The notes: a model not told the origin generated them from the sequence alone. A DNA stretch of 64,000 bases from Alphaproteobacteria bacterium (GCA_965248835.1 CBDFLJ010000001.1:1728001-1792000), one strand, 5' to 3'; numbered from the stretch's first letter, positions 1-64,000 are shown. Numbers and translations are program-made.

Positions 1-240
1 CTGGTGCAGATCATCGACCGGCTCGAGACCCGAGACCTGGTCCGCCGCGAGCCGTCCGCCCAGGACCGCCGCAGCCACGCGCTGGTCTTGACCGAGACCG
101 GGGCTGCGCTGCTGGCCGAACTCAAGGCGCTGTCCGACGAGCACGAAGCCGCCGTCGCCCAGCCGCTCAGCGATGCCGAACGCACCACCCTGATGACCCT
201 GCTCGACCGGCTGCACACCCCGGGCCCGGGGCGCGGATAG
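1..240 (+). CDS. MarR family transcriptional regulator (5' end outside window)
   Basis: IDRLETRDLVRREPSAQDRRSHALVLTETG = MarR winged-helix signature (D.R...v.LT..G). Confidence 0.85.
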   Translation: MVQIIDRLETRDLVRREPSAQDRRSHALVLTETGAALLAELKALSDEHEAAVAQPLSDAERTTLMTLLDRLHTPGPGRG

Positions 241-243
241 GGC

Positions 244-1887
244 CTAAAGGCCGGGCAGCGGATCGCGCGAGAAGTCGTAGCCCTGCTTGGTGATGACCTC
301 GACCAGGAAAGGGGCGCCGCCGCGCGTGGTCTCGATGGCCTCGTGCAGGGCGGGGACGATGGCATCGGGTGTCTCGACCCGGCGTGCGGCAACGCCGAGC
401 CCTTCGGCGACCTTGGTGTAGTTGCCGCCGACGGTGAGCGCGCCGTACTTGGCTGTCGAGGTCACCAGCACGTCGCGCTCGGCGGCCATCACGCCGTTGT
501 TGAAGACGATTGTCAGGATCGCGATCCCGTTGCGGGCAGCGGTCTCGATGTCCATGCCGGTCATGCCGATGGCCGCATCGCCCATGATGTTGATGCACAG
601 CTTGTCGGGTGCCGCCAGCTTCGCGCCCATGTTGAGGCCGAGCCCGTAGCCGAGCTGGGTCGATTTGCCCCAGCCGAGATAGGAGCCCGGCGCGGTCGCC
701 TCCCAGAACGGCAGGAGCTGCTCGCGCGGGCTGCCCGAGTCGTGGGTGATGATGGTCTGGTCGCGGTCGACGGTGGCCATCAGGTCGCGGATCACCCGGT
801 AAGGGTTGATCGGCACCTCGTCGGAGTCGCGCTCGGGCGCCCAGTCTTCGAGCCAGCCCTTCTTCGAGGCCGCGACGGCGTCCTTCAGGGTCTGCAGCGA
901 CCGGCCGGCGCCGGCCTGGCGGCCGATCTCCGCGATCAGCGCCTCAAGCACCAGCCGGGCATCGCCGATCAGCGCGTGGTCCGCCCGATAGTCCTTGTTG
1001 ATGTCTCCGGCGTCGTTGGTCGAATGGATGACCCGCTTGCCGGGCGGCAGGTTGGGTCCGAACGGGGTGATGGTCAGGCTGGAACCGACGGCGAAGACGA
1101 GATCGGCTCGGGCCATGAACTCGACCAGCATGCGCGGGCGGGAGCGTGTGCTGGCGCCGAGCGCGAGCGGGTGGTTTTCGGGGAAAGCACTCTTGCCCGG
1201 GTTGGTGGTCAGCACCGGCGCCGGCAGCAGCTCCGCCAGCGCGGCGAGCTGGTCGCTCGCCCCGGCATAGAGCACGCCCTGGCCGGCCCACAGGATCGGG
1301 TTTTCGGCCGCGCACAACATGCGCGCGGCCTCGGCGACCGCCGCCGGGTCGGGTGCGGTTCGCAACGGCACCACCGGCTGGTAGTCGATCTCGCCCGTGT
1401 GCTCGGCCTCCCAGACCTCGGCCGGGATCTCCAGCAGCACCGGTCCACCCTTGCCGGTGCGCATCGCGTGGTAGGCGCGCCGCAGCATCTCGGGCAGCGC
1501 GTCGACCGAATGGACCCGCGCGGACCATTTGGTGACCGGCGCGAAGACCTCCGCGGCGCTGAAGACGGGATGGCGGTATTGCCGCGACAGCGGCTGGCCC
1601 GCCGGCAGGATCAGGAGCGGCACGTTCTCGCTGAAGGCCTGGGCCACGCCCGGGAAGGCGTTCTCGATCCCCGGGCCGGCCTGGGCGGCGAAGACGCCGT
1701 TGGAACGGCCGCGGCGCACCCGGCTGAAGCCGTCGGCCATGCCGACGCCGACGCGCTCCTGGCGGCACAGGATCGGCCGGATGTCGAGCGCCGCACAGGC
1801 CTCGATCAGCGGGTTGCGCGGATAGCAGGCGAGGAACTCCGTCCCCTCGCGCTCGAGGATCCGGGCAATGACATCGGCTCCGTTCAT
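244..1887 (-). CDS. Thiamine pyrophosphate-requiring enzyme (acetolactate synthase-like family)
   Basis: RQERVGVGMADG, AQAGPG, TPP motif MGDAAIGM...FNNG; start set at MNGADV (ATG 1887). Confidence 0.85.
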   Translation of the reverse strand: MNGADVIARILEREGTEFLACYPRNPLIEACAALDIRPILCRQERVGVGMADGFSRVRRGRSNGVFAAQAGPGIENAFPGVAQAFSENVPLLILPAGQPLSRQYRHPVFSAAEVFAPVTKWSARVHSVDALPEMLRRAYHAMRTGKGGPVLLEIPAEVWEAEHTGEIDYQPVVPLRTAPDPAAVAEAARMLCAAENPILWAGQGVLYAGASDQLAALAELLPAPVLTTNPGKSAFPENHPLALGASTRSRPRMLVEFMARADLVFAVGSSLTITPFGPNLPPGKRVIHSTNDAGDINKDYRADHALIGDARLVLEALIAEIGRQAGAGRSLQTLKDAVAASKKGWLEDWAPERDSDEVPINPYRVIRDLMATVDRDQTIITHDSGSPREQLLPFWEATAPGSYLGWGKSTQLGYGLGLNMGAKLAAPDKLCINIMGDAAIGMTGMDIETAARNGIAILTIVFNNGVMAAERDVLVTSTAKYGALTVGGNYTKVAEGLGVAARRVETPDAIVPALHEAIETTRGGAPFLVEVITKQGYDFSRDPLPGL

Positions 1888-1983
1888 GGCAGGGCTCCTC
1901 CCGGCATCATGGTGGCCCGGGCCGGGCGGTGGCGCAAGCAACCGCGCCTTGCCCTGCGCCGTCCGAGCATGGCCCGGGCGAGC

Positions 1984-2859
1984 CTAGAGGACGATCCACA
2001 AGACGAAGGGAATGAAGCCGAAGGCGAGCAGCGTCGACATCAGCACCATGCCGGCGACCACCTCGGGCGAGCGGCCGTAGCGTTGGGCAAAGATGTAGTT
2101 GTGGATCGCCACCGGCATCGAGCACTGCAGCACCAGGACGCCGCGGGCGGCCCCGGTCATGCCGAAAAGCTCGGCCAGCGCGAGTCCGACGCACAGCCCG
2201 ATCGCCAGCTCCAGCGCCGACAGCGCCAGCGCGCGGCGGTAGCCGGCCACCCGCAACTTTGAGATCGCAACGCCGAGCGAGATGAGCATCAGCGGGATCG
2301 CCATCCCCGAGACGATCTCGACCGTGTTCGACAACCAGACCGGCGGCTTGGTCCCGGTGGCCATGAACACCACCGAGATCAGAATCACGTAGGCCAGCGG
2401 GTTGCGCAGCAGCGCCTCGGTCGCGGTGGCCCCGGCATAGATCCCGCGGCCCAGCGTGAGGCCGCTGAGCGAGGCGATGACGAAGGCGCAGATGCCGAAG
2501 CTGAGCCCGGCCTCGCCGAAGGCGAACAGGCATATCGGCAGGCCCAGATTGCCGGAATTGCGGAAGGTCAGCACCGGCACGAAGGCCCGCATGTCCAGGC
2601 CGAGAATCCTGGTCAGCCCGATGGCGATCGCGAGGAAGCAGGCAAGCGCGAGCGTGTAGGCGCCGGCCATCTCGACGAAGGCATCGATCGAGACATCGAG
2701 CCGCGTCAGCGTGGAGAAGATCAAGCAGGGCACGCCGAGATGGAGCGCCAGACCGGTCATCATCTCGGCGTCGAACGGCCGGTCCAGCCGCCCCCAGACG
2801 TAGCCGATGCCCGCGCAGACGAACAGCGGCGCAACGACGGAAAGGATCTCGGCAATCAC
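1984..2859 (-). CDS. AEC (auxin efflux carrier) family transporter
   Basis: Multi-TM protein with NSGNLGLPI and SMPVAI motifs. Confidence 0.85.
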   Translation of the reverse strand: MIAEILSVVAPLFVCAGIGYVWGRLDRPFDAEMMTGLALHLGVPCLIFSTLTRLDVSIDAFVEMAGAYTLALACFLAIAIGLTRILGLDMRAFVPVLTFRNSGNLGLPICLFAFGEAGLSFGICAFVIASLSGLTLGRGIYAGATATEALLRNPLAYVILISVVFMATGTKPPVWLSNTVEIVSGMAIPLMLISLGVAISKLRVAGYRRALALSALELAIGLCVGLALAELFGMTGAARGVLVLQCSMPVAIHNYIFAQRYGRSPEVVAGMVLMSTLLAFGFIPFVLWIVL

Positions 2860-2973
2860 GGGGCGATAAACGGCTTCTCGAAAGGGCTATCGCTTCGAGG
2901 CCCAGTCTAACCGGGCGCCGCGGCCAGGGTAAGGCAGGCAGGCGTGCGTCCAAAGGGAGCACCCGCCGCCGCC

Positions 2974-3159
2974 GTCCGGCGAGCCATGCCAGGGCTTCAC
3001 GTCGATGCTGAAGGGCGAGAAGCCGCAGTCGTCGGTCGAGCCCGGCCGCTCCTTCGGGATGTATTTCGACGCCAGCATCAGATCCTCGCAGACCTGCTCC
3101 GCGGTCTCCACGCGGGGGTTCTGCGGGTTGATCACACCGACGAAGAAGACCTGGGGCAC
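2974..3159 (-). pseudogene. Orphan fragment of a cobalamin-independent methionine synthase II family gene
   Basis: 62 codons VPQVFFVGVINPQNPRVETAEQV...YIPKERPGSTDDCGFSPF resemble the MetE-like C-terminal segment (GVI.P...VETpe.V...DCGF); no start or natural end. Confidence 0.65.
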
Positions 3160-3319
3160 GGGTTGCGCGGGTCGTTCGTTTGGCCAAAGGACTCTCGGCC
3201 AACCGGCCGGATTTCCCGGCTGCGTGGGTACCGGCGCCTCGCATCGTCGCGTCAACCGATTTGTCGCCGCCGCCGGCCATCGCTTGAATGGCCGGTGCCG
3301 GTTCTCCATCCTGGTTTGC

Positions 3320-5596
3320 ATGAGGGGGTGGCGCTTCGTGGTTGGGATCGTTTCGGCCCTGGTCGGCGCCGGCATCGCCGGATGTGCCGTGCTGAGCCCG
3401 CTGCCGCACCCGTCCTCGCTCGCCGAGCGCCTGGCCGCCATCCCGCTCGACGGCGCGCCGGTCAAGGGCAGGCTCGCGATCCACTGGAACGACCATGCGG
3501 TGCCGTTCGTCGAGGCCGAGGACGATGTCGACGCCGCTTTCGGGCTCGGGCTGGTGCATGCGCATTTGCGGCTCGGCCAGATGGAGATCTTCAGACGCAT
3601 CAGCCAGGGCCGGATTTCGGAGATGGGCGGCCCGCCGGCGACCGACCTGGACCACGCGCTGCGAATCCTCGATTTCGGCCGCGCGGCCGGCGAGATCGAG
3701 GCCGGTCTGCCCGCAGCCACCCGGGCCTGGCTGGAAGGGTTCGTCGCGGGCATCAACCACTATCAGAGCAAGGTCGCCGACCTGCCGGCGGAGTTCGCGA
3801 TCCTCGCCATGAACCGCGAGCCTTGGACGGTTCGCGACGTGCTGACATTCGGCCGGCTCGGCGGGACCGACGTCAACTGGCTGGTCTGGTTTGGCGCCCT
3901 CAAGCTGCGCGACAGGCCGGATTGGCGCGAGATCTGGGCCCGGCTGCTGGCGACCGGCACCGCCTCGGTGCCGAGCTTCGACAGCGCGAAAGACCTCGCC
4001 GCGCTGGGCGGCCTGCTAGCCGGGCTCGGCAAGTCCGGCAGCAACGCGTTGGCGATCGCGCCGCAACGGTCCACGACCGGGGCGGCGATCATGGCGAGCG
4101 ATCCACATCTGGGCATCTTCGTCCCCAACGTGTGGCTCGCAGCCGGAGTCAAGTCTCCGGGATACAACGCCGTCGGGCTGATGGCGCCGGGCCTGCCGGT
4201 CTTCGCGATCGGGCGCAACCCGTGGATCGCCTGGGCCGGGACCAATTTGCGCGCGGCCTCTTCGGACCTGGTCGATCTTTCCGGCCTGCCGCCCTCGGCG
4301 ATCCGGCAGCGGACCGAGCGCATCGCGGTGCGCTGGTGGTTCGACCAAGACGTCACCGTGCGCGAGTCCGACTGGGGCCCGGTGCTGTCCGATGCCCCGC
4401 AGCTCGATCGGGGCACCGGCGGCGGGTTCGCCTTGCGCTGGACCGGGCACCGGCCGAGCGATGAGATCACCGCGATGATGCGGGTCAGCGCCGCGCGCGA
4501 TTTCGCGGGCTTCAAGGCGGCCTTCGAGACCTTCGCAGTCCCCGGCCAGAACATGCTCTACGCCGACAATGACGGCAATATCGGCCAGGTGACGGCGGTC
4601 TCGCTGCCCAGGCGCGACGGCGCGCCCGCCGATGTCGTCGTCGACCGCGCGACCAGCGATGCCGGTTGGGCCGCCCGCGTCGGCGTCGACGCGCTGCCGA
4701 GCATCGAGAATCCCAAGACCGGCTATCTGGTCTCGGCCAACAACCGGCCGGCCCGCTCCAAGGTGCCGCTGGGCTATTTCTTCTCGCCCGACGACCGGAT
4801 GATCCGGATGACCGAGATCCTGGAGCGCCGCCGCCTCGTGTCGCTCGAAGACGTCAAGGCGCTCCAGCAAGACACCGTGATGCCGTCCTCGGTGACGCTG
4901 CGCGCCCTCTATCTCGACCTGATCGCCGAGTCCGGGCTCGATGTCGCCAAGCCGGGCCGGGCCGAAATCGTCCGGCTGCTGCGCGAATGGGATGGCCGGC
5001 ACGACCCGGATTCGCGGGGTGCGGCCGCCTTCGAGGCGTTTCACAACACCTTCCTGCCGGCGTTCTACGACGCGCTGCTCGGCGGCGGCGAGGCCGCATC
5101 CTCCTATGCCGGGTTCGGCCGGATCCGGTCGCTGATCGTCGACGATGTCGCCCGCGCCGAGCGCGCGAGCCTGCCGCCGGTGCTGGAGACCGCGCTCGAT
5201 GCGGCGGCCGAGGCGGTCGAGAAGTATCCGCGCTGGGGCGACATGCACCGGCTGGTGCTGCGCCACCCGCTGTCGTTCATCCCGCTGATCGGCGGGCGGT
5301 TCGTCTTCGGCGAGTTCGCTGCCGGCGGCGGGGTCCAGACGCTGATGAAGACCGCGCACGACACCACCAGCGGGCGCCATCGGGTCAATTACGGCTCGAA
5401 CGCCCGGTTCGTGTCCGACATGCGGGACCTCGACCGCAACCATTTCGTCCTGCTCGGCGGCCAGGATGGCTGGTTCGCCTCCACCGCCTTTGTCGACCAG
5501 GTCCCGTTGTGGCGGGAAGGGCGCTATCTCGACTTGCCGCTGAGGATCGAGACAGTGCGCGCCGCGTTCACCCACAAGACCCGCTTCGAGCCCTGA
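3320..5596 (+). CDS. Penicillin acylase family Ntn-hydrolase, probable lipoprotein
   Basis: GLVHAHLRLGQME, nucleophile motif GSNALAI, DPHL, QNMLYAD, SANN; N-terminal hydrophobic stretch ending IAGC (lipobox-like). Confidence 0.85.
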   Translation: MRGWRFVVGIVSALVGAGIAGCAVLSPLPHPSSLAERLAAIPLDGAPVKGRLAIHWNDHAVPFVEAEDDVDAAFGLGLVHAHLRLGQMEIFRRISQGRISEMGGPPATDLDHALRILDFGRAAGEIEAGLPAATRAWLEGFVAGINHYQSKVADLPAEFAILAMNREPWTVRDVLTFGRLGGTDVNWLVWFGALKLRDRPDWREIWARLLATGTASVPSFDSAKDLAALGGLLAGLGKSGSNALAIAPQRSTTGAAIMASDPHLGIFVPNVWLAAGVKSPGYNAVGLMAPGLPVFAIGRNPWIAWAGTNLRAASSDLVDLSGLPPSAIRQRTERIAVRWWFDQDVTVRESDWGPVLSDAPQLDRGTGGGFALRWTGHRPSDEITAMMRVSAARDFAGFKAAFETFAVPGQNMLYADNDGNIGQVTAVSLPRRDGAPADVVVDRATSDAGWAARVGVDALPSIENPKTGYLVSANNRPARSKVPLGYFFSPDDRMIRMTEILERRRLVSLEDVKALQQDTVMPSSVTLRALYLDLIAESGLDVAKPGRAEIVRLLREWDGRHDPDSRGAAAFEAFHNTFLPAFYDALLGGGEAASSYAGFGRIRSLIVDDVARAERASLPPVLETALDAAAEAVEKYPRWGDMHRLVLRHPLSFIPLIGGRFVFGEFAAGGGVQTLMKTAHDTTSGRHRVNYGSNARFVSDMRDLDRNHFVLLGGQDGWFASTAFVDQVPLWREGRYLDLPLRIETVRAAFTHKTRFEP

Positions 5597-5625
5597 AGGG
5601 GTCCGGCGCGCGGCAGGGAGCGATG

Positions 5626-6198
5626 ATGGTCAAGCTCGACAGGATCTATACACGCGGCGGCGACGGCGGCCAGACCTCGCTCGCCGACGGGACCCGGGTC
5701 GCCAAGCATTCGCCGCGCATCGCCGCCCAGGGCGACATCGATGAGGCGAACGCCGCGATCGGCGTCGCCCGGCTCCATGGCGCAGCCGGGCCGGCATCGG
5801 ACATGCTGATGCGGGCGCAGAACGATTTGTTCGATCTCGGTGCCGATGTGTCGACGCCCGGAGACGGCAGCGCGGACGGATCGGGCGCGCTGCGCATCCG
5901 CGCCGAACAGGTCGCGCGGCTCGAGGCCGAGATCGATTCGATCACCGCCGGGCTTGCCCCGCTGACCAGCTTCGTGCTGCGCGGCGGCAATCCGGAAGCG
6001 GCCCATTTGCACCATGCCTGCACGGTGGTCCGCCGCGCCGAGCGCGTGCTGGCGGCGCTTGCCGCCGCCGAGCCGGTCAACCCCGCCGCGCTCACCTACC
6101 TGAACCGGTTGTCGGACTTGCTCTTCGTCCTGGCGCGCACGGCCAATGACGGCGGGCGTGCCGACGTGCTGTGGCAGCCCGGCCTGACCCAGGGCTGA
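5626..6198 (+). CDS. Cob(I)alamin adenosyltransferase, PduO type
   Basis: IYTRGGDGGQT, GDIDEAN, QNDLFDLGAD, RRAER, YLNRLSDLLF motifs; AGGGAG RBS upstream. Confidence 0.9.
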   Translation: MVKLDRIYTRGGDGGQTSLADGTRVAKHSPRIAAQGDIDEANAAIGVARLHGAAGPASDMLMRAQNDLFDLGADVSTPGDGSADGSGALRIRAEQVARLEAEIDSITAGLAPLTSFVLRGGNPEAAHLHHACTVVRRAERVLAALAAAEPVNPAALTYLNRLSDLLFVLARTANDGGRADVLWQPGLTQG

Positions 6199-6249
6199 GC
6201 GCTTGCCGCCGCCGGCCGGTTCCCCGCCGCCGGAAAACCGCGCATCTCT

Positions 6250-7044
6250 TCAGATTGCGAGCCAGCCGCCGTCGATCGCGAGCGTGTGTCCGGTGACCAT
6301 CGAGGAGGCCTTGCTCGCCAGGTAGAGGATCCCGCCGGCCAGCTCCTCCGGCTCGCCGAAGCGGCCCATCGGCGTGCGCCCTTCGATCTCGGCGACGATT
6401 TCGGGACGGCGCTGACGCATGTCCGCGCCGAGGTTGGTGTAGAAGAAGGCCGGCGCGATCGCGTTCACCCGGATCCCGCGCGCGGCCCATTCGGCGGCCA
6501 GCGAGCGGGTCATGTTGACGATCGCGCCCTTGGTCGCCTGGTAGGGCAGGTGCGCGAAGAACGGGTTGCCGCGCAGCCCCATGATCGAGGCGATCGAGAT
6601 GATCCGCCCCTCGCCTCGGGGCAGCATGTGCCGGGCGGCCGCGCGCGCGCAGATGAAGGGCGCGGTCATGTTGACCTCCACCACCGCGTCCCAATCCTCG
6701 TCGGCCATCGTCTCGGCCGGGCCGCGCCGGGCGATGCCGGCGTTGTTGATCAGGATTTGCAGCCCGCCGAACTGCTCGGCCGCCTCATCGACTACCGCAT
6801 CGATCCGCTTGCGCTCGGCGACGTCGAGCTGGAAGGACTGGGCGATCCCGCCGGCATCGCGGATCTCGGCCGCCACCCGCTCGGCCGCATCGCCGTCGAT
6901 GTCGGTGACCGCGACGTTGGCGCCCGCACCCGCCAGCGCGATCGCGGACATCCGCCCCAGCCCACTGCCTGCACCGGTGACCAATGCCGTCTCGCCGTCG
7001 ATCCGGAACAGAGTCTCGATCGAGACCTTGTCGAAGCCCGCCAT
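6250..7044 (-). CDS. Short-chain dehydrogenase/reductase (SDR)
   Basis: TGAGSGLG, NNAG, catalytic YQATK. Confidence 0.9.
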   Translation of the reverse strand: MAGFDKVSIETLFRIDGETALVTGAGSGLGRMSAIALAGAGANVAVTDIDGDAAERVAAEIRDAGGIAQSFQLDVAERKRIDAVVDEAAEQFGGLQILINNAGIARRGPAETMADEDWDAVVEVNMTAPFICARAAARHMLPRGEGRIISIASIMGLRGNPFFAHLPYQATKGAIVNMTRSLAAEWAARGIRVNAIAPAFFYTNLGADMRQRRPEIVAEIEGRTPMGRFGEPEELAGGILYLASKASSMVTGHTLAIDGGWLAI

Positions 7045-7083
7045 AATCCCCCTCCGTCGCGCTGGTCCAGCCTGTCCCGAACA

Positions 7084-9819
7084 TTAGCGCAGGAGGAAAG
7101 CGCGTGTCTCGGCGACCGCCTCGGCGAGACCGAGGCGCGCGACCGGGACTTCGGGCGGGAAGGCGCCGAGCAGGCGGGAGGGCATCATCGGGTCGAGCAG
7201 GACGAACACGCCGTGGTCGTCGGCGCGGCGGACCAGGCGGCCGAAGGCCTGCTTGAGCCGCAGCCGGGCCAGCATGTCGTCGTAGCGCGACTCGCTGAAG
7301 GCCGCGCGGCGGGCGCGGTGGATGATGGTCGGGCGGGCCCACGGCACGCGGTCGAAGACGATCAGGCGCAGCGACCGGCCCGGCACGTCGACCCCGTCGC
7401 GCACGGCATCGGTGCCGAGCAGGCAGAAATCCTCCTCCGCGCGGAAGATGTCGACCAGACTGCCGGTATCGAGGTTGTCGACATGCTGGGCGAGAAGGGT
7501 CAGCCCGTCGGCCTCGAGCGGTCCGGCGATGCGCTCATGCACTCGGCGCAGCCTGGAGATCGCGGTGAACAGGCCGAGCGCACCGCCGCCCGCGGCCTGC
7601 ATCAGCGCGCGGTAGGCGCCGGCGACCTGGCCGAGATCGTCCTTGCGCACGTCATTGACGATGAACACGCGGGCAAGGCGGGCGTAGTCGAACGGCGAGG
7701 GCGCCTCGACCCGCGTGGCCGGCGCGGCCAGATGAGCGGTGCCGGTGCGCGCCTCCGCCGCCCGCCAGTCGTGTTCGACGTCGCCGGTGCCGTCGCGCAG
7801 GGTCGCCGAGGTGACCACCAGCCCGTGGGTCGAGGAAGCGACCAGCCTGGCGAACGGCAGGGACGGATCGATCCAGTGCCGGTGCATGCCGATATCGACG
7901 TCGCGCCCGTCGACCCGACTGACCGAGAACCAGTCGACGAAGGTCTCCGGCGGGTCGGTGGACAAATCGGCGAGCATCGCCCGCCAGGCCTCGAGCTGGC
8001 CCTCGATGCGCCGGCGCAGGCCCCGGGCGACCGCATCGATGCGGTTGCGGGTGGGCGTGTCGAGCGTCTCGGCGCGCTCCTCCAGCAGGCTCGCCAGCCG
8101 CGCCGTCAGCGCGCGGCCGGGCGCGATCAGCGCGTCCAGGGCTTCTCCCAGCCCGGCCGCCGCCTCGATAAGCCCGGCAACCGGCGGGCGCGCGTCGGCC
8201 TCCAGGTCATAGGGCGTGCGGGCGTCGCCCGCCCGAGCGTAGACCTGCTGGCGGACCGCGGCGAGGAAGGTCTCTGCCGCCCCGCGCGGCGTGCCGGCGG
8301 CCAGCCGCTGGTGCCATCCGGCGCCCGGCAGGAAGCGCGCGGCGGCCAAGGTCATCGCCATGCGTTCGCCGGTGGCATCGTCGATCGCGGCGATATCCTC
8401 GATCCGCCGGGCGAGACCGCGGGCGCGCCGGCCGCGCGTGTCCTCCGGCCCGAGCAGCCAGATCCGGACATCGGCGGCCTCCTGGCCGGACAGCCGGGCG
8501 GAGAACGCGCCGTCGGCTGCATCGAAGACGTGATGGCCCTCGTCGAACACCACGCGGCTCGGCACGAACCCGTCATCGAGCCCGCCGAGTGCGGCCTGGG
8601 TCATGACCAGGGCATGGTTGGCGACTACGATATCGGCACGCCGGGCGCGGCGCACCGTGCGCTCGATGAAGCATTTCTGGTAGTGCGCGCACGCCGAGTA
8701 GAGGCATTCGCCGCGCCGGTCCGCGAGGCCCAGGGTGTTGCGCGGACCCAGGAGGTCGGCGAGCCAGGCCGGGAAGTCGCCGCCCTGAAGGTCGCCGTCG
8801 CGGGTCCGCGCGGCCCAGCGGGCGACCAGCCCCAGCGCCGCCGCATCCCCGGCCCTGGTGCCCAGCCGTTCGACCGCGTCCTCCAGATTGAGCAGGCAGA
8901 GATAGTTCTCGCGGCCCTTGCGGACGACCACCTTGCGCCGCTTGAGGACGGGATCGGGATAGAGCCGGTCGAGCTCTGTGTCGATCTGGCGCTGCAGGTT
9001 CCGGGTGTAGGTGCTGATCCACACCGGTCCGCCGTTGCGCTCGGCCCACAGGCTCGCCGGCGCGATGTAGCCCAGCGTCTTTCCGACCCCGGTGCCGGCC
9101 TCGGCGATGACCGCGGCCGGTTCGTCCTCGACATCGCGCGGGACGAAGGCCGCGGTCAGCGCCGAGGCGAAATCGGCTTGCCCCGGCCGATCCTCGGCCT
9201 CCGGCCCGAGCAGATCGGCGAGCCTGCGGCGGGCGGCATCCGCCGCGATCGGCGCGGTGCCGGCCGGCGCTTCCGGAGCGTGGTCCGAGGCCTCGGGCAG
9301 GCGGTGCCAGACCCGGAGCCCGGCGGCCTTGGCGACCGCGTCATCGGCCCCGCCCAGCCGGTCGAGCACCGCGCCGGCCCAGGGCCAGCGCCCGGCCGCC
9401 ATCGCCGCGGCGATCGCCGCCGCATCGGGGTTTTCGTGCGGCCCGGTGTCGGCAAGCTCGGCCAGCAAGGCGTGCGCCGCCCGGGCCAGCGTGGCCGCTT
9501 CCTCGGCCAGCGTCTGGGGCCGCGGCAGGTCGAGCGCATCGGCGATGCCGCCTACGGTCGGCAGGCAGGGTCGGGCCGGGCGGACGAAGGCGAACAGCTC
9601 CAGGATGTCGCGGGCCGGGAACGGCGCCAAGCCGAGCCGGCGCGCGACCGCCTTGGCGTGACAGAGGATCGGCACGAGGCCGCGTTCGATCGCCGCGGCG
9701 GCCTCGCGGTGGGAGACCTCCCGCGCACGAGCGCCGTCATCCAGGATCACGGCCGAGCGGAGCCCCGCGACCAGGACCGCGTGCGGCAGGGCGTCGACGA
9801 AAAGGTCGGTCTCGGCCAT
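7084..9819 (-). CDS. dinG: ATP-dependent DNA helicase DinG family
   Basis: EAGTGVGKT, KGRENYLC, VVANHAL, DEGH, SAT, DGVDVPG, QAFGRLVR motifs. Confidence 0.88.
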   Translation of the reverse strand: MAETDLFVDALPHAVLVAGLRSAVILDDGARAREVSHREAAAAIERGLVPILCHAKAVARRLGLAPFPARDILELFAFVRPARPCLPTVGGIADALDLPRPQTLAEEAATLARAAHALLAELADTGPHENPDAAAIAAAMAAGRWPWAGAVLDRLGGADDAVAKAAGLRVWHRLPEASDHAPEAPAGTAPIAADAARRRLADLLGPEAEDRPGQADFASALTAAFVPRDVEDEPAAVIAEAGTGVGKTLGYIAPASLWAERNGGPVWISTYTRNLQRQIDTELDRLYPDPVLKRRKVVVRKGRENYLCLLNLEDAVERLGTRAGDAAALGLVARWAARTRDGDLQGGDFPAWLADLLGPRNTLGLADRRGECLYSACAHYQKCFIERTVRRARRADIVVANHALVMTQAALGGLDDGFVPSRVVFDEGHHVFDAADGAFSARLSGQEAADVRIWLLGPEDTRGRRARGLARRIEDIAAIDDATGERMAMTLAAARFLPGAGWHQRLAAGTPRGAAETFLAAVRQQVYARAGDARTPYDLEADARPPVAGLIEAAAGLGEALDALIAPGRALTARLASLLEERAETLDTPTRNRIDAVARGLRRRIEGQLEAWRAMLADLSTDPPETFVDWFSVSRVDGRDVDIGMHRHWIDPSLPFARLVASSTHGLVVTSATLRDGTGDVEHDWRAAEARTGTAHLAAPATRVEAPSPFDYARLARVFIVNDVRKDDLGQVAGAYRALMQAAGGGALGLFTAISRLRRVHERIAGPLEADGLTLLAQHVDNLDTGSLVDIFRAEEDFCLLGTDAVRDGVDVPGRSLRLIVFDRVPWARPTIIHRARRAAFSESRYDDMLARLRLKQAFGRLVRRADDHGVFVLLDPMMPSRLLGAFPPEVPVARLGLAEAVAETRAFLLR

Positions 9820-9916
9820 GGCCGATCATAATACAGCCGCGGCGTGCGCGCCGATTCCCCTTCGGCCGCCGATGCGCTAGGGTCCGCGCCGTCCCACGGG
9901 AGCACGAAAGCAGGCG

Positions 9917-11509
9917 ATGGGCGATCAGCGGGCATTGGCGAAGCACGCGCGGTCCTGGCCGTTCGAGGAGGCGCGCAAGGTCGCCGAGCGGATCGGCGGG
10001 AAGGTTCCGGCGAAGGGCTACGTGCTGTTCGAGACCGGCTACGGCCCCTCGGGCCTGCCCCATATCGGGACGTTCGGCGAGGTCGTGCGCACCCAGATGG
10101 TCCGCCACGCCTTCGGGTTGCTGTCCGACGTGCCGAGCCGGCTGTTCGCGTTCTCCGACGACATGGACGGGCTGCGCAAGGTGCCCGACAACATTCCCAA
10201 CCCGCAGGCCATGGCGCCTCATCTCGGCAAGCCGCTGACGGCGGTCCCCGATCCGTTCGGCACCCACGACAGCTTTGGCCACCACAACAACGCACGCCTG
10301 TGCACCTTCCTCGACCGGTTCGGCTTCGACTACGCGTTCAAGAGCGCGACCGAATGCTACAAGGCCGGGCTGTTCGATGAGACCCTGCTTGCCGTGCTGG
10401 CCGACTATGAGCGGATCACCAACGTCATCCTGCCGACGCTGGGGTCCGAGCGGCGGGCGACCTACAGCCCTTTCCTGCCGATCTGCCCCGCTACCGGCCG
10501 GGTCCTCCAGGTCGCGATCATCGCCCGCGACGCCGACGCGGGCACCGTCGCCTATCGGGACGAAGCCGGGCGGACGGTTGAGGTGCCGGTCACCGGCGGC
10601 CATTGCAAGCTGCAATGGAAGGCGGACTGGGCGATGCGCTGGGTGGCGCTGGACGTCGACTACGAGATGTCGGGCAAGGATCTGATCGATTCGGTTCGCC
10701 TGTCGGGGCGGATCGCCAAGTTGCTCGGCGCCCGCCCGCCCGCCGGCGTCACCTACGAGCTTTTCCTCGACGAGGCCGGCGAGAAGATCTCCAAGTCGCG
10801 CGGCAACGGGCTGTCGGTCGAGGAGTGGCTGATCTACGCCCCGGCCGAGAGCCTGGCGCTGTTCATGTACAACGCGCCGAAGAAGGCCAAGCGGCTCTAT
10901 TTCGACGTCATTCCGCGCCAGGTCGATGACTATCTCGGCTGGCTGGACAAGTACCCCGACCAGGACGGTGCGGCGCGGCTCGACAACCCGGCGTGGCACA
11001 TCCATGCCGGCGGCCCGCCGGCGCCCGAAAGCCCGATCGGATTCGGCTTGCTGCTCAACCTGGCCAGCGTGTGCAACACCGAGGACAAAGCGGTCCTATG
11101 GGGGTTCATCAGCCGCTACGATGCCCATGCCGCGCCCGGGACGGCACCGATCCTCGACCGGTTGGTCGGCCATGCGATCGCCTATTACCGCGACCGGGTC
11201 AAGCCCGCCAAGTTCTACCGGGCGGCGGGCTCGGTCGAGCGCGCGGCGCTGGCCGATCTTGCCGCCGCCCTGCGCAGCCTGCCCGTCGATGCCGATGCCG
11301 AGATCATCCAGACCGAGGTCTACGAGGTCGGCAAGCGCCATCCCTTCGAGACGCTGCGCGACTGGTTCCGCGCGCTCTACGAGATTCTCCTGGGCCAGAG
11401 CCAGGGTCCGCGCTTCGGCTCCTTTGTCGCGCTCTACGGGCTGGCCGAATCGATCGCCCTGATCGAGCGCGCGCTCGCCGGCGAGGATCTCGCCGTCGAG
11501 GCCGGGTAG
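9917..11509 (+). CDS. lysS: Lysine--tRNA ligase, class I
   Basis: [37 protein letters not shown]. Confidence 0.95.
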
Positions 11510-11545
11510 GCGCGGAACCGAACCGCCCCCGACCGGGGGCCGGGC

Positions 11546-12376
11546 TCAGAGCTTGCCGATCTGCACTGCCGCATCGGCGTAGAGGACGTCGCGCACGGCG
11601 GTGGCGGCCTTGGCATGGAAGGCCGCCGCTTCCTCATCGAAGTCGCGTTCGGGGATCGGCGTCGGCGCGAAATTGCCGAACGGGTCGCTGCCGCGCACCA
11701 GGGCGGCGCTGTCCCACGCGCCGACGGTCTGCATGGTGTCCGGCGGCATGAAGTGCATCGAGACGCCGATCCGCCGGTCGGCCGCGCGGTTGGGCCCCGA
11801 GGCATGGGCCAGGCGGTAGCTGTGGAGCGACATCTGGCCGGTCTCGAGCGGCATGAACACGGCCTTGTCCTCGTCGATGCCCTCGCTGATCCGCTGGCCG
11901 CGGGTCAGCATGTTGTCCTCGTGATAGGCGTCCTCATGCGCCAGCACCGCGCCGACATGGGTGCCCGGCATGACCCGCATGCTGCCGGCCTCCAGGCTCG
12001 CCGGTGACAGCGCGAGCCAGGCGCTGACCACATGCTCCGAAGACAGCCCCCAGTAGCGGGTGTCCTGGTGCCACGACACGAAGCTCGGCGAGCCCGCGTC
12101 CTTGATCCAGAAGATCGTGTTCCAGCACAGGATGTCCGGCCCGATGAGCTGCTCGATCGGGTCCAGCACCCGGGCGTCGCGGATCAGGTCGTCGAGCCAC
12201 TTGAACAGCAGGTGCGACTTGTTGCGCTCGGCCGCCTTGAGCCGGCCGCCGTTGCGCGCCTCGACCGCCTCCAGCCTGCGCCGCAGCCCGGCGGCCTCTT
12301 CCTCGTCCATGACGGTGAACGGGAAGGCATATCCGTCGCGCCGGAACTGCTCGATCTGTGCCTCGGTCATCGCCAT
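11546..12376 (-). CDS. Phytanoyl-CoA dioxygenase (PhyH) family Fe(II)/2OG oxygenase
   Basis: WHQD...H(ASGPN)...RRIG iron/2OG ligands. Confidence 0.88.
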   Translation of the reverse strand: MAMTEAQIEQFRRDGYAFPFTVMDEEEAAGLRRRLEAVEARNGGRLKAAERNKSHLLFKWLDDLIRDARVLDPIEQLIGPDILCWNTIFWIKDAGSPSFVSWHQDTRYWGLSSEHVVSAWLALSPASLEAGSMRVMPGTHVGAVLAHEDAYHEDNMLTRGQRISEGIDEDKAVFMPLETGQMSLHSYRLAHASGPNRAADRRIGVSMHFMPPDTMQTVGAWDSAALVRGSDPFGNFAPTPIPERDFDEEAAAFHAKAATAVRDVLYADAAVQIGKL

Positions 12377-12388
12377 CGCACCGCCTCC

Positions 12389-13390
12389 TCAGGATGCCAC
12401 GCCCCAGACCAGCCCCAGCTCCTTCAACCAGCGGCGGTAGGCGACCGAGTACTTGTCGACGCGGACGTGCATCTCATCGGTCAAATCCAGCGGGATGCGC
12501 TTCGGGCGCTGGGACTCCACGACCCACTTGTCCTGGGCGAAGACCTCGTCCTGGCGGGCGATGATCTGCTCCTCGCTCACCTGGTCGCCGAAATTGATCG
12601 CGACCAGCAGCCAGACCAGGCAGTCGTCTTCAGCGAGTGGGGTCAGCGTCAGCATCATGCAGAACATGTTGCCATCGCCCGTGTCCTTGGCGAAATACGC
12701 GGTCAGCGGGCGCGGGATCCAATAGCGGTATTCCGCCATCACCGGCATGCCGCGGTGATCGGCGAATGGCTGGTAGACCCAGACCGGGCTCAACCGCAGC
12801 CCGTCCTCGTCGCGCGTCACCTCCAGGTCGTCGATCACGTCCGGCCTGCTCGGGTCGCCGTTTATCATCGGATGGACATGCGGGAAATGCGCGATATCGG
12901 TGTAGTTCTCGATCGTCCGGAAAGGGTTGGCGTGGAAGTTGTAGGGCCCGACGACCAGCTTGCGGAAGGAGTTGCTGGACCATTCCGGGAAGGTCGGCAC
13001 ATCGCGCTCGGGCGTGCCCATCGAGGCCCAGATAAAGCCGTACTTTTCCTTGGCGCGATAGGTCTCCACACGCGCCTTGGCCGGCGGCTTGACGCCCGGC
13101 ATCGCCGGGATCAGCGTGCACGCCCCACCGCGGTCGTAGTGCCAGGCGTGATAGGGGCAGACGAGCCGGCCGCCATCGACCTTGCCCAGCGACAGCCTGG
13201 AACCGCGGTGGACGCAGTAGTCGCGCCAAGCCATCACCTTGCCGCCCGAGCGCCACAGGACGATGTCGGTCCCCAGCAGCCGCGCCGGCATGACGGCATC
13301 CTCGGCCAGATCGCTCGACCGGCCGACGACGAACCAGTCGTTCAGCATCACCGGATCGTCGACCGGGGCGTCCTCCAAGGTCAGGGCCAT
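12389..13390 (-). CDS. Rieske non-heme iron oxygenase alpha subunit (VanA/demethylase-like, alpha3 type)
   Basis: Rieske CVHRG...CPYHAW; mononuclear site ENYTDIAHFPHVH and QD. Confidence 0.88.
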   Translation of the reverse strand: MALTLEDAPVDDPVMLNDWFVVGRSSDLAEDAVMPARLLGTDIVLWRSGGKVMAWRDYCVHRGSRLSLGKVDGGRLVCPYHAWHYDRGGACTLIPAMPGVKPPAKARVETYRAKEKYGFIWASMGTPERDVPTFPEWSSNSFRKLVVGPYNFHANPFRTIENYTDIAHFPHVHPMINGDPSRPDVIDDLEVTRDEDGLRLSPVWVYQPFADHRGMPVMAEYRYWIPRPLTAYFAKDTGDGNMFCMMLTLTPLAEDDCLVWLLVAINFGDQVSEEQIIARQDEVFAQDKWVVESQRPKRIPLDLTDEMHVRVDKYSVAYRRWLKELGLVWGVAS

Positions 13391-13489
13391 CGTCGCTCCG
13401 CGCCGTCAGGGGGAAGCGTCAGTGTGCCAATTCGGCGGGGATTCGTCCACACCCGGTGCGCCGAGCCTCCGGGCAAAGATCCATCGCCG

Positions 13490-14413
13490 TCATCGCTCGA
13501 CCGCGGTCTGCATCCCGGCGAAGCGCTCCGCGCCGGCCGGGAAGGCCCATTCGGCGAACGTCTCCGGTCCCGGCGTCCACTCGCCCGGCACCCAGGCGTC
13601 GGTGACGTGGTCAGTATCGAAATCGTATTCCGCCGCCCCGCCGCAGGGGTTGCGGAAATACCAGAAATAGGCCGATGAGACCGGGTGCCGACCGGGGCCG
13701 ATATGGGTCTGCCAGCCCTGGTCGGTCATGTACAGCCCGCCGCCGAACACCTCGTGGATGCTGCCGACCTCGAAGGCGACATGGTGGAAACCGGTCTCGC
13801 CGTTGTTCAGCAGGAACAGGTTGTGGTGCTCGTGGTTGGCGTTGGCGCGCAGGAACGCGCCGCGCTCGGGATAGGTGTCGGTCAGCCGGAAATCGAGCGC
13901 TTCGCGGTAGAAGTCCACCGCCTGGTCGAGCTTCGGCGCCTGGAGGACGACATGGGCGAGGATCCGCGGCCGGGCGCGCGCGCAGATCTCGGCCCGCCGG
14001 TCGATGCGCCCATGCGCACCGGGCCTGTTGTAGGCGATGTCCGCCGCCTCCACCGGCCGGCGGCGGCTCACCTGCAGGGCAATCGCATAGCCATTGGGAT
14101 CGACCGCCCGGACGATGCCGTCTTCGATGTCCACGTCGGTCAGCCCGCCCAGTCGGGCGGCGGCCTCGTCGAGGTCGGAGTCGGCGGCCACCCCCCAGGT
14201 GATCTCGCGCGCGGTGTTGCCCGCAACCGGCGCCGGCGGCAGATCCGCCGTCTCGGACGGCCGGACCACGATGGTCGTACCCTCTTCGGTCTCGAAGACC
14301 AGCCGGTCCTGGCCGTCTTCGGCGACGCTCAGCCCGAAATCCGTCCAGAACCTGCGCGCGGCCGCCATGTCGTCGACGCCGAAGGTCACCGTCTCCGGTC
14401 CCAATACGTTCAT
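13490..14413 (-). CDS. VOC family extradiol dioxygenase-like protein
   Basis: LAHVVL, HHVAFE, GPGRHP...FWYFRNPCGGAAEY. Confidence 0.82.
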   Translation of the reverse strand: MNVLGPETVTFGVDDMAAARRFWTDFGLSVAEDGQDRLVFETEEGTTIVVRPSETADLPPAPVAGNTAREITWGVAADSDLDEAAARLGGLTDVDIEDGIVRAVDPNGYAIALQVSRRRPVEAADIAYNRPGAHGRIDRRAEICARARPRILAHVVLQAPKLDQAVDFYREALDFRLTDTYPERGAFLRANANHEHHNLFLLNNGETGFHHVAFEVGSIHEVFGGGLYMTDQGWQTHIGPGRHPVSSAYFWYFRNPCGGAAEYDFDTDHVTDAWVPGEWTPGPETFAEWAFPAGAERFAGMQTAVER

Positions 14414-14422
14414 CGTCGCTTC

Positions 14423-15388
14423 CTATTCCGCTGCCTGAAGGGTGTTCGACAGCCGGCCGATCCTCTCGATCTCGACCTCGATCGTATCGCCGGGCTTCAT
14501 GAAGACCTTGGGGTCGCGGCCGAAGCCCACGCCGGCCGGCGAGCCGGTGGTCACGAGGTCGCCCGGCTCGAAGCGGTACCATCTGGAGAAATAGGACACC
14601 AGATCGATGACGCCGTAGATCAGGTCGTCGGTCCTGGTCGACTGCATCACCTCGCCGTTGAGCGTCGTGGTGAGCTGCAGGTCGTGCGGATCGGGGATCT
14701 CATCGGCGGTGGCGATCACCGGGCCGCAGGGGGTGAAGCCGGGTAGCTGCTTGCCCATGATGTTGCGCTCCCAGCTTTGGATCGCACCGAATCTGCCCTC
14801 GGCGGCCATGACCTCGGGAACCCAGTTGCGCGCCGATACGTCGTTGCAGATGGTATAGCCCGCGACGTACGCCAAGGCGTCGGCGGGATCGATGTTGTGG
14901 CAGGTCCGCCCGAAGACGAAGGTGAACTCGCCCTCGAAATCGAGCATGTCCGGGCATTGCGGCGGCACGGGGATCGGCTTGCCCGACCCGGTCAGCGAGC
15001 ACGCCGCCTTGATGAAGGCGGTCGGGTTCTTGGGCTCCGGCGTGCCGCTCATCTCCGCCAGGTGACGCCGGTAGTTCAGACCGGCCGACAGGATCAGGCG
15101 CGGGTCGGGTACCGGCGCGCGCAGCGGCGTCTGGCTCAGCGCACGCAGGACGCCGGACCCGGTCAGCCGGCTTCGTTCGGCCGCCGACAGCCCTTCGACG
15201 GCGGCAACGACCCGGCGGACAAGGGCGAGCCCGTCGGCGCCGGCCTCGAGCAGAGTCCGGATCGAGGGCGGGACGAGCCGCGCGGCCGCGATCGTCTCGC
15301 CGGCGAGCGCGAGGTCCAGGACCGTCTCGTCGTCGATCAGCACGCCCGGATGTCCGGCGGCTCCGCTATCGATGGTCACAAGCTTCAT
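14423..15388 (-). CDS. Fumarylacetoacetate hydrolase family protein
   Basis: GLNYRRH, DFEGE, NDVSAR, GK, TGSPAGVG. Confidence 0.9.
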   Translation of the reverse strand: MKLVTIDSGAAGHPGVLIDDETVLDLALAGETIAAARLVPPSIRTLLEAGADGLALVRRVVAAVEGLSAAERSRLTGSGVLRALSQTPLRAPVPDPRLILSAGLNYRRHLAEMSGTPEPKNPTAFIKAACSLTGSGKPIPVPPQCPDMLDFEGEFTFVFGRTCHNIDPADALAYVAGYTICNDVSARNWVPEVMAAEGRFGAIQSWERNIMGKQLPGFTPCGPVIATADEIPDPHDLQLTTTLNGEVMQSTRTDDLIYGVIDLVSYFSRWYRFEPGDLVTTGSPAGVGFGRDPKVFMKPGDTIEVEIERIGRLSNTLQAAE

Positions 15389-15662
15389 GGCAGGCCTCTC
15401 GTGGCAACACCGGGATCGGGACCGGCTGGCAAGCAAGTATGGCAGCGCCGCGGCCGGTGTTACAACCGGCGCTGCCGCCTGTTCTATGATGATGCGGGTT
15501 CCGGGGCGGGCACGGAGTTTCGGGTGAGGCGATGAACGACGGCGTGATCCGGCACCCCGCCATCCGCGCGGCCATCGGCGTCGATGCGGCATCCGCTATC
15601 GGCGGGCTATTCGGCCGGTGGCCGTGGATGCGCAACCGCCGGCCCCGGCAAGGTGGGCCGGA

Positions 15663-16292
15663 ATGAGACGGCCGATCGAATTCTACTTCGATTTCATCTC
15701 GCCCTTCGGCTATCTCGCCGCCGACGCGATCGAGGATCTGGCGGCCGAGTTCGGCCGCACGGTCGACTGGCACCCGTTCCTGTTGGGCGTGACGGTGATT
15801 CAGGTGATGGGCCTGAAGCCGCTGATGGAGACCCCGCTGAAGGCCGATTACATGCTGATCGACCGGCCCCGCATGGCGCGCCTGTTGGGCGTGCCGCTGA
15901 AGATCCCCGACATGCGCGGGGTGAACTCCGTCGCGGCCGCACGCGCCTATTACTGGCTGGCCGAGTCCGAGCCGGCGCTCGCCAAGGCGCTCGCCCGCCG
16001 GCTGCTGCGCCGGCTCTGGATCGAGGGGGCGGACATCACCGCGCCCGAGACCGTGATCGCCGAGGCCGCCGCGTGCGGCGCCGACGGGCCGGGCCTGCGC
16101 GCCGCGCTCGCCGGGCAGGCGGTCAAGGACAGGCTGCGCGAGGCCGTCGACCGGGCGGTTGCGCGCAAGGTTTTCGGATCGCCCTTCTTCATCGTCGACG
16201 ACCAGCCGGTCTGGGGCGTCGACCGGCTGTGGATGGTCCGCCACTGGCTCGTGCACGGTAGCTGGGACCGCGCGCCCGACACGCCGATCTGA
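15663..16292 (+). CDS. 2-hydroxychromene-2-carboxylate isomerase (DsbA/kappa-GST family)
   Basis: FYFDFISPFGYL, VFGSPFF, WGVDRL. Confidence 0.85.
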   Translation: MRRPIEFYFDFISPFGYLAADAIEDLAAEFGRTVDWHPFLLGVTVIQVMGLKPLMETPLKADYMLIDRPRMARLLGVPLKIPDMRGVNSVAAARAYYWLAESEPALAKALARRLLRRLWIEGADITAPETVIAEAAACGADGPGLRAALAGQAVKDRLREAVDRAVARKVFGSPFFIVDDQPVWGVDRLWMVRHWLVHGSWDRAPDTPI

Positions 16293-16321
16293 GGGCCGCA
16301 CCGGCTTGTCCGGAACGTCGG

Positions 16322-17902
16322 CTAAAGCGCCTCCAGCGCGCCGTCGGCGGCCATAGCGCGGAGGTCGGTCTTGCGGATCTTGCCGCTGGCGGTCAGCGGG
16401 AATTCATCGATGCGGAAGAACCGGGCCGGGACCTTGAACCGGGCGATCCGGTCCTCGCAGTAGCGCGCGAGAGCGGCTGCAGTGACCGGCCCGGCCGGCG
16501 TCAGCACCGCGGCCACGGTCTCGCCGTAATAGGCATCGGGCAGGCCGAAGACCGCGGCGTCGGCGACCGCTTCGTGGGCGCGCAGCAGGTTCTCGATCTC
16601 CACCGGATAGATGTTCTCGCCGCCGCGGATGATCATGTCGCGCAGCCGTCCGCCGGCGACCACGACATTGCCGTCCCCGGTCAGGTAGCCGAGGTCGCCG
16701 GTGCGCATCCAGCCGTCCGCGCCGATGGTCTCGGCGGTCGCTTCCGGGTTGTCGAAATAGCCCCGCATCACCATCGGTCCGCGGGTTCGGATCTCGCCGA
16801 TCTGACCGGCCGGGCGGTCCGCGCCGGTCTCGGAGTCAGTGATGCGGACCTCGGCGCCGGGCAAAGGCGGGCCGCAGGTCTCGAACCGCTCCGGTGCGGT
16901 GTGATCGGCAAGGCTGATCAGCGTGCTGGCCTCGGTCTGGCCGTAGACCTGGACGATGCCCGGGATCGGCATCGCCTCCGCGCAGCGCGCGAGCAGAACC
17001 GGATCGGTGTCCGCCCCGCCGCAGGTACCCGCGCGCAGGCTCGACAGATCGTGCGCGGTGCGCGCGGGGTGGTCCAGCATGGCAAGGAACGAGGTCGGCA
17101 CGCCGGACAGCATCGTGCAGCGCTCGTCTTCAATGACGCGAAACATCGTCGACGGATCGAACGCCGGAACCCCGACATAGCATGCGCCCCGCTGCACCGT
17201 GCCCAGCACGCACATGATGCAGCCGGCGCAGTGGAAAAGCGGGATGATCGAGGTCCAACGGTCGGTCTCGCCGACCCCCAGCCGGCCGGAGATTCCCCAG
17301 GCATTGGCCAGCATCCCGGCGTGCGTCAAAAGCGCGCCCTTGGGAAAGCCCGTGGTCCCCGAGGTGTATTGCAGCGACCCCACCGCATCGGGCGCCACGG
17401 CGGGCAGCGCGGTGGTGCTCGCCCGCCCCGCCGCCGCGAGCGCGGCATAGCCCGTGCAGTCCGGCGCCGCGCGATCGATGCAGATCAGCCTGTCCAGATC
17501 CGGCAGCTCGCCGCGGAGGCCGCGGACCGTCGCGAGATAGCGGTTGCTGCGGAAAGCCTCCGACAGGAACAGCGCGCGCGTCCTGGAATGGCCCAGCGCA
17601 TAGCCCAGATCCTCGCGGCGGTAATGGGTGTTCAGCGGGACCGCGACCGCGCCGGCCATCGCGATGGCGAGCTGGATCACCGACCATTCGATCCGCGCCT
17701 CGGCGAGGATCCCGACATGGCTGCCCGGCCCGATGCCGCTGTCGACCAGCCCGCGGGCGAGCGCGGTCGCCTCATCGTGCCATTGGCGATAGCTCAGGCG
17801 GTGGCCGGATTCGGGGAACACCAGCGCTTCGGCGTCGCCGCGCACGGCCGCTTGTCTCGCCAGCGCCTCACCCGGCGTGGCAAACGGTGTCAGCCCGTCC
17901 AT
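16322..17902 (-). CDS. AMP-binding acyl-CoA synthetase
   Basis: YTSGTTGFPKG, YGQTE, TGDLG, SGKI. Confidence 0.9.
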   Translation of the reverse strand: MDGLTPFATPGEALARQAAVRGDAEALVFPESGHRLSYRQWHDEATALARGLVDSGIGPGSHVGILAEARIEWSVIQLAIAMAGAVAVPLNTHYRREDLGYALGHSRTRALFLSEAFRSNRYLATVRGLRGELPDLDRLICIDRAAPDCTGYAALAAAGRASTTALPAVAPDAVGSLQYTSGTTGFPKGALLTHAGMLANAWGISGRLGVGETDRWTSIIPLFHCAGCIMCVLGTVQRGACYVGVPAFDPSTMFRVIEDERCTMLSGVPTSFLAMLDHPARTAHDLSSLRAGTCGGADTDPVLLARCAEAMPIPGIVQVYGQTEASTLISLADHTAPERFETCGPPLPGAEVRITDSETGADRPAGQIGEIRTRGPMVMRGYFDNPEATAETIGADGWMRTGDLGYLTGDGNVVVAGGRLRDMIIRGGENIYPVEIENLLRAHEAVADAAVFGLPDAYYGETVAAVLTPAGPVTAAALARYCEDRIARFKVPARFFRIDEFPLTASGKIRKTDLRAMAADGALEAL

Positions 17903-17976
17903 CCGTCGGCTTGAGCCCGTCGTTCGACAGTCCAGGGGGGGCGATGATATCTTCCGGCCCGGCCCCGGCCAATGTC

Positions 17977-19233
17977 ATGTCCCGCCACCCTTCAGGGCGT
18001 CCCGGCTTGTCCGAACCCGGAATCGAAATCAATCCTGGCCGCCTGATCGCCGACATGCGGGCGCTGGCCGCGTTCGGCAAGCTCGGCAGCGGCGTCAGCC
18101 GCGTCGCGTTCTCCGAACCCGACATTGCCGCCCGGCATTGGCTGCGCCGGCGCATGGAAGAGGCCGGGCTGGAGGCGGTGATCGACAACGCGGCCAACGT
18201 CATCGGCCGCATGCGCTCGGACCGGCCGGGCGTGCTGATCGGCAGCCACAGCGATTCGGTGCCCCAGGGCGGCTGGCTCGACGGCGCGATGGGGGTGATC
18301 TACGGCCTGGAGATCGCACGCGCGGTGATCGAGGCCGATGCGGCTGAACGCTTCCCGGTCGATGCGGTCTCTTTCCAGGACGAGGAGACGACCTACCTTG
18401 CGACCTTCGGCAGCCGCAGCCTGTTCGGCGAGGTGCAGCCCGGCGAGATCGAGGCCGCACGCAATATCGACGGCCGGCCGCTGGCCGAGGCAATCGGCGC
18501 GGCCGGCGTGGCGGGCAACCCGGAGGTCCGGCTGGACCCGGCCCGGTACGCGGCCTATCTCGAGGCCCATATCGAACAGGGGCCGCGGCTGGAGGCGGCG
18601 GGCCTGCGGATCGGGATTGTGACCGCGATCGTCGGCATCCGGCGCTACCGGATCGAGATCGCCGGCGAAGCTGGCCACGCGGGCACGGTGCCGATGGATA
18701 TGCGCAAGGACGCCGGTGCCGCGGCAATTACGCTGGCCAATGCGATCCTGGAGGAATTCCGCAGCCTTGCCGGTCCCGATTCGGTATGGAACATCGGCAC
18801 CATGACTCTCACCCCCGGTGCGGCGAACGTGGTTCCGTCCAAGGCCGAGTTCGTCGTCGAACTGCGCGATACCGACGAGGCGGCGATCGACCTGCTGGGC
18901 TCCCGGCTGGAGGCGCTTGTCCGGGACCGGGCCGGCCGCAACGGCCTGCCGGTGGAGGTCACACGGCCGCTCGACATCGCACCGTCGCGGATGGACCCGG
19001 CGCTCGGCACACGGATCGAAGAGGCGGCCAAGGCGCGCGGCGCGCCCTACATGTACATGCCCAGCGGCGCCGGCCACGACGCGATGATCGCGTCGCGCCA
19101 CATGCCGTCCGCGATGCTGTTCGTCCCCTCGATCGGCGGCCGCAGCCACACCCTGGTCGAGGACACCGATGAAGCCGACATCATCCTCGGCTGCCAGGTC
19201 CTCGCCGACGCGGTCACCCGGATTCTGGCCTGA
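17977..19233 (+). CDS. Zn-dependent hydrolase, allantoate amidohydrolase/N-carbamoylase (M20) family
   Basis: GSHSDSVPQGGWLDG, DEE, EAHIEQGP, GHAGT, SGAGHDA, SH; start uncertain. Confidence 0.85.
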   Translation: MSRHPSGRPGLSEPGIEINPGRLIADMRALAAFGKLGSGVSRVAFSEPDIAARHWLRRRMEEAGLEAVIDNAANVIGRMRSDRPGVLIGSHSDSVPQGGWLDGAMGVIYGLEIARAVIEADAAERFPVDAVSFQDEETTYLATFGSRSLFGEVQPGEIEAARNIDGRPLAEAIGAAGVAGNPEVRLDPARYAAYLEAHIEQGPRLEAAGLRIGIVTAIVGIRRYRIEIAGEAGHAGTVPMDMRKDAGAAAITLANAILEEFRSLAGPDSVWNIGTMTLTPGAANVVPSKAEFVVELRDTDEAAIDLLGSRLEALVRDRAGRNGLPVEVTRPLDIAPSRMDPALGTRIEEAAKARGAPYMYMPSGAGHDAMIASRHMPSAMLFVPSIGGRSHTLVEDTDEADIILGCQVLADAVTRILA

Positions 19234-19246
19234 AACGTTTCAGGCC
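19227..19246. repeat. Perfect 20-bp palindrome GGCCTGAAACGTTTCAGGCC spanning the hydrolase stop codon
   Basis: Read directly from the sequence; self-complementary. Confidence 0.9.
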
Positions 19247-19304
19247 GCACTTCTCGCTGAAGGAGCTGTTCGACGTCCGGGTCAATCGTCAGCGTGGTTC
19301 GCAT
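19245..19304 (-). pseudogene. Truncated ribbon-helix-helix antitoxin (VapB-like) N-terminal fragment
   Basis: MRTTLTIDPDVEQLLQREVR resembles the MRTTLtlDdDv RHH antitoxin start; minus-strand TTGACA (19335-19340) and GCATCtcGATGC inverted repeat (19310-19321) upstream. Confidence 0.55.
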
Positions 19305-19518
19305 GGATAGCATCTCGATGCGCCTGATTATTGATGTCAAGATGTCTCTGATTGGCAGAGGCTTCGTCTGCCCTCACGGTTTGCCGCCCGACGACAGCCT
19401 CCCCGCACACCGGAGATCCGCCCCGCCGCACTTGGCTGCGATTTCCGCATGGCATAACCTGCTTTGCCGATCCTGATCGTCGGTGCCGCGGCGGACGGCA
19501 AGCTGCAGGGAGACCGAT

Positions 19519-21084
19519 GTGAGCTTCGCAATGACCCGAAGCGCTGGAGACCAAGATGTCGAGCGATTCCGTCTTGGCGCGTTCGTCGACCTGATCGATC
19601 GCCAGGGTGAGCTCGAACGCTATCGCGAGCCGATCGACCTGATCGATATCGCCGCCCAGCTGGACGGCAACCCGAAAGCGGTGCTGTTCGAGGCCGCCGG
19701 ACCCGAGAAGGCCCGGATGGTCGGCAACGTCATGGGCAGCCGGGACCGGTTGGCGCTCGCCATGGGGGTCGACAAGCGCGACCTGCTGGCGACGGTCATC
19801 GAGCGGCTGCGCGGCGCCATCCCGCCGGTCGAGGTGACCAGCGCCCAGGCGCCCTGCCACCAGGTCGTCCTGCAGGGCGAGGAGGCGGACTTCACCAGGC
19901 TTCCGGTCCACCTGCAGCACCAATGGGACGGCGGACCCTATATTTCCGCCGGCATCGACATCACCGCCGCGCCCGACGGTACCAAGCGGAACGTCGGCTA
20001 CCGCCGCATGATGTTGCGCGGGCGCAAGGAGGCGGGGATCGATCTGATCGCACCAAGCGATCTGCGCGGGATCTACGGCGCGTATGCCGGCCAGAAACAG
20101 CGCATGCCGATGGTCTTCGTCATCGGCTCGCACCCGGCCGACGGCATCGCCGCGACCAGCATGACGATGCACGCCGACGAGATCGGGGTCATGGGCTCGG
20201 TCCGCGGCGCACCGGTACCGATGGTGAAGTGCGTCACCACCGACGCCTATGTGCCCGCCGATGCGGAGATCGTGCTCGAAGGCTATCTCGACGAGAACGG
20301 CTGGTACGAGCCGGAAGGCCCCTACGGCGAGTATGTCGGCTATTACGGCCACATGAAGGTCAACCCGGTCTTTCACCTCAGCGCGATCACGATGCGCCGC
20401 GACGCGGTGTTCCAGACCGCAACGATCGGCGGCCGCTTCCTGGCCCGGACGGACACCGCGCAACTGTGCGCGCTGCGCAGCGAGGCCGCGGTCTGGCAGT
20501 CGCTGGAGACCTCGATACGCGAGCCGGTGTCGGTCTATTGCACCGCGTCCTGCGGCGGCATGTTCAACGTCCGGATCTCACTCAGGCAGGGGTATCCGGG
20601 AGAGGTCCGCAACGCGCTCACCGCGGTGATCGGCTCCAAGGCCGATTGCAAGCACGTCTTCGCGGTCGATCCGGACATCGACATCTTTTCGGACGAGCAG
20701 ATGGATTGGGCGTTCGCGACACGGTTCCAGGCCGACCGGGATCTGATGGTGACCACGGGGCACCGGGCCGTGCCGCTCGACCCGTCGCTGGGTGGAGCGC
20801 GGCAGGGCGCCAAGGCGGGGTTCGATCTGACGCTGCCCTTCGGCTGGGACCCGAAGACCGACTATCTGGTGCCCGAGCCGCCCAAGCTCGGCCCGCCGAG
20901 AAATCAAACCGTGCATGAATTGCTCAGGACGGGTCCGCAACATTTCCGCGACCTGATGGAAGGCACTGGCAGCCGGGACGGGCGGGACGTGATCCTCGAC
21001 CTTGACGCGGTCAGGAACGATGTCGGTCTCCAACGGCTCGACGACGGGCGTTACGCGCTGCCCGAAAGCCCGTCCCGGACCTGA
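19519..21084 (+). CDS. UbiD family (de)carboxylase with C-terminal extension
   Basis: DGGPYIS, NVGYRR, VPADAEIVLEG, EGPYGEYVGYY, VDPDIDI, ATRFQADRD; start GTG 19519 or ATG 19531. Confidence 0.9.
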   Translation: MSFAMTRSAGDQDVERFRLGAFVDLIDRQGELERYREPIDLIDIAAQLDGNPKAVLFEAAGPEKARMVGNVMGSRDRLALAMGVDKRDLLATVIERLRGAIPPVEVTSAQAPCHQVVLQGEEADFTRLPVHLQHQWDGGPYISAGIDITAAPDGTKRNVGYRRMMLRGRKEAGIDLIAPSDLRGIYGAYAGQKQRMPMVFVIGSHPADGIAATSMTMHADEIGVMGSVRGAPVPMVKCVTTDAYVPADAEIVLEGYLDENGWYEPEGPYGEYVGYYGHMKVNPVFHLSAITMRRDAVFQTATIGGRFLARTDTAQLCALRSEAAVWQSLETSIREPVSVYCTASCGGMFNVRISLRQGYPGEVRNALTAVIGSKADCKHVFAVDPDIDIFSDEQMDWAFATRFQADRDLMVTTGHRAVPLDPSLGGARQGAKAGFDLTLPFGWDPKTDYLVPEPPKLGPPRNQTVHELLRTGPQHFRDLMEGTGSRDGRDVILDLDAVRNDVGLQRLDDGRYALPESPSRT

Positions 21085-21111
21085 AGGGAGCCGGAGACCG
21101 GGCGGCATCGG

Positions 21112-22563
21112 GTGGAGACGCTGATCAAGGGCTGCCGGGCTCTGCTGCCGGATGGCGGCGGGCTGGCGATGCGGGACTGCGATATCGTTGTCCGCGATGG
21201 CGCGGTCGCTGCGGTCGCCGGTCCCGGCGAGGTCGAGACCGGCGCCGGCGCGACGATCCTTTCCGGCACCGACCGGCTGGTCGTCCCGGGGTTCGTCAAT
21301 GCCCATACCCATTCGCCGTCGAACATGCTGCGCGGCACGGCGGACGGGATGGACCATGTCGGGTTCATGTGGATGAACCAGGCCGACAATTTCGGCCGCA
21401 GCGCGGAGGAGGTCGAGATCGCGGCCGCGCTTGGCGCGCTCGACATGCTGCGCTCGGGCGTGACGTCGGCGATCGACCACTACCCGGAGCAGAACTGCAC
21501 GGCGGCGGCAGTGGCGCCGGTTGCGCGCGCCTATGCCGGCATCGGCATGCGGGCCGCGATCGCGCTGCGCGTCTTCGACATGGCCTATGACGACATCGAC
21601 CCGGCCCGGTTCGACGGCCTGGACGCGGAGGTCCCCGCGGACAACCCGCTCACGCCGGTCCCCGCCGATGAGATCGATGCCATGTGCCGCGAAGCGGCAA
21701 CAACCTGGCACGGCCATGGCGGGCTGATCTCGATCTTCCCCGGCCCGTCCAACCCGATCCGCTGTTCCGACGACCTGCTGGTGCGCTGCCATCGCATCGC
21801 CGTCGACCACGACCTCGGCATCCACGCCCATCTCCTGGAGACCCGCATCCAGCAACGCCTGGCGGCCGAGCGCTACGGCCATTCGATGGTGGCCCAGATG
21901 GCGGCGCTCGGCATCCTCGACCGGCGCTGGTCGTTCGCCCACGCGGTCTGGGTCGATGACCACGATATCGCACTCCTGGCCGAGCACCGGGCCGTGGTGG
22001 TCCACAACCCGCACTCGAACGCGAAGATCGGTGCGGGCGTGGCGCCGGTGGCAAAGATGCTCAAGGCCGGGGTGCAGGTGGCGCTCGGCACCGACGGGGC
22101 GAGCACCAACGATACCTTGAGCCTGCACGAAGCGATGACGCTGGCCTGTCTGCTGCCGCGTGTCTCGGGCACCGACCGGGCCGACTGGCCAGGGCCCGCG
22201 GCAGCCGTCGGGCTGGCGACGACCGGCGGGGCCGCGGCGCTGAACATGGCCGGCACGCTCGGGGCGATCGCCCCCGGCATGCGGGCCGATCTGGTGCTCT
22301 ATGACCTGAAGACGCCGACATTCGCGCCGCTCAACGACCCGGTCCAGCACCTGGTGTTTTCCGAGCGCGGGCGTTCGGTCGCGACCGTGCTGGTCGACGG
22401 CGCCGTGGTCTATGACGGGGGCCGCTACATATCGGCCGATGCCGATGCGGTAATCGCCGAAGCGCGGTCGATGCGCAACAGCCAGCGCGGGCGCAATCGG
22501 CGGCTCTACCGGTTCGCCGAGGCGCTGGTCCGCGCCCAGGAACGGGCCGGCGCGGCGCATTAG
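21112..22563 (+). CDS. Amidohydrolase family protein (AtzA/MTA-deaminase-like)
   Basis: PGFVNAHTH, HAHLLE, AHAVW, ALGTDG, GMRADLV. Confidence 0.85.
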   Translation: METLIKGCRALLPDGGGLAMRDCDIVVRDGAVAAVAGPGEVETGAGATILSGTDRLVVPGFVNAHTHSPSNMLRGTADGMDHVGFMWMNQADNFGRSAEEVEIAAALGALDMLRSGVTSAIDHYPEQNCTAAAVAPVARAYAGIGMRAAIALRVFDMAYDDIDPARFDGLDAEVPADNPLTPVPADEIDAMCREAATTWHGHGGLISIFPGPSNPIRCSDDLLVRCHRIAVDHDLGIHAHLLETRIQQRLAAERYGHSMVAQMAALGILDRRWSFAHAVWVDDHDIALLAEHRAVVVHNPHSNAKIGAGVAPVAKMLKAGVQVALGTDGASTNDTLSLHEAMTLACLLPRVSGTDRADWPGPAAAVGLATTGGAAALNMAGTLGAIAPGMRADLVLYDLKTPTFAPLNDPVQHLVFSERGRSVATVLVDGAVVYDGGRYISADADAVIAEARSMRNSQRGRNRRLYRFAEALVRAQERAGAAH

Positions 22564-22625
22564 GCTTGCCCGGGGCCGGCTCTTCGCCCACCATCTGCGC
22601 GACACCGAACGGGGCTTGCGGCAAC

Positions 22626-23918
22626 ATGGCGGAGAACAGGGCCACCGGGCTCGACATCGCATGGGCGAGGGACGACGGCACAAGGGTGCCGTTCGAGGTG
22701 TTCAACGACCGGGCGCTGTACGAGCTGGAGCTGGATCGTATCTTTACCGGTCCGCACTGGCAGTATCTCGCCCTGGAGCAGGAGATTGCCGAGCCGGGCG
22801 ATTACGCCACCACCTATCTCGGCGAGCGCCGGGTGGTGGTCGCCCGCGCCCTGGACGGGCGGATCCACGCCTTCGAGAACCGCTGCGCCCACCGCGGCGC
22901 CCAGGTCGTCACCCGGCTGCGCGGCAACGCCAAGCAGTTCAACTGCCCCTATCACATGTGGTGCTACGACCATGCCGGCAGCCTGACCGCGGTGCCCCAG
23001 CAGAAGGGCGTCAAGGGCCGGGGCGGCATGCCGGAGGACTTCGACCTTGCCGGCCGGGGGATGCGCAAGCTCCGGACGGCCTGCTACCGCGGTCTGGTTT
23101 TCGGCACCTTTGCCGATGAGATCATGCCCTTGGAGGCCTATCTCGGGGCGAATGCGGTCAAGCAGATCGACCGGATCACCGACCGGCCGCTCCGCCGGCT
23201 GGGCTATTTCCGCCAGGTGGTGGAGGCCAACTGGAAGCTCTATGCCGAGAACACGCGTGATCCCTACCACGCGCCGCTGCTGCATCTGTTCCATGTCACC
23301 TTCGGCATCCAGACACCGGCGATGAAAGGCGCCGCGCTGATGGATCCCGAACTGAAGAACAACTGCATCCTTTCGATCGCTGATCCGGACGATGCCAAGG
23401 ACCACGACGTGCTGGTCGAGCAGTACAGCACCAACGCCAAGTACCGGCCGGAGTTCGCGCTCAAGGACCCGCGGCTGATCGGCACCAAACGGTCGTTCGA
23501 CGACGACATCAACCTGGTGATCCTGTCGATCTTTCCCTCGCTGGTGATCGCTCAGGTCGAGGGCGCCTTCCAGATCCGCCACGTGCGCCCCAAGGGGCCG
23601 GAGAAGTTCGAGATCTACTGGACCTATTTCGGCTTTGCCGACGCGGATGCGGACGAGCACGAGGACAAGCTCCGGCTCGCCAACATGATCGGGCCGGCTG
23701 GTTTCATCTCGATGGAGGACGGCGAGGCCGCAAGGCTGGTGCAGCAGGGCGTGCGCACCCAGCGCGGCGACAGCGCATTCATCGAGATGGGCGGCCGCGG
23801 TCCGGTCGAGGACCAGGACCACCTTGTCACCGAGGTCGCGATCCGCGGCTTCTGGCAGTACTACCGAAAGGTAATGCGGTTCAACCCGACGCAAGGGTCC
23901 GGCGATGGCGTGCGATGA
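22626..23918 (+). CDS. Rieske aromatic ring-hydroxylating oxygenase large subunit (salicylate 5-hydroxylase/NagG-like)
   Basis: NRCAHRG...CPYHMW, NWKLYAENTRDPYHAPLLH, GPAGFISMEDGEA, IRGFWQYY. Confidence 0.85.
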   Translation: MAENRATGLDIAWARDDGTRVPFEVFNDRALYELELDRIFTGPHWQYLALEQEIAEPGDYATTYLGERRVVVARALDGRIHAFENRCAHRGAQVVTRLRGNAKQFNCPYHMWCYDHAGSLTAVPQQKGVKGRGGMPEDFDLAGRGMRKLRTACYRGLVFGTFADEIMPLEAYLGANAVKQIDRITDRPLRRLGYFRQVVEANWKLYAENTRDPYHAPLLHLFHVTFGIQTPAMKGAALMDPELKNNCILSIADPDDAKDHDVLVEQYSTNAKYRPEFALKDPRLIGTKRSFDDDINLVILSIFPSLVIAQVEGAFQIRHVRPKGPEKFEIYWTYFGFADADADEHEDKLRLANMIGPAGFISMEDGEAARLVQQGVRTQRGDSAFIEMGGRGPVEDQDHLVTEVAIRGFWQYYRKVMRFNPTQGSGDGVR

Positions 23919-24393
23919 CCCGCAGGCCGGCGCGCCCTATGTCGAGCTGCTGGCGCTCTATGCCGACTACGCGCTGGCCCTGGAGGAGCGCCGTTTCGAG
24001 GATTGGCCGGGCTATTTCACCCGGACCTGCGTGTATGAGGTCCAGTCGCGCGAGAACCGCGAGCTCGACCTGCCCGGCGCGCTGATCATGTGCGACACGC
24101 GCGCCATGATCGAAGACCGCATCACCGTCCTGCGCGACACGCTGACCTACCCCTACCTGCACATCCGGCATCTGGTCGCCAACCTGCGCGTGCTCGAAGC
24201 CGGAGACGGATCCTGGCGGACCAGCGCGAGCTACCTGGTGCTGCATTCGACCGAGGAAGGCGAGACCCGGATCTATTCCACCGGCAAGTACGAGGACGAG
24301 ATCGTCCGCGAGGACGGTGCGCTCCGGTTCCGCAAGAAGATCGTGATCGCCGATACGTTTGCGATCGACAATTTGCTGGCAGTGCCGCTGTAG
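23905..24393 (+). CDS. Ring-hydroxylating oxygenase small (beta) subunit
   Basis: Overlaps the large subunit; WPGYF, SREN, DRI, GKYED motifs, ends LLAVPL. Confidence 0.85.
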   Translation: MACDDPQAGAPYVELLALYADYALALEERRFEDWPGYFTRTCVYEVQSRENRELDLPGALIMCDTRAMIEDRITVLRDTLTYPYLHIRHLVANLRVLEAGDGSWRTSASYLVLHSTEEGETRIYSTGKYEDEIVREDGALRFRKKIVIADTFAIDNLLAVPL

Positions 24394-24420
24394 GCCCCGA
24401 TGTCGGAGTCAGAACACGCG

Positions 24421-25389
24421 ATGACCAAGGCGCTGGTGGTTCACGAATATGGCGGGCCGGAGGTGCTGCGGCTCGAAGACGTCGATGTCGGCGCGCCCGG
24501 GCCGGGCGAGATCCGCATGCGTCATACCGCGATCGGGCTCAACCTGTCCGATACCTACCGCCGGCGCGGCGTCTATCCGCTGGCGTTGCCGGTGATCGTC
24601 GGCTCCGAAGGCGCCGGCGTAGTCACCGCGCTCGGCCCGGATGTCGACGGGCTCGCCCTTGGCGAGCGCATCGCCTATGCCGGTCCGCTCGGCGCCTATG
24701 CCGCCGAGCGCCTGATCGCCGCCGACAAAATCGTCCGCCTGCCCGAGGCGATCGATGACCGCACGGCCGCGGCGATGATGCTCAAGGGCCTGACCGTCCA
24801 CTACCTGCTGCACTGGACCTATCCGGTCCAGCGCGGCGACACCGTGCTCGTCCACGCCGCTGCGGGCGGCGTCGGGCTGATTTTCTGCCAATGGGCGAAA
24901 CACCTGGGCGCGACCGTCATCGGCACCGTCGGCTCGTCCGCCAAGGCCGCGATCGCCGCCGCGCACGGCTGCGATCATCCGATCGTCTATACTGAGCGGA
25001 GTTTTCGCGAGGCGACGATGGAAATCACCGGCGGCGAGGGCGTGCATGCGGTCTACGATTCGATCGGCGCGGACACGTTCGCGGACTCCATCGCCTGCGC
25101 CCGGCCGCGCGGGGTGATCGCGGGCTTCGGCCAGGCCTCGGGTCCGTTCCCGCCCCTCGATACCGGGCTGTTGGCGCGCGGCTCGAAGTTCGTCACCCGG
25201 CCCGGGCTCGCCGATCACATCGCCACGCGGGAGATGATCGAGACCGGCGCCGGCCGGCTGTTCGACCTCGTCGGCGCCGGCGTGGTGCGGATCAACGTCA
25301 ATCAGGTCTATCCGCTTGAACAGGCCGCCCAGGCGCACGCCGACCTCGAAGGCCGCAAGACCACGGGCTCGACGGTGCTCATCCCCTGA
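24421..25389 (+). CDS. NADPH:quinone oxidoreductase (MDR family)
   Basis: GGPEVL, GSEGAG, LVHAAAGGVG, FGQASG, KTTGSTVL. Confidence 0.9.
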   Translation: MTKALVVHEYGGPEVLRLEDVDVGAPGPGEIRMRHTAIGLNLSDTYRRRGVYPLALPVIVGSEGAGVVTALGPDVDGLALGERIAYAGPLGAYAAERLIAADKIVRLPEAIDDRTAAAMMLKGLTVHYLLHWTYPVQRGDTVLVHAAAGGVGLIFCQWAKHLGATVIGTVGSSAKAAIAAAHGCDHPIVYTERSFREATMEITGGEGVHAVYDSIGADTFADSIACARPRGVIAGFGQASGPFPPLDTGLLARGSKFVTRPGLADHIATREMIETGAGRLFDLVGAGVVRINVNQVYPLEQAAQAHADLEGRKTTGSTVLIP

Positions 25390-25422
25390 GCGGGCCATGC
25401 TGGAGACGAAACGGAGCAGTCG

Positions 25423-26832
25423 ATGAACAAGGACCTCAGAACGTTCCTCGCCGAGGCCCGCCAGATGGGGCCGGATTATTTCGCCTCCGTCAGCCGCGAG
25501 GTCGACCCGATCTACGAGCCTTGCGTGATCCAGCAGAAGCTCGCCGCGCGCGACGAATGGCCGGTCATCCGGTTCGACAACGTCGCAGGCTCCGACATGG
25601 CGCTGGTCACCAACCTGTTCGGCAAATACGAGCTCCTGGGCCTCGCGCTCGGGGTCGATCCCGACCGGCCGAAATCGGCGATCCTCGACCGGTTTCGCGA
25701 GCGCATCGCAAAGCCGTTGCCGACCAAGCAGGTCGCGCGCGCGGACGCGCCGGTCAAGCAGGTCGTGCTCGGCAGGGACGAGGTCGACCTCGGCGCCTTC
25801 CCGGTGCTCAAGCACGCCGAGGGCAACTCGGGCAAATACATCGCCATCGGCTGCCTGGTGGTGAAGGACCCCGAGACCGGCGTGCTCAATGCCGGGGTCT
25901 ACCGCCACGAGATCCAGGGCAAGGCCGAGCTCGCCTGCATGTTCAACCCGGCCCATCATGCCGGCTACATCTATCGGAAGTACCGCGAGGCGGGCAAGCC
26001 GATGCAGGCCGTGCTGTTCATCGGCCATCATCCGGCCGGCGTCCTGGGCGTCCTGTCCAAGCAGTCCTTCCATAGCGACGAGTACGAGATGATGGGCGCG
26101 CTGATGGGCGAGCCGCTCGAAGTCGTCGACGGCGAGACCGTCGACATCCCGGTGCCGGCCTGGGCGGAGATCGCCATCGAGGGCTATCTCGATCCCGCCA
26201 AGGAGACCAGCGACGGCCCGTTCTCGGAATACACCGGCTTCTACGGCCCGGCCAAGGACCCGGTCGGGCTGATGCAGGTCACCGCCATCACGATGCGCAA
26301 GGACGCGATCTTCCACGACCTCGACCCCTCGCACCGCGAGCACAACCTAGCCGGCGCGCTGGCTTTCGAAACCGCGCTTTATACGGCGGTTTCCAAGCTC
26401 GTCCCCTCGGTCACCGGCGTTCACATGCCGCCGTCGGGCAATTGCACCTTCACGGCCTATGTGAAGATCAAGAAGCGGGTCCCCGGCGAGGGCAAGTCCG
26501 CCGGGCTCGCCGCGCTTGCCGGCGATGCCAACGTCAAGATCGCGGTCGTGGTCGATGACGAGATCGACATCTACAACGACTCCGACGTCCTGTGGGCGAT
26601 CTCGACCCACGTCCAGGCCGACCGCGACGTCACCATCATCCCCTACGCCATGGGCGCGCATCTCGACCCGTCGGCCTACGGCGAGGTGCGCACCGACAAG
26701 GGCCCGATGCAGACCAAGATGATCATCGATGCGACCAGGCCGGCGACGCTCGACTTTGCCGAACGCATCGTCCCGCCCAAGGAGGCATGGGCGCGCATCC
26801 GGTTGGAGGACTATGTCGACGGGCTGAGCTGA
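25423..26832 (+). CDS. UbiD family (de)carboxylase
   Basis: NAGVYR, VPAWAEIAIEG, DGPFSEYTGFY, VVDDEIDIY, IIDATRP. Confidence 0.9.
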   Translation: MNKDLRTFLAEARQMGPDYFASVSREVDPIYEPCVIQQKLAARDEWPVIRFDNVAGSDMALVTNLFGKYELLGLALGVDPDRPKSAILDRFRERIAKPLPTKQVARADAPVKQVVLGRDEVDLGAFPVLKHAEGNSGKYIAIGCLVVKDPETGVLNAGVYRHEIQGKAELACMFNPAHHAGYIYRKYREAGKPMQAVLFIGHHPAGVLGVLSKQSFHSDEYEMMGALMGEPLEVVDGETVDIPVPAWAEIAIEGYLDPAKETSDGPFSEYTGFYGPAKDPVGLMQVTAITMRKDAIFHDLDPSHREHNLAGALAFETALYTAVSKLVPSVTGVHMPPSGNCTFTAYVKIKKRVPGEGKSAGLAALAGDANVKIAVVVDDEIDIYNDSDVLWAISTHVQADRDVTIIPYAMGAHLDPSAYGEVRTDKGPMQTKMIIDATRPATLDFAERIVPPKEAWARIRLEDYVDGLS

Positions 26833-26854
26833 GCCGGTGCGGCCCCGCGCCGGA

Positions 26855-27913
26855 TCAGTCGCAGGCCAGCGCGTAGACCCCTTCGACACCGGGCGGGAGC
26901 GGCCGCTGGAACCAGGTCTCGCCGCCGTCCTCGGTGCCGAACACCTGACCGCGCCGGGCGCCGCAATAGATGCGTTCCGGGTTGCTGCGGCTTTCGGCGA
27001 GGACCATCAAGGTGCTGTTGATCGGCTGATGGTCGTCGAAGCGCTGCCAGGTTCGGCCGAAATCGCGGCTGCGGTAGAGGCTGCCTTGGGTGCTGTCCGC
27101 AGACACGCTGAGTGCCGCGTAGAGGCACTCCGGGTCGTGCTGCGAGGCCTTGACGTCGCGCGCGTAGGTCAGCGGCGAGAACCGGCCGATCCCGATCTCG
27201 GTCCAGGTTGCGCCCTTGTCCGGGCTGCGGAACAGGCCCATCCGGTTGGCGAGCAGCACCGTGCTCGGATGGGCGCCGCTGATGGCGATCGCATGGGTGT
27301 CCATCATGCCCTCGTTGGGATCCGCGGTGACCAGCGGGCTCTGCAGCCCGGCGTGCCGGGCGAGCGCCAGGAGGTCGGTGCTGATATCCGACCAGGTCTC
27401 GCCGCCGTCGAGGCTGCGGACCACGCCGGAGACCTCGAGCCCGGCATAGATCTCATCGGGGGCACCGGGGTCGATGACGATGCGCACCACCCGGACCGGG
27501 AACGGCATCGCGATCCCGCCGCCGGGCACCGGCACGGCGAGCTCCTGCCAGGACGCGCCGCCATCGCGGGTGCGGAAGATCGAAAACCCCTCGACACCGA
27601 CGAAGATCGTTTGCGGATCGTTCGGGTGAAGGCAGATCGACCACACGACCCGGTTCGGCCCCGGCAAGCCCAGCGAGCGCCAGGTCCGCCCGGCATCCTC
27701 GCTCCGGTAGGGGCCGGCCTGCGTCCCGGCATAGACGATGTCCGGGTCGTCGGCGCGGATGGCGATACTGCGGACTTCGACATCCGCCGGCAGGCCGCCG
27801 TCCAGCGCTTGCCACGCGCCGTCGCCGGCCGACAGGCGGAAGAAGCCGTGCGTGCGTGCGCCTTCCGACGCCCCCGGCCAAGCCCCGATTCCTGCATAGA
27901 CGGTTCCCGTCAT
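26855..27913 (-). CDS. BNR/Asp-box repeat beta-propeller protein
   Basis: Repeated S.DgG.TW motifs (SEDAGRTW, TRDGGASW, SLDGGETW, SPDKGATW, SRDFGRTW, TEDGGETW). Confidence 0.82.
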   Translation of the reverse strand: MTGTVYAGIGAWPGASEGARTHGFFRLSAGDGAWQALDGGLPADVEVRSIAIRADDPDIVYAGTQAGPYRSEDAGRTWRSLGLPGPNRVVWSICLHPNDPQTIFVGVEGFSIFRTRDGGASWQELAVPVPGGGIAMPFPVRVVRIVIDPGAPDEIYAGLEVSGVVRSLDGGETWSDISTDLLALARHAGLQSPLVTADPNEGMMDTHAIAISGAHPSTVLLANRMGLFRSPDKGATWTEIGIGRFSPLTYARDVKASQHDPECLYAALSVSADSTQGSLYRSRDFGRTWQRFDDHQPINSTLMVLAESRSNPERIYCGARRGQVFGTEDGGETWFQRPLPPGVEGVYALACD

Positions 27914-27994
27914 GGCGCGCTCCCGGTTGTCGGATCTCGGCGATTGTAGGACGGTGCGGGCAATCGCGACAGCGGTGCTTTTGCTCACCCGACG

Positions 27995-28023
27995 TTGACA
28001 CCTTATCCGCACCCTGAGAGCAT
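27995..28023 (+). promoter_or_regulatory. Putative sigma70 promoter for the VOC gene
   Basis: TTGACA (27995-28000), 17-bp spacer, weak -10 GAGCAT; AGGAG RBS before ATG 28056. Confidence 0.35.
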
Positions 28024-28055
28024 CGCCGGAACTTCCGCATGCCAAGGAGCAGGCA

Positions 28056-28487
28056 ATGGCCAAGCTGCGTCACATCGCGCTGTCGGTCTCGGACCTCGAG
28101 GCCGCCAGGAAATTCTTCGAGGACGCCTTCGACATGGAGATGGTCGGAAAGGCCGCCACCGGCGTTTACATGTCCGACGGCACGATCAACATCGCGCTGC
28201 TCGCGCGTGAGGGCCGGCCGCTGGGCTACGAGGGCGAGGAGCCGTTCTACGGCATCGACCATTTCGGCATCTGGGTCGATGACATCGACGAGGCCTGCCG
28301 GAAGGTCGAGGCCGCCGGCGCGCACCATGTCATGGGCGAGCCGACCAACAATCCCAACACGTTCTACGAGGTCAAGTACCGCGACCCGCTGGGCCAGCTC
28401 TTCGATTTGACCGAGAACGGCTGGAAGGGCGCGGTCAAGGAAGTCGTCCCGGCGGCCGCCCGGGACAAGGCCGAGGCCGCCGAGTAG
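28056..28487 (+). CDS. VOC/glyoxalase family protein
   Basis: KLRHIAL, GIDHFGIWVDD, KYRDPLG. Confidence 0.85.
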   Translation: MAKLRHIALSVSDLEAARKFFEDAFDMEMVGKAATGVYMSDGTINIALLAREGRPLGYEGEEPFYGIDHFGIWVDDIDEACRKVEAAGAHHVMGEPTNNPNTFYEVKYRDPLGQLFDLTENGWKGAVKEVVPAAARDKAEAAE

Positions 28488-28495
28488 GCCGGGCG

Positions 28496-29746
28496 ATGTC
28501 CGAGCCCGCCCGCCCGCGCTACGACCTCGTCATCGCCGGCGATGACGTGATCGATCCCGCGCGGGGCTATCGCGGTCCCGCCGAGATCGCGATTTCCGAA
28601 GGACGCATCGCCCGGATTGCGCCGCGCCTGCCGCCGCACGAGACCAAACGGCGGATCGATGCCGGCGGCAAGCTCGTCTGCCCCGGTCTGATCGACCTCC
28701 ATGTCCATGTTTACGAATGGGTGACCAATTTCGGCCTCCACCCCGACGAGGCGGGCGTCCATTCCGGCGCCACCACCATCGTCGATCAGGGCAGCGCGGG
28801 TGCCTGGACCGTCGGCGGCTTCAAGGCCTATATCGCCGATCCGGCGATCACCGACGTCAGGAGCTTCGTTTCGGCCAATCTCGCCGGCGCGCTGATGGGC
28901 GGGATGGAAGGCACGGTCCTGCACAACCCCGGCATCATGCGGATCGCGGAGATCGTCCGCGTGGCGTCGGAATTTCCGGATCTGGTCAAGGGCATAAAGA
29001 GCCACGGCGAATCCGGCGGGTTGTCCCATTGGGGGCTGGAGGTGCTCGAGATGGCGGTCGAGGCCGGACGCGCGGCGGGCTTGCCGCTCTACGTCCATAC
29101 CGGAGAGCTGTTCCCGGTCGATGAGGCCGCCCGCCCGGCGCCCGAAACCGTGCTGCAGCAGGTGGTGCCGGTGCTGGCGCCGGGCACCACGCTCGCCCAT
29201 GTCTATTCGACCATGCCCGACGGGATCACCGGCGGCGCCGATCCGATCCCCGCGATCGTCTTCGAGGCGCTGGAGCGCGGGATCCATTTCGACATCGGCC
29301 ACGGCGTCAATTTCAGCTTCGCGATCGCGCGCCGCATGATGGAAGCGGGCGTGCTTCCCAACACCATCTCCTCGGACGTCCATTCGGACTTCAACGCCTA
29401 TCACGACGATTCCAAGCTGCGCTACAGCCTGTGCGGCGCGATGACCAAGCTCGCCGCGCTGGGCATGAAGCTCGAAGACGTGATCGCGCGCACGACGCTG
29501 CATCCGGCCCGCATATTGGGCGAGGAAGACGAGATCGGCACGCTGGCCGCGGGATCGCGCGCGGACATTACCGTGCTCGACCGGGCACGGGGCCGTTGGA
29601 CGCTGAGCGATTCGACCGGCGAGGAGATCACGGTCGAGGAGCGTCTGGTGCCCGATCTGGTGATCCGCGAGGGAATGGCGATCACGCCGAACCGGCGGCT
29701 CCTGCGCGACATCTGCCATCCCGAGGCCGCGGCCGCGGCGGAATAG
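28496..29746 (+). CDS. Amidohydrolase/deacetylase (dihydroorotase-like) family
   Basis: PGLIDLHVH, DQGSAG, KGIKSH, FDIGHG, ISSDVH. Confidence 0.82.
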   Translation: MSEPARPRYDLVIAGDDVIDPARGYRGPAEIAISEGRIARIAPRLPPHETKRRIDAGGKLVCPGLIDLHVHVYEWVTNFGLHPDEAGVHSGATTIVDQGSAGAWTVGGFKAYIADPAITDVRSFVSANLAGALMGGMEGTVLHNPGIMRIAEIVRVASEFPDLVKGIKSHGESGGLSHWGLEVLEMAVEAGRAAGLPLYVHTGELFPVDEAARPAPETVLQQVVPVLAPGTTLAHVYSTMPDGITGGADPIPAIVFEALERGIHFDIGHGVNFSFAIARRMMEAGVLPNTISSDVHSDFNAYHDDSKLRYSLCGAMTKLAALGMKLEDVIARTTLHPARILGEEDEIGTLAAGSRADITVLDRARGRWTLSDSTGEEITVEERLVPDLVIREGMAITPNRRLLRDICHPEAAAAAE

Positions 29747-29788
29747 GCGCCGCGGCGCGGATCCAGGACATATCGGAGGAGCCAGCGT

Positions 29789-30658
29789 TTGTTCGACCCC
29801 GACAAGATGATCGCAATCGACATCCATACCCATGCCGAAGAGCCGTGCGGGACCCATCTCGATGACGGCTACGAGGAATTCCAGGCCGGGATGTCGGCCT
29901 ATTTCAAGATGGACTTCACCCATCCGCCGACCATTCCCGAGACCGCCGCCTATTTCCGCGAGCGCAAGATCGGTGCCGTCATCTTTCCGGTCGATTCCGA
30001 GCGCGAGACGGGGTTCCGCCGCTACAGCAACGATGAGGTGGCCGCGCTCGCCGCCGAGCATGACGATGTGCTGATCCCGTTCGCCAGCATCGACCCCGCC
30101 AAGGGGAAGACCGGCGCGCGAGAGGCGCGCCGCCTGGTCGAGCATTGCGGCATCCGCGGCTTCAAGTTCCATCCGACGATGCAGGGCTTCTATCCCAACG
30201 ACCGCAGCGCCTACGTCCTCTACGAGGCGATCGCCGAAGCCGGCGTCCCGGCGCTGTTCCATACCGGGCAGACCGGGGTCGGTTCGGGCATGCGCGGCGG
30301 CAACGGCATGCGCCTGAAATACTCCAACCCGCTCTATCTCGACGACGTGGCGGTCGATTTCCCCGACATGCCGATCATCCTCGCCCACCCCTCCTTCCCG
30401 TGGCAGGAAGAGGCGCTGTCGGTGGCGACCCACAAGCCCAACGTCTATATCGACCTGTCCGGCTGGTCGCCGAAATATTTCCCGCCGATCCTGGTCCGGT
30501 ACGCCAATTCGCTGTTGAAGGAAAAGGTGCTGTTCGGATCGGACTGGCCGGTGATCACGCCCGACCGCTGGCTGAATGATTTCGACAAGCTCGACATCAA
30601 GCCCGAGGTCCGGCCGCTGATCCTGAAGGAAAACGCCCGCCGCTTGCTGGGGATTTGA
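29789..30658 (+). CDS. Amidohydrolase_2 family protein, resembling 4-hydroxyphenyl-beta-ketoacyl-CoA hydrolase
   Basis: IDIHTHAE, GFKFHP, FHTGQTG, AHPSFPW, DLSGWSPKYF, LFGSDWP; TTG start with GGAGGAG RBS. Confidence 0.78.
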   Translation: MFDPDKMIAIDIHTHAEEPCGTHLDDGYEEFQAGMSAYFKMDFTHPPTIPETAAYFRERKIGAVIFPVDSERETGFRRYSNDEVAALAAEHDDVLIPFASIDPAKGKTGAREARRLVEHCGIRGFKFHPTMQGFYPNDRSAYVLYEAIAEAGVPALFHTGQTGVGSGMRGGNGMRLKYSNPLYLDDVAVDFPDMPIILAHPSFPWQEEALSVATHKPNVYIDLSGWSPKYFPPILVRYANSLLKEKVLFGSDWPVITPDRWLNDFDKLDIKPEVRPLILKENARRLLGI

Positions 30659-30684
30659 CGCCGGCGGTTGCGCCGGCGGCCGTC

Positions 30685-32121
30685 TCAGCGGATCTGGCTC
30701 GGCAGCCAGGTCGCGAGGTCGTCGAAGAAGATCAGCAGCGTCAGCACGATCAGCTTGATGACGATGAACGGCCCGGCGGCGCGCACGACCTGGCCCAGCG
30801 TGACGTTGAACGGCGCCACGCCCTTCATGACGTAGAGCAGCAGCCCGAACGGCGGGGTCAGCAAGCTGATCTCCATGACGATCAGCATCAGGACCATCAG
30901 GTAGATCACGTCGATCCCCTGGGCCTGGGCAAGCGGCACGAAGAACGGCAGCGTCAGCAGGACCATCGACACCTGGTCCATGAAGGCGCCCATGAACAAG
31001 AGCACCAGCATCATCAGGAACATCGCGGTCAGCGGGGTCATCTCGAAGGCGATGATCTCGCGCAGCAGCCCCTGGGTCGCTCCGGAGCTCTCCAACGCCT
31101 GGGTGAACACCAACGAGCCCGCGATGATGAACAGGATCAAGGTGTTGATCTTTGCGGTCTCCATCAGCGCCTTCCACATCTCGCGCCAGGTGAACTCCGC
31201 GCCCTCGATCCCGGTGATCCGGAAGACGGTGCTGAACAGGCGGAACATGTAGCAGAGCACGAACGCCGCGACGCAGCCCAGCGCCGCCGCCTCGGTCGGC
31301 GCCGCAAGCTTCATGAAGATGCTGCCCACGACGACCACGAAGATCATGAACAGCGGCGTGATGTAGACGGTGAACGGCAGCCATCGGTTCAGCGCCTGCT
31401 TGGCCGGGCCGTCATAGACGCGCCGGTAGCGGCACGCGCCGCGCCAATGGAGCTCGAAAGCGATCGGCTCCTCAAGGTGGCTGAGGTCGAGCTCGTAGCC
31501 CGGTGCGAGCGAAGGATTGATCATGCTGCGGCCGATCACGTAGGTGAAAAACAGCGCCGCCATGAACAGGCCCGGCACGATACCGGCGATCAGCAGCTTG
31601 GCGATCGACTGGTCGGCCAGGCTCGCCAGCAGCACCGCCAGCGCCGAGGGCGGGATAAGCACCGCGATCCCGCCGACCGCCATGATCGGCCCCATCGCAA
31701 AGGTGGGCGCGTAGCCGCGGCGGACCATCTCGGGCAGCAGCACCGAGCCCAGGATCGCGGTGTTGGCGATCGAGGATCCCGAAAGCGAGGAAAATATCGT
31801 CCCACCGGCGATTGAGACCACCGCGAGCCGGCCCGGCACGCGGGCGATCAGCCGGTCGATCGCGCCGATCGCCTTGAAGGCGACACCGGTGTGCAACAGG
31901 ATCTCGCCCATCAGCAGGAACAGCGCGATCGGCGTCAGGATGAATTTGGTCACCGCGAGCTGGAACTCCATGGGCATCTCCTCGAGCCCGAGGCTGCCGC
32001 CGATGAACAAATAGGTGCCCAATATGTTGGTCGCGAAGAACGCAAACGCGACCGGCATGCCGAGGAACATCGCAACGCACACGGTGCCCAGCAGCAGGAC
32101 CAGCGCGAAATACCACTCCAT
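30685..32121 (-). CDS. TRAP transporter large permease (DctM)
   Basis: SGSSIA, LIPPS, PTEAAA, TPPFG motifs; start MEWYF. Confidence 0.9.
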   Translation of the reverse strand: MEWYFALVLLLGTVCVAMFLGMPVAFAFFATNILGTYLFIGGSLGLEEMPMEFQLAVTKFILTPIALFLLMGEILLHTGVAFKAIGAIDRLIARVPGRLAVVSIAGGTIFSSLSGSSIANTAILGSVLLPEMVRRGYAPTFAMGPIMAVGGIAVLIPPSALAVLLASLADQSIAKLLIAGIVPGLFMAALFFTYVIGRSMINPSLAPGYELDLSHLEEPIAFELHWRGACRYRRVYDGPAKQALNRWLPFTVYITPLFMIFVVVVGSIFMKLAAPTEAAALGCVAAFVLCYMFRLFSTVFRITGIEGAEFTWREMWKALMETAKINTLILFIIAGSLVFTQALESSGATQGLLREIIAFEMTPLTAMFLMMLVLLFMGAFMDQVSMVLLTLPFFVPLAQAQGIDVIYLMVLMLIVMEISLLTPPFGLLLYVMKGVAPFNVTLGQVVRAAGPFIVIKLIVLTLLIFFDDLATWLPSQIR

Positions 32122-32123
32122 CC

Positions 32124-32654
32124 TCAGAACCCCGCTTTGGCGGTCGCGTCGGCTTCTTCCTTGACGACCGCGTGCGCGCGCCGCGCGCGCAGCACGAACT
32201 CGATCGTCAGCATGGCGAAGGCGACCGCAAACGCGGTCATCAGATACCAGTTGGCGATGACCAGGAGCTTGTCTGGGAGATATCCTTCGACGTAATGCAG
32301 GATCGTCGCTTCGATGCCGTAATAGCAAAGCGCTGCACACAAGAGCGCTCCGGCGATGTCGAGGACCTGCTCCAGCCGGGCAGCCGCCGGTGTCGGCAGG
32401 ATGGTGAGCAGGACGTCGACGCGGACGTGCGCGCCGAGCTGCAGCACCCAGGGCGCGCCGAGAAAGATCCCGAAATAGAGCGCGTATTCGACCCCCTCGT
32501 AGAGCCAGGGCATGTTGCCCCATTTGAGGCTGCGGATCAGCAGGTCGAGCGGGATCAGCACCGCCATGAGCCCGATCGAGACCGCGACCAGCCCGGCCAG
32601 GAAAGCGTTCACGCGGTGAAATCCGGCTTCGAACCGATCGATGAAGTCCGTCAT
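32124..32654 (-). CDS. TRAP transporter small permease (DctQ)
   Basis: 4 TM segments, HVRVD motif, located between dctP and dctM. Confidence 0.88.
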   Translation of the reverse strand: MTDFIDRFEAGFHRVNAFLAGLVAVSIGLMAVLIPLDLLIRSLKWGNMPWLYEGVEYALYFGIFLGAPWVLQLGAHVRVDVLLTILPTPAAARLEQVLDIAGALLCAALCYYGIEATILHYVEGYLPDKLLVIANWYLMTAFAVAFAMLTIEFVLRARRAHAVVKEEADATAKAGF

Positions 32655-32758
32655 GCAGGCGTCCGATCAAGCCCCGGCGGATGCGTCCCCCAAGGTCGGG
32701 CCGGCCGCCGGCGGGACGGCGTGCGCTCCCCGCCGGCGGTCGCGGCCCGGATGCCGCC

Positions 32759-33733
32759 CTACTGCCGCGTGAACAGCTTGCGCAGTTTCGGGCCGTGCTC
32801 CGGGCTCTTTTCGATCACCTCGGCCCAGGCCGCATCAGCGGCGGTCTTGAGCCACTTCTCGCGGGCCGCGCCGTGGAAGGCGATCGGCTCCAGCCCGTTC
32901 TTCTTCAGCCACTCCTTGCGCTCGGGCAAGGTCTCGACGCGCTTGACCTCCTCCTTCTCGTGGGCCAGCGCGACCCGCGTGAAGACCTCACGCTGCGCGT
33001 TGGTCAGCGCCTTCCATTTGTCGAGGTTCATCAGACTGAAGATGCCGGCGTTGTAGAAACCGTGATCGACCCAGTACTTGGTCACCTTGGTCCAGGCATT
33101 GGGCCAGCCGAGCGCCGGCCAGCCGTAGCCGACGACGGTGCCGTTTTCCATGTAGGTATAGACTTGGGCGATGTTCGAGCGCTGCACCGTGGCGCCCAGC
33201 GCCTTGAAGAACGGCGTGTAGACCGGGGCCACGCGCAGATGCATGCCCGTCAGGTCCGGCTTGGTGATCTTCTTGTTGAGCCACAGGAAGAACGGCCCGT
33301 TGTCCATCGCCAAGCCGATGAAGCGGACGTTCTTCTCCTCGAACAGCTTGGCGTAGTAGTCCCAGGCGCCGTTCTTGCGGTTCTCGGCCGCGGTGAAGTC
33401 GCTCAGCCGGGTCGCCGGCGCCTCGGGCAGGATGTTGCCGTAATAGGCATCGGGGCAGCCGATATAGTCGTTGATGCCGCGCGCCATGCGCCGGGTCATG
33501 GTGAACGGGCTGCCGATCGCCGGCGCGCCGCCGACGACCTTGATCTGAACGAGGCCTTTGGCTTCCTTGTTCAACTGCTTGACGAATTTCTCGAAGCCGA
33601 CGGACACCACGCTGCCGATGGGAAAGCAGCTCGCACCCTTCAGCGTAACCTCCTTGGCGCCCGCTGCGGAGGCGCCGAGCCCGAGTGCCGCGACCGCGGC
33701 CACCGCGCCCAAAAACGATTTCCGTCCGGTCAT
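32759..33733 (-). CDS. TRAP transporter substrate-binding protein (DctP)
   Basis: Signal peptide ending AGA-K; DLTGMHLRV, FFKALGA, VYTYMENGTVVG. Confidence 0.88.
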   Translation of the reverse strand: MTGRKSFLGAVAAVAALGLGASAAGAKEVTLKGASCFPIGSVVSVGFEKFVKQLNKEAKGLVQIKVVGGAPAIGSPFTMTRRMARGINDYIGCPDAYYGNILPEAPATRLSDFTAAENRKNGAWDYYAKLFEEKNVRFIGLAMDNGPFFLWLNKKITKPDLTGMHLRVAPVYTPFFKALGATVQRSNIAQVYTYMENGTVVGYGWPALGWPNAWTKVTKYWVDHGFYNAGIFSLMNLDKWKALTNAQREVFTRVALAHEKEEVKRVETLPERKEWLKKNGLEPIAFHGAAREKWLKTAADAAWAEVIEKSPEHGPKLRKLFTRQ

Positions 33734-33849
33734 CAGTCGCTGTCCTCCCTGGCGTTTCGTTGCCATGGCCTTGAGTCCTGCAAGGTTCCATGTCGCGCCA
33801 TTATAGCGGCTCGGTTCACCTGCTGAATACCGAATTTCCGGCTGTCCCG

Positions 33850-34854
33850 CTAGACCGGCCGGCCGGCGGCCATGCCGCGCTTGCCCAACGAGCCCCGCCT
33901 CAGCTTGTCGAGGTAGTAGGCATCGAAGGTCTCGGCCGGGTATCTCGCGGCCTCTCCGCCGGCGGTGATGCAGCGGATCTCGGCGTCGTAGTTCGGATTG
34001 TGGAAGAACACGATCGAGATGCGGTCCTCCGCCGGGGCGCCGTCGGGCGGGATGCCGACACGGTGCAGGGTCGACACCCAGCGGTCGTTGGCCCAGCGCG
34101 CCATCGCATCGCCGATGTTGCAGATGAACCCGCCTTCGGGCCGGACGATGTCGGTCCACGCGCCGTGGCGCAGCTTGACCTGCAGCCCGCCGGGCAGGTT
34201 GTCGCCGCGCAGGATGGTGAGCGTGCCGTAGTCGGTGTGCTCGCCCGCGCGCCGCTGCCCCGGCGTGGGCGCGACCGCGCCGGGATAGCGGATCAGTCGC
34301 AGGCTGGAGGTGTGGCGGTCGATCTTGTCCTCGAAAAAGTCTTGCGGCAGACCGAGCGCGAGGGCGAAGGCCTGCATCAAGGCTTGCGCCAACGGCTCCA
34401 TCGCCGCGAAATAACCGCTCATCAGCGCCTGCAGGCCGGGCCGCGCGGCGGGCCAGCGGTTGGCCGCAAAGAAGGTCCGCGCACGTGCGCAGGTGAAATA
34501 GGACTCGTCAGGGACCCCCACCGGACCCATCGCGAAGCTCTCCTGCAGGTCGGGCGGGGTCTCGGCGCCCAGCGAATAGGCGAGCGAACGCTCGTTCGGC
34601 CGGTACCAGCCGCGGCTCGCGCGGCTGTCGGGCCGGGCGACCGCCTGCTTGTCGGGCTCGGGCAGGGCGAAGAACCGGACCGCCTCGGCGCGCAGAAGGT
34701 CGATCGCCGGCTCCGGCACGCCGTGGCCGGTGATCGCGAAGAACCCGGTCTCGGTGCAGGCCGCATCGATCGCCCGTGCCACCGCCATACGGTCCCCGGC
34801 GGCGCCCTTCAGGAAGGGCTCGAAATCGATCGTCGGTACGGCGTTCTCGTGCAT
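33850..34854 (-). CDS. Isopenicillin N synthase family Fe(II)/2OG oxygenase
   Basis: ACTETGFF, HTDYG, NIGD, LHRV, RISIVFF. Confidence 0.9.
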   Translation of the reverse strand: MHENAVPTIDFEPFLKGAAGDRMAVARAIDAACTETGFFAITGHGVPEPAIDLLRAEAVRFFALPEPDKQAVARPDSRASRGWYRPNERSLAYSLGAETPPDLQESFAMGPVGVPDESYFTCARARTFFAANRWPAARPGLQALMSGYFAAMEPLAQALMQAFALALGLPQDFFEDKIDRHTSSLRLIRYPGAVAPTPGQRRAGEHTDYGTLTILRGDNLPGGLQVKLRHGAWTDIVRPEGGFICNIGDAMARWANDRWVSTLHRVGIPPDGAPAEDRISIVFFHNPNYDAEIRCITAGGEAARYPAETFDAYYLDKLRRGSLGKRGMAAGRPV

Positions 34855-34930
34855 CGTTCCGTCCTCCGCCCGCGGCCGGGACCGCCGCGAGTGTACAGCC
34901 GCGCCCAACTCGGTTACCAAGGTCGGCGCC

Positions 34931-36070
34931 ATGCAACCCTACCAGGATCGCAACCGTCATTTCGAGGCCCTGATCGCCGATCCGGACCTGATCTGGATGG
35001 GCCAGAATACCAACCACCTGCCGAGCCACCCGGCGGTCAAGCGCGCGATGATCGCCGCGATCGAGGCGGAGGACTATCACGCCTACGCGCCGCCGGTGGG
35101 GCTGGAGGCCCTGCGCAGCTTGATCCTCGCCGACTTTGCCGTCGAAGGTGCCGACGTCCTGATCACCGACGGGGCGATCGAAGGGCTCTATCATGTCTGC
35201 CGCCAGCTGCTCGCGCCGGGCACGCGGATGATCACCACCGATCCGGGCTGGCCCTGGCCGGAGGCGTTCTCCAGACAGTCGGGCGCCGACGTGCTCGCTT
35301 TGCCGGTCTACGAGGCCGAGCAGGACTACAAGCTCACCGCCGCCCAGCTCCAGGCCGCGGTCGATGATGGCGGGGCGGCGCTGATCTATCTGATCGATCC
35401 GCTGAACCCGCTGGGCGTGTCCTATTCGTGCGATGAAATCCAGGCCTTCGCGGACATCGCGCGCAAGGCCGGGGCGTGGCTGGTCCACGACTGCACCTAC
35501 CGCCATTTCGCCCGCGCTCACACGCTGGCGTTCCGCCACTATCCCGAGGGGACGATCACCACCTACAGCTTTTCCAAATGGCTGGGGCTCGCGGGCCTGC
35601 GCCTGGGCGGCCTGATGGCCCGGCCCGAGACGATCGAGGCCCTGTCGGCGGCCCAGCCCAACGCGCTGGGCTCGAGCCTGATCGCCCAGCGCGGCGCTAT
35701 CGCCGGGCTCCGGACCAGGGCGGAATGGTTTCCCGAGGTCAACCGCATCCAGCGTGCGAACCAGGACGCGATCCATCGGGCGGTCGCGCCGATCAACGGG
35801 CTCGCCATGCCGGTCTATCCCTCCGACGGCAATTTCGTGGTGATTGACGCCAGCGCCGCCGGCATCGCGCCCGAGACCCTGGTCGCGCGCTACCGTGAGC
35901 GTGGCATCATGATCCGCCAGGCCGCCTATCAGTCCAGGCGCTACGCCGATCGTTTCGTGAAGGTCTCGACCACGGTTCCGGTCGAGCACGCGCGGCGGTT
36001 CTGCGACCTCCTGCCGGAAGTCGCCGCGGCCGCCCTGGAGGATGACGGATCGGACCGCGCGTTCTATTGA
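34931..36070 (+). CDS. PLP-dependent aminotransferase class I/II
   Basis: DPLNPLG, HDCTY, SFSKWLGLAGLRLG. Confidence 0.88.
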   Translation: MQPYQDRNRHFEALIADPDLIWMGQNTNHLPSHPAVKRAMIAAIEAEDYHAYAPPVGLEALRSLILADFAVEGADVLITDGAIEGLYHVCRQLLAPGTRMITTDPGWPWPEAFSRQSGADVLALPVYEAEQDYKLTAAQLQAAVDDGGAALIYLIDPLNPLGVSYSCDEIQAFADIARKAGAWLVHDCTYRHFARAHTLAFRHYPEGTITTYSFSKWLGLAGLRLGGLMARPETIEALSAAQPNALGSSLIAQRGAIAGLRTRAEWFPEVNRIQRANQDAIHRAVAPINGLAMPVYPSDGNFVVIDASAAGIAPETLVARYRERGIMIRQAAYQSRRYADRFVKVSTTVPVEHARRFCDLLPEVAAAALEDDGSDRAFY

Positions 36071-36098
36071 CCCGAGCGGGATCACGGGAGGCAAGTCG

Positions 36099-36993
36099 AT
36101 GGCTTATGCCGATGCGGACGGCGTAAAGCTCTATTACGAAGAGACCGGCGAGGGGTACGCCGGTCGTCTTCGTCCACGAGTTCGCCGGCGACTACCGGAG
36201 CTGGGAGCCGCAGGTCCGCCATTTCTCCAGGCGCTATCGCTGCGTGGCATTCAACGCCCGCGGCTATCCGCCGTCGGACGTGCCCGAGGACCAGGCGCTG
36301 TATTCCCAGGACATCGCAGCCGATGACATCGCTGCGGTCATGAAGGCGGCGGGGATCGGCCGCGCGCACGTCGTCGGCCTCTCGATGGGCGGGTTCGCGG
36401 CGCTCCATTTCGGGCTGCGCTACGCCGCGATGGCCGAATCGATCGTCGTCGCGGCCTGCGGCTACGGGGCCAAGCCCGAGGAAAGCGAGCAATACGCCGC
36501 GGACTCCGAGGCGCTGGCCGGCGCGTATGAGCAGCGCGGCGCGCCCGCTCTCGCCGAGGACTATGCCGCCGGCGCCTACCGGTTGCAGCTCAAGGGCAAG
36601 GACCCGCGCGGCTGGCTCGAATTCAAGGACCAACTCGCCCGGCATTCGGCCGAGGGCGCGGCAAGGACCATGCGCGGGGTGCAGAAGCACCGCCCGTCGC
36701 TGTGGCATCTGGAAGACGGGCTGAAGGCGATGTCGGTGCCGGCCCTGATCGTGACTGGAGACGAGGACGATTGGTGTCTGGAGCCCGGCATCTTCCTCAA
36801 GCGGACCATTCCCACGGCGGCGCTGTGGGTGGTGCCCAAGACCGGGCATACCGTCAACCTCGAGGAGCCGGCGCTGTTCAACCAGGCGCTCGCCGATTTC
36901 TTCGCCACCGTCGAGGCGGGGAAATGGACCGCCCGGCCGTTCGCGCAGGGCGCCTCGGCGCTGCTGTCGGGCCTGACCCGGGACGACGCCTAA
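36099..36993 (+). CDS. Alpha/beta hydrolase, interrupted by a one-base insertion in a G run near 36152-36155
   Basis: MAYADADGVKLYYEETGEG joins TPVVFVHEFAGDYRSW if one G is removed; VGLSMGG nucleophile elbow, GHTVNLEEP. Confidence 0.8.
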
Positions 36994-36996
36994 AGC

Positions 36997-38231
36997 ATGA
37001 ATGCCGCCTCCGGCGTCGATGAGGCCCGCCTCTGGCAACGGCACATGGATCTCGCCCGGCTGGGTGCAACGGACAAAGGCGGGGTCAACCGCCAGGCGCT
37101 GAGCGCCGAGGAATGCGCGGCCCGTGCGCTGCTCGCCCGATGGGCCGGTGAGCTCGGCTACGCGGTCCATGTCGATGGGATCTCGAACCTGTTCATCCGC
37201 CGCGAGGGCGCCGACCCCGCGCTCGCCCCGGTGCTGACCGGCTCTCATATAGACACCCAGCCGACGGGCGGCAAGTTCGACGGCGCCTTCGGGGTGCTCG
37301 CCGGGCTCGAGGCGCTCCAGGCGCTCGATGCGGTCGGCATCGAAACAAGCCGGCCGATTGAGGTCGTCGCCTGGCTCAACGAGGAGGGCTCGCGCTTCGC
37401 CCCGGGCATGATGGGCTCCGAGGCGTTCTGCGGCCTTCGCCGGCGCGATGAGATGATTGCCGTCACCGACCGTGCCGGGGTCCGGCTCGGCGATGTCCTG
37501 GGATCGGCGATCGAGGCAACGCCCGCCGCCGGGCGTCGCCGATCGGTTTCCCCGTGGCTGCCTTCGTCGAGGCCCATATCGAGCAGGGCCCCGAGCTCGA
37601 ACGGCAGGGAAAGACGATCGGCGTGGTGACCGGGATCCAGTGCGTCCGCCGGATGCGCGTGCGTATCACCGGCGAGGAGGCTCATGCCGGCACCACGCCC
37701 CGCCCGGCCCGCCGCGATGCCCTGTGGGAGGCCGCACGCGCGGTCTCGGCGCTGCACGACCGGCTCCATGTCGATGCCGACGTGCGCTTGACCGTGGGCC
37801 GGATGGAGATCACCCCCAACGTGCCCTCGGTGGTGGCCTCGCAGGTCGTCTTCTCGCTCGACATCCGCCATCCGGTGAGCGAAACCCTGGCCGGGCTCGA
37901 GGCCGAGGTCGCCGGCATCTGCCGGGACGCGCTGGTCGCCTGCCGGGCGGAGGCCTGGACCATTGCGGCGGCGCCGTCGGTCTGGTTCGACGAGACCGTC
38001 AGGCAGACCATCGAGGCGGTGGCCGGCGACCTCGGGCTCGCCCACATGCGGCTGTTCTCCGGCGCCGGGCACGATGCCCGCCAGCTCAGCCTGGTCTGTC
38101 CGACCGGCATGATCTTCGTGCCCTGCGCCGGCGGTATCAGCCACAACGAGGCCGAGAGCGCCACGCCGGCCGATCTCGCCGCCGGCACCCGCGTGCTCGC
38201 CGAGGCCCTGGTCCGGCTCGCCGCGCGCTGA
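36997..38231 (+). CDS. Zn-dependent hydrolase (M20, beta-ureidopropionase/allantoate amidohydrolase-like), interrupted by a one-base deletion near 37540
   Basis: GSHIDTQPTGGKFDG and NEEGSRF in the first frame; PIGFPVAAFVEAHIEQGP...SGAGHDA...SHNEAE in the second frame. Confidence 0.8.
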
Positions 38232-39112
38232 TGGGTGCGCTGACCCGGCTCCGGGGCTCGACCGCGGCGCGCGGTGCGGTATGGATGCTGCTGGCCGCGT
38301 TGATGTACACGCTCACCGGCGCGATGGTCCGTCACCTTGCGGCCGGCTATTCGGTGTTCGAGGTCGGCTTCTTCCGCAGCGTCATCGCGCTCGCGATCCT
38401 GCTGCCGTTTGCGCTCGGCGGCAGCCGGCGGACCGTGCATGAGCGGCTGAGGACACGGAAATTCCCGCTGCACGTCCTGCGCACCGTGCTCGCCTATGTC
38501 GGCATCATGTGCTGGTTCTACGCGGTCTCGCACATCCCGCTGGCCGACTACTACGCGCTGCAGTTCCTGACGCCGCTGTTCACCATGGCCGGCGCCGCGC
38601 TGCTGCTGGGCGAGCGCATCGGCTGCCGGCATTGGCTGGCGGCGCTGGTGGGGCTCGCCGGCGCGCTGGTGATCCTGCGGCCGGGATTGATCGAGGTCGG
38701 CCTCGGCGTGGTCGCCGCGGTCGGCGCTGCACTGTTCTTCGCCTCGACCAACTGGACGGTCCGGGTGCTGTCGCGGACCGATTCGGCCCGCGTGATCCTG
38801 ACCTACGGCAATTTGCTGCTGATCCCGATGTCGCTGATCCCCGCACTGCCGGTCTGGGTGACGCCGGGCTGGACGGACCTCATGTGGCTGTGCGGGGTGG
38901 GCGTGGCCGGAACTATCGCCCAGTTCTCGATCACCCGGGCGGTGGGCGCGGCCGATGCGCGCATCGTCCAGCCGTTCGACTTCACCCGCCTGCCGTTCGC
39001 CGCGGCGATCGGCTGGCTCGCCTTTGGCGAGGTTTCCGACATCTGGACCTGGGTCGGCGCCGTGATCATCTTCGCCGCGGCGAGCTACGTCCTGCGGCTG
39101 GAGCGGCGCTGA
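38231..39112 (+). CDS. DMT/EamA family transporter
   Basis: About 10 TM; FFRS, LLGERIG, LRPG, PFDFTRLP; TGATG coupling to the upstream gene. Confidence 0.85.
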   Translation: MGALTRLRGSTAARGAVWMLLAALMYTLTGAMVRHLAAGYSVFEVGFFRSVIALAILLPFALGGSRRTVHERLRTRKFPLHVLRTVLAYVGIMCWFYAVSHIPLADYYALQFLTPLFTMAGAALLLGERIGCRHWLAALVGLAGALVILRPGLIEVGLGVVAAVGAALFFASTNWTVRVLSRTDSARVILTYGNLLLIPMSLIPALPVWVTPGWTDLMWLCGVGVAGTIAQFSITRAVGAADARIVQPFDFTRLPFAAAIGWLAFGEVSDIWTWVGAVIIFAAASYVLRLERR

Positions 39113-39118
39113 ACCTGC

Positions 39119-39622
39119 TCAGGCCGCGACGTAGCGGTCGCGCGCGACGCCGGCCAGATTCATCCCCTCGACCCGGATGAGCTTGGTGTCGTCCTCCCGA
39201 CGCGGCGAGTGGAGGTCGCCCTCGTTGTAGAGATGAGCGGCGCCGGGTTGCAGCGCATAGACCCTGACTTGCTCGACGAGGCCGGGCTCATCGCCCTGCG
39301 GCGGCTTGACCTTGCGCCAGTCGGTCATCTCGGTCTCGCCCACCGCCTGACCGTAGATCGCCCAGGACGAGGCGTGGTCGTGGGGGTTGCTTCCCTTGGC
39401 GCCGCTGTACACGTGGGCCAGGATGCAGAAGCCGAACTCCGGGTCCTGGTAGATGATCTTGCGCTCGTCCCGGTTCTCGGGACCCAAGTGGCTGGCGATG
39501 AAGTCCTGGTCCTTCAGCGCCTTCTCGACGTACCGGCACACCTTCTCGCGGCCCGGCGGCCCGGCATCCTCGGCAATCGCGGCATGACAGTCCGCGGCGA
39601 GGTTCTCCAGCGTGTAGCTCAT
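39119..39622 (-). CDS. Cupin-fold metalloprotein (cysteine dioxygenase-like)
   Basis: PHDH..SWAIYGQ...LHSP three-His cupin pattern; AGGAGAG RBS. Confidence 0.7.
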   Translation of the reverse strand: MSYTLENLAADCHAAIAEDAGPPGREKVCRYVEKALKDQDFIASHLGPENRDERKIIYQDPEFGFCILAHVYSGAKGSNPHDHASSWAIYGQAVGETEMTDWRKVKPPQGDEPGLVEQVRVYALQPGAAHLYNEGDLHSPRREDDTKLIRVEGMNLAGVARDRYVAA

Positions 39623-39651
39623 CGACGGCTCTCCTTTTGCAGCGGCCGGGC

Positions 39652-39681
39652 ATTATAATTCGCCCTGCGGGGCGAGCGCAA
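39652..39681. promoter_or_regulatory. Divergent promoter region with palindromic ATTATAAT -10 and TCGCCC-TGCG-GGGCGA inverted repeat
   Basis: TATAAT readable on both strands; minus-strand TTGCGC 18 bp upstream; inverted repeat at 39660-39675. Confidence 0.4.
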
Positions 39682-39693
39682 AAGGAGGTGACG

Positions 39694-40134
39694 ATGTCCA
39701 TGAACGTCCGCCGGGTGGTCACCGGCCACGATGAAGCGGGGAAACCGGTGGTGATCATCGACGACATCGCGCGGAACGGCGCCTCGCGCCGGCGCGGCCA
39801 CGACTCCCGCGTCGTCTGGGTGACCGAGCCCGCGCGCCCGCCCAATTCGGGCAGCGAGGACGCCGGCGCGCTGCCGGTCGGCCGCCCGCCGCCGCCGGGC
39901 GGGACCATCTTCCGGGTGATGGAGCTCCAGCCCGACCAGGAATTGGAGATGCACACGACCCGGACCATCGACTACGTCGTGGTCATCGAGGGCGAGCTCA
40001 ACCTGGTGCTCGAGGACTCCGAGGTGCCGCTACGCCCGGGCGATTGTCTGGTCCAGCGCGGCACCAGCCACGCTTGGCGCAACACCGGCGCCGGCCCATG
40101 CCGCCTCGCCGCCGTCCTGATCGACGCGTCTTAG
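39694..40134 (+). CDS. Cupin domain protein
   Basis: RRVVTGHD, MHTTRTIDY, VQRGTSHAWRN. Confidence 0.85.
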   Translation: MSMNVRRVVTGHDEAGKPVVIIDDIARNGASRRRGHDSRVVWVTEPARPPNSGSEDAGALPVGRPPPPGGTIFRVMELQPDQELEMHTTRTIDYVVVIEGELNLVLEDSEVPLRPGDCLVQRGTSHAWRNTGAGPCRLAAVLIDAS

Positions 40135-40162
40135 ACGGGGATGCGCGATTGGCGCCGGGCGG

Positions 40163-41359
40163 TCACAGGCGCGGGTCGAGCGAGGGCAGCCCGAAGCGGA
40201 TGCGCCCGGCGTTGACCGACTGGATGTCCCAGGCCTGAGTGATCTGCATCGAGACCGCGTGCACGTCGCGCCAGGCGCGCATGAAGGGGCTGGTCTGGTC
40301 GAGCCCGCGCGCGCCCAGCAGCGGGTAAAGCCGCTCGACCGCGCGGACGCAGAGCTGGGTGGCATAGGCGTTGTTGCGCCGCCACCTGGCGCGTACCGGC
40401 AGCTCCGGGTGCTCGTCGGCCTCGGCGTAGCGCATCGATTCCTCGCCGCACTGGATCAGCAGCGCACCGGCGGCATCGATCTCCGAGGCGGCTTCCGCAA
40501 CCCGGATCTGCGCCGTCGGAAGCTCGGCCAGCTTGGCGCCGGTCACACCGGTGCGCTCGGCGAACAGGGTCTCGACATATTCGAGCGCGCCGCGGGCAAT
40601 GCCCAGCGCGGGCCCGGAAAAGATCTGCGTTCCCGTCGACCAGATCGAAATCCGGAACAGCGGCGAAGCGTTGCGTTCCGGGCTGAGCGAGCGGCCGCCG
40701 GACAGGTTGGCGGACGGCAGGGTCCGGTAGTCGGGAACGAACACCTCCTTCAGCAGGACCGATTTGCTGCCGGTGGCCAGCAGCCCGGTCGCGTTCCAGT
40801 CATCGACTACCGCGCATTCGCCGCGCGGGACCAGCACGAACCGGTGCTCCGGCGGACCGCTTTCGCGCGGCAGGAAGATCTGAAGGTTGAGCCAGTCGCA
40901 GTAGTCGACGCCGCTGGAGAAGCTCCACAGCCCGTCCAGCACCACGCCGCCGTCGACCTGTCTGGCGCCGCCGCCGGCCACGGCGAAACCCGAGGCCATC
41001 AGCGCCTCGGGGTTGTCGCCCCAGACATCGTCCTGGGCCTGCTCGTAGCCGCAGCCCAGCACCAGCGACTGGGCGGCGAGGTTGGTGAAGACCCAGGTGC
41101 TCGACCCGCAGCCGCGGCCGAGCTCGGCCGACAGATCGACCATGATGCGGTAGTCGCATTCCAGCCCGCCGAAATGGGCGGGCTGGAAGATGCGGTAGAA
41201 GCCCGCCTCGACGAACTCCCGATGGGTGATCTCGGGGATCACCCGGTTCGCTTCGGCCTCGTCGGCGCGCGCGCGCAGATCCGGGACCATGGCGGCCGCG
41301 CGCGCGATCAGCCCTTGATGCATCGCCTGGCGTTCGGCGCCGGCTGCGGCCCCTTCCAT
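40163..41359 (-). CDS. Flavin-dependent monooxygenase oxygenase subunit (HsaA/acyl-CoA dehydrogenase-like)
   Basis: AGFYRIFQPAHFGG, GLWSFSSG, DDWNATGLLATGS, RAWRDVHA. Confidence 0.85.
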   Translation of the reverse strand: MEGAAAGAERQAMHQGLIARAAAMVPDLRARADEAEANRVIPEITHREFVEAGFYRIFQPAHFGGLECDYRIMVDLSAELGRGCGSSTWVFTNLAAQSLVLGCGYEQAQDDVWGDNPEALMASGFAVAGGGARQVDGGVVLDGLWSFSSGVDYCDWLNLQIFLPRESGPPEHRFVLVPRGECAVVDDWNATGLLATGSKSVLLKEVFVPDYRTLPSANLSGGRSLSPERNASPLFRISIWSTGTQIFSGPALGIARGALEYVETLFAERTGVTGAKLAELPTAQIRVAEAASEIDAAGALLIQCGEESMRYAEADEHPELPVRARWRRNNAYATQLCVRAVERLYPLLGARGLDQTSPFMRAWRDVHAVSMQITQAWDIQSVNAGRIRFGLPSLDPRL

Positions 41360-41360
41360 G

Positions 41361-42998
41361 TCAGTCCTCCTCGCGCTCGACGTCGCGCACCGAGGTTTCG
41401 GGCACCAGCCCGGGCTGCTGGCGTTGCAGCGTGCGCCTGCCGTTCTCCAGATAATGCCCGTCGGCGGCGCGCTTCGCCGCCTGGTCCCAGTCCTCGGTCC
41501 AGTCGCCCAACGTATAGCCGTGCCAGGGCGATTCCGGCTTGAGGCCGGGCAGGCCCAGCCGCTCCCACAGGGCGCGCGCGCCTTCCATGTAGGCGCGCGC
41601 CGGCAAGGCCAGCGGCGGCATGCCGGATTTCATGGTCGCATCGATCAGCAGCGTAGAGTCCTCCTCGCCCGCGTGCTCGCGCTTGGGCCCGTGGCCCTGA
41701 CCGCGATGGGGAAGGATCGCGACGTCATCGGTCGGGTTATGGCGGTAGGCCATCGCCCAGAGCAGCGCATCGGCGTTGTCGGGATCGATGTCGTCATTGA
41801 CCGCGATGCAGATCTTGGAGCAGTCGCCCTTGAAGCTCGCCGTCCCGTAGAGCGCCCGCCAGACCTCGGTGCGCGGTGCGCCGCGCTCCAGCGTTACGAT
41901 GCTCACCCGCAACAGCCCGGTCAGCTTCTCGTGGAGCGCGACACCGGTGACCGCCTTCACCCCGAGCTGGTCGCGCAGGTGGGCGAGGAACAGCGGCTCG
42001 TAGGCGACGCGCTTGATCACCGAGGATTCGCTCGGTGCGACCTGGCTGATATAGGACGGGATCACCGGGTGCGCCTTGCGGGTGATCGCGCTCACCCGCA
42101 TCGGCAGGTTGTACTCCTCCAGCGCCACATGGCCGTGGCTCTCGCCGAACGGACCCTCCGGCTCCAGCATGGTGGTATCGATCATCCCCTCGATCACCAT
42201 CTCGGCCTCGGCCGGTACCAGCAGGTCGACGGTCTTGGCGCGCACGACGTTGATCGGCTCGCCGGCCAGCCCGCCGGCGATGTCGAACTCGTCGACATCG
42301 ACCTGCAGCTTCTGCGGACCCATGAACGCCACCAGCGGCGGGCAGCCAAGCACGATCGCGCACGGCAGGCCCTCGCCGCGCGCCTTGCATTTCTGCCAAT
42401 GGACGTAGCCGCCGGCCCCGCCCACCCGGGTCGCCATACGCACCACCAGCCGATCGGGCGCCTTCAGCCCGGCGCGGTAGGTGCCCATGTTCTGCACCCC
42501 CGTCTCCGGGTCCTTGGTGATGACGTTGGTGGCCGCAAGGGTCGGCGCGCTGTCGAAGCCGGGCGTCGAGATCGGGATCGGCAGGGCATCCAACCCGTTG
42601 CCCGGACCCCGCAGGGCCTCGCCCTCGATGACGACCTCCTGGCACGGCCCCTCGTTGACCAGCCGCGGCGGCACCGGGTTCGCCATCGCGTGGTCCCAGC
42701 GCGCCGGGATGTCGGCGACCTCGGCGCGCATGCCCTGGCTGTAGATGGCTTTGTTGGCCGCGAGCGCGCCGATCACCACCGGGATGTCGTAACGCCGGTC
42801 CAGGCTGTCGGTGACGGTGTTGAACAGGAAGGCCTTGCGCTCGCGCTCCTCCAGCCCGCCGCGGAACTGCCAGCGGACCAGCGGGTGCATCTCGGTGTCC
42901 TTGTTGACCGGCTCGTCGATCCGCAGCAGCAGCCCGGCCGCATCCAGCACCTCCAGATGCTCCTGCAGGTCGGCATAGCCGCGCCGCGCATGCACCAT
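41361..42998 (-). CDS. UbiD family (de)carboxylase
   Basis: PIPISTPGFD, NMGTYR, VPAEAEMVIEG, EGPFGESHG, VNDDIDP, LIDATMK; start MVHARRG. Confidence 0.9.
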   Translation of the reverse strand: MVHARRGYADLQEHLEVLDAAGLLLRIDEPVNKDTEMHPLVRWQFRGGLEERERKAFLFNTVTDSLDRRYDIPVVIGALAANKAIYSQGMRAEVADIPARWDHAMANPVPPRLVNEGPCQEVVIEGEALRGPGNGLDALPIPISTPGFDSAPTLAATNVITKDPETGVQNMGTYRAGLKAPDRLVVRMATRVGGAGGYVHWQKCKARGEGLPCAIVLGCPPLVAFMGPQKLQVDVDEFDIAGGLAGEPINVVRAKTVDLLVPAEAEMVIEGMIDTTMLEPEGPFGESHGHVALEEYNLPMRVSAITRKAHPVIPSYISQVAPSESSVIKRVAYEPLFLAHLRDQLGVKAVTGVALHEKLTGLLRVSIVTLERGAPRTEVWRALYGTASFKGDCSKICIAVNDDIDPDNADALLWAMAYRHNPTDDVAILPHRGQGHGPKREHAGEEDSTLLIDATMKSGMPPLALPARAYMEGARALWERLGLPGLKPESPWHGYTLGDWTEDWDQAAKRAADGHYLENGRRTLQRQQPGLVPETSVRDVEREED

Positions 42999-43167
42999 CC
43001 CCGCCACTCCCCGAAGAACGCTCAACCCGGATTTGCCGCCATGATGCCATAGCCGGCCCGGCGGGAAACAGCCTTCTCTGGCGCGGCCCGGTGTGGCACT
43101 GTCATGCTCGGCATGTTCGGGCCGGTCCAGCGTGCTCGGCACATGCCCGGTCAGGCGGAGGGGTTGG

Positions 43168-44151
43168 ATGGGCAAGCCCGACATTACCGACGCGCAGCGG
43201 CCGGCGCGTACACGGGTCGGCGGCGTCGACGTCAAGCGCACCGCGCAGTTCCGCGCGCGCTTCCCGCCCGCGGCCAAGCGCCACCTGTTCATCCGCGACC
43301 ATGTGCTGTTCGAACAGCGCGACACGCCGGTCAATCCCGACCGGACCGAGGACATCGACGCGGACGCGACTGCGCGCTGGATCAAGGACTGGGTGCTGGA
43401 GGCCGGCGCCGATGCCGTCGGCATCGCAGCCTATGACGAGCGCTTCACCTTCGCCCAGGCCGACCAGCCCGGCCACACCGCGGTGATCGTCTACGCGATG
43501 GCGATGAAATACGACTACATGGCCGATATCGGCCCGCGGTCCCAGGACGAGGTCCACCGGATCTACTACCGACTCGACGATCTCGGTGTCCGGCTCGCCC
43601 ACCAGATCGGCGGGTTCGGCTACCGCGCGCGGATGCAGGCCAACGGCGGCGATATCCCGCTGGTGCCGTTCGCCTGGCTCGCCGGGCTGGGCGAGCTCGG
43701 CAAGCACGGCTCGCTGATCTCGACCGAGCTGGGCTCGTCCTTCCGACTGGGGGCGGTGACCACCGACCTGCCGCTGACCCCCGACGGGCCGCGCGATTCG
43801 GGGATCGACGAGGTCTGCGCCTCGTGCAACATCTGCACCCGGTTCTGCCCGGGCGATGCGATCAAGCCCGACAAGCAGACCGTCGCCGGTGTCGAGCGCT
43901 GGATCGTCGACCGGCCGGCTTGCGAGCCGTGGTTCCACAAGCTCTATGGCTGCAAGATCTGCCTGATGGTCTGTCCGTTCAACGCCAAGAGCATCTTCGC
44001 CGACAGCTTCAAGCCGACCGCGCGCGACATCCGCGACGCCAAGGACGCGAACGGCCTGCTGGCGCTGATCGAATCGCGCACCGAGATGCACTACGACGCG
44101 TTCGATTACGGCGCCTCGGGCGCACCCGCGATCGCGCCCGACGAGGACTGA
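43168..44151 (+). CDS. Reductive dehalogenase-like (RdhA/QueG superfamily) protein with two 4Fe-4S motifs
   Basis: GADAVGIA, AGLGELGKHGSLI...GSSFRLGAVTTDLPLTPD, CASCNICTRFCPGDAI, AC-x9-CKICLMVCPFN; GGAGG RBS. Confidence 0.75.
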   Translation: MGKPDITDAQRPARTRVGGVDVKRTAQFRARFPPAAKRHLFIRDHVLFEQRDTPVNPDRTEDIDADATARWIKDWVLEAGADAVGIAAYDERFTFAQADQPGHTAVIVYAMAMKYDYMADIGPRSQDEVHRIYYRLDDLGVRLAHQIGGFGYRARMQANGGDIPLVPFAWLAGLGELGKHGSLISTELGSSFRLGAVTTDLPLTPDGPRDSGIDEVCASCNICTRFCPGDAIKPDKQTVAGVERWIVDRPACEPWFHKLYGCKICLMVCPFNAKSIFADSFKPTARDIRDAKDANGLLALIESRTEMHYDAFDYGASGAPAIAPDED

Positions 44152-44165
44152 GACGGCGCGCCGGG

Positions 44166-44188
44166 CGGACCGGACGTCGCCGGTCCGG
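44166..44188 (+). terminator. GC-rich hairpin between the RdhA-like and deiodinase-like genes
   Basis: CGGACCGG-loop-CCGGTCCG inverted repeat with no U tract; TTGACA at 44198 follows. Confidence 0.35.
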
Positions 44189-44263
44189 GCAGGCGGTTTG
44201 ACAGGCTCCGGCCGAAATGGTCGGTTCCGGTCATCGCATGGATATCAACGAGGATCGAGGCTG

Positions 44264-44953
44264 ATGGCCGAACCGGGACTCTCCGTCGAGCAGAGAGCCA
44301 TGAAGGGCGCGCAGATGACGCCCGAGGAACGCAAGCGGATGTGGTTGTCGATTTCCGACATCACCGAGGCCGAGTTCGACGCCTACCATGACTGGCGCCG
44401 GGAACGTCAGTCGCGGGTGCCGCAGCCCGGCAGTCCGGCGCCGGATTTCGAGCTCGAAGGGCTCGGCGCCGACGGCGCGCGCACCGGCCGGCGGGTGCGG
44501 CTGTCGGCGCTCAAGGGCACGCCGGTGGCGCTGGTCTTCGGGTCCTATACCTGACCCCCCTATCGTAGTTGGGCCGTGCGCCTGAACGAGATCTATGACC
44601 GCCACAAGGACCGGGACATCCGGTTCTACGCCGTCTATATCCGCGAGGCCCATCCCAGCAATGGCTGGCAGGTGCCGGAAAACCTGGAGGAGAACATCCT
44701 CTACGAGGCGCCCACCACCGATGCGGCGCGCACCGAGATCGCCGCCGCCTGCCGGGTGGCGATGGACATCCAGATGCCGATGCTGATCGACTGGATCGGC
44801 AACGACGTGGAGGAGAAATACGTCTCCACCCCGATCCGGCTGTTCGTCGTCGATCCCGACGGGCGCATCGCCTATACCGGCGATGCCGGACCGTTCGGCT
44901 TCGATCCGGACTCCTGGGAGGAGGCGATCAAGGCCCAGATCGCCGCCGCCTGA
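44264..44953 (+). CDS. Iodothyronine deiodinase-like (thioredoxin-fold) selenoprotein; TGA 44552-44554 read as selenocysteine
   Basis: One continuous frame across the TGA: APDFEL...PVALVFGSYT-U-PPYR...VYIREAHPSNGW...P.RLFVVD..GRIAY.G..GPFGF; matches the DIO active site FGSCTUPPF and the YI.EAH.SDGW motif. Confidence 0.85.
44564..44588 (+). promoter_or_regulatory. Putative bacterial SECIS hairpin
   Basis: CGT(AG)TTGGGC-CGTGC-GCCTGAACG folds by hand into a 9-bp stem (two G-U pairs) starting 10 nt after UGA, with a G in the apical loop about 22 nt downstream. Confidence 0.6.
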
Positions 44954-45165
44954 GACGCGGCCGCGGCCCGCTCGGCACCGCCGTGCCGGCCGGGGGGGTG
45001 GGGAGTCCGGGTGGTTTTATCGTTCCGATGCGGCGCGGGCTGTGTCTGCGTGCTGACGGCACGCACCGGTCCCGGAATGCGCCTTGCGGCGGCGCGCTTG
45101 ACCGCGTTGCCCGCTTCGGCAATAGACTTGCACGCGAGCGACCTGGAGAGCGAGCCATCGAGACG

Positions 45166-46353
45166 GTGAAGCGGGCGCTTCGGCTCATTGCCGCGGCGGC
45201 GATATTCCTGCCGGTGATGACGGGCGGGTATTCGGCGGCGGCGCAAACCTTCGACGAAGTCCTCGCGGCATACGACCGCGGCGACTACGCTACGGCCTAC
45301 CGCGGATTCCGAAGCCTTGCGGAGCAGGGCATTGCCACCGGTCAGTTCGGTCTCGGGTTCCTGTACGCCAACGGCAAGGGCGTCCCCCGGGATGATGCTT
45401 TGGCCCTGAGGTGGTACCGCCGCGCCGCCGCGCAGGGCCATGCCGCCGCTCAGTTCAATCTCGGGCTCATGTACTATAACGGCGAGGGCGTCCCCCGGGA
45501 TTATGCCGAGGCGGCGAGGTGGTACCGCCGCGCCGCCGCGCAGGGCCGTGCCGCCGCGCAGTTCAATCTCGGGTTCATGTACGGCAACGGCAAGGGCGTC
45601 CCCCGGGACTATGCCGAGGCGGCGAGGTGGTACCGTCGCGCCGCCGAGCAGGGCCATGCCCACGCTCAGTTCAATCTCGGGCTCATGTACTATAACGGCG
45701 AGGGTGTCCCTCGGGACGAAGCCGAGGCGGCGACGTGGTACCGCCGCGCCGCCGCGCAGGGCCGTGCCGCCGCGCAGTTAAATCTCGGGTTCCTGTACTA
45801 CAAGGGCGAGGGCGTCGCCCAGGACTACGCCTTGGCGGTGACATGGTACCGCCGCGCCGCAGAGCAAGGCGATGCCCGCGCTCAGTTCGGTCTTGCACTC
45901 ATGTACGAACTCGGCCGAGGTGTTCCCCGGGACTTCGTTGAGGCGCACAGGTGGTTCAACCTTGCCGCCGCCCGATCCTCGGCCTCGCAGAAGGCCTTGC
46001 GTAAACGGGCCGTGCAACGCCGCGACCACGTTGCGGCGCGTCTGACGGCGGCGGCGCTCGAGCGGGCCCGGCGGCTGGCGAGAACCTGGCGGCCCGGGAC
46101 GGAGACGGCTCTGCCGACACCGCCGGCGGCAGGCAAGGACGGCGGTATGCGTAGCCGGGTGGCCATGCTGCAACGCGCTCTCGCGCGGCTCGGCTACGAC
46201 GCCGGGTCCGCCGACGGGGTCCTCGACTCCAAGACCCGTGCTGCGATCCGGGCATTCCAGGCATCGGCCGGGCTGCCGGCGGACGGCCGCCTGTCCGAAC
46301 GGCTGGAGAGCGCGGTCATATCCGCCCTTCTCGCCGCCGGCGCCGCGCCATAA
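45166..46353 (+). CDS. Secreted Sel1-like repeat protein with C-terminal peptidoglycan-binding domain
   Basis: Signal peptide, six Sel1 repeats (AQFNLG.MY.NG.GV..D..EA..WYRRAA.QG), LQRALARLGY...DGVL..KTRAAIRAFQ...GLPADG. Confidence 0.88.
   Translation: MKRALRLIAAAAIFLPVMTGGYSAAAQTFDEVLAAYDRGDYATAYRGFRSLAEQGIATGQFGLGFLYANGKGVPRDDALALRWYRRAAAQGHAAAQFNLGLMYYNGEGVPRDYAEAARWYRRAAAQGRAAAQFNLGFMYGNGKGVPRDYAEAARWYRRAAEQGHAHAQFNLGLMYYNGEGVPRDEAEAATWYRRAAAQGRAAAQLNLGFLYYKGEGVAQDYALAVTWYRRAAEQGDARAQFGLALMYELGRGVPRDFVEAHRWFNLAAARSSASQKALRKRAVQRRDHVAARLTAAALERARRLARTWRPGTETALPTPPAAGKDGGMRSRVAMLQRALARLGYDAGSADGVLDSKTRAAIRAFQASAGLPADGRLSERLESAVISALLAAGAAP
45334..45975 (+). repeat. Six tandem 108-bp Sel1-coding repeats
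   Basis: Near-identical DNA units, e.g. GCTCAGTTCAATCTCGGGCTCATGTACTATAACGGCGAGGG in repeats 2 and 4. Confidence 0.85.
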
Positions 46354-46604
46354 TCCGGCCCCGCCCGCATTTCGCTCGATAGAGTATCGACCGGATCCGG
46401 GTTTCGTGTCAGCACTGCTGGCCACATACTGACCAACGCGCATGTCGTGCGCGGGTGCACCGAACTGCGCGTCGTGCCGGGTTCGGGGCCTGTCGCCGTC
46501 ACCGCGCGACGATGCCACCGACCTCGCCCTGCTCGAAGGGCCGGCGGCCGCCGCGCGCGGCGACCGCGAAAGCCTTTACCGTTCTCGTCGAGTGCTGGAA
46601 ATGA
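46354..46604 (+). pseudogene. Remnant trypsin-like (HtrA/Trypsin_2) serine protease domain of the Sel1 gene
   Basis: In frame after TAA: STGSGFRVSTAGHILTNAHVVRGC; after a frameshift DATDLALL; then AKAFTVLVECWK-stop; the GNSGG catalytic Ser region is missing. Confidence 0.75.
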
Positions 46605-46696
46605 CGCAGCCACAAGGCAGAAACGGCACCAACTAACGATCGCCGGCGCGTTGCGACAGGTGCGGTACTGGTGATGCCAGGACGCGGTGAGCGGTG

Positions 46697-47659
46697 TCAG
46701 GGCAGCAGGAGGTGGTTGTTGCCGCCGAGGATGAAGGCGCCGTCGTCCGGGATCTCGGCGATGGCATCGACGAAGGCCTTGACGGCCTCGTTCTTCCGGA
46801 TCTCCTGCGGGTAGTCGCTGGCGAAGACGATGCGCTCGGCCGGCAGCTCGACCAGGGACGTCTTGACCGAGCGGGCATCGCCGCAGAACCCGGCGGTGTC
46901 GAACACCATGCGCTCGGCAAGGTAGGAGTCGAAATCCCGCCCCGGATTGCGGCCGTGGCGGTCGTTGCCGGCGGTGCCCCAGAAGTCGCGGTCCTGGTAG
47001 GAACGGATACGGCCCAGCACCGAGGCGATGCCGCCGCCGAGATGCGCCATCTGCACCGTGAGGTCGGGATGGCGGTCGAAGACGCCGCCGTTGATCAACC
47101 GCACCGTCGCCTGGACCAGCGAGAACTCGCGGCCGACCGCGCGGGCGAGGTCATAGGCGTCGAACTGGCGGGGATGGCTGAGCCTGAGCGCGGGATGGAC
47201 GAAGACGTAGAGCCCGAGGCGCGCGGCCTCGGCCCAGAACGGGTCGAGCTCCGGCGCATCCAGCCCGATGCCGTCGAACTCCGAGGTGATCACCACGCCG
47301 GGGAAGCCGAGTTCGTCGGCGCAGCGCCGCAGCTCCGCCATCGCCTCTTCCCCGCCCAGCGGGTGGGCGTGCGCGGTGCCGATGAACCGGCCCGGATAAG
47401 CGCGCTCGGCGGCCTTGGCGGCATCGTTGCAGATGACCGATTTCTCGAGCGGCGCGCACATCCCCTCGGCACACGACAGCACCGCCGCCCCGATGCCGGC
47501 AACGTCCATCATCGCGATATGGGCATCGAGGTCGACCAGCAGCGAATGGAAGCTGTAGGACGGCACCCCGTGCTCGTCATAGCGGGTGAACGGCCGCTCG
47601 GCCGCGCCCTCGGGCAGCAGTGCCGGCGGCACGAAATGGTGCTGGAAATCGACGATCAT
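46697..47659 (-). CDS. Amidohydrolase_2 family protein (ACMSD-like decarboxylase/hydratase)
   Basis: VDFQHH, VFVHP, GVFDRHPDL, AHLGGG, VFASDYP. Confidence 0.85.
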   Translation of the reverse strand: MIVDFQHHFVPPALLPEGAAERPFTRYDEHGVPSYSFHSLLVDLDAHIAMMDVAGIGAAVLSCAEGMCAPLEKSVICNDAAKAAERAYPGRFIGTAHAHPLGGEEAMAELRRCADELGFPGVVITSEFDGIGLDAPELDPFWAEAARLGLYVFVHPALRLSHPRQFDAYDLARAVGREFSLVQATVRLINGGVFDRHPDLTVQMAHLGGGIASVLGRIRSYQDRDFWGTAGNDRHGRNPGRDFDSYLAERMVFDTAGFCGDARSVKTSLVELPAERIVFASDYPQEIRKNEAVKAFVDAIAEIPDDGAFILGGNNHLLLP

Positions 47660-47855
47660 CGACCGGCCCCGCCCAGTGATTCAAGCCTGACGATACACCC
47701 GAATTCGGCCATGACCGTCCTCCCCGCCGCCAGAATATACCAACCGCCGCGCCCGCACACCCGCGCCCGGCGAGGCTGGCAGAGCGCAGGCAAGACCGCT
47801 ATCGTCGGTTGCGGCGGGCGATGGAGCAGGCAATCCCCTATCGGCATCCAGGACG

Positions 47856-48452
47856 ATGAGCGCGAGTCTGGCGGAAATATTGGGCGCGGACCGCTACGCG
47901 ATCGCACCCGATGTCCTGCTGGCCCCCGAGGGCGCCAGGCAGGATGCGGTCATGCTGGTCGAGGACGGGGCGATCAAGACGCTTGCCGACAGGGCGGACT
48001 TCGCGTGCCGGTTCCCCGGCACGCCGATGACCCCGCTTCCCGGGCGGGCCGTCGTGCCGGGATTCATCGATTCGCACATCCATCTCGGTCAGGGGTTCGG
48101 CAAGTCGATCATCGGCGGCGGGTTTCTGCTGGTGCCGATCTTCTCGGCGCTCTACCGGCTGCCGATGTATGTCCTGGTCGCGGCGACGATCCCCTACGTG
48201 ATCGTGCTTTCGGCTACCGGCCTTCTGACCTACGCGCTCACCGTCCCGCAGTTTTCGGGCACCGTCGTCACTCCCGAATGGGCATGGGGCTTCTTCGCCG
48301 CTTCCGGCGGGATCGCCGGCGCGTGGTGTGCGGCGAAGACCCAGCGCTTCGTGCCCGAGCACATGCTGAAGCTGATGCTGGGAAGCATCACAGGGCTTGC
48401 CGGCGCGCTCTATGTGAGCGCCTATTTCGTCGACCTGCCCTTCAGGCTGTGA
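47856..48452 (+). pseudogene. In-frame chimera: amidohydrolase N-terminus fused to TauE/SafE sulfite-exporter C-terminus
   Basis: First ~88 aa: PGFIDSHIHLGQ metal motif; remainder: GGGFLLVP plus four TM helices typical of the TauE second half; junction near 48111-48122. Confidence 0.7.
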
Positions 48453-48486
48453 GTCTTGCCCGTAAGTTTGCGTCGGGCTGCATCGG

Positions 48487-48830
48487 GATGCGCCCGAGGA
48501 CGCTTTCACGGACCCGATGCGCTTTGCGGCGCAGCAGCACCGCGCGCTTGGCCTTGGCCCGATCGGGTCGTCGACGTGCAACGCGCGGATCGTGGTCACC
48601 AGCGCAGGTGAGACCTGCGGCCGGCGCGCGGCGGCGGCACGCATCTTGCGGCGATACAGGGCGGCGCACGAGGCCCCGACCGCCGCGGCGGCTGCCGCGA
48701 CGGTCTGGTGATTCGGTGACCGGGCGATGCAGCCGCCGCACCGGCCGACGACCAAGACCGGCCAGGTCCTCACCCTCTCAATCCGCGCCGAGCGCGGGCG
48801 CAAGCGCTCGGCGAACATCCGGCGGGCCGG
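48487..48830 (-). mobile_element. Degenerate IS481-like transposase remnant
   Basis: HTH-like TVAAAAAAVGASCAALYRR...SPALVTTIRALHVDDP, frameshift near 48560, then AKAKRAVLLRRKAHRVRESVLGRI (cf. WGKAKiavLLRReg..vSeSTvGRIL). Confidence 0.5.
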
Positions 48831-48988
48831 CACGCGGGCCGTGGGTCTCGATGAAGCTCTCGACCCGGCAGCGGCGGCCCCGGCGGTTGCGTATCCGCCC
48901 GATCGGCGTGACCCGGTACCCGCGACAGCCGTCGATATGGCGGGCAAACCGCGCGGCGCCGCCCCCCTCGGACCCGTGGTTTATGTGC

Positions 48989-49960
48989 TCAAGATCCGGC
49001 CGGCGCGTTCTTGCCCAGCCAGTCGATTTCGAGGCTTTGCAGCACGCCTTCCAGATCCGACAAGTCGGTCGGCAGGATGACCCGGGTTTGTGCGCCGGCC
49101 AGGACCCGCAGCCGAACCAGGTATTTTGCCGCGAGCTGCATGCGCACCGAGTCCTCGCCGCCGTCTTGATTTATCGCGGCGGCAATTTTTTCGATTGACT
49201 CCGCGGTGGCCGCAGCGATCGCCCGAACCTCCTGGGCGCGGCCCTCGGCCTCGTTGATCGTGCGCTGCATCTGGCCTTCGGAGTGGTTGATCATCTCCAG
49301 CTTCTGACCTTCGGACATGTTGATGCGGCTTTGTTTTTCGCCTTCGGAGCGCGCCACCACGGCGCGCAGCTCGCGCTCCGCGGTGACCTGTTTTTCCATC
49401 GCCCGATGGACCGATTGCGGCGGCGTCAGGTTCTTGATCTCGTATCGATGAACCCGGATGCCCCACACCTCGCCGGCCCGCTCCAGCACCTCGACCACGC
49501 GTGAGCTGATCAGCTCGCGTTCTTCGAAGGTGCGGTCGAGATCGAGCGTGCCGATGACCGAGCGGGTCGTGGTCTGGGCAAGCTCCATCGCCGCGACCGA
49601 ATAGTCGGTGACGCCATAGCTGGCGCGCACCGGATCGACGACCGAAATGTACATGACGCCGTCGACCTCGACCCGGACCTCGTCCTTGGTGAAGCATTCC
49701 TGTGGCGGCACATCGACGGTTTCCTCCTTCAGGTCGTGAATGAAGGCGACGCGGTCGAGAACCGGAATCAAGGCGTGGAAGCCGGGACCGAGTGTCTTGC
49801 TATAGCGCCCCAAGCGCTCGACGATGAAGGCGGCCTGTGTCGGTACGACCCGGATCGCGGCGAAGAACTTGACCACCAGAATGAGAAAAAAGACGCCCCA
49901 GACCACGAAGTTGAAAAGCTGCCACGGGTCGATGCCCTGCAAGTTGAAGCTTGTGTCCAT
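48989..49960 (-). CDS. SPFH/band 7 domain protein (paraslipin/QmcA-like)
   Basis: IVERLGRY, VPPQECFTKDEV, LAQTTTRS, WGIRVHRYEIK. Confidence 0.9.
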   Translation of the reverse strand: MDTSFNLQGIDPWQLFNFVVWGVFFLILVVKFFAAIRVVPTQAAFIVERLGRYSKTLGPGFHALIPVLDRVAFIHDLKEETVDVPPQECFTKDEVRVEVDGVMYISVVDPVRASYGVTDYSVAAMELAQTTTRSVIGTLDLDRTFEERELISSRVVEVLERAGEVWGIRVHRYEIKNLTPPQSVHRAMEKQVTAERELRAVVARSEGEKQSRINMSEGQKLEMINHSEGQMQRTINEAEGRAQEVRAIAAATAESIEKIAAAINQDGGEDSVRMQLAAKYLVRLRVLAGAQTRVILPTDLSDLEGVLQSLEIDWLGKNAPAGS

Positions 49961-49972
49961 CGTTTCTTCTCC

Positions 49973-50953
49973 TTATTCGCTTGCCGGCCCCCACGGGGCG
50001 GGAGCACGCGGCGGCGCGCCGCTCGGCTTGGCATTGCTGCTGCCGTCGGGGAAGGCATCGGCAATGCTGGACATGCCCTGGAAGAAGCCCCGCATGTTGG
50101 CGAGGTCGACCGGCACCACCGAGACGTCCGCCTTTTCGATAATTTCGCCCAGGGTCTCGATGAACTGCTCCACGAGCTGGGCCTTGACGGCCGCCGAGCC
50201 GCCCGGCTTGCAGTTGGCGCGCGCGATCATCTCCGTCCCCTCGGCAGTCGCCGCAGCGATCAGGGCGATCGACTGGGCGCGCCCGTTCGCTTCGTTGATC
50301 CGGCGCTGCTTTTCGCCTTCCGAGACGTTGATTTCGGCCTGACGCTCGCCTTGCGAGACGTTGATCATGGCCGCTTTGTCGGCCGAGGCGTTGGTTACCT
50401 CGGCGCGTTTTTCGCGCTCCGCTTCCATCTGTTTTTCGAGCGTCTGCACGACGTGCCGGGACGGGGTGATGTTCTTGAGCTCGTAGCGCAGGATCTTCAC
50501 GCCCCAGGGGTCGGAAGCCTTGTCGATTTCCTTGATGATGGTCTCGTTGAGCGTTTCGCGCTCCGAGAAGGTCTGCCCGAGCGACAACTTGCCGATCTCG
50601 GCCCGCATCGTGGTTTGCGCCAGATTGACCGTGGCGCGCCGGTAGTCCTCGATTCCGTAGCTGGCGCGCTCGGCATCCATCACCTTGAGGTAGACCAGCC
50701 CGTCGACGTCGACCTGGATGTTGTCGCGCGTGATACAGCTTTGACTGGGAATGTCGATGACCTGCTCGCGGATCTCGTGCCGGTAGGCGACGCGATCGAA
50801 GAACGGTATCAGGAAATGCATGCCGGGCTGCAGGACGGAGCGGAATTTTCCCAGCCGCTCGACCACGTTGGCCTCGCGCATCGGGACGATCACCACGGTT
50901 CGCCAGATGACAAGCCCGGCGATCAGCAACCCAACCGTAAAAGCGGTCAACAT
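49973..50953 (-). CDS. SPFH/band 7 domain protein (paraslipin/QmcA-like)
   Basis: VVERLGKF, QSCITRDNI, LAQTTMR, WGVKILRYELK, QMEAEREKRA. Confidence 0.9.
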   Translation of the reverse strand: MLTAFTVGLLIAGLVIWRTVVIVPMREANVVERLGKFRSVLQPGMHFLIPFFDRVAYRHEIREQVIDIPSQSCITRDNIQVDVDGLVYLKVMDAERASYGIEDYRRATVNLAQTTMRAEIGKLSLGQTFSERETLNETIIKEIDKASDPWGVKILRYELKNITPSRHVVQTLEKQMEAEREKRAEVTNASADKAAMINVSQGERQAEINVSEGEKQRRINEANGRAQSIALIAAATAEGTEMIARANCKPGGSAAVKAQLVEQFIETLGEIIEKADVSVVPVDLANMRGFFQGMSSIADAFPDGSSNAKPSGAPPRAPAPWGPASE

Positions 50954-50989
50954 GTCCCCTCCCCGATCCCTTGATTCGGTCTTCAGCCC

Positions 50990-51463
50990 CTAGTCCGGCG
51001 CGCCCGGGCCATCGTCGAGCGCTTCGACGATCCACACGAGGTTGTCGCAATATACCAGCTTCGCCTGGCTGCCGGCTGCCAGCGTATGCTCGTAACAGAT
51101 CGCCGGCCAGGTCGTGCCGCGATACCGTATGCGGCCGTATTCACCCTTGTCGCCGGGTTCGCCCTTGGTGATGGTCTCGGCGACCTCGACCACCTGGCCA
51201 AAGGAGTCGACATCCTCGTCGGCCGAGCTCCACGCCTCCTCGCCCGGCATCATGCGCTGAAACAGGCCCCGCAGCACGATCAACGACACCAGCGAAACCA
51301 CGAACCACGCGGTCAGGGCGGGGATCCATCCATCGATCACGCCGAGCCAGATCAGCCCGGCGACGATCAGCGCGGCGACCCCAAGAAACACCAGAACCAT
51401 CCCGGGGACAACGATCTCGAGCAGAGCCAGGACGATGCCGCCAACGACCCAATACGTCAGCAT
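50990..51463 (-). CDS. NfeD-like short membrane protein (YbbJ type)
   Basis: Three TM helices (LLEIVVPG) plus OB-fold GRIRYRGTTW; upstream of the SPFH genes. Confidence 0.85.
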   Translation of the reverse strand: MLTYWVVGGIVLALLEIVVPGMVLVFLGVAALIVAGLIWLGVIDGWIPALTAWFVVSLVSLIVLRGLFQRMMPGEEAWSSADEDVDSFGQVVEVAETITKGEPGDKGEYGRIRYRGTTWPAICYEHTLAAGSQAKLVYCDNLVWIVEALDDGPGAPD

Positions 51464-51756
51464 CCTGGTTTTCCCATCGGCTGCTTGTTCGACATCTCCG
51501 CGTCAAGCTCCGATATCGCGCGAATCAAATCGCCATACCAAACAGGATCGGAACCGGTCGGAACCGCCGTTATCCCGCGAAGATTTCGCCAAGTCGGCGG
51601 TGATATCGGCAAGATCCCGGCGACCGGCCCCCACCGCGTGTTCCAGTTTGAATGTTAGCTCATGGCCGGGCTTTGTTCCAGTGGGCGCGCGGTCGGAGGC
51701 GTCGGTCGGGGTTGCGCGGCCGTCCGGCAGGCAAACGGCGTGCCGCATCGCCGGTG

Positions 51757-52011
51757 TCAGCGGGACGGCGCACCCACTACCCCCAAAGCCGACTTGGGCG
51801 CTGTAGCAGCGTGCACGGTGGATTTGGAGGCCTTCTGACGGCCTTCTATCCGCGCCCTCAGATTGAGCACCCCTTGGGTCTCCATCGCGCGGCCGAATGC
51901 CCTGGCGGCCGCGTTCCATTGGTTCTTGCACGCGGTCGAGCAGAAGCGCTTCGGGGAGCCGCCGCGCGTCGGAGCCTCGAACGGCTCGCCGCACCAGGGG
52001 CATTCGGTCAT
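51757..52011 (-). CDS. Small Cys4 zinc-finger-like hypothetical protein, mobile-element type
   Basis: MTECPWCGEPF...KRFCSTAC; adjacent to the att-like tRNA fragment. Confidence 0.5.
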   Translation of the reverse strand: MTECPWCGEPFEAPTRGGSPKRFCSTACKNQWNAAARAFGRAMETQGVLNLRARIEGRQKASKSTVHAATAPKSALGVVGAPSR

Positions 52012-52144
52012 GCCGCGCCGATCTCCGGCGCCCGATCGTCGATGCTGGTAGTTAGACAAATCGCCCGTAAGGCATTGATTCGCCGTCGGGCGATTCAGGG
52101 GTGAAGGTGTTTAACCGTATGGGAATCATCGAGAAAATCTAAGC

Positions 52145-52189
52145 TTCCTAATCCGTAGGTCGCAGGTTCGCATCCTGCCGGCCTCGCCA
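52145..52189 (+). mobile_element. 3' half of tRNA-Arg(CCT): att-like island boundary
   Basis: TTCCTAA anticodon loop, TCCG, GCAGG-TTCGCAT-CCTGC T arm, acceptor 3' strand, CCA; no 5' half or D arm upstream. Confidence 0.75.
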
Positions 52190-52215
52190 CCGCCGACAAG
52201 GAACGCGCGGACACC

Positions 52216-52247
52216 TTCCGTCCGATCGGTTTTCTTGCCGGATGGAA
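52216..52247. terminator. Hairpin downstream of the tRNA fragment and the convergent DMT gene
   Basis: TTCCGTCCG...CGGATGGAA inverted repeat. Confidence 0.4.
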
Positions 52248-52301
52248 CCGCGAACCTGTCGCGCCCCCGATGCTGGATGAGGACACAAGCGACGCTTCCG
52301 C

Positions 52302-53183
52302 TCAGGGGCGGCCCGCGCGGTGCTCCTGCCAGACGCTATGGAAGTTGCCGATGAAGATCAGGAGCGCGCCGATCAGCACGAACGGGTTCAGCCCTTCCTT
52401 GTAGAGCAGGTAGGCAACACCGGCGGTGATCGGCAGGCGCAGGAAGTCGATGGGCCCGACGACGGTCGCATCGGCCAGCGCCAGCGCGCGGGTCATCGAA
52501 TAGTGGGCCAGCACACCCGTCACGCCGATCATCACCAGCCACGGCGCGTGCTCCCAGACCGGCGTGGTCCAGTTGAACATCGCCGCGATGCCGGAAATCG
52601 GCAACTGGACGATCTGCATGTACAAGACGATGGTGAACGCGCCCTCGGTCCGGGTGAGCGCCTTGACGATCACGTTCGAGGTGGCGAAGAAGACCGCCGA
52701 TCCGATGATCACCAGGGCTGCCGGGTCGACCGCCTCCACGCCGGGCCGCAGGATCACCATGACGCCGAGAAAGCCGAGCCCGATCGCGACCAGCCGGTTG
52801 CGCGTCAGCGCCTCGCCCAGGAAGATCGCCGCCAGCACCGCCACCCAGATCGGTGTGGTGAACTCCAGGGCGGTGACCACCGCCAGCGGCAGCAGGGTGA
52901 TGGCGTAGATCCAGGACGCCTGGCCGACGAAGTTGGCGGCGTTGCGCAAGACGTGCATGCCCAAACGGCTGGTGACCAGGACCGAGGGCCCGCGGGCCAG
53001 CGCGGTCGGCGTCAGGATGAGCAGCGAGATGGTGTTGCGGATGAACAGGATCTCGAAGACGTCGAGATCATCGGCCAGCGCGCGCACGGCGATCATCTGG
53101 GCGAGGAACGCCGCGATCGTCACGCCCATCCAGGCCGCCGCGCCGAGCGCGTCGTCGGGCCGGCCGGGGCCGACCGGGGCCAT
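52302..53183 (-). CDS. DMT/EamA family transporter
   Basis: EILFIRN, LEFTTP, LRPG, PIDFLRLP. Confidence 0.88.
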   Translation of the reverse strand: MAPVGPGRPDDALGAAAWMGVTIAAFLAQMIAVRALADDLDVFEILFIRNTISLLILTPTALARGPSVLVTSRLGMHVLRNAANFVGQASWIYAITLLPLAVVTALEFTTPIWVAVLAAIFLGEALTRNRLVAIGLGFLGVMVILRPGVEAVDPAALVIIGSAVFFATSNVIVKALTRTEGAFTIVLYMQIVQLPISGIAAMFNWTTPVWEHAPWLVMIGVTGVLAHYSMTRALALADATVVGPIDFLRLPITAGVAYLLYKEGLNPFVLIGALLIFIGNFHSVWQEHRAGRP

Positions 53184-54100
53184 TATTGCGACGCCGGCGC
53201 GAGGCGCCGCCGATCCAGCTTCGCCTCGCTCCGGGCGGTATAGGTCGTCGAACCGAAGATCACCGCGGCACCGATCCAGGTCCACTTGTCGGGCACCTCG
53301 GCGAAGATCAGCCATGCCGCAAGCGCGGTGAACGGCAACCGCAGGAAGTCCATCGGGGCGACCAGGCTCGCCTCCAGCATGTGCAGCGACCGGGTCAGGC
53401 AGTAGGGCGCGGCGGTGCCGATCACCGCCAACGCGAACAACAGCGGGATCTCCTGCCATGTCGGCCCCTGCCACAGGATGATCGTCGGAACGGCGCCGAC
53501 CACGACTATCAGCAGGTTCGAATAGAAGCCGATGGCGAGGGCGGAGTCGGTCCTGGTGAGCATCTTGATGAAGATGACCGCGCCGGCGTAGAAGACCGCC
53601 GAGCCGAGCACCAGGAAGGCCGGCAGATCGACGGCGACGATGCCCGGGCGCAGGACGACCAGGACGCCCAGGAAACCGATCCCGGTCGCGCTCCACCGCC
53701 GCCACCCGATGCCTTCGGACAGGAACAGGGCGGCCAGGATCACCGTGAACAGCGGCAGGGTGAAGTGTAGCGCCGTCGCCTCGGCCAGCGGCATCGCCAG
53801 GATCGCCTGAAACCACATGGTCATCGCGATGAAATTTGCCGCCGCGCGGGCGAAATGAAGCCTCAGCACCGCGGTTCGCAGGCTCCGGATATCGTGCCAC
53901 AGGAAATACATCCCCAGCGCGATGGCGCCGATCATCGAGCGGTGGAAGATGATCTCGATGGGCGTCATGTCGGTGGCGAGCTCGCGCACCAGGACGGGCG
54001 TCAGCGTGAACAGCATCATCGAGACGACCGCCCAGGCGATGCCGTTCAGGACGCGCCCGGGGCCATGCTGTCCCGCGCCGTCATGCTGGGTTGTCGCCAT
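53183..54100 (-). CDS. DMT/EamA family transporter
   Basis: LHFTLPLF, GWRRW, LRPG, PMDFLRLP; stop overlaps the next start. Confidence 0.88.
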   Translation of the reverse strand: MATTQHDGAGQHGPGRVLNGIAWAVVSMMLFTLTPVLVRELATDMTPIEIIFHRSMIGAIALGMYFLWHDIRSLRTAVLRLHFARAAANFIAMTMWFQAILAMPLAEATALHFTLPLFTVILAALFLSEGIGWRRWSATGIGFLGVLVVLRPGIVAVDLPAFLVLGSAVFYAGAVIFIKMLTRTDSALAIGFYSNLLIVVVGAVPTIILWQGPTWQEIPLLFALAVIGTAAPYCLTRSLHMLEASLVAPMDFLRLPFTALAAWLIFAEVPDKWTWIGAAVIFGSTTYTARSEAKLDRRRLAPASQ

Positions 54101-54165
54101 GTGCGAACACTAGCCCATGGCCCTGCGCGTGTCGTGCGGCAACGGGCGGCGGGCCGGACCGAGCC

Positions 54166-55710
54166 TCACCGGCCGGCGCGGCGGTCCCAGTCGCGGCGCA
54201 GCACGTTGCGGTCGATCTTGCCGCGCTCGTTCTTGGGGATTTCGGCGCAGATCACGATGTCGCGCGGCCGCTTGAAGTCCGGCAGCACGGCCGCGCAATG
54301 CGCGCGCACCGAGTCCTCCCGGAGGGCGGCGCCGGGCCGGGGCGCGACATAGCTCACCACCGCCTCGCCGTAGACCGGATCGGCGGTGCCGATGCTTGCG
54401 GCCTCGACGATGTCCGGATGCAGCACCAGCGCGTTGTCGATCTCCAGCGGTGCGATGTTGACCCCGCCGCGGATGATCACGTCCTTCGCCCGCCCGGTGA
54501 CGTGCAGGTAGCCGTCCTCGTCGAGATAGCCGAGGTCCCCGGTCTTCAGCCGGCGGCCGCGGATCCGCTCCAGCCGGCCGCCGGGGTGCAGGTAGCCGTA
54601 GCCGTTCTGCGCCCCGCCGATCTCGATCTCGCCGACCGCGCCGGCGGGCAGCCCGGTGCCGTCGGGCGCAACGATTGCGAGGTTCTGATAGAGCCCGGGC
54701 GGGCCGACGCTGCCGATCCGCCGGGCGCCGGCATGATTGCCCGCGACCACGCCGCCCTCGCTCATGCCGTAGAGCTGGACCAGCTCGATGCCGTAGGTCT
54801 CCTCGAACCGGCGGTGCTGGTCGACCAGCAGCGGCGCCGTCGAGCAGCTCATGAATCGCACGCCGTCGAAGCCCCCGCCGGGCGGCGGGCCGTCGCGATC
54901 GAGCAGCATGTTCACCACCGTCGGCACGCCGATCACCACGCTGGGCCGGTGGGTGTCGATCCATTCGAAAAAACCGGACTTCGAGAACCGGCGCGTGAAC
55001 AGGACCGTCGCGCCGACAACCAGGCAGGGCATCAGCGTCAGCATGTGCGAGGACGCCCAGCTGAACGACCGGTATTCGAGCACCCGGTCCGCGGGGCCCA
55101 GCTTCCACATGTCGATGGTCTGCCGGGCGATCCAGAAATAGTTGCCGAACTCGTGGAGCACGCCCTTGGGCGCGGCCGACGTGCCGGAGGTGAAGCTGAT
55201 CACCGCGACGGTGTCGGGATCGACCGGCCCGGTGGCCACCCCGGCCGCCGCGTCCGCTGCGGGCAGCCCGCGCACGGCCTCGAACAGCGCGGTCATCGAC
55301 AGGCGCCGGAAGTCGCCGTCGGGCAGGCTCCGGGCCTCGATCGGGGTATCGAAGACCACCAGGCGCGGGCCGACGCGCGCGATCATTTCCTCGATATGGG
55401 CGGCGTTTACCTCGACATTGATCGTGCAATAGCTTGCGCCGTAGGCCAGCGTCGCGAAGTAGAGCGCGACCTGGTCGAGCGTGTTCTCGCTCAGCACCAG
55501 CACCCGGTCGCCGCGGCCGATCCCGTGATCGGCGAAGTACCGCGCGAACTGTCCGGCGAGCGTGTGCATCCCGGCGAAGCTCAGCGCGCGCCCTTCCTCG
55601 ATCGCATGCAGGAAAGTCTTGCCGGGCGCCGCTGCCGCATGCGCACGGATCAGGCAGGCGACATCGCGATAGTGCGCCCGGTCGGGCGTCTGCAACGGGG
55701 CCTGTGGCAT
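54166..55710 (-). CDS. AMP-binding acyl-CoA ligase
   Basis: FTSGTSAAPKG, YGMSE, TGDLG, GKID. Confidence 0.88.
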   Translation of the reverse strand: MPQAPLQTPDRAHYRDVACLIRAHAAAAPGKTFLHAIEEGRALSFAGMHTLAGQFARYFADHGIGRGDRVLVLSENTLDQVALYFATLAYGASYCTINVEVNAAHIEEMIARVGPRLVVFDTPIEARSLPDGDFRRLSMTALFEAVRGLPAADAAAGVATGPVDPDTVAVISFTSGTSAAPKGVLHEFGNYFWIARQTIDMWKLGPADRVLEYRSFSWASSHMLTLMPCLVVGATVLFTRRFSKSGFFEWIDTHRPSVVIGVPTVVNMLLDRDGPPPGGGFDGVRFMSCSTAPLLVDQHRRFEETYGIELVQLYGMSEGGVVAGNHAGARRIGSVGPPGLYQNLAIVAPDGTGLPAGAVGEIEIGGAQNGYGYLHPGGRLERIRGRRLKTGDLGYLDEDGYLHVTGRAKDVIIRGGVNIAPLEIDNALVLHPDIVEAASIGTADPVYGEAVVSYVAPRPGAALREDSVRAHCAAVLPDFKRPRDIVICAEIPKNERGKIDRNVLRRDWDRRAGR

Positions 55711-55839
55711 CGATTTCGCGCCCGATGACGGTCGGCGGCCATCCTAGCACGGATGGGCAAAGCCGGCCGTATTGCCGGCCGCGCGGATTCGGGGCACGAT
55801 CGGCCGCCACACTCAGCCGCCATACTGTGGGAGGGACCG

Positions 55840-56859
55840 ATGTCGACAGCGCCAAGCGTGCGCGGGGGGGCCAACGATTTCCACGACGCGATCGAGGATG
55901 CGCATGTCGTCGCGCTGTGGGAGATGTTCCGCGGCGAGGGTGGTCCGGGGATCAAGCCCGAGCCGGCGTTTCATTGGCCGTGGCCGGTCATCGGGCCGTT
56001 GCTCGACCGGGCGGTGGCGGAAACCGACATGGACAATGCCGAACGCCGGGTGCTGTCGCTCGCCAACCCGGCCTATGGCCGCGAGGACGACTATCGCGCG
56101 ACGACCAATCTGAATGCCGGGCTGCAGATCCTGATGCCCGGCGAGAACGCGCGGCCCCACCGGCATTCCATGGATGCGCTGCGGTTCGTGATCGAAGGCG
56201 AGGGTGCGGCGACCACGGTCGACGGCAAGCGCTGCGAGATGGTGCGCGGCGACCTGATCCTGACGCCGGCCTGGACCTGGCACGAGCACGAACACAGGGG
56301 CGAGTCCCGTGTCGTCTGGCTCGACTCGCTCGACGTGCCGCTTGTCATGGGCATGGACGTGACGTTCTTCGAGCCCGGCCCGGCCGGCGATTTCCCGGAA
56401 CTGCCGGCGGACCCGGCGTTCGCCGCGGCGGGCCTGGTTCCCGCCGGGACGGTGACCACCGCCTACTCGCCGCTGTTCCGTTATCCCTGGGCGGAGGCGC
56501 GCGCGGCGCTGGCCGCCGCGCCGGCCGAAGACGACGGCTCGCGGCTGATGCGCTATGTCAACCCGGCGACCGGCGGTCCGGTCTTGTCGCGGCTGGACTG
56601 CTATCTGCTGGGGCTCGAGCGCGGCAAGCCGACCCGCCGCTACCGGACGACCAGCAACGCGGTCTGTTTCGTGGTCGAGGGCGAGGGCGAGAGCACGATC
56701 GGCGACGTCACGATCGGCTGGGGCGTCAACGACATCTTCACCCTGCCGCATTGGAGCTGGGCCTCGCATACGGCATCGAGCGAGACCGCGGCGATCTTCC
56801 AGTCGACCGACCGCGAGGTCATGAACCGGCTCGGGCTGCTGCGCGAAGAGCGGGACTAG
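55840..56859 (+). CDS. Gentisate 1,2-dioxygenase-like bicupin
   Basis: AERRVL.LANP, GLQILMPGE.ARPHRH, TPAWTWHEH, WLDSLDVP, YVNPATGG. Confidence 0.82.
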   Translation: MSTAPSVRGGANDFHDAIEDAHVVALWEMFRGEGGPGIKPEPAFHWPWPVIGPLLDRAVAETDMDNAERRVLSLANPAYGREDDYRATTNLNAGLQILMPGENARPHRHSMDALRFVIEGEGAATTVDGKRCEMVRGDLILTPAWTWHEHEHRGESRVVWLDSLDVPLVMGMDVTFFEPGPAGDFPELPADPAFAAAGLVPAGTVTTAYSPLFRYPWAEARAALAAAPAEDDGSRLMRYVNPATGGPVLSRLDCYLLGLERGKPTRRYRTTSNAVCFVVEGEGESTIGDVTIGWGVNDIFTLPHWSWASHTASSETAAIFQSTDREVMNRLGLLREERD

Positions 56860-56924
56860 CGCTTTTCCGGATCACGCCATGTCGCCGCGCCGGGCGCCGG
56901 TATCCATCGGCCTGTCCGCCCGGT

Positions 56925-57230
56925 TCAGTCCCCGCTGCCCGGGACCATGTCGCGGGCGTAGGCCCGGGCGGCCTCGCTGTCGTTGTGGTTGTAGACCCCG
57001 CCGTGAAAGAACCGGCTGACCTGCGGCAGGAAATAGGGGTGGACGCCGAGCCGGGCGAGGGTGCGGATGTCGATCGCCCGGAACGCCTCCTTCTCGGGCT
57101 CGGACAGGCCGTACGCCTCCATGACGCTTTCCATGTCCTGGCGAAAGCGCTGAAACAGCGCCATGTCGCGGCGGATCTCGAAGATCATCTTGTTCGCCGG
57201 CAGCGTCCGGTCGACATCGGCAATCGGCAT
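56925..57230 (-). CDS. LigA-like aromatic ring-opening dioxygenase alpha-subunit domain protein
   Basis: FQRFRQD...YGLSEPEKEAF...LARLGVHPY pattern; GGAGG RBS. Confidence 0.65.
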   Translation of the reverse strand: MPIADVDRTLPANKMIFEIRRDMALFQRFRQDMESVMEAYGLSEPEKEAFRAIDIRTLARLGVHPYFLPQVSRFFHGGVYNHNDSEAARAYARDMVPGSGD

Positions 57231-57281
57231 ATCGGCCTCCCGTCTGGCTCCCGCCCGCAGCGGGGCTGCTGAGGACTCCTC

Positions 57282-58247
57282 TCAAACCGACAATGCGTCA
57301 GGCGTTGCGTAGTTCAGGAAACTCTCGGGCAGCGCCGCGCCCCAGTATACGCCGGTGCCGCGGGCCGCCTCGTCCCAGACCACGGTCTCGAAATCGGGTG
57401 CGAAGATGAAGAAGCCGCTGGCATAGACCTCGACCCGGTTGCCGCCCGGCTCGTAGCTGTAGATGTAGAACGCCTGGGAGTTGTTGTGCTTGGACGGGCC
57501 GGCCTCGATGAACACGCCGTTCTCCATGAACAGGTCGGCCGCGCGCAGGACGTCGGCCCGGTCATCGACCCATAGCGAGAAGTGGTGCAGCCGGCCGTGC
57601 TGGCCGGTCGTATCCACGATATAGGCGATCTCGTGATGGGTCGCCGAGGACGACATCCACGAGCCGATCTCGCGCGTGCCGTTCTCGTAGACCACCTGCT
57701 CGCGCAGCTTCAGCCCGAGCACGTCGCGGGCGAACCGGCGGTTGGCGCCGACATCCTTGCACAGGACCGCCAGGTGGTCGGTCCTGCGCACCCCGACGCC
57801 GTGGCGCGGATAGCGCATCGGCAGGTTGTTCAGCGTCGAGCGCAGGCCCTCCGGCGCGATATAGCGCTGCTCGTCGTAATAGATCTCCATCGCGTGGCCG
57901 TCCGGGTCGCGGAAGCAATAGGCGGCGCCGTGGCCGAAATCGCCGTTCGACCAGCCGGTGCCGAGGCCGGCGCGCTCGATCGCCGCAACCCGGCGGTCCA
58001 GCGCCGCCCGGCTGACCGTCCGCCAGGCGATGTGCCCGACACCGGGCTTTGCGGCCTCGGTCAGCTTGAGCGTCGTTGCGGCATAGTCGCCATAGCCGCG
58101 CAGGTAGACCGATTGGCCCTCGCTGTGAACCGCCTCCATCCCCAGGATGTCCGCGAAATACCACAGGCTCTCCTGCGGCTTGGGGGTCAGCAGCTCGACA
58201 TGGCCGAGATGGGCGATGTCCTGGATCGGCTCTTGAGCTTCAGGCAT
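57282..58247 (-). CDS. Catechol 2,3-dioxygenase (type I extradiol)
   Basis: AHLGHVELLTP, RRTDHL, LHHFS, GPSKH, YEPGGNRVE. Confidence 0.87.
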   Translation of the reverse strand: MPEAQEPIQDIAHLGHVELLTPKPQESLWYFADILGMEAVHSEGQSVYLRGYGDYAATTLKLTEAAKPGVGHIAWRTVSRAALDRRVAAIERAGLGTGWSNGDFGHGAAYCFRDPDGHAMEIYYDEQRYIAPEGLRSTLNNLPMRYPRHGVGVRRTDHLAVLCKDVGANRRFARDVLGLKLREQVVYENGTREIGSWMSSSATHHEIAYIVDTTGQHGRLHHFSLWVDDRADVLRAADLFMENGVFIEAGPSKHNNSQAFYIYSYEPGGNRVEVYASGFFIFAPDFETVVWDEAARGTGVYWGAALPESFLNYATPDALSV

Positions 58248-58404
58248 GGTGGACGTTCCCCTCGAATCCCGTTGCCGCCGGACATCATGCCACGCAAGCC
58301 CGCGTTGATCGATGCCAATCCGCTGCACCGTGGCTCACCTGCCGCCGAGCGGCCGGCCGGCTTCGTTGGATCGGCCGCGTGGCTGCATGAATTGCGGGAT
58401 CGCC

Positions 58405-59364
58405 TCAGCGGCTGCAGGCACCGCCGCCGAGGACACAGAACCGCGCGCAGTGGGGGTGGTTGAGCTTCACCGGGCGCGAGGCCTCGCCGAGCGTCCGGCC
58501 GAGGTCGAACTGCCGGTCGTAGGGCAGCAGCGTGCAGGCGACCACGCTCGGCGCCTCGCCCTTGCGCTTGACCACCATGCGCGAGGTCGCGCACATCATC
58601 GCCCCCGGCGCGACGTCGAGCACCGACCAGCACGCCTCGGTGATCTCCGGCACGTCGGCGGTCTCGTCCATTTCGGGCAGCAGCATCAGCTTGACCGGGT
58701 CGGTGACCTCCAGCCCGATGCCCTCGCGCGCGAACAGCCGGCCGAACCCGGCGCGCAAGGCGGCCTCGTCTTCTTCCCAGCAGGTCCGCCCGGCGACATG
58801 GGCGTTGAACCGGTTTTCGATCAGCCAGTGCAGGCCTTCGAGCGCCGGGCGCCAACTCCGCGGGCCGCGCTCGGCCTCGTGCAGGTCCGGGCCGTAATGG
58901 TCGATCGACACGCGGATGGTCAGCCGGTCGCCGAACCGGTCTCTCAGCGACAGCAGCGGCGCGGCGCATTTCATCATCGGCCGCATCGCATTGGTCAGGA
59001 CCAGCACGGAGAACCCGCGCGCGAGGCAGGTCTCGATGATCGGGACGATGTCCGGGTTCATGAACGGCTCGCCGCCGGTCAGCCCGATCTCGCGGGTCGT
59101 GCCGGGCGGATCGGCTGCCGCGATCTCATCGAGATAGCCGATCACCTCCTCGCGCGTGATATAGGCCAGCCGGTCGTTCTTCGGGCTGGATTCGACATAG
59201 CAGTTGCGGCAGGTCAGGTTGCACAGCGTGCCGGTGTTGAACCACAGCGTCTCCAGCGCATCGAGTGCGACCGAGGCGCGCGGCTCGCCGCCGGCGGTCT
59301 TGTCGGGGTCGCGGAACTTCGCCGGATCCAGCATGGCCGGTCCGGCGTCGGCGAGACTCTTCAT
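58405..59364 (-). CDS. Radical SAM protein
   Basis: CNLTCRNC, TGGEPF, LTN, VSIDH; extra C-terminal Cys (EAC, MMC, ACT, HCARFC, GAC). Confidence 0.85.
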   Translation of the reverse strand: MKSLADAGPAMLDPAKFRDPDKTAGGEPRASVALDALETLWFNTGTLCNLTCRNCYVESSPKNDRLAYITREEVIGYLDEIAAADPPGTTREIGLTGGEPFMNPDIVPIIETCLARGFSVLVLTNAMRPMMKCAAPLLSLRDRFGDRLTIRVSIDHYGPDLHEAERGPRSWRPALEGLHWLIENRFNAHVAGRTCWEEDEAALRAGFGRLFAREGIGLEVTDPVKLMLLPEMDETADVPEITEACWSVLDVAPGAMMCATSRMVVKRKGEAPSVVACTLLPYDRQFDLGRTLGEASRPVKLNHPHCARFCVLGGGACSR

Positions 59365-59577
59365 CGAAATCCAATCCTCGGCCCCGGGCCCGGAACCTGT
59401 TCCGTGCCGGTATAGCCGAGCGCTCGCGCCCACGGTAGCCAAACATTTCGTGAGCGAAAACGACACCGCAACATCCCTGCTGCACTGGCGCGCCAAACCG
59501 CCGGGTGTACAATCCGGAAACGGGAACGCGTGTAGCTTAAGCATGATCGGACCCACTCGCAGAGGAGGACATGCGCG

Positions 59578-60237
59578 ATGACGCTCAGAATCAATTCGGA
59601 GGCCCCGAACTTCAACGCCGAGACCACCGATGGACCCATCGAGTTCCATCAATGGATCGGTGATAGCTGGGCCATCCTGTTCTCTCACCCGAAGGACTTC
59701 ACGCCGGTGTGCACGACCGAGCTCGGCTACATGGCCGGACTCGCGCCGGAATTCGCGAAGCGCAACACCAAGATCCTCGGCCTCAGCGTCGATCCCATCG
59801 GCAGCCACAAGGAGTGGTTCAAGGACATCGAGGAGACCCAGGGCAACAAGGTGACCTATCCGCTGGTCGGCGATCCGCAGCTCGATGTCGCCAAGCTCTA
59901 CGACATGCTGCCCGAGGGCGCGGGGGAAAGTTCCGACGGCAGGACCGCGGCCGATAACGCCACCGTCCGCTCGGTCTTCGTGATCGGCCCGGACAAGAAG
60001 ATCAAGGCGATGCTGACCTATCCCATGAGCACCGGCCGGAACTTCGACGAGGTCATGCGGCTGCTCGATTCGGTTCAGCTCACCGCCAGGCACGCGATCG
60101 CGACGCCGGTCAACTGGCAGAACGGCGAGGACTGCATCATCCTGACCTCGGTCTCCGACGAGGAGGCGGCGAAGAAGTATCCCAACGGCTGGAAGGCGCC
60201 CAGACCGTATCTGCGGATCGTCCCGCAGCCGAGCTAG
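59578..60237 (+). CDS. 1-Cys peroxiredoxin (Prx6)
   Basis: FSHPKDFTPVCTTE, YPMSTGRNFDE, TPVNW. Confidence 0.92.
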   Translation: MTLRINSEAPNFNAETTDGPIEFHQWIGDSWAILFSHPKDFTPVCTTELGYMAGLAPEFAKRNTKILGLSVDPIGSHKEWFKDIEETQGNKVTYPLVGDPQLDVAKLYDMLPEGAGESSDGRTAADNATVRSVFVIGPDKKIKAMLTYPMSTGRNFDEVMRLLDSVQLTARHAIATPVNWQNGEDCIILTSVSDEEAAKKYPNGWKAPRPYLRIVPQPS

Positions 60238-60425
60238 AGCCGGGTCACCCTGTCGGGAGGCGCACCGAGCGCGCGCAGGCAGTGCGCGTGCGCCTCCTGC
60301 TCGGCCGCTTCGGCGGATGGGTGCGGGCCGCCCATCTGTATGCGCTGTCCGTTCTGCCAGGCCGACCACAGATAATCCGTCGTCCCGTCGCGGTTGGCCC
60401 ACTGCTCGATCATCACCTCCAGCAT
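60234..60425 (-). CDS. Small hypothetical protein (63 aa)
   Basis: MLEVMIEQWANRDG...PDRVTRL directly downstream of the oxidoreductase; protein-like composition. Confidence 0.55.
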   Translation of the reverse strand: MLEVMIEQWANRDGTTDYLWSAWQNGQRIQMGGPHPSAEAAEQEAHAHCLRALGAPPDRVTRL

Positions 60426-60439
60426 CGCCGGTGCCCGCC

Positions 60440-61324
60440 CTATCGCCTCTGGTAGCGCGTGATCAGCGCCGCGCAATCCTCGCGCGCATGTCCGGCGTCC
60501 ATCGCCGCGCCGTAAATGCGAGCGGCGAGGTCGGTGATCGGCAACTCTGCGCCGACCGATGCCGCAAGCGTGCGGGCGTTCTGCGCGTCCTTGTGCATGG
60601 TCGCCAGATGGCCCAGCGGGTTGTCGAAGGTGCGCGCGATCATGCGCGGCGCGAAGAGCTGGAACGGGATCGAATCGGCGAAACCGCCCTGCAGCGCCTC
60701 GGGCAGCTTCGCCGCGTCGACACCGGCGCGCTCGGCGAGCGCCAGGGCCTCGGCGACGACCGCCAGATTGCACGACACGATCACCTGGTTGCACAGTTTT
60801 GCAACCTGGCCGGCGCCGATATCGCCCATATGGGTGACACGCCGGCTGAACGAGGCGAGGATCGGCCGCACGGAATCGACATCCTCGGCCCGCCCGCCGG
60901 CCATGATCGCCAGGCTCGCCTGCTCGGCGCCAGGGACGCCGCCGGAGACCGGCGCGTCGATCCAGCGCATGCCGGTCTCGTTTGCCAGTCGGGCGGCCAT
61001 CGCCCGCGTCTCGGCGACGCCGATCGACGACAGATCGACCAGCAGCTTGCCGGGGGCCGCACCGGCGGCGATCCCATCGGCGCCGAAGACCACCTGCTCG
61101 ACCGCCGCGCTGTCGCTCACACACGTCATCACGACCGCAGCGCCGCGGGTCAGCGCGGCCGGGCTGTCGGCGGTCGCGGCCCCGGCCGCGGCGAGGGGCG
61201 CGTATTTCTCGGCCGAGCGATTCCACACCGTCAAGGCGTGGCCCGCGGCCAGCAGGTTGTGCGTCATCGGCCGGCCCATCAGGCCGAGGCCGATGAAGCC
61301 CAGCTTCGTGTCCGCATCGGGCAT
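60440..61324 (-). CDS. NAD(P)-dependent oxidoreductase, 3-hydroxyisobutyrate dehydrogenase family
   Basis: GFIGLGLMG, DAPVSGG, GQVAKLCNQ, HKD. Confidence 0.9.
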   Translation of the reverse strand: MPDADTKLGFIGLGLMGRPMTHNLLAAGHALTVWNRSAEKYAPLAAAGAATADSPAALTRGAAVVMTCVSDSAAVEQVVFGADGIAAGAAPGKLLVDLSSIGVAETRAMAARLANETGMRWIDAPVSGGVPGAEQASLAIMAGGRAEDVDSVRPILASFSRRVTHMGDIGAGQVAKLCNQVIVSCNLAVVAEALALAERAGVDAAKLPEALQGGFADSIPFQLFAPRMIARTFDNPLGHLATMHKDAQNARTLAASVGAELPITDLAARIYGAAMDAGHAREDCAALITRYQRR

Positions 61325-61449
61325 TATCCCGCCTCCCCCAAGCACCGGATCATGACCCCAGTATAGCTCTCGTTCCGCGCCGCGGTCAGCCGTGGCGCTT
61401 GCCAGCGCACCGGCGTGTGGGCTATCGGGACCACGCAGGGAGACCGGCC

Positions 61450-61920
61450 ATGACCACCGAAGACCACATGCGGCGGGCGATCGGCCTGTCCGAGGAGATG
61501 ATGCGGGCGAACCGCGGCGGGCCGTTCGGAGCGGTCGTCGTCAAGGACGGCGAGGTCATCGCGGAGGGGTTCAACAAGGTCACCTCCGACAACGACCCGA
61601 CCGCGCACGCGGAGATTGTCGCAATCCGCGCAGCGTGCATCCGGCTTGCGTCGTTCTCGCTGGAGGGTTGCGAGATCTACACCTCCTGCGAGCCCTGCCC
61701 GATGTGTCTGGCGGCGATCTACTGGGCGCGGATCGGACGCATCTATTACGCCAACACCCGCCGGGATGCTGCCGAGATCGGGTTCGACGACGATCATATC
61801 TATCGCGAGATCGCGCTGCCGATCGCCGCGCGCGCCGTGCAGATGGACCGCCTGCTGGCCGAGGACGCCGCCCCGGCCTTTCGCGAATGGGAAGCCCGGA
61901 CGAACAAAATCCGCTATTGA
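61450..61920 (+). CDS. Guanine deaminase (cytidine-deaminase fold)
   Basis: GGPFGA, PTAHAE, EPCPMC, GFDD, C-terminal Tyr. Confidence 0.85.
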   Translation: MTTEDHMRRAIGLSEEMMRANRGGPFGAVVVKDGEVIAEGFNKVTSDNDPTAHAEIVAIRAACIRLASFSLEGCEIYTSCEPCPMCLAAIYWARIGRIYYANTRRDAAEIGFDDDHIYREIALPIAARAVQMDRLLAEDAAPAFREWEARTNKIRY

Positions 61921-61946
61921 TGTCGCCGGGTTAACCGGAGCTTGGC

Positions 61947-63659
61947 ATGAGCCTCACCAGAGCCTCGCTGGCCAAACGCATCGACCAGGCCCTCGGCCGA
62001 AGCCGGGCGGATGTCGTCATCAAGGGCGCGCGCATCCTCAACCTGGCGACCGGTGTGCCGGAGGACGGCGACATCGCGATCGCCGATGAGGTGATCGTCG
62101 GCACCCATGACGACTATGCCGGCGATTTGACCATCGATGGCCGCGGCGCGGTCGTGGTTCCGGGCTTCATCGACACCCATGTCCATGTCGAGAGCACCTG
62201 CGTCACGCCGGCGGAGTTCGACCGCTGCGCGCTGCCGAAGGGGACGACGACGGCGATCTGCGATCCCCATGAGATCGTCAACGTGTTGGGAACCCAGGGG
62301 CTGGAATATTTCTTCGACAGCGCCGGCGATCTGGTGATGGACCTGCGGGTCCAGCTTTCGAGCTGCGTGCCCTCGACCGCGCTGGAGACCGCGGGTGCGC
62401 GGCTGAGCGCCGAGGATCTGGTGCGCTACCGCGACCGCGCGCCGGTCGTCGGACTCGCCGAGTTCATGAGCTTCGGCGACATCTTCGCCCATGACGGGCC
62501 GACGCTCGACAAGCTGATCGCCTTCGAGGGCGCCCATATCGACGGCCACGCGCCGCTGCTGTCGGGCTATGAGCTCAACGCCTATGCGTCCTGCGGCATC
62601 CACAACTGCCACGAGAGCACCAGCCTCGCCGAGGCGGAGGAAAAGCTGCGCAAGGGCTTCCAGGTGCTGGTGCGCGACGGCAGCGCGTGCAAGGACGCCG
62701 CTACGCTGGCGCCGCTGTTGAGCATGGAAACCTCGCCCTTCATCGCCTTCTGCACCGATGACCGCAACCCGTTGGACATCGCCGAGGAGGGCCATCTCGA
62801 TCACGTCATCCGCACGGTCATCGCATCGGGCGCGCCGGCCGCGGCGGCCTATCGCGCGGCGACCTGGTCGGCGGCCCAGGGGTTCGGCCTGCGCGACCGC
62901 GGACTGGTTGCCCCGGGATATCGGGCCGATCTGGTGCTGCTCGACGACCTGGAGACCTGTCGGGTGCGGGATGTGATCCGTAGCGGCGCCCTGGTCCGGG
63001 AGGACCGCTTCCCCGACCGTTCGCACGCGCGGCCGCCGGTGGGCTACGGATCGGTCCGGCTCGACCCGGTCGATGTCTCGGCCTTCGCCGTTCCATCCGC
63101 CGGGCCGACGGGCCCGGTCATCGGCGTCATCCCGGGCGCCGTGCTGACCGAGCATCTGCGGATGAGCCTGCCCTATGGCGGCGGCCTGCGCGAGCGCGAC
63201 CTCGACCAGGATGTGCTCAAGGTCTGCGTCTTCTCGCGCCACGGCAAGAACCGCAATGTCGGGCGCGGCTTCGTCAAGGGATTCGGGCTCAAACGCGGCG
63301 CGCTCGCCTCGAGCGTCGGCCATGACAGCCACAATGTGATCACGCTGGGCTGCACGGACTCCGACATGGCGGCGGCGGTCAACCGGTTGATCGAGATCCA
63401 GGGCGGGTTCGTCGCCGTCGCCGAGGGCAGCGTCGTCGCCGAGCTGGCGCTGCCGGTCGCCGGCCTGATCAGCGACAAGCCGTTCGAGGACGTGCGCGAG
63501 GGGCTGCGCGCCCTACGCCGCGCGGTGGCCGACCTCGGCTGCCCGCTGGCCGAGCCGCTGCTGCAGCTCGCATTCCTGCCCCTGCCGGTGATCCCGCACC
63601 TCAAGATCACCGATCACGGTCTGGTCGATGTCGACCGGTTCGAGCTGATCGCGGCGTAG
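61947..63659 (+). CDS. ade: Adenine deaminase
   Basis: HVHVES, DPHEIVNV, DGHAP, HES, CTDDR, SVGHDSHN, LPVIPHLKIT. Confidence 0.92.
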   Translation: MSLTRASLAKRIDQALGRSRADVVIKGARILNLATGVPEDGDIAIADEVIVGTHDDYAGDLTIDGRGAVVVPGFIDTHVHVESTCVTPAEFDRCALPKGTTTAICDPHEIVNVLGTQGLEYFFDSAGDLVMDLRVQLSSCVPSTALETAGARLSAEDLVRYRDRAPVVGLAEFMSFGDIFAHDGPTLDKLIAFEGAHIDGHAPLLSGYELNAYASCGIHNCHESTSLAEAEEKLRKGFQVLVRDGSACKDAATLAPLLSMETSPFIAFCTDDRNPLDIAEEGHLDHVIRTVIASGAPAAAAYRAATWSAAQGFGLRDRGLVAPGYRADLVLLDDLETCRVRDVIRSGALVREDRFPDRSHARPPVGYGSVRLDPVDVSAFAVPSAGPTGPVIGVIPGAVLTEHLRMSLPYGGGLRERDLDQDVLKVCVFSRHGKNRNVGRGFVKGFGLKRGALASSVGHDSHNVITLGCTDSDMAAAVNRLIEIQGGFVAVAEGSVVAELALPVAGLISDKPFEDVREGLRALRRAVADLGCPLAEPLLQLAFLPLPVIPHLKITDHGLVDVDRFELIAA

Positions 63660-64000
63660 GTCTCGGCAGCCCTGCCGGCCAGCCGCATGGTTTCGGCCTC
63701 CAGCGCGGCCGCGGGGGCGACATGGTTGACCAGGCCGATCTCCCGCGCGCGGCCGGCATCGTAGGTCCGCCCTTCGAGCACGATCTCCAAGGCCCGCGCG
63801 CGGCCGACCAGGCGCACCAATCCGTCGACGAACGTCCTGTCGAGGAACAGGCCGATGATCTTTGGCGAGACCCGGAAGACCGCCTCGGCGGCGGCGATCC
63901 GCAGATCGCAATGGCAGGCGATGTCGACCCCGCTGCCCATGCAATAGCCTTCGATCATCGCGATCGTGGGCATGGGCAGCGCAGCCAGCCGGCCGGTCGC
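63614..64000 (-). CDS. Enoyl-CoA hydratase/isomerase family protein (5' end outside window, C-terminus apparently truncated)
   Basis: PTIAMIEGYCMGSG, CDLRIA, LVGRARA, AREIGLVN; overlaps the ade 3' end by 46 nt. Confidence 0.75.
   Translation of the reverse strand, partial: ATGRLAALPMPTIAMIEGYCMGSGVDIACHCDLRIAAAEAVFRVSPKIIGLFLDRTFVDGLVRLVGRARALEIVLEGRTYDAGRAREIGLVNHVAPAAALEAETMRLAGRAAETYAAISSNRSTSTRP

Follow-up and report, generated by a model that had tools for sequence, protein, structure and literature searches.

A probable deiodinase-like selenoprotein gene, split by gene callers at a conserved in-frame UGA, in an alphaproteobacterial genome

Bacterial relatives of the thyroid hormone deiodinases are an established, if sparsely described, family of selenoproteins. 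In the part of the Sargasso Sea survey that deals with them (Zhang, Fomenko & Gladyshev 2005, Genome Biol 6:R37; PMC1088965), a bacterial deiodinase-like selenoprotein is reported in both selenocysteine (Sec) and Cys forms, together with a bacterial SECIS element. Family counts for the GOS data are given as 22 Sec sequences and 21 Cys homologues in the relevant passage of PMC2398784. The family is also listed in two reviews (PMC9312934, PMC13188914), whose entries describe its functions as largely unknown and its motif as UxxC; where such entries name a function for the bacterial family, it is “possibly redox”. Our literature search turned up neither an activity study of any bacterial member nor a mention of the related NCBIfam family NF038285. 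The family has been without an assigned function since its description in 2005. Most of the catalytic network known from the thyroid hormone deiodinases is retained in it, and a defined substrate would reveal the purpose of the ancestral “deiodinase” chemistry.

Here we describe a member of this family found in a 64 kb stretch of alphaproteobacterial DNA, which we refer to in its entirety as the window. An initial sequence-only reading had presented the locus as a hidden selenoprotein; as a claim of novelty this does not survive, given that the pertinent section of the 2005 report (PMC1088965) already describes bacterial deiodinase-like selenoproteins. Based on the evidence below, we propose that positions 44264-44953 very probably form one gene, whose product would be a selenoprotein of the bacterial “deiodinase-like” family with a thioredoxin fold, soluble and probably located in the cytoplasm, and that the in-frame UGA of this gene almost certainly encodes Sec. 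The features of the locus are as follows.

44264..44953, + strand: probable deiodinase-like selenoprotein gene, complete; ATG at 44264, 229 codons, stop TGA at 44951-44953.
44552..44554, + strand: in-frame UGA at codon 97, the proposed selenocysteine codon, within FGSYT-U-PPY and at the N-terminus of helix 98-102.
44563..44589, + strand: outer hairpin extension, UCGU 44563-44566 pairing with ACGA 44586-44589, with an AG bulge at 44567-44568; part of the minimum free energy (MFE) fold of 44552-44592, and enclosing the stem drawn in the sequence-only reading (44564-44588).
44569..44585, + strand: conserved hairpin core, stem 44569-44574 / 44580-44585, apical loop CGUGC at 44575-44579.

Gene callers break this gene into two ORFs, 44198-44554 and 44576-44953, both on the + strand and, as the sequence-only reading had recognized, both in one frame. 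With TGA translated as U, 44264-44953 stays open over 229 codons up to the terminal TGA and has U at codon 97. The translation contains FGSYTUPPY, the motif YIREAHPSNGW that had been noted downstream of the TGA, and MTPEERKRMWLSISDITEAEFDAY. In the crystal constructs of mouse Dio3 (4tr3) and Dio2 (9h48), the residue facing the U column is the one changed from Sec to Cys, which bears out the assignment of 44552-44554 to the deiodinase Sec position. A scan of 43900-45200 for a sigma-70 promoter or an intrinsic terminator found neither.

The same fragmentation is evident among relatives. A protein search returned 60 matches, of which 36 are 126-132 aa long and cover only the C-terminal ~55% of the protein. 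The 30 C-terminal fragments that were aligned start at RLNEIY or a few residues earlier, just past the TGA, and so the genes of these relatives are broken at the same place; the expectation that standard gene callers would fragment the gene is thus confirmed here and across the family. ORF finders and public annotation accordingly read such loci as two separate small proteins, in this case an N-terminal protein of 96 aa and a C-terminal protein of 125 aa starting at GTG 44576. We consider this reading to have almost no chance of being correct, because the two parts are predicted to make up one thioredoxin-fold domain with a beta-sheet that runs across the break, because full-length Cys homologues exist in one piece, and because the seven codons between the TGA and the GTG (PPYRSWA) are conserved in frame.

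A single gene interrupted by a TGA could also be a pseudogene, that is, a formerly Cys-containing gene struck by a nonsense mutation or a sequencing error. The existence of Cys forms in the family fits this explanation, as does the lack of visible Sec machinery in the window. To place the TGA in its family context, we used a scan of one genome per species (185,579 species), which gave 596 pattern matches, 594 of them confirmed by tblastn. In the best 80 of these at least 594 loci, a sample biased toward close relatives, the codon-97 column holds TGA in 80 of 80. These loci come from Alpha-, Beta- and Gammaproteobacteria, Myxococcota, Dehalococcoidia, Acidobacteriota, Gaiella and Binatus, and their proteins are 40-84% identical to the one described here. 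The closest locus (L001) is 87% identical at the nucleotide level, with residues 1-228 aligning at 84% identity. Relative to L001, Ka/Ks is 0.22 (0.086/0.383) over codons 1-96 and 0.26 (0.088/0.342) over codons 98-228, demonstrating equal purifying selection on both halves of the gene. Given a TGA in the same column across several phyla, selection on either side of it, and an intact hairpin that is constrained at the RNA level (see below), decay to a pseudogene is extremely improbable.

Protein databases tell a compatible story. A profile search of 1.84 billion cluster representatives identified 12,606 relatives at E <= 0.001, of which 3,654 pass E <= 1e-10; with these 3,654 representatives and at least 594 genomic copies, the family is large. 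Among the best 150 profile matches, a motif regular expression matched 127, with Cys at the codon-97 column in 105 of the 127; a handful of the remainder have W, S, A or R, and the others are mis-hits of the expression. Ten full-length matches from the protein search have C (6), W (3) or S (1) at this position. The column is therefore TGA in the genomic loci or predominantly Cys in the proteins, as the sequence-only reading required of a selenoprotein, and Trp or Arg is not the rule.

The W entries (the three full-length homologues and 2 of the top 150 profile matches) raise the possibility that the UGA specifies Trp or some other standard amino acid, through an altered code or SECIS-independent read-through, rather than Sec. 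However, TGA is the stop codon of 28 of the 48 predicted genes in the window, which indicates an organism that does not use code 4, and the genome has a G+C content of 68%. A scan of the window for TGA codons with coding signal on both sides found no site besides 44552. Three other candidates raised in the window were rejected as ordinary gene junctions. The W entries themselves originate from short metagenome contigs, and the simplest explanation for them is that gene callers read TGA under code 4, while the great majority of homologues have Cys, not Trp, in this column. Decoding as a standard residue is thus very hard to credit, and we continue with Sec as the preferred reading of UGA-97.

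In the bacterial Sec pathway, SelB binds a hairpin located just 3′ of the UGA. The sequence-only reading had folded by hand a 9-bp stem with a G-containing apical loop at 44564-44588. This hairpin is the MFE fold of that stretch (3 + 6 bp interrupted by a 2-nt bulge, CGUGC loop; -6.0 kcal/mol) and also of the 41 nt from the UGA (-8.7 kcal/mol), and the core alone folds at -5.5 kcal/mol. Counted from the UGA, the core stem begins after 14 nt and the loop after 20 nt; bSECISearch reportedly accepts UGA-to-loop distances of 16-37 nt, a range that includes the latter. The fold check that had been proposed for this element therefore returned the expected structure, but its energy is not significant: a 62-nt fold (44549-44610) is no better than chance (z +1.0; 173 of 200 shuffles fold as well), and shuffles fold as well in 58 of 200 cases for the 41-mer from the UGA and in 90 of 200 for the 25-mer. 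Because single-sequence folding does no better than shuffles, we dropped it as evidence. Rfam likewise gave no match over the whole window at the gathering score, and no SECIS or other credible family over 44400-44800 at E <= 10.

It is the comparative data, and only these, that set the hairpin apart from chance. We aligned the region without gaps over 51 DNA columns in the window and the 80 related loci, such that the core occupies columns 21-26 and 32-37. Standard pairs are formed in 89.9% of core cells, a share that falls to 24-51% if the 3′ side is shifted by 1-3 columns. The core covariation score is 0.438 compared with 0.19 in shuffles and was reached by 0 of 500 shuffles. The most informative pair, 22-36, occurs as all six standard types (AU 24, CG 15, GC 14, UG 7, GU 4, UA 4) and is unpaired in 8 rows. 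Its 5′ column (22) is where a variable codon (W/K/Q/G/H/R) begins, and its 3′ column (36) is the synonymous third base of a Leu codon. For instance, Lys AAG is accompanied by Leu CTT in 25 of 25 loci, although CTT makes up only 13% of the 193 other Leu codons of the same genes. Similarly, Gly GGG occurs with CTC or CTT in 17 of 17 loci, and His CAT with Met ATG in 3 of 3. Codons +7, +8 and +9 are frozen (Ala GCC 65/71, Val GTG 70/71, Arg CGC 65/73), as is the choice for Lys within the hairpin (AAG 25/25), whereas the invariant residues just outside the hairpin (Gly-4, Ser-3, Thr-1, Pro+1, Pro+2, Arg+4) use all of their synonymous codons. The loop reads CGTGC in 69 of 81 rows. A divergent clade of eight loci (L071, L073, L075-L080) has a different hairpin, of 7 bp with a 3-nt loop, a few bases upstream.

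Not all of the original stem shares this conservation. Compensatory changes are absent from the outer pairs 16-40, 17-39 and 18-38, and the last of these fails to pair in 46 of the 76 distinct rows. Of the proposed 9-bp stem, then, the inner 6 bp are conserved and the outer 3 bp are not, while the claim of a G-containing apical loop just downstream of the UGA is upheld for CGUGC by both the compensatory and the synonymous-site evidence. The number of independent events is small. Column 22 has changed only about six times on a tree built without the hairpin codons, and tree-aware independent contrasts yield 1-3 usable pairs on well-supported branches and hence have no statistical power; the covariation thus rests on a handful of compensated events together with strong stasis at synonymous sites. 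By these comparative measures, the hairpin is conserved and under RNA-level constraint.

We also looked for the machinery that would decode the UGA. Among the 53 ORFs of the window there is no match to the SelA, SelB or SelD families, tblastn of the window against SelA and SelB of a related locus (L008) gave no match, and the window has no tRNA of any kind and hence no tRNA-Sec. These absences are what would be expected if the gene were a selenoprotein gene by descent in an organism that has lost Sec decoding, so that only a truncated product is made, and the fact that the gene's neighbors differ from those of L001 is compatible with a recent acquisition. However, absence of sel genes from the window says little, since a stretch of 64 kb makes up less than 2% of a genome typical for such organisms, and 75 of the 80 relatives are also without sel genes within 10 kb. 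Furthermore, both gene halves and the hairpin are intact, and the divergence from L001 is dominated by synonymous change. We therefore regard loss of decoding as quite unlikely, if somewhat less so than the alternatives discussed above, and infer that Sec is inserted at UGA-97 in the source organism.

Several relatives do have Sec genes close at hand. Both selA and selB lie within 10 kb of the deiodinase-like gene in 5 of 80 loci (L008, L033, L041, L044, L046), and four of these (all except L033) also have tRNA-Sec within 10 kb. Ten tRNAs were detected in the 80 loci together, and these four are among them. The selA and selB genes of L008 and L041 score above equivalog cut-offs. In L041, the deiodinase-like gene, selA, selB and tRNA-Sec follow in this order on one strand, and the same order is found in L044 by tblastn and ARAGORN.

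The protein is deiodinase-like by both sequence and fold, in agreement with the sequence-only reading. Residues 82-216 match Pfam T4_deiodinase (PF00837) with 67.1 bits against a cut-off of 27 (E 1.9e-18), ahead of weaker matches to AhpC-TSA (41.7 bits) and Redoxin (27.3 bits), and among solved structures its sequence is closest to mouse Dio3 (4tr3, E 2.4e-14) and Dio2 (9h48, E 7.3e-11). An AlphaFold2 model built from a 39-sequence alignment is a single domain with pLDDT 92.9 and pTM 0.87, and its beta-sheet spans the TGA position. The top Foldseek matches of this model in the PDB are again 9h48 and 4tr3 (TM by target 0.80 and 0.74; sequence identity 24-27%), followed by ResA/TlpA-type oxidoreductases and peroxiredoxins. 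Between strand 120-125 and helix 153-167 of the model, at the deiodinase-specific insertion site, lie 27 inserted residues (126-152), and the N-terminal part of the model consists of three helices of amphipathic length. We found no transmembrane segment, the 19-residue Kyte-Doolittle maximum being 1.03 overall and -0.26 in the first ~60 residues, so the earlier description of the N-terminus as soluble and free of a membrane anchor stands.

Comparison with the animal enzymes suggests which parts of the active site have been retained. The sections of PMC11592359 on mechanism assign the proton relay of Dio2 to Ser127, Thr129, Tyr157, Glu160, His162 and His182, and also name the distal Cys and, in Dio3, Arg275, Phe258 and Trp207. 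In our sequence alignment, five of the six relay positions (S94, T96, Y125, E128, H130) hold the expected residue and do not vary, and W135 is conserved as well. The position of Dio2 His182 is Thr or Pro, with an alignment in that loop that is uncertain by 2 residues; the Dio3 Arg275 clamp aligns with A208, a variable column; and the distal Cys (Dio2 C205 / Dio3 C239) aligns with M171, also variable. Dio3 Phe258 aligns with the invariant Pro190, which presumably resembles the cis-Pro of classical thioredoxin-fold proteins. Cys163 is specific to the family and is found in at least 90% of the 39 aligned sequences. With relay residues conserved and the clamp and distal Cys not, the family appears to keep the selenolate chemistry and part of the hydrogen-bond network but not the features that bind thyronine.

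Taken together, we propose the following mechanism. By analogy with the established bacterial Sec pathway, UGA-97 would be read as selenocysteine and not as a stop, with the in-CDS hairpin (stem 14 nt after the UGA, CGUGC loop) recruiting the complex of SelB, GTP and Sec-tRNA(Sec) to the ribosome. The resulting Sec97 would sit at the N-terminus of helix alpha1, flanked by a network of Ser94, Thr96, Tyr125, Glu128 and His130; in animal deiodinases, the corresponding Ser/Thr/Tyr/Glu/His network is part of the proton relay, as outlined in PMC11592359. The selenolate would probably attack an electrophilic atom. In a deiodinase-type reaction this would be a halogen carried by a phenolic ring; in a reaction of the type seen in the peroxiredoxin- and TlpA-like relatives, it would belong to a peroxide or disulfide. 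The oxidized selenium would then be re-reduced by a thiol, either Cys163 or an external reductant of the thioredoxin or glutathione type. Our preferred reading of the protein is a Sec-dependent reductase, whose selenolate would attack an electrophilic halogen or oxygen and be recycled by a thiol.

The genomic neighborhood offers a lead on the substrate. The gene lies 112 nt downstream of a short homologue of reductive dehalogenases (RDH) on the same strand. For this homologue, TIGR02486 gives 108 bits (cut-off 160), and the closest solved structure is 4ras (E 1.5e-20), which we take to be NpRdhA, ahead of PceA and QueG. The homologue is surrounded in the window by aromatic-catabolic genes, namely UbiD decarboxylases, Rieske oxygenases and extradiol dioxygenases. 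By tblastn, a short RDH-like gene is found within 10 kb in 4 of the 80 loci, and in three of them (L034, L042, L046) it lies within about 2-4 kb. In L066, whose protein is 40% identical, a same-strand array is headed by the deiodinase-like gene, followed by a TRAP transporter, an MBL hydrolase, the RDH-like gene and an extradiol dioxygenase.

The neighborhood with short RDH homologues is recurrent but not conserved. We found no conserved operon partner, either when 12 window neighbors were searched by tblastn against the 80 loci or when 595 neighbor ORFs within +-5 kb were clustered. The best real neighbor cluster is an SDR (9 of 80 loci), and an alkyl sulfatase neighbor is present in 8 of 80 loci, all of one clade. 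The largest neighbor “cluster”, with 33 loci, proved to be an antisense ORF over the gene itself, an artifact of ORF picking, and was discarded. The RDH association nevertheless provides one concrete hypothesis on function, and it points to a possible selenium-dependent step in the breakdown of halophenols or halobenzoates, which we offer as a lead and not as a result. It is a speculative proposal, and one that we consider unlikely, that the bacterial deiodinase-like selenoproteins themselves carry out reductive dehalogenation of halogenated phenolic compounds or serve as redox partners of the enzymes that do.

The consequences for annotation are more direct. The systematic mis-annotation of the family, as seen in the 36 of 60 database relatives that are C-terminal halves, implies that the selenoproteomes of Alphaproteobacteria and other phyla are under-counted. 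The conserved TGA followed by the hairpin is a clean marker with which such genes can be re-annotated.

How does this locus compare with described systems? Like the element described here, the E. coli fdhF-type SECIS is an in-ORF hairpin located a short distance past the UGA, and its small apical loop contains G and U. In comparison, the conserved stem here is short (5-6 bp, with G-U pairs in the window) and of modest stability, and binding by SelB is putative. Relative to DIO1-3, the protein shares the FGSxTUPP[FY] active site, the YI.EAHP..GW motif, five of the six relay residues together with W135, the insertion between beta2 and alpha2 at the Dio-specific site, and an N-terminal Prx-like beta module. 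It differs in having no transmembrane anchor, no conserved counterpart of the Dio3 Arg275 clamp or the distal Cys, and, as far as the loop can be aligned, Thr or Pro in place of Dio2 His182, and its SECIS-like element is in the coding sequence rather than in the 3′UTR. The ResA/TlpA oxidoreductases and AhpC/TSA peroxiredoxins have the same thioredoxin/Prx-like fold, but the protein described here has neither their CxxC nor the Prx PxxxTxxC motif and instead carries the insertion and motifs of the deiodinase type.

Among family models, the best NCBIfam match is NF038285 (“deiodinase_rel”; E 5.7e-47), with residues 53-222 aligning to positions 176-340 of a 347-position profile. With a score of 160.8 bits, under the cut-off of 250, and nothing to match the ~175 N-terminal positions of the profile, the protein is not a member by NCBI's own criterion. 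The closest described system remains the bacterial deiodinase-like family itself, with which the locus shares PF00837, an in-frame UGA facing Cys in homologues, a G-loop hairpin past the UGA, and solubility. One difference concerns the active-site motif, which is U-P-P-[FY] in 80 of 80 relatives (U-P-P-Y here) with no Cys at +3, whereas the motif as worded in the family entries of the reviews is UxxC. A UxxC paralogue exists in one of the related loci (L004), and the two motifs appear to mark a difference between subfamilies. The gene is thus a new member of a known family, and recognizing it is a sound re-annotation rather than the discovery of a new kind of system.

Analysis of the database relatives of the window protein shows that this family is systematically mis-annotated. 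Of 60 protein-database matches, 36 (among P0003-P0049) are fragments of 126-132 amino acids, and the 30 fragments that were aligned start just 3' of the in-frame TGA. In addition, three full-length entries have W at the Sec column, and these probably derive from genes called under code 4.

We also examined the Sec-flanking residues and the SECIS-like hairpin across the best 80 of at least 594 related loci (L001-L080). In the most divergent clade (L071, L073, and L075-L080), the residues 3' of Sec are altered to AQAGHLE or REVPALN. Instead of the CGUGC hairpin, these loci have a different hairpin roughly 13-30 nt 3' of the TGA, with a 7-bp stem and a 3-nt loop, placed a few bases further 5', suggesting that the SECIS has been replaced rather than lost.

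In three loci, Sec-decoding genes directly adjoin the deiodinase-like gene (L041 10001-14160, L044 3-4122, and L008 6289-10630). L041 and L044 share a single-strand order of deiodinase-like gene, selA, selB, and tRNA-Sec, while in L008 the deiodinase-like gene is divergent from selA-selB-tRNA-Sec. Upstream in L041 are an ORF resembling a YciW-related (seleno)protein and an HsaA-like monooxygenase.

Upstream of the deiodinase-like gene in the window, a 12-nt stretch, GGTTTGACAGGC (44195-44206, about 60 nt before the ATG), includes a perfect -35-like TTGACA and is common to the window and its closest relative, L001 (~9931-9942), in upstream DNA that has otherwise diverged. A formal promoter scan found no -10 to match this TTGACA.

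Further upstream, the deiodinase-like gene adjoins a gene related to reductive dehalogenases (RDH):

43093-44151, + strand, short RDH/QueG-family Fe-S protein gene, same strand as the deiodinase-like gene, 112-nt gap

The true start of this gene is likely later, for example at a Met at ~43168. Its product falls short of the cut-offs of two family models, with 108 bits against 160 for TIGR02486 (RDH) and 77 bits against 200 for QueG. A second context of this type, independent of that in the window, is found in a Rhodospirillaceae MAG, where one array on a single strand (L066 1120-10905) holds both genes, with an IclR/PcaR-type regulator divergent and upstream:

2096-2701, deiodinase-like selenoprotein gene, first in the array
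then, in order, TRAP fused permease, TAXI binding protein, and MBL-fold hydrolase
7394-8314, short RDH-like gene (124 bits)
then an ORF without assignment, followed by a class III extradiol dioxygenase

Genes for aromatic-compound catabolism are dense in the window (11546-30658, 39637-43424, and 55753-58328). Their products include three decarboxylases of the UbiD family, Rieske oxygenases and one VanA-like oxygenase, LigA, extradiol dioxygenase/glyoxalase-fold proteins, a monooxygenase similar to HsaA/HpaB, one FAA hydrolase, and several amidohydrolases. Separately, eight loci of one subclade with the motif UPPFRDGAVRLD (L054, L055, L056, L059, L066, L068, L070, and L072) have an MBL hydrolase of the alkyl-sulfatase type at a distance of 1-4 kb from the deiodinase-like gene, and one database protein, P0050, carries Pfam Alkyl_sulf_C and T4_deiodinase together.

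Some relatives have additional deiodinase-like copies. A Dehalococcoidia MAG (L058) encodes three selenoprotein copies in 6 kb (TGA at 9364, 10133, and 15143) with identical motif context, a copy number apparently owed in part to a ~5.8-kb segmental duplication. The L004 contig carries a second, more distant paralogue (~14300-14900, + strand; in-frame TGA at 14582; PF00837, 27.5 bits).

The closest solved structures to the window RDH-like protein are 4ras (E 1.5e-20) and then PceA, both much longer enzymes than this protein of ~330 amino acids. The L004 paralogue has the motif U-x-x-C (FGSFTUPFC), which is the motif given in reviews for the bacterial deiodinase-like family.
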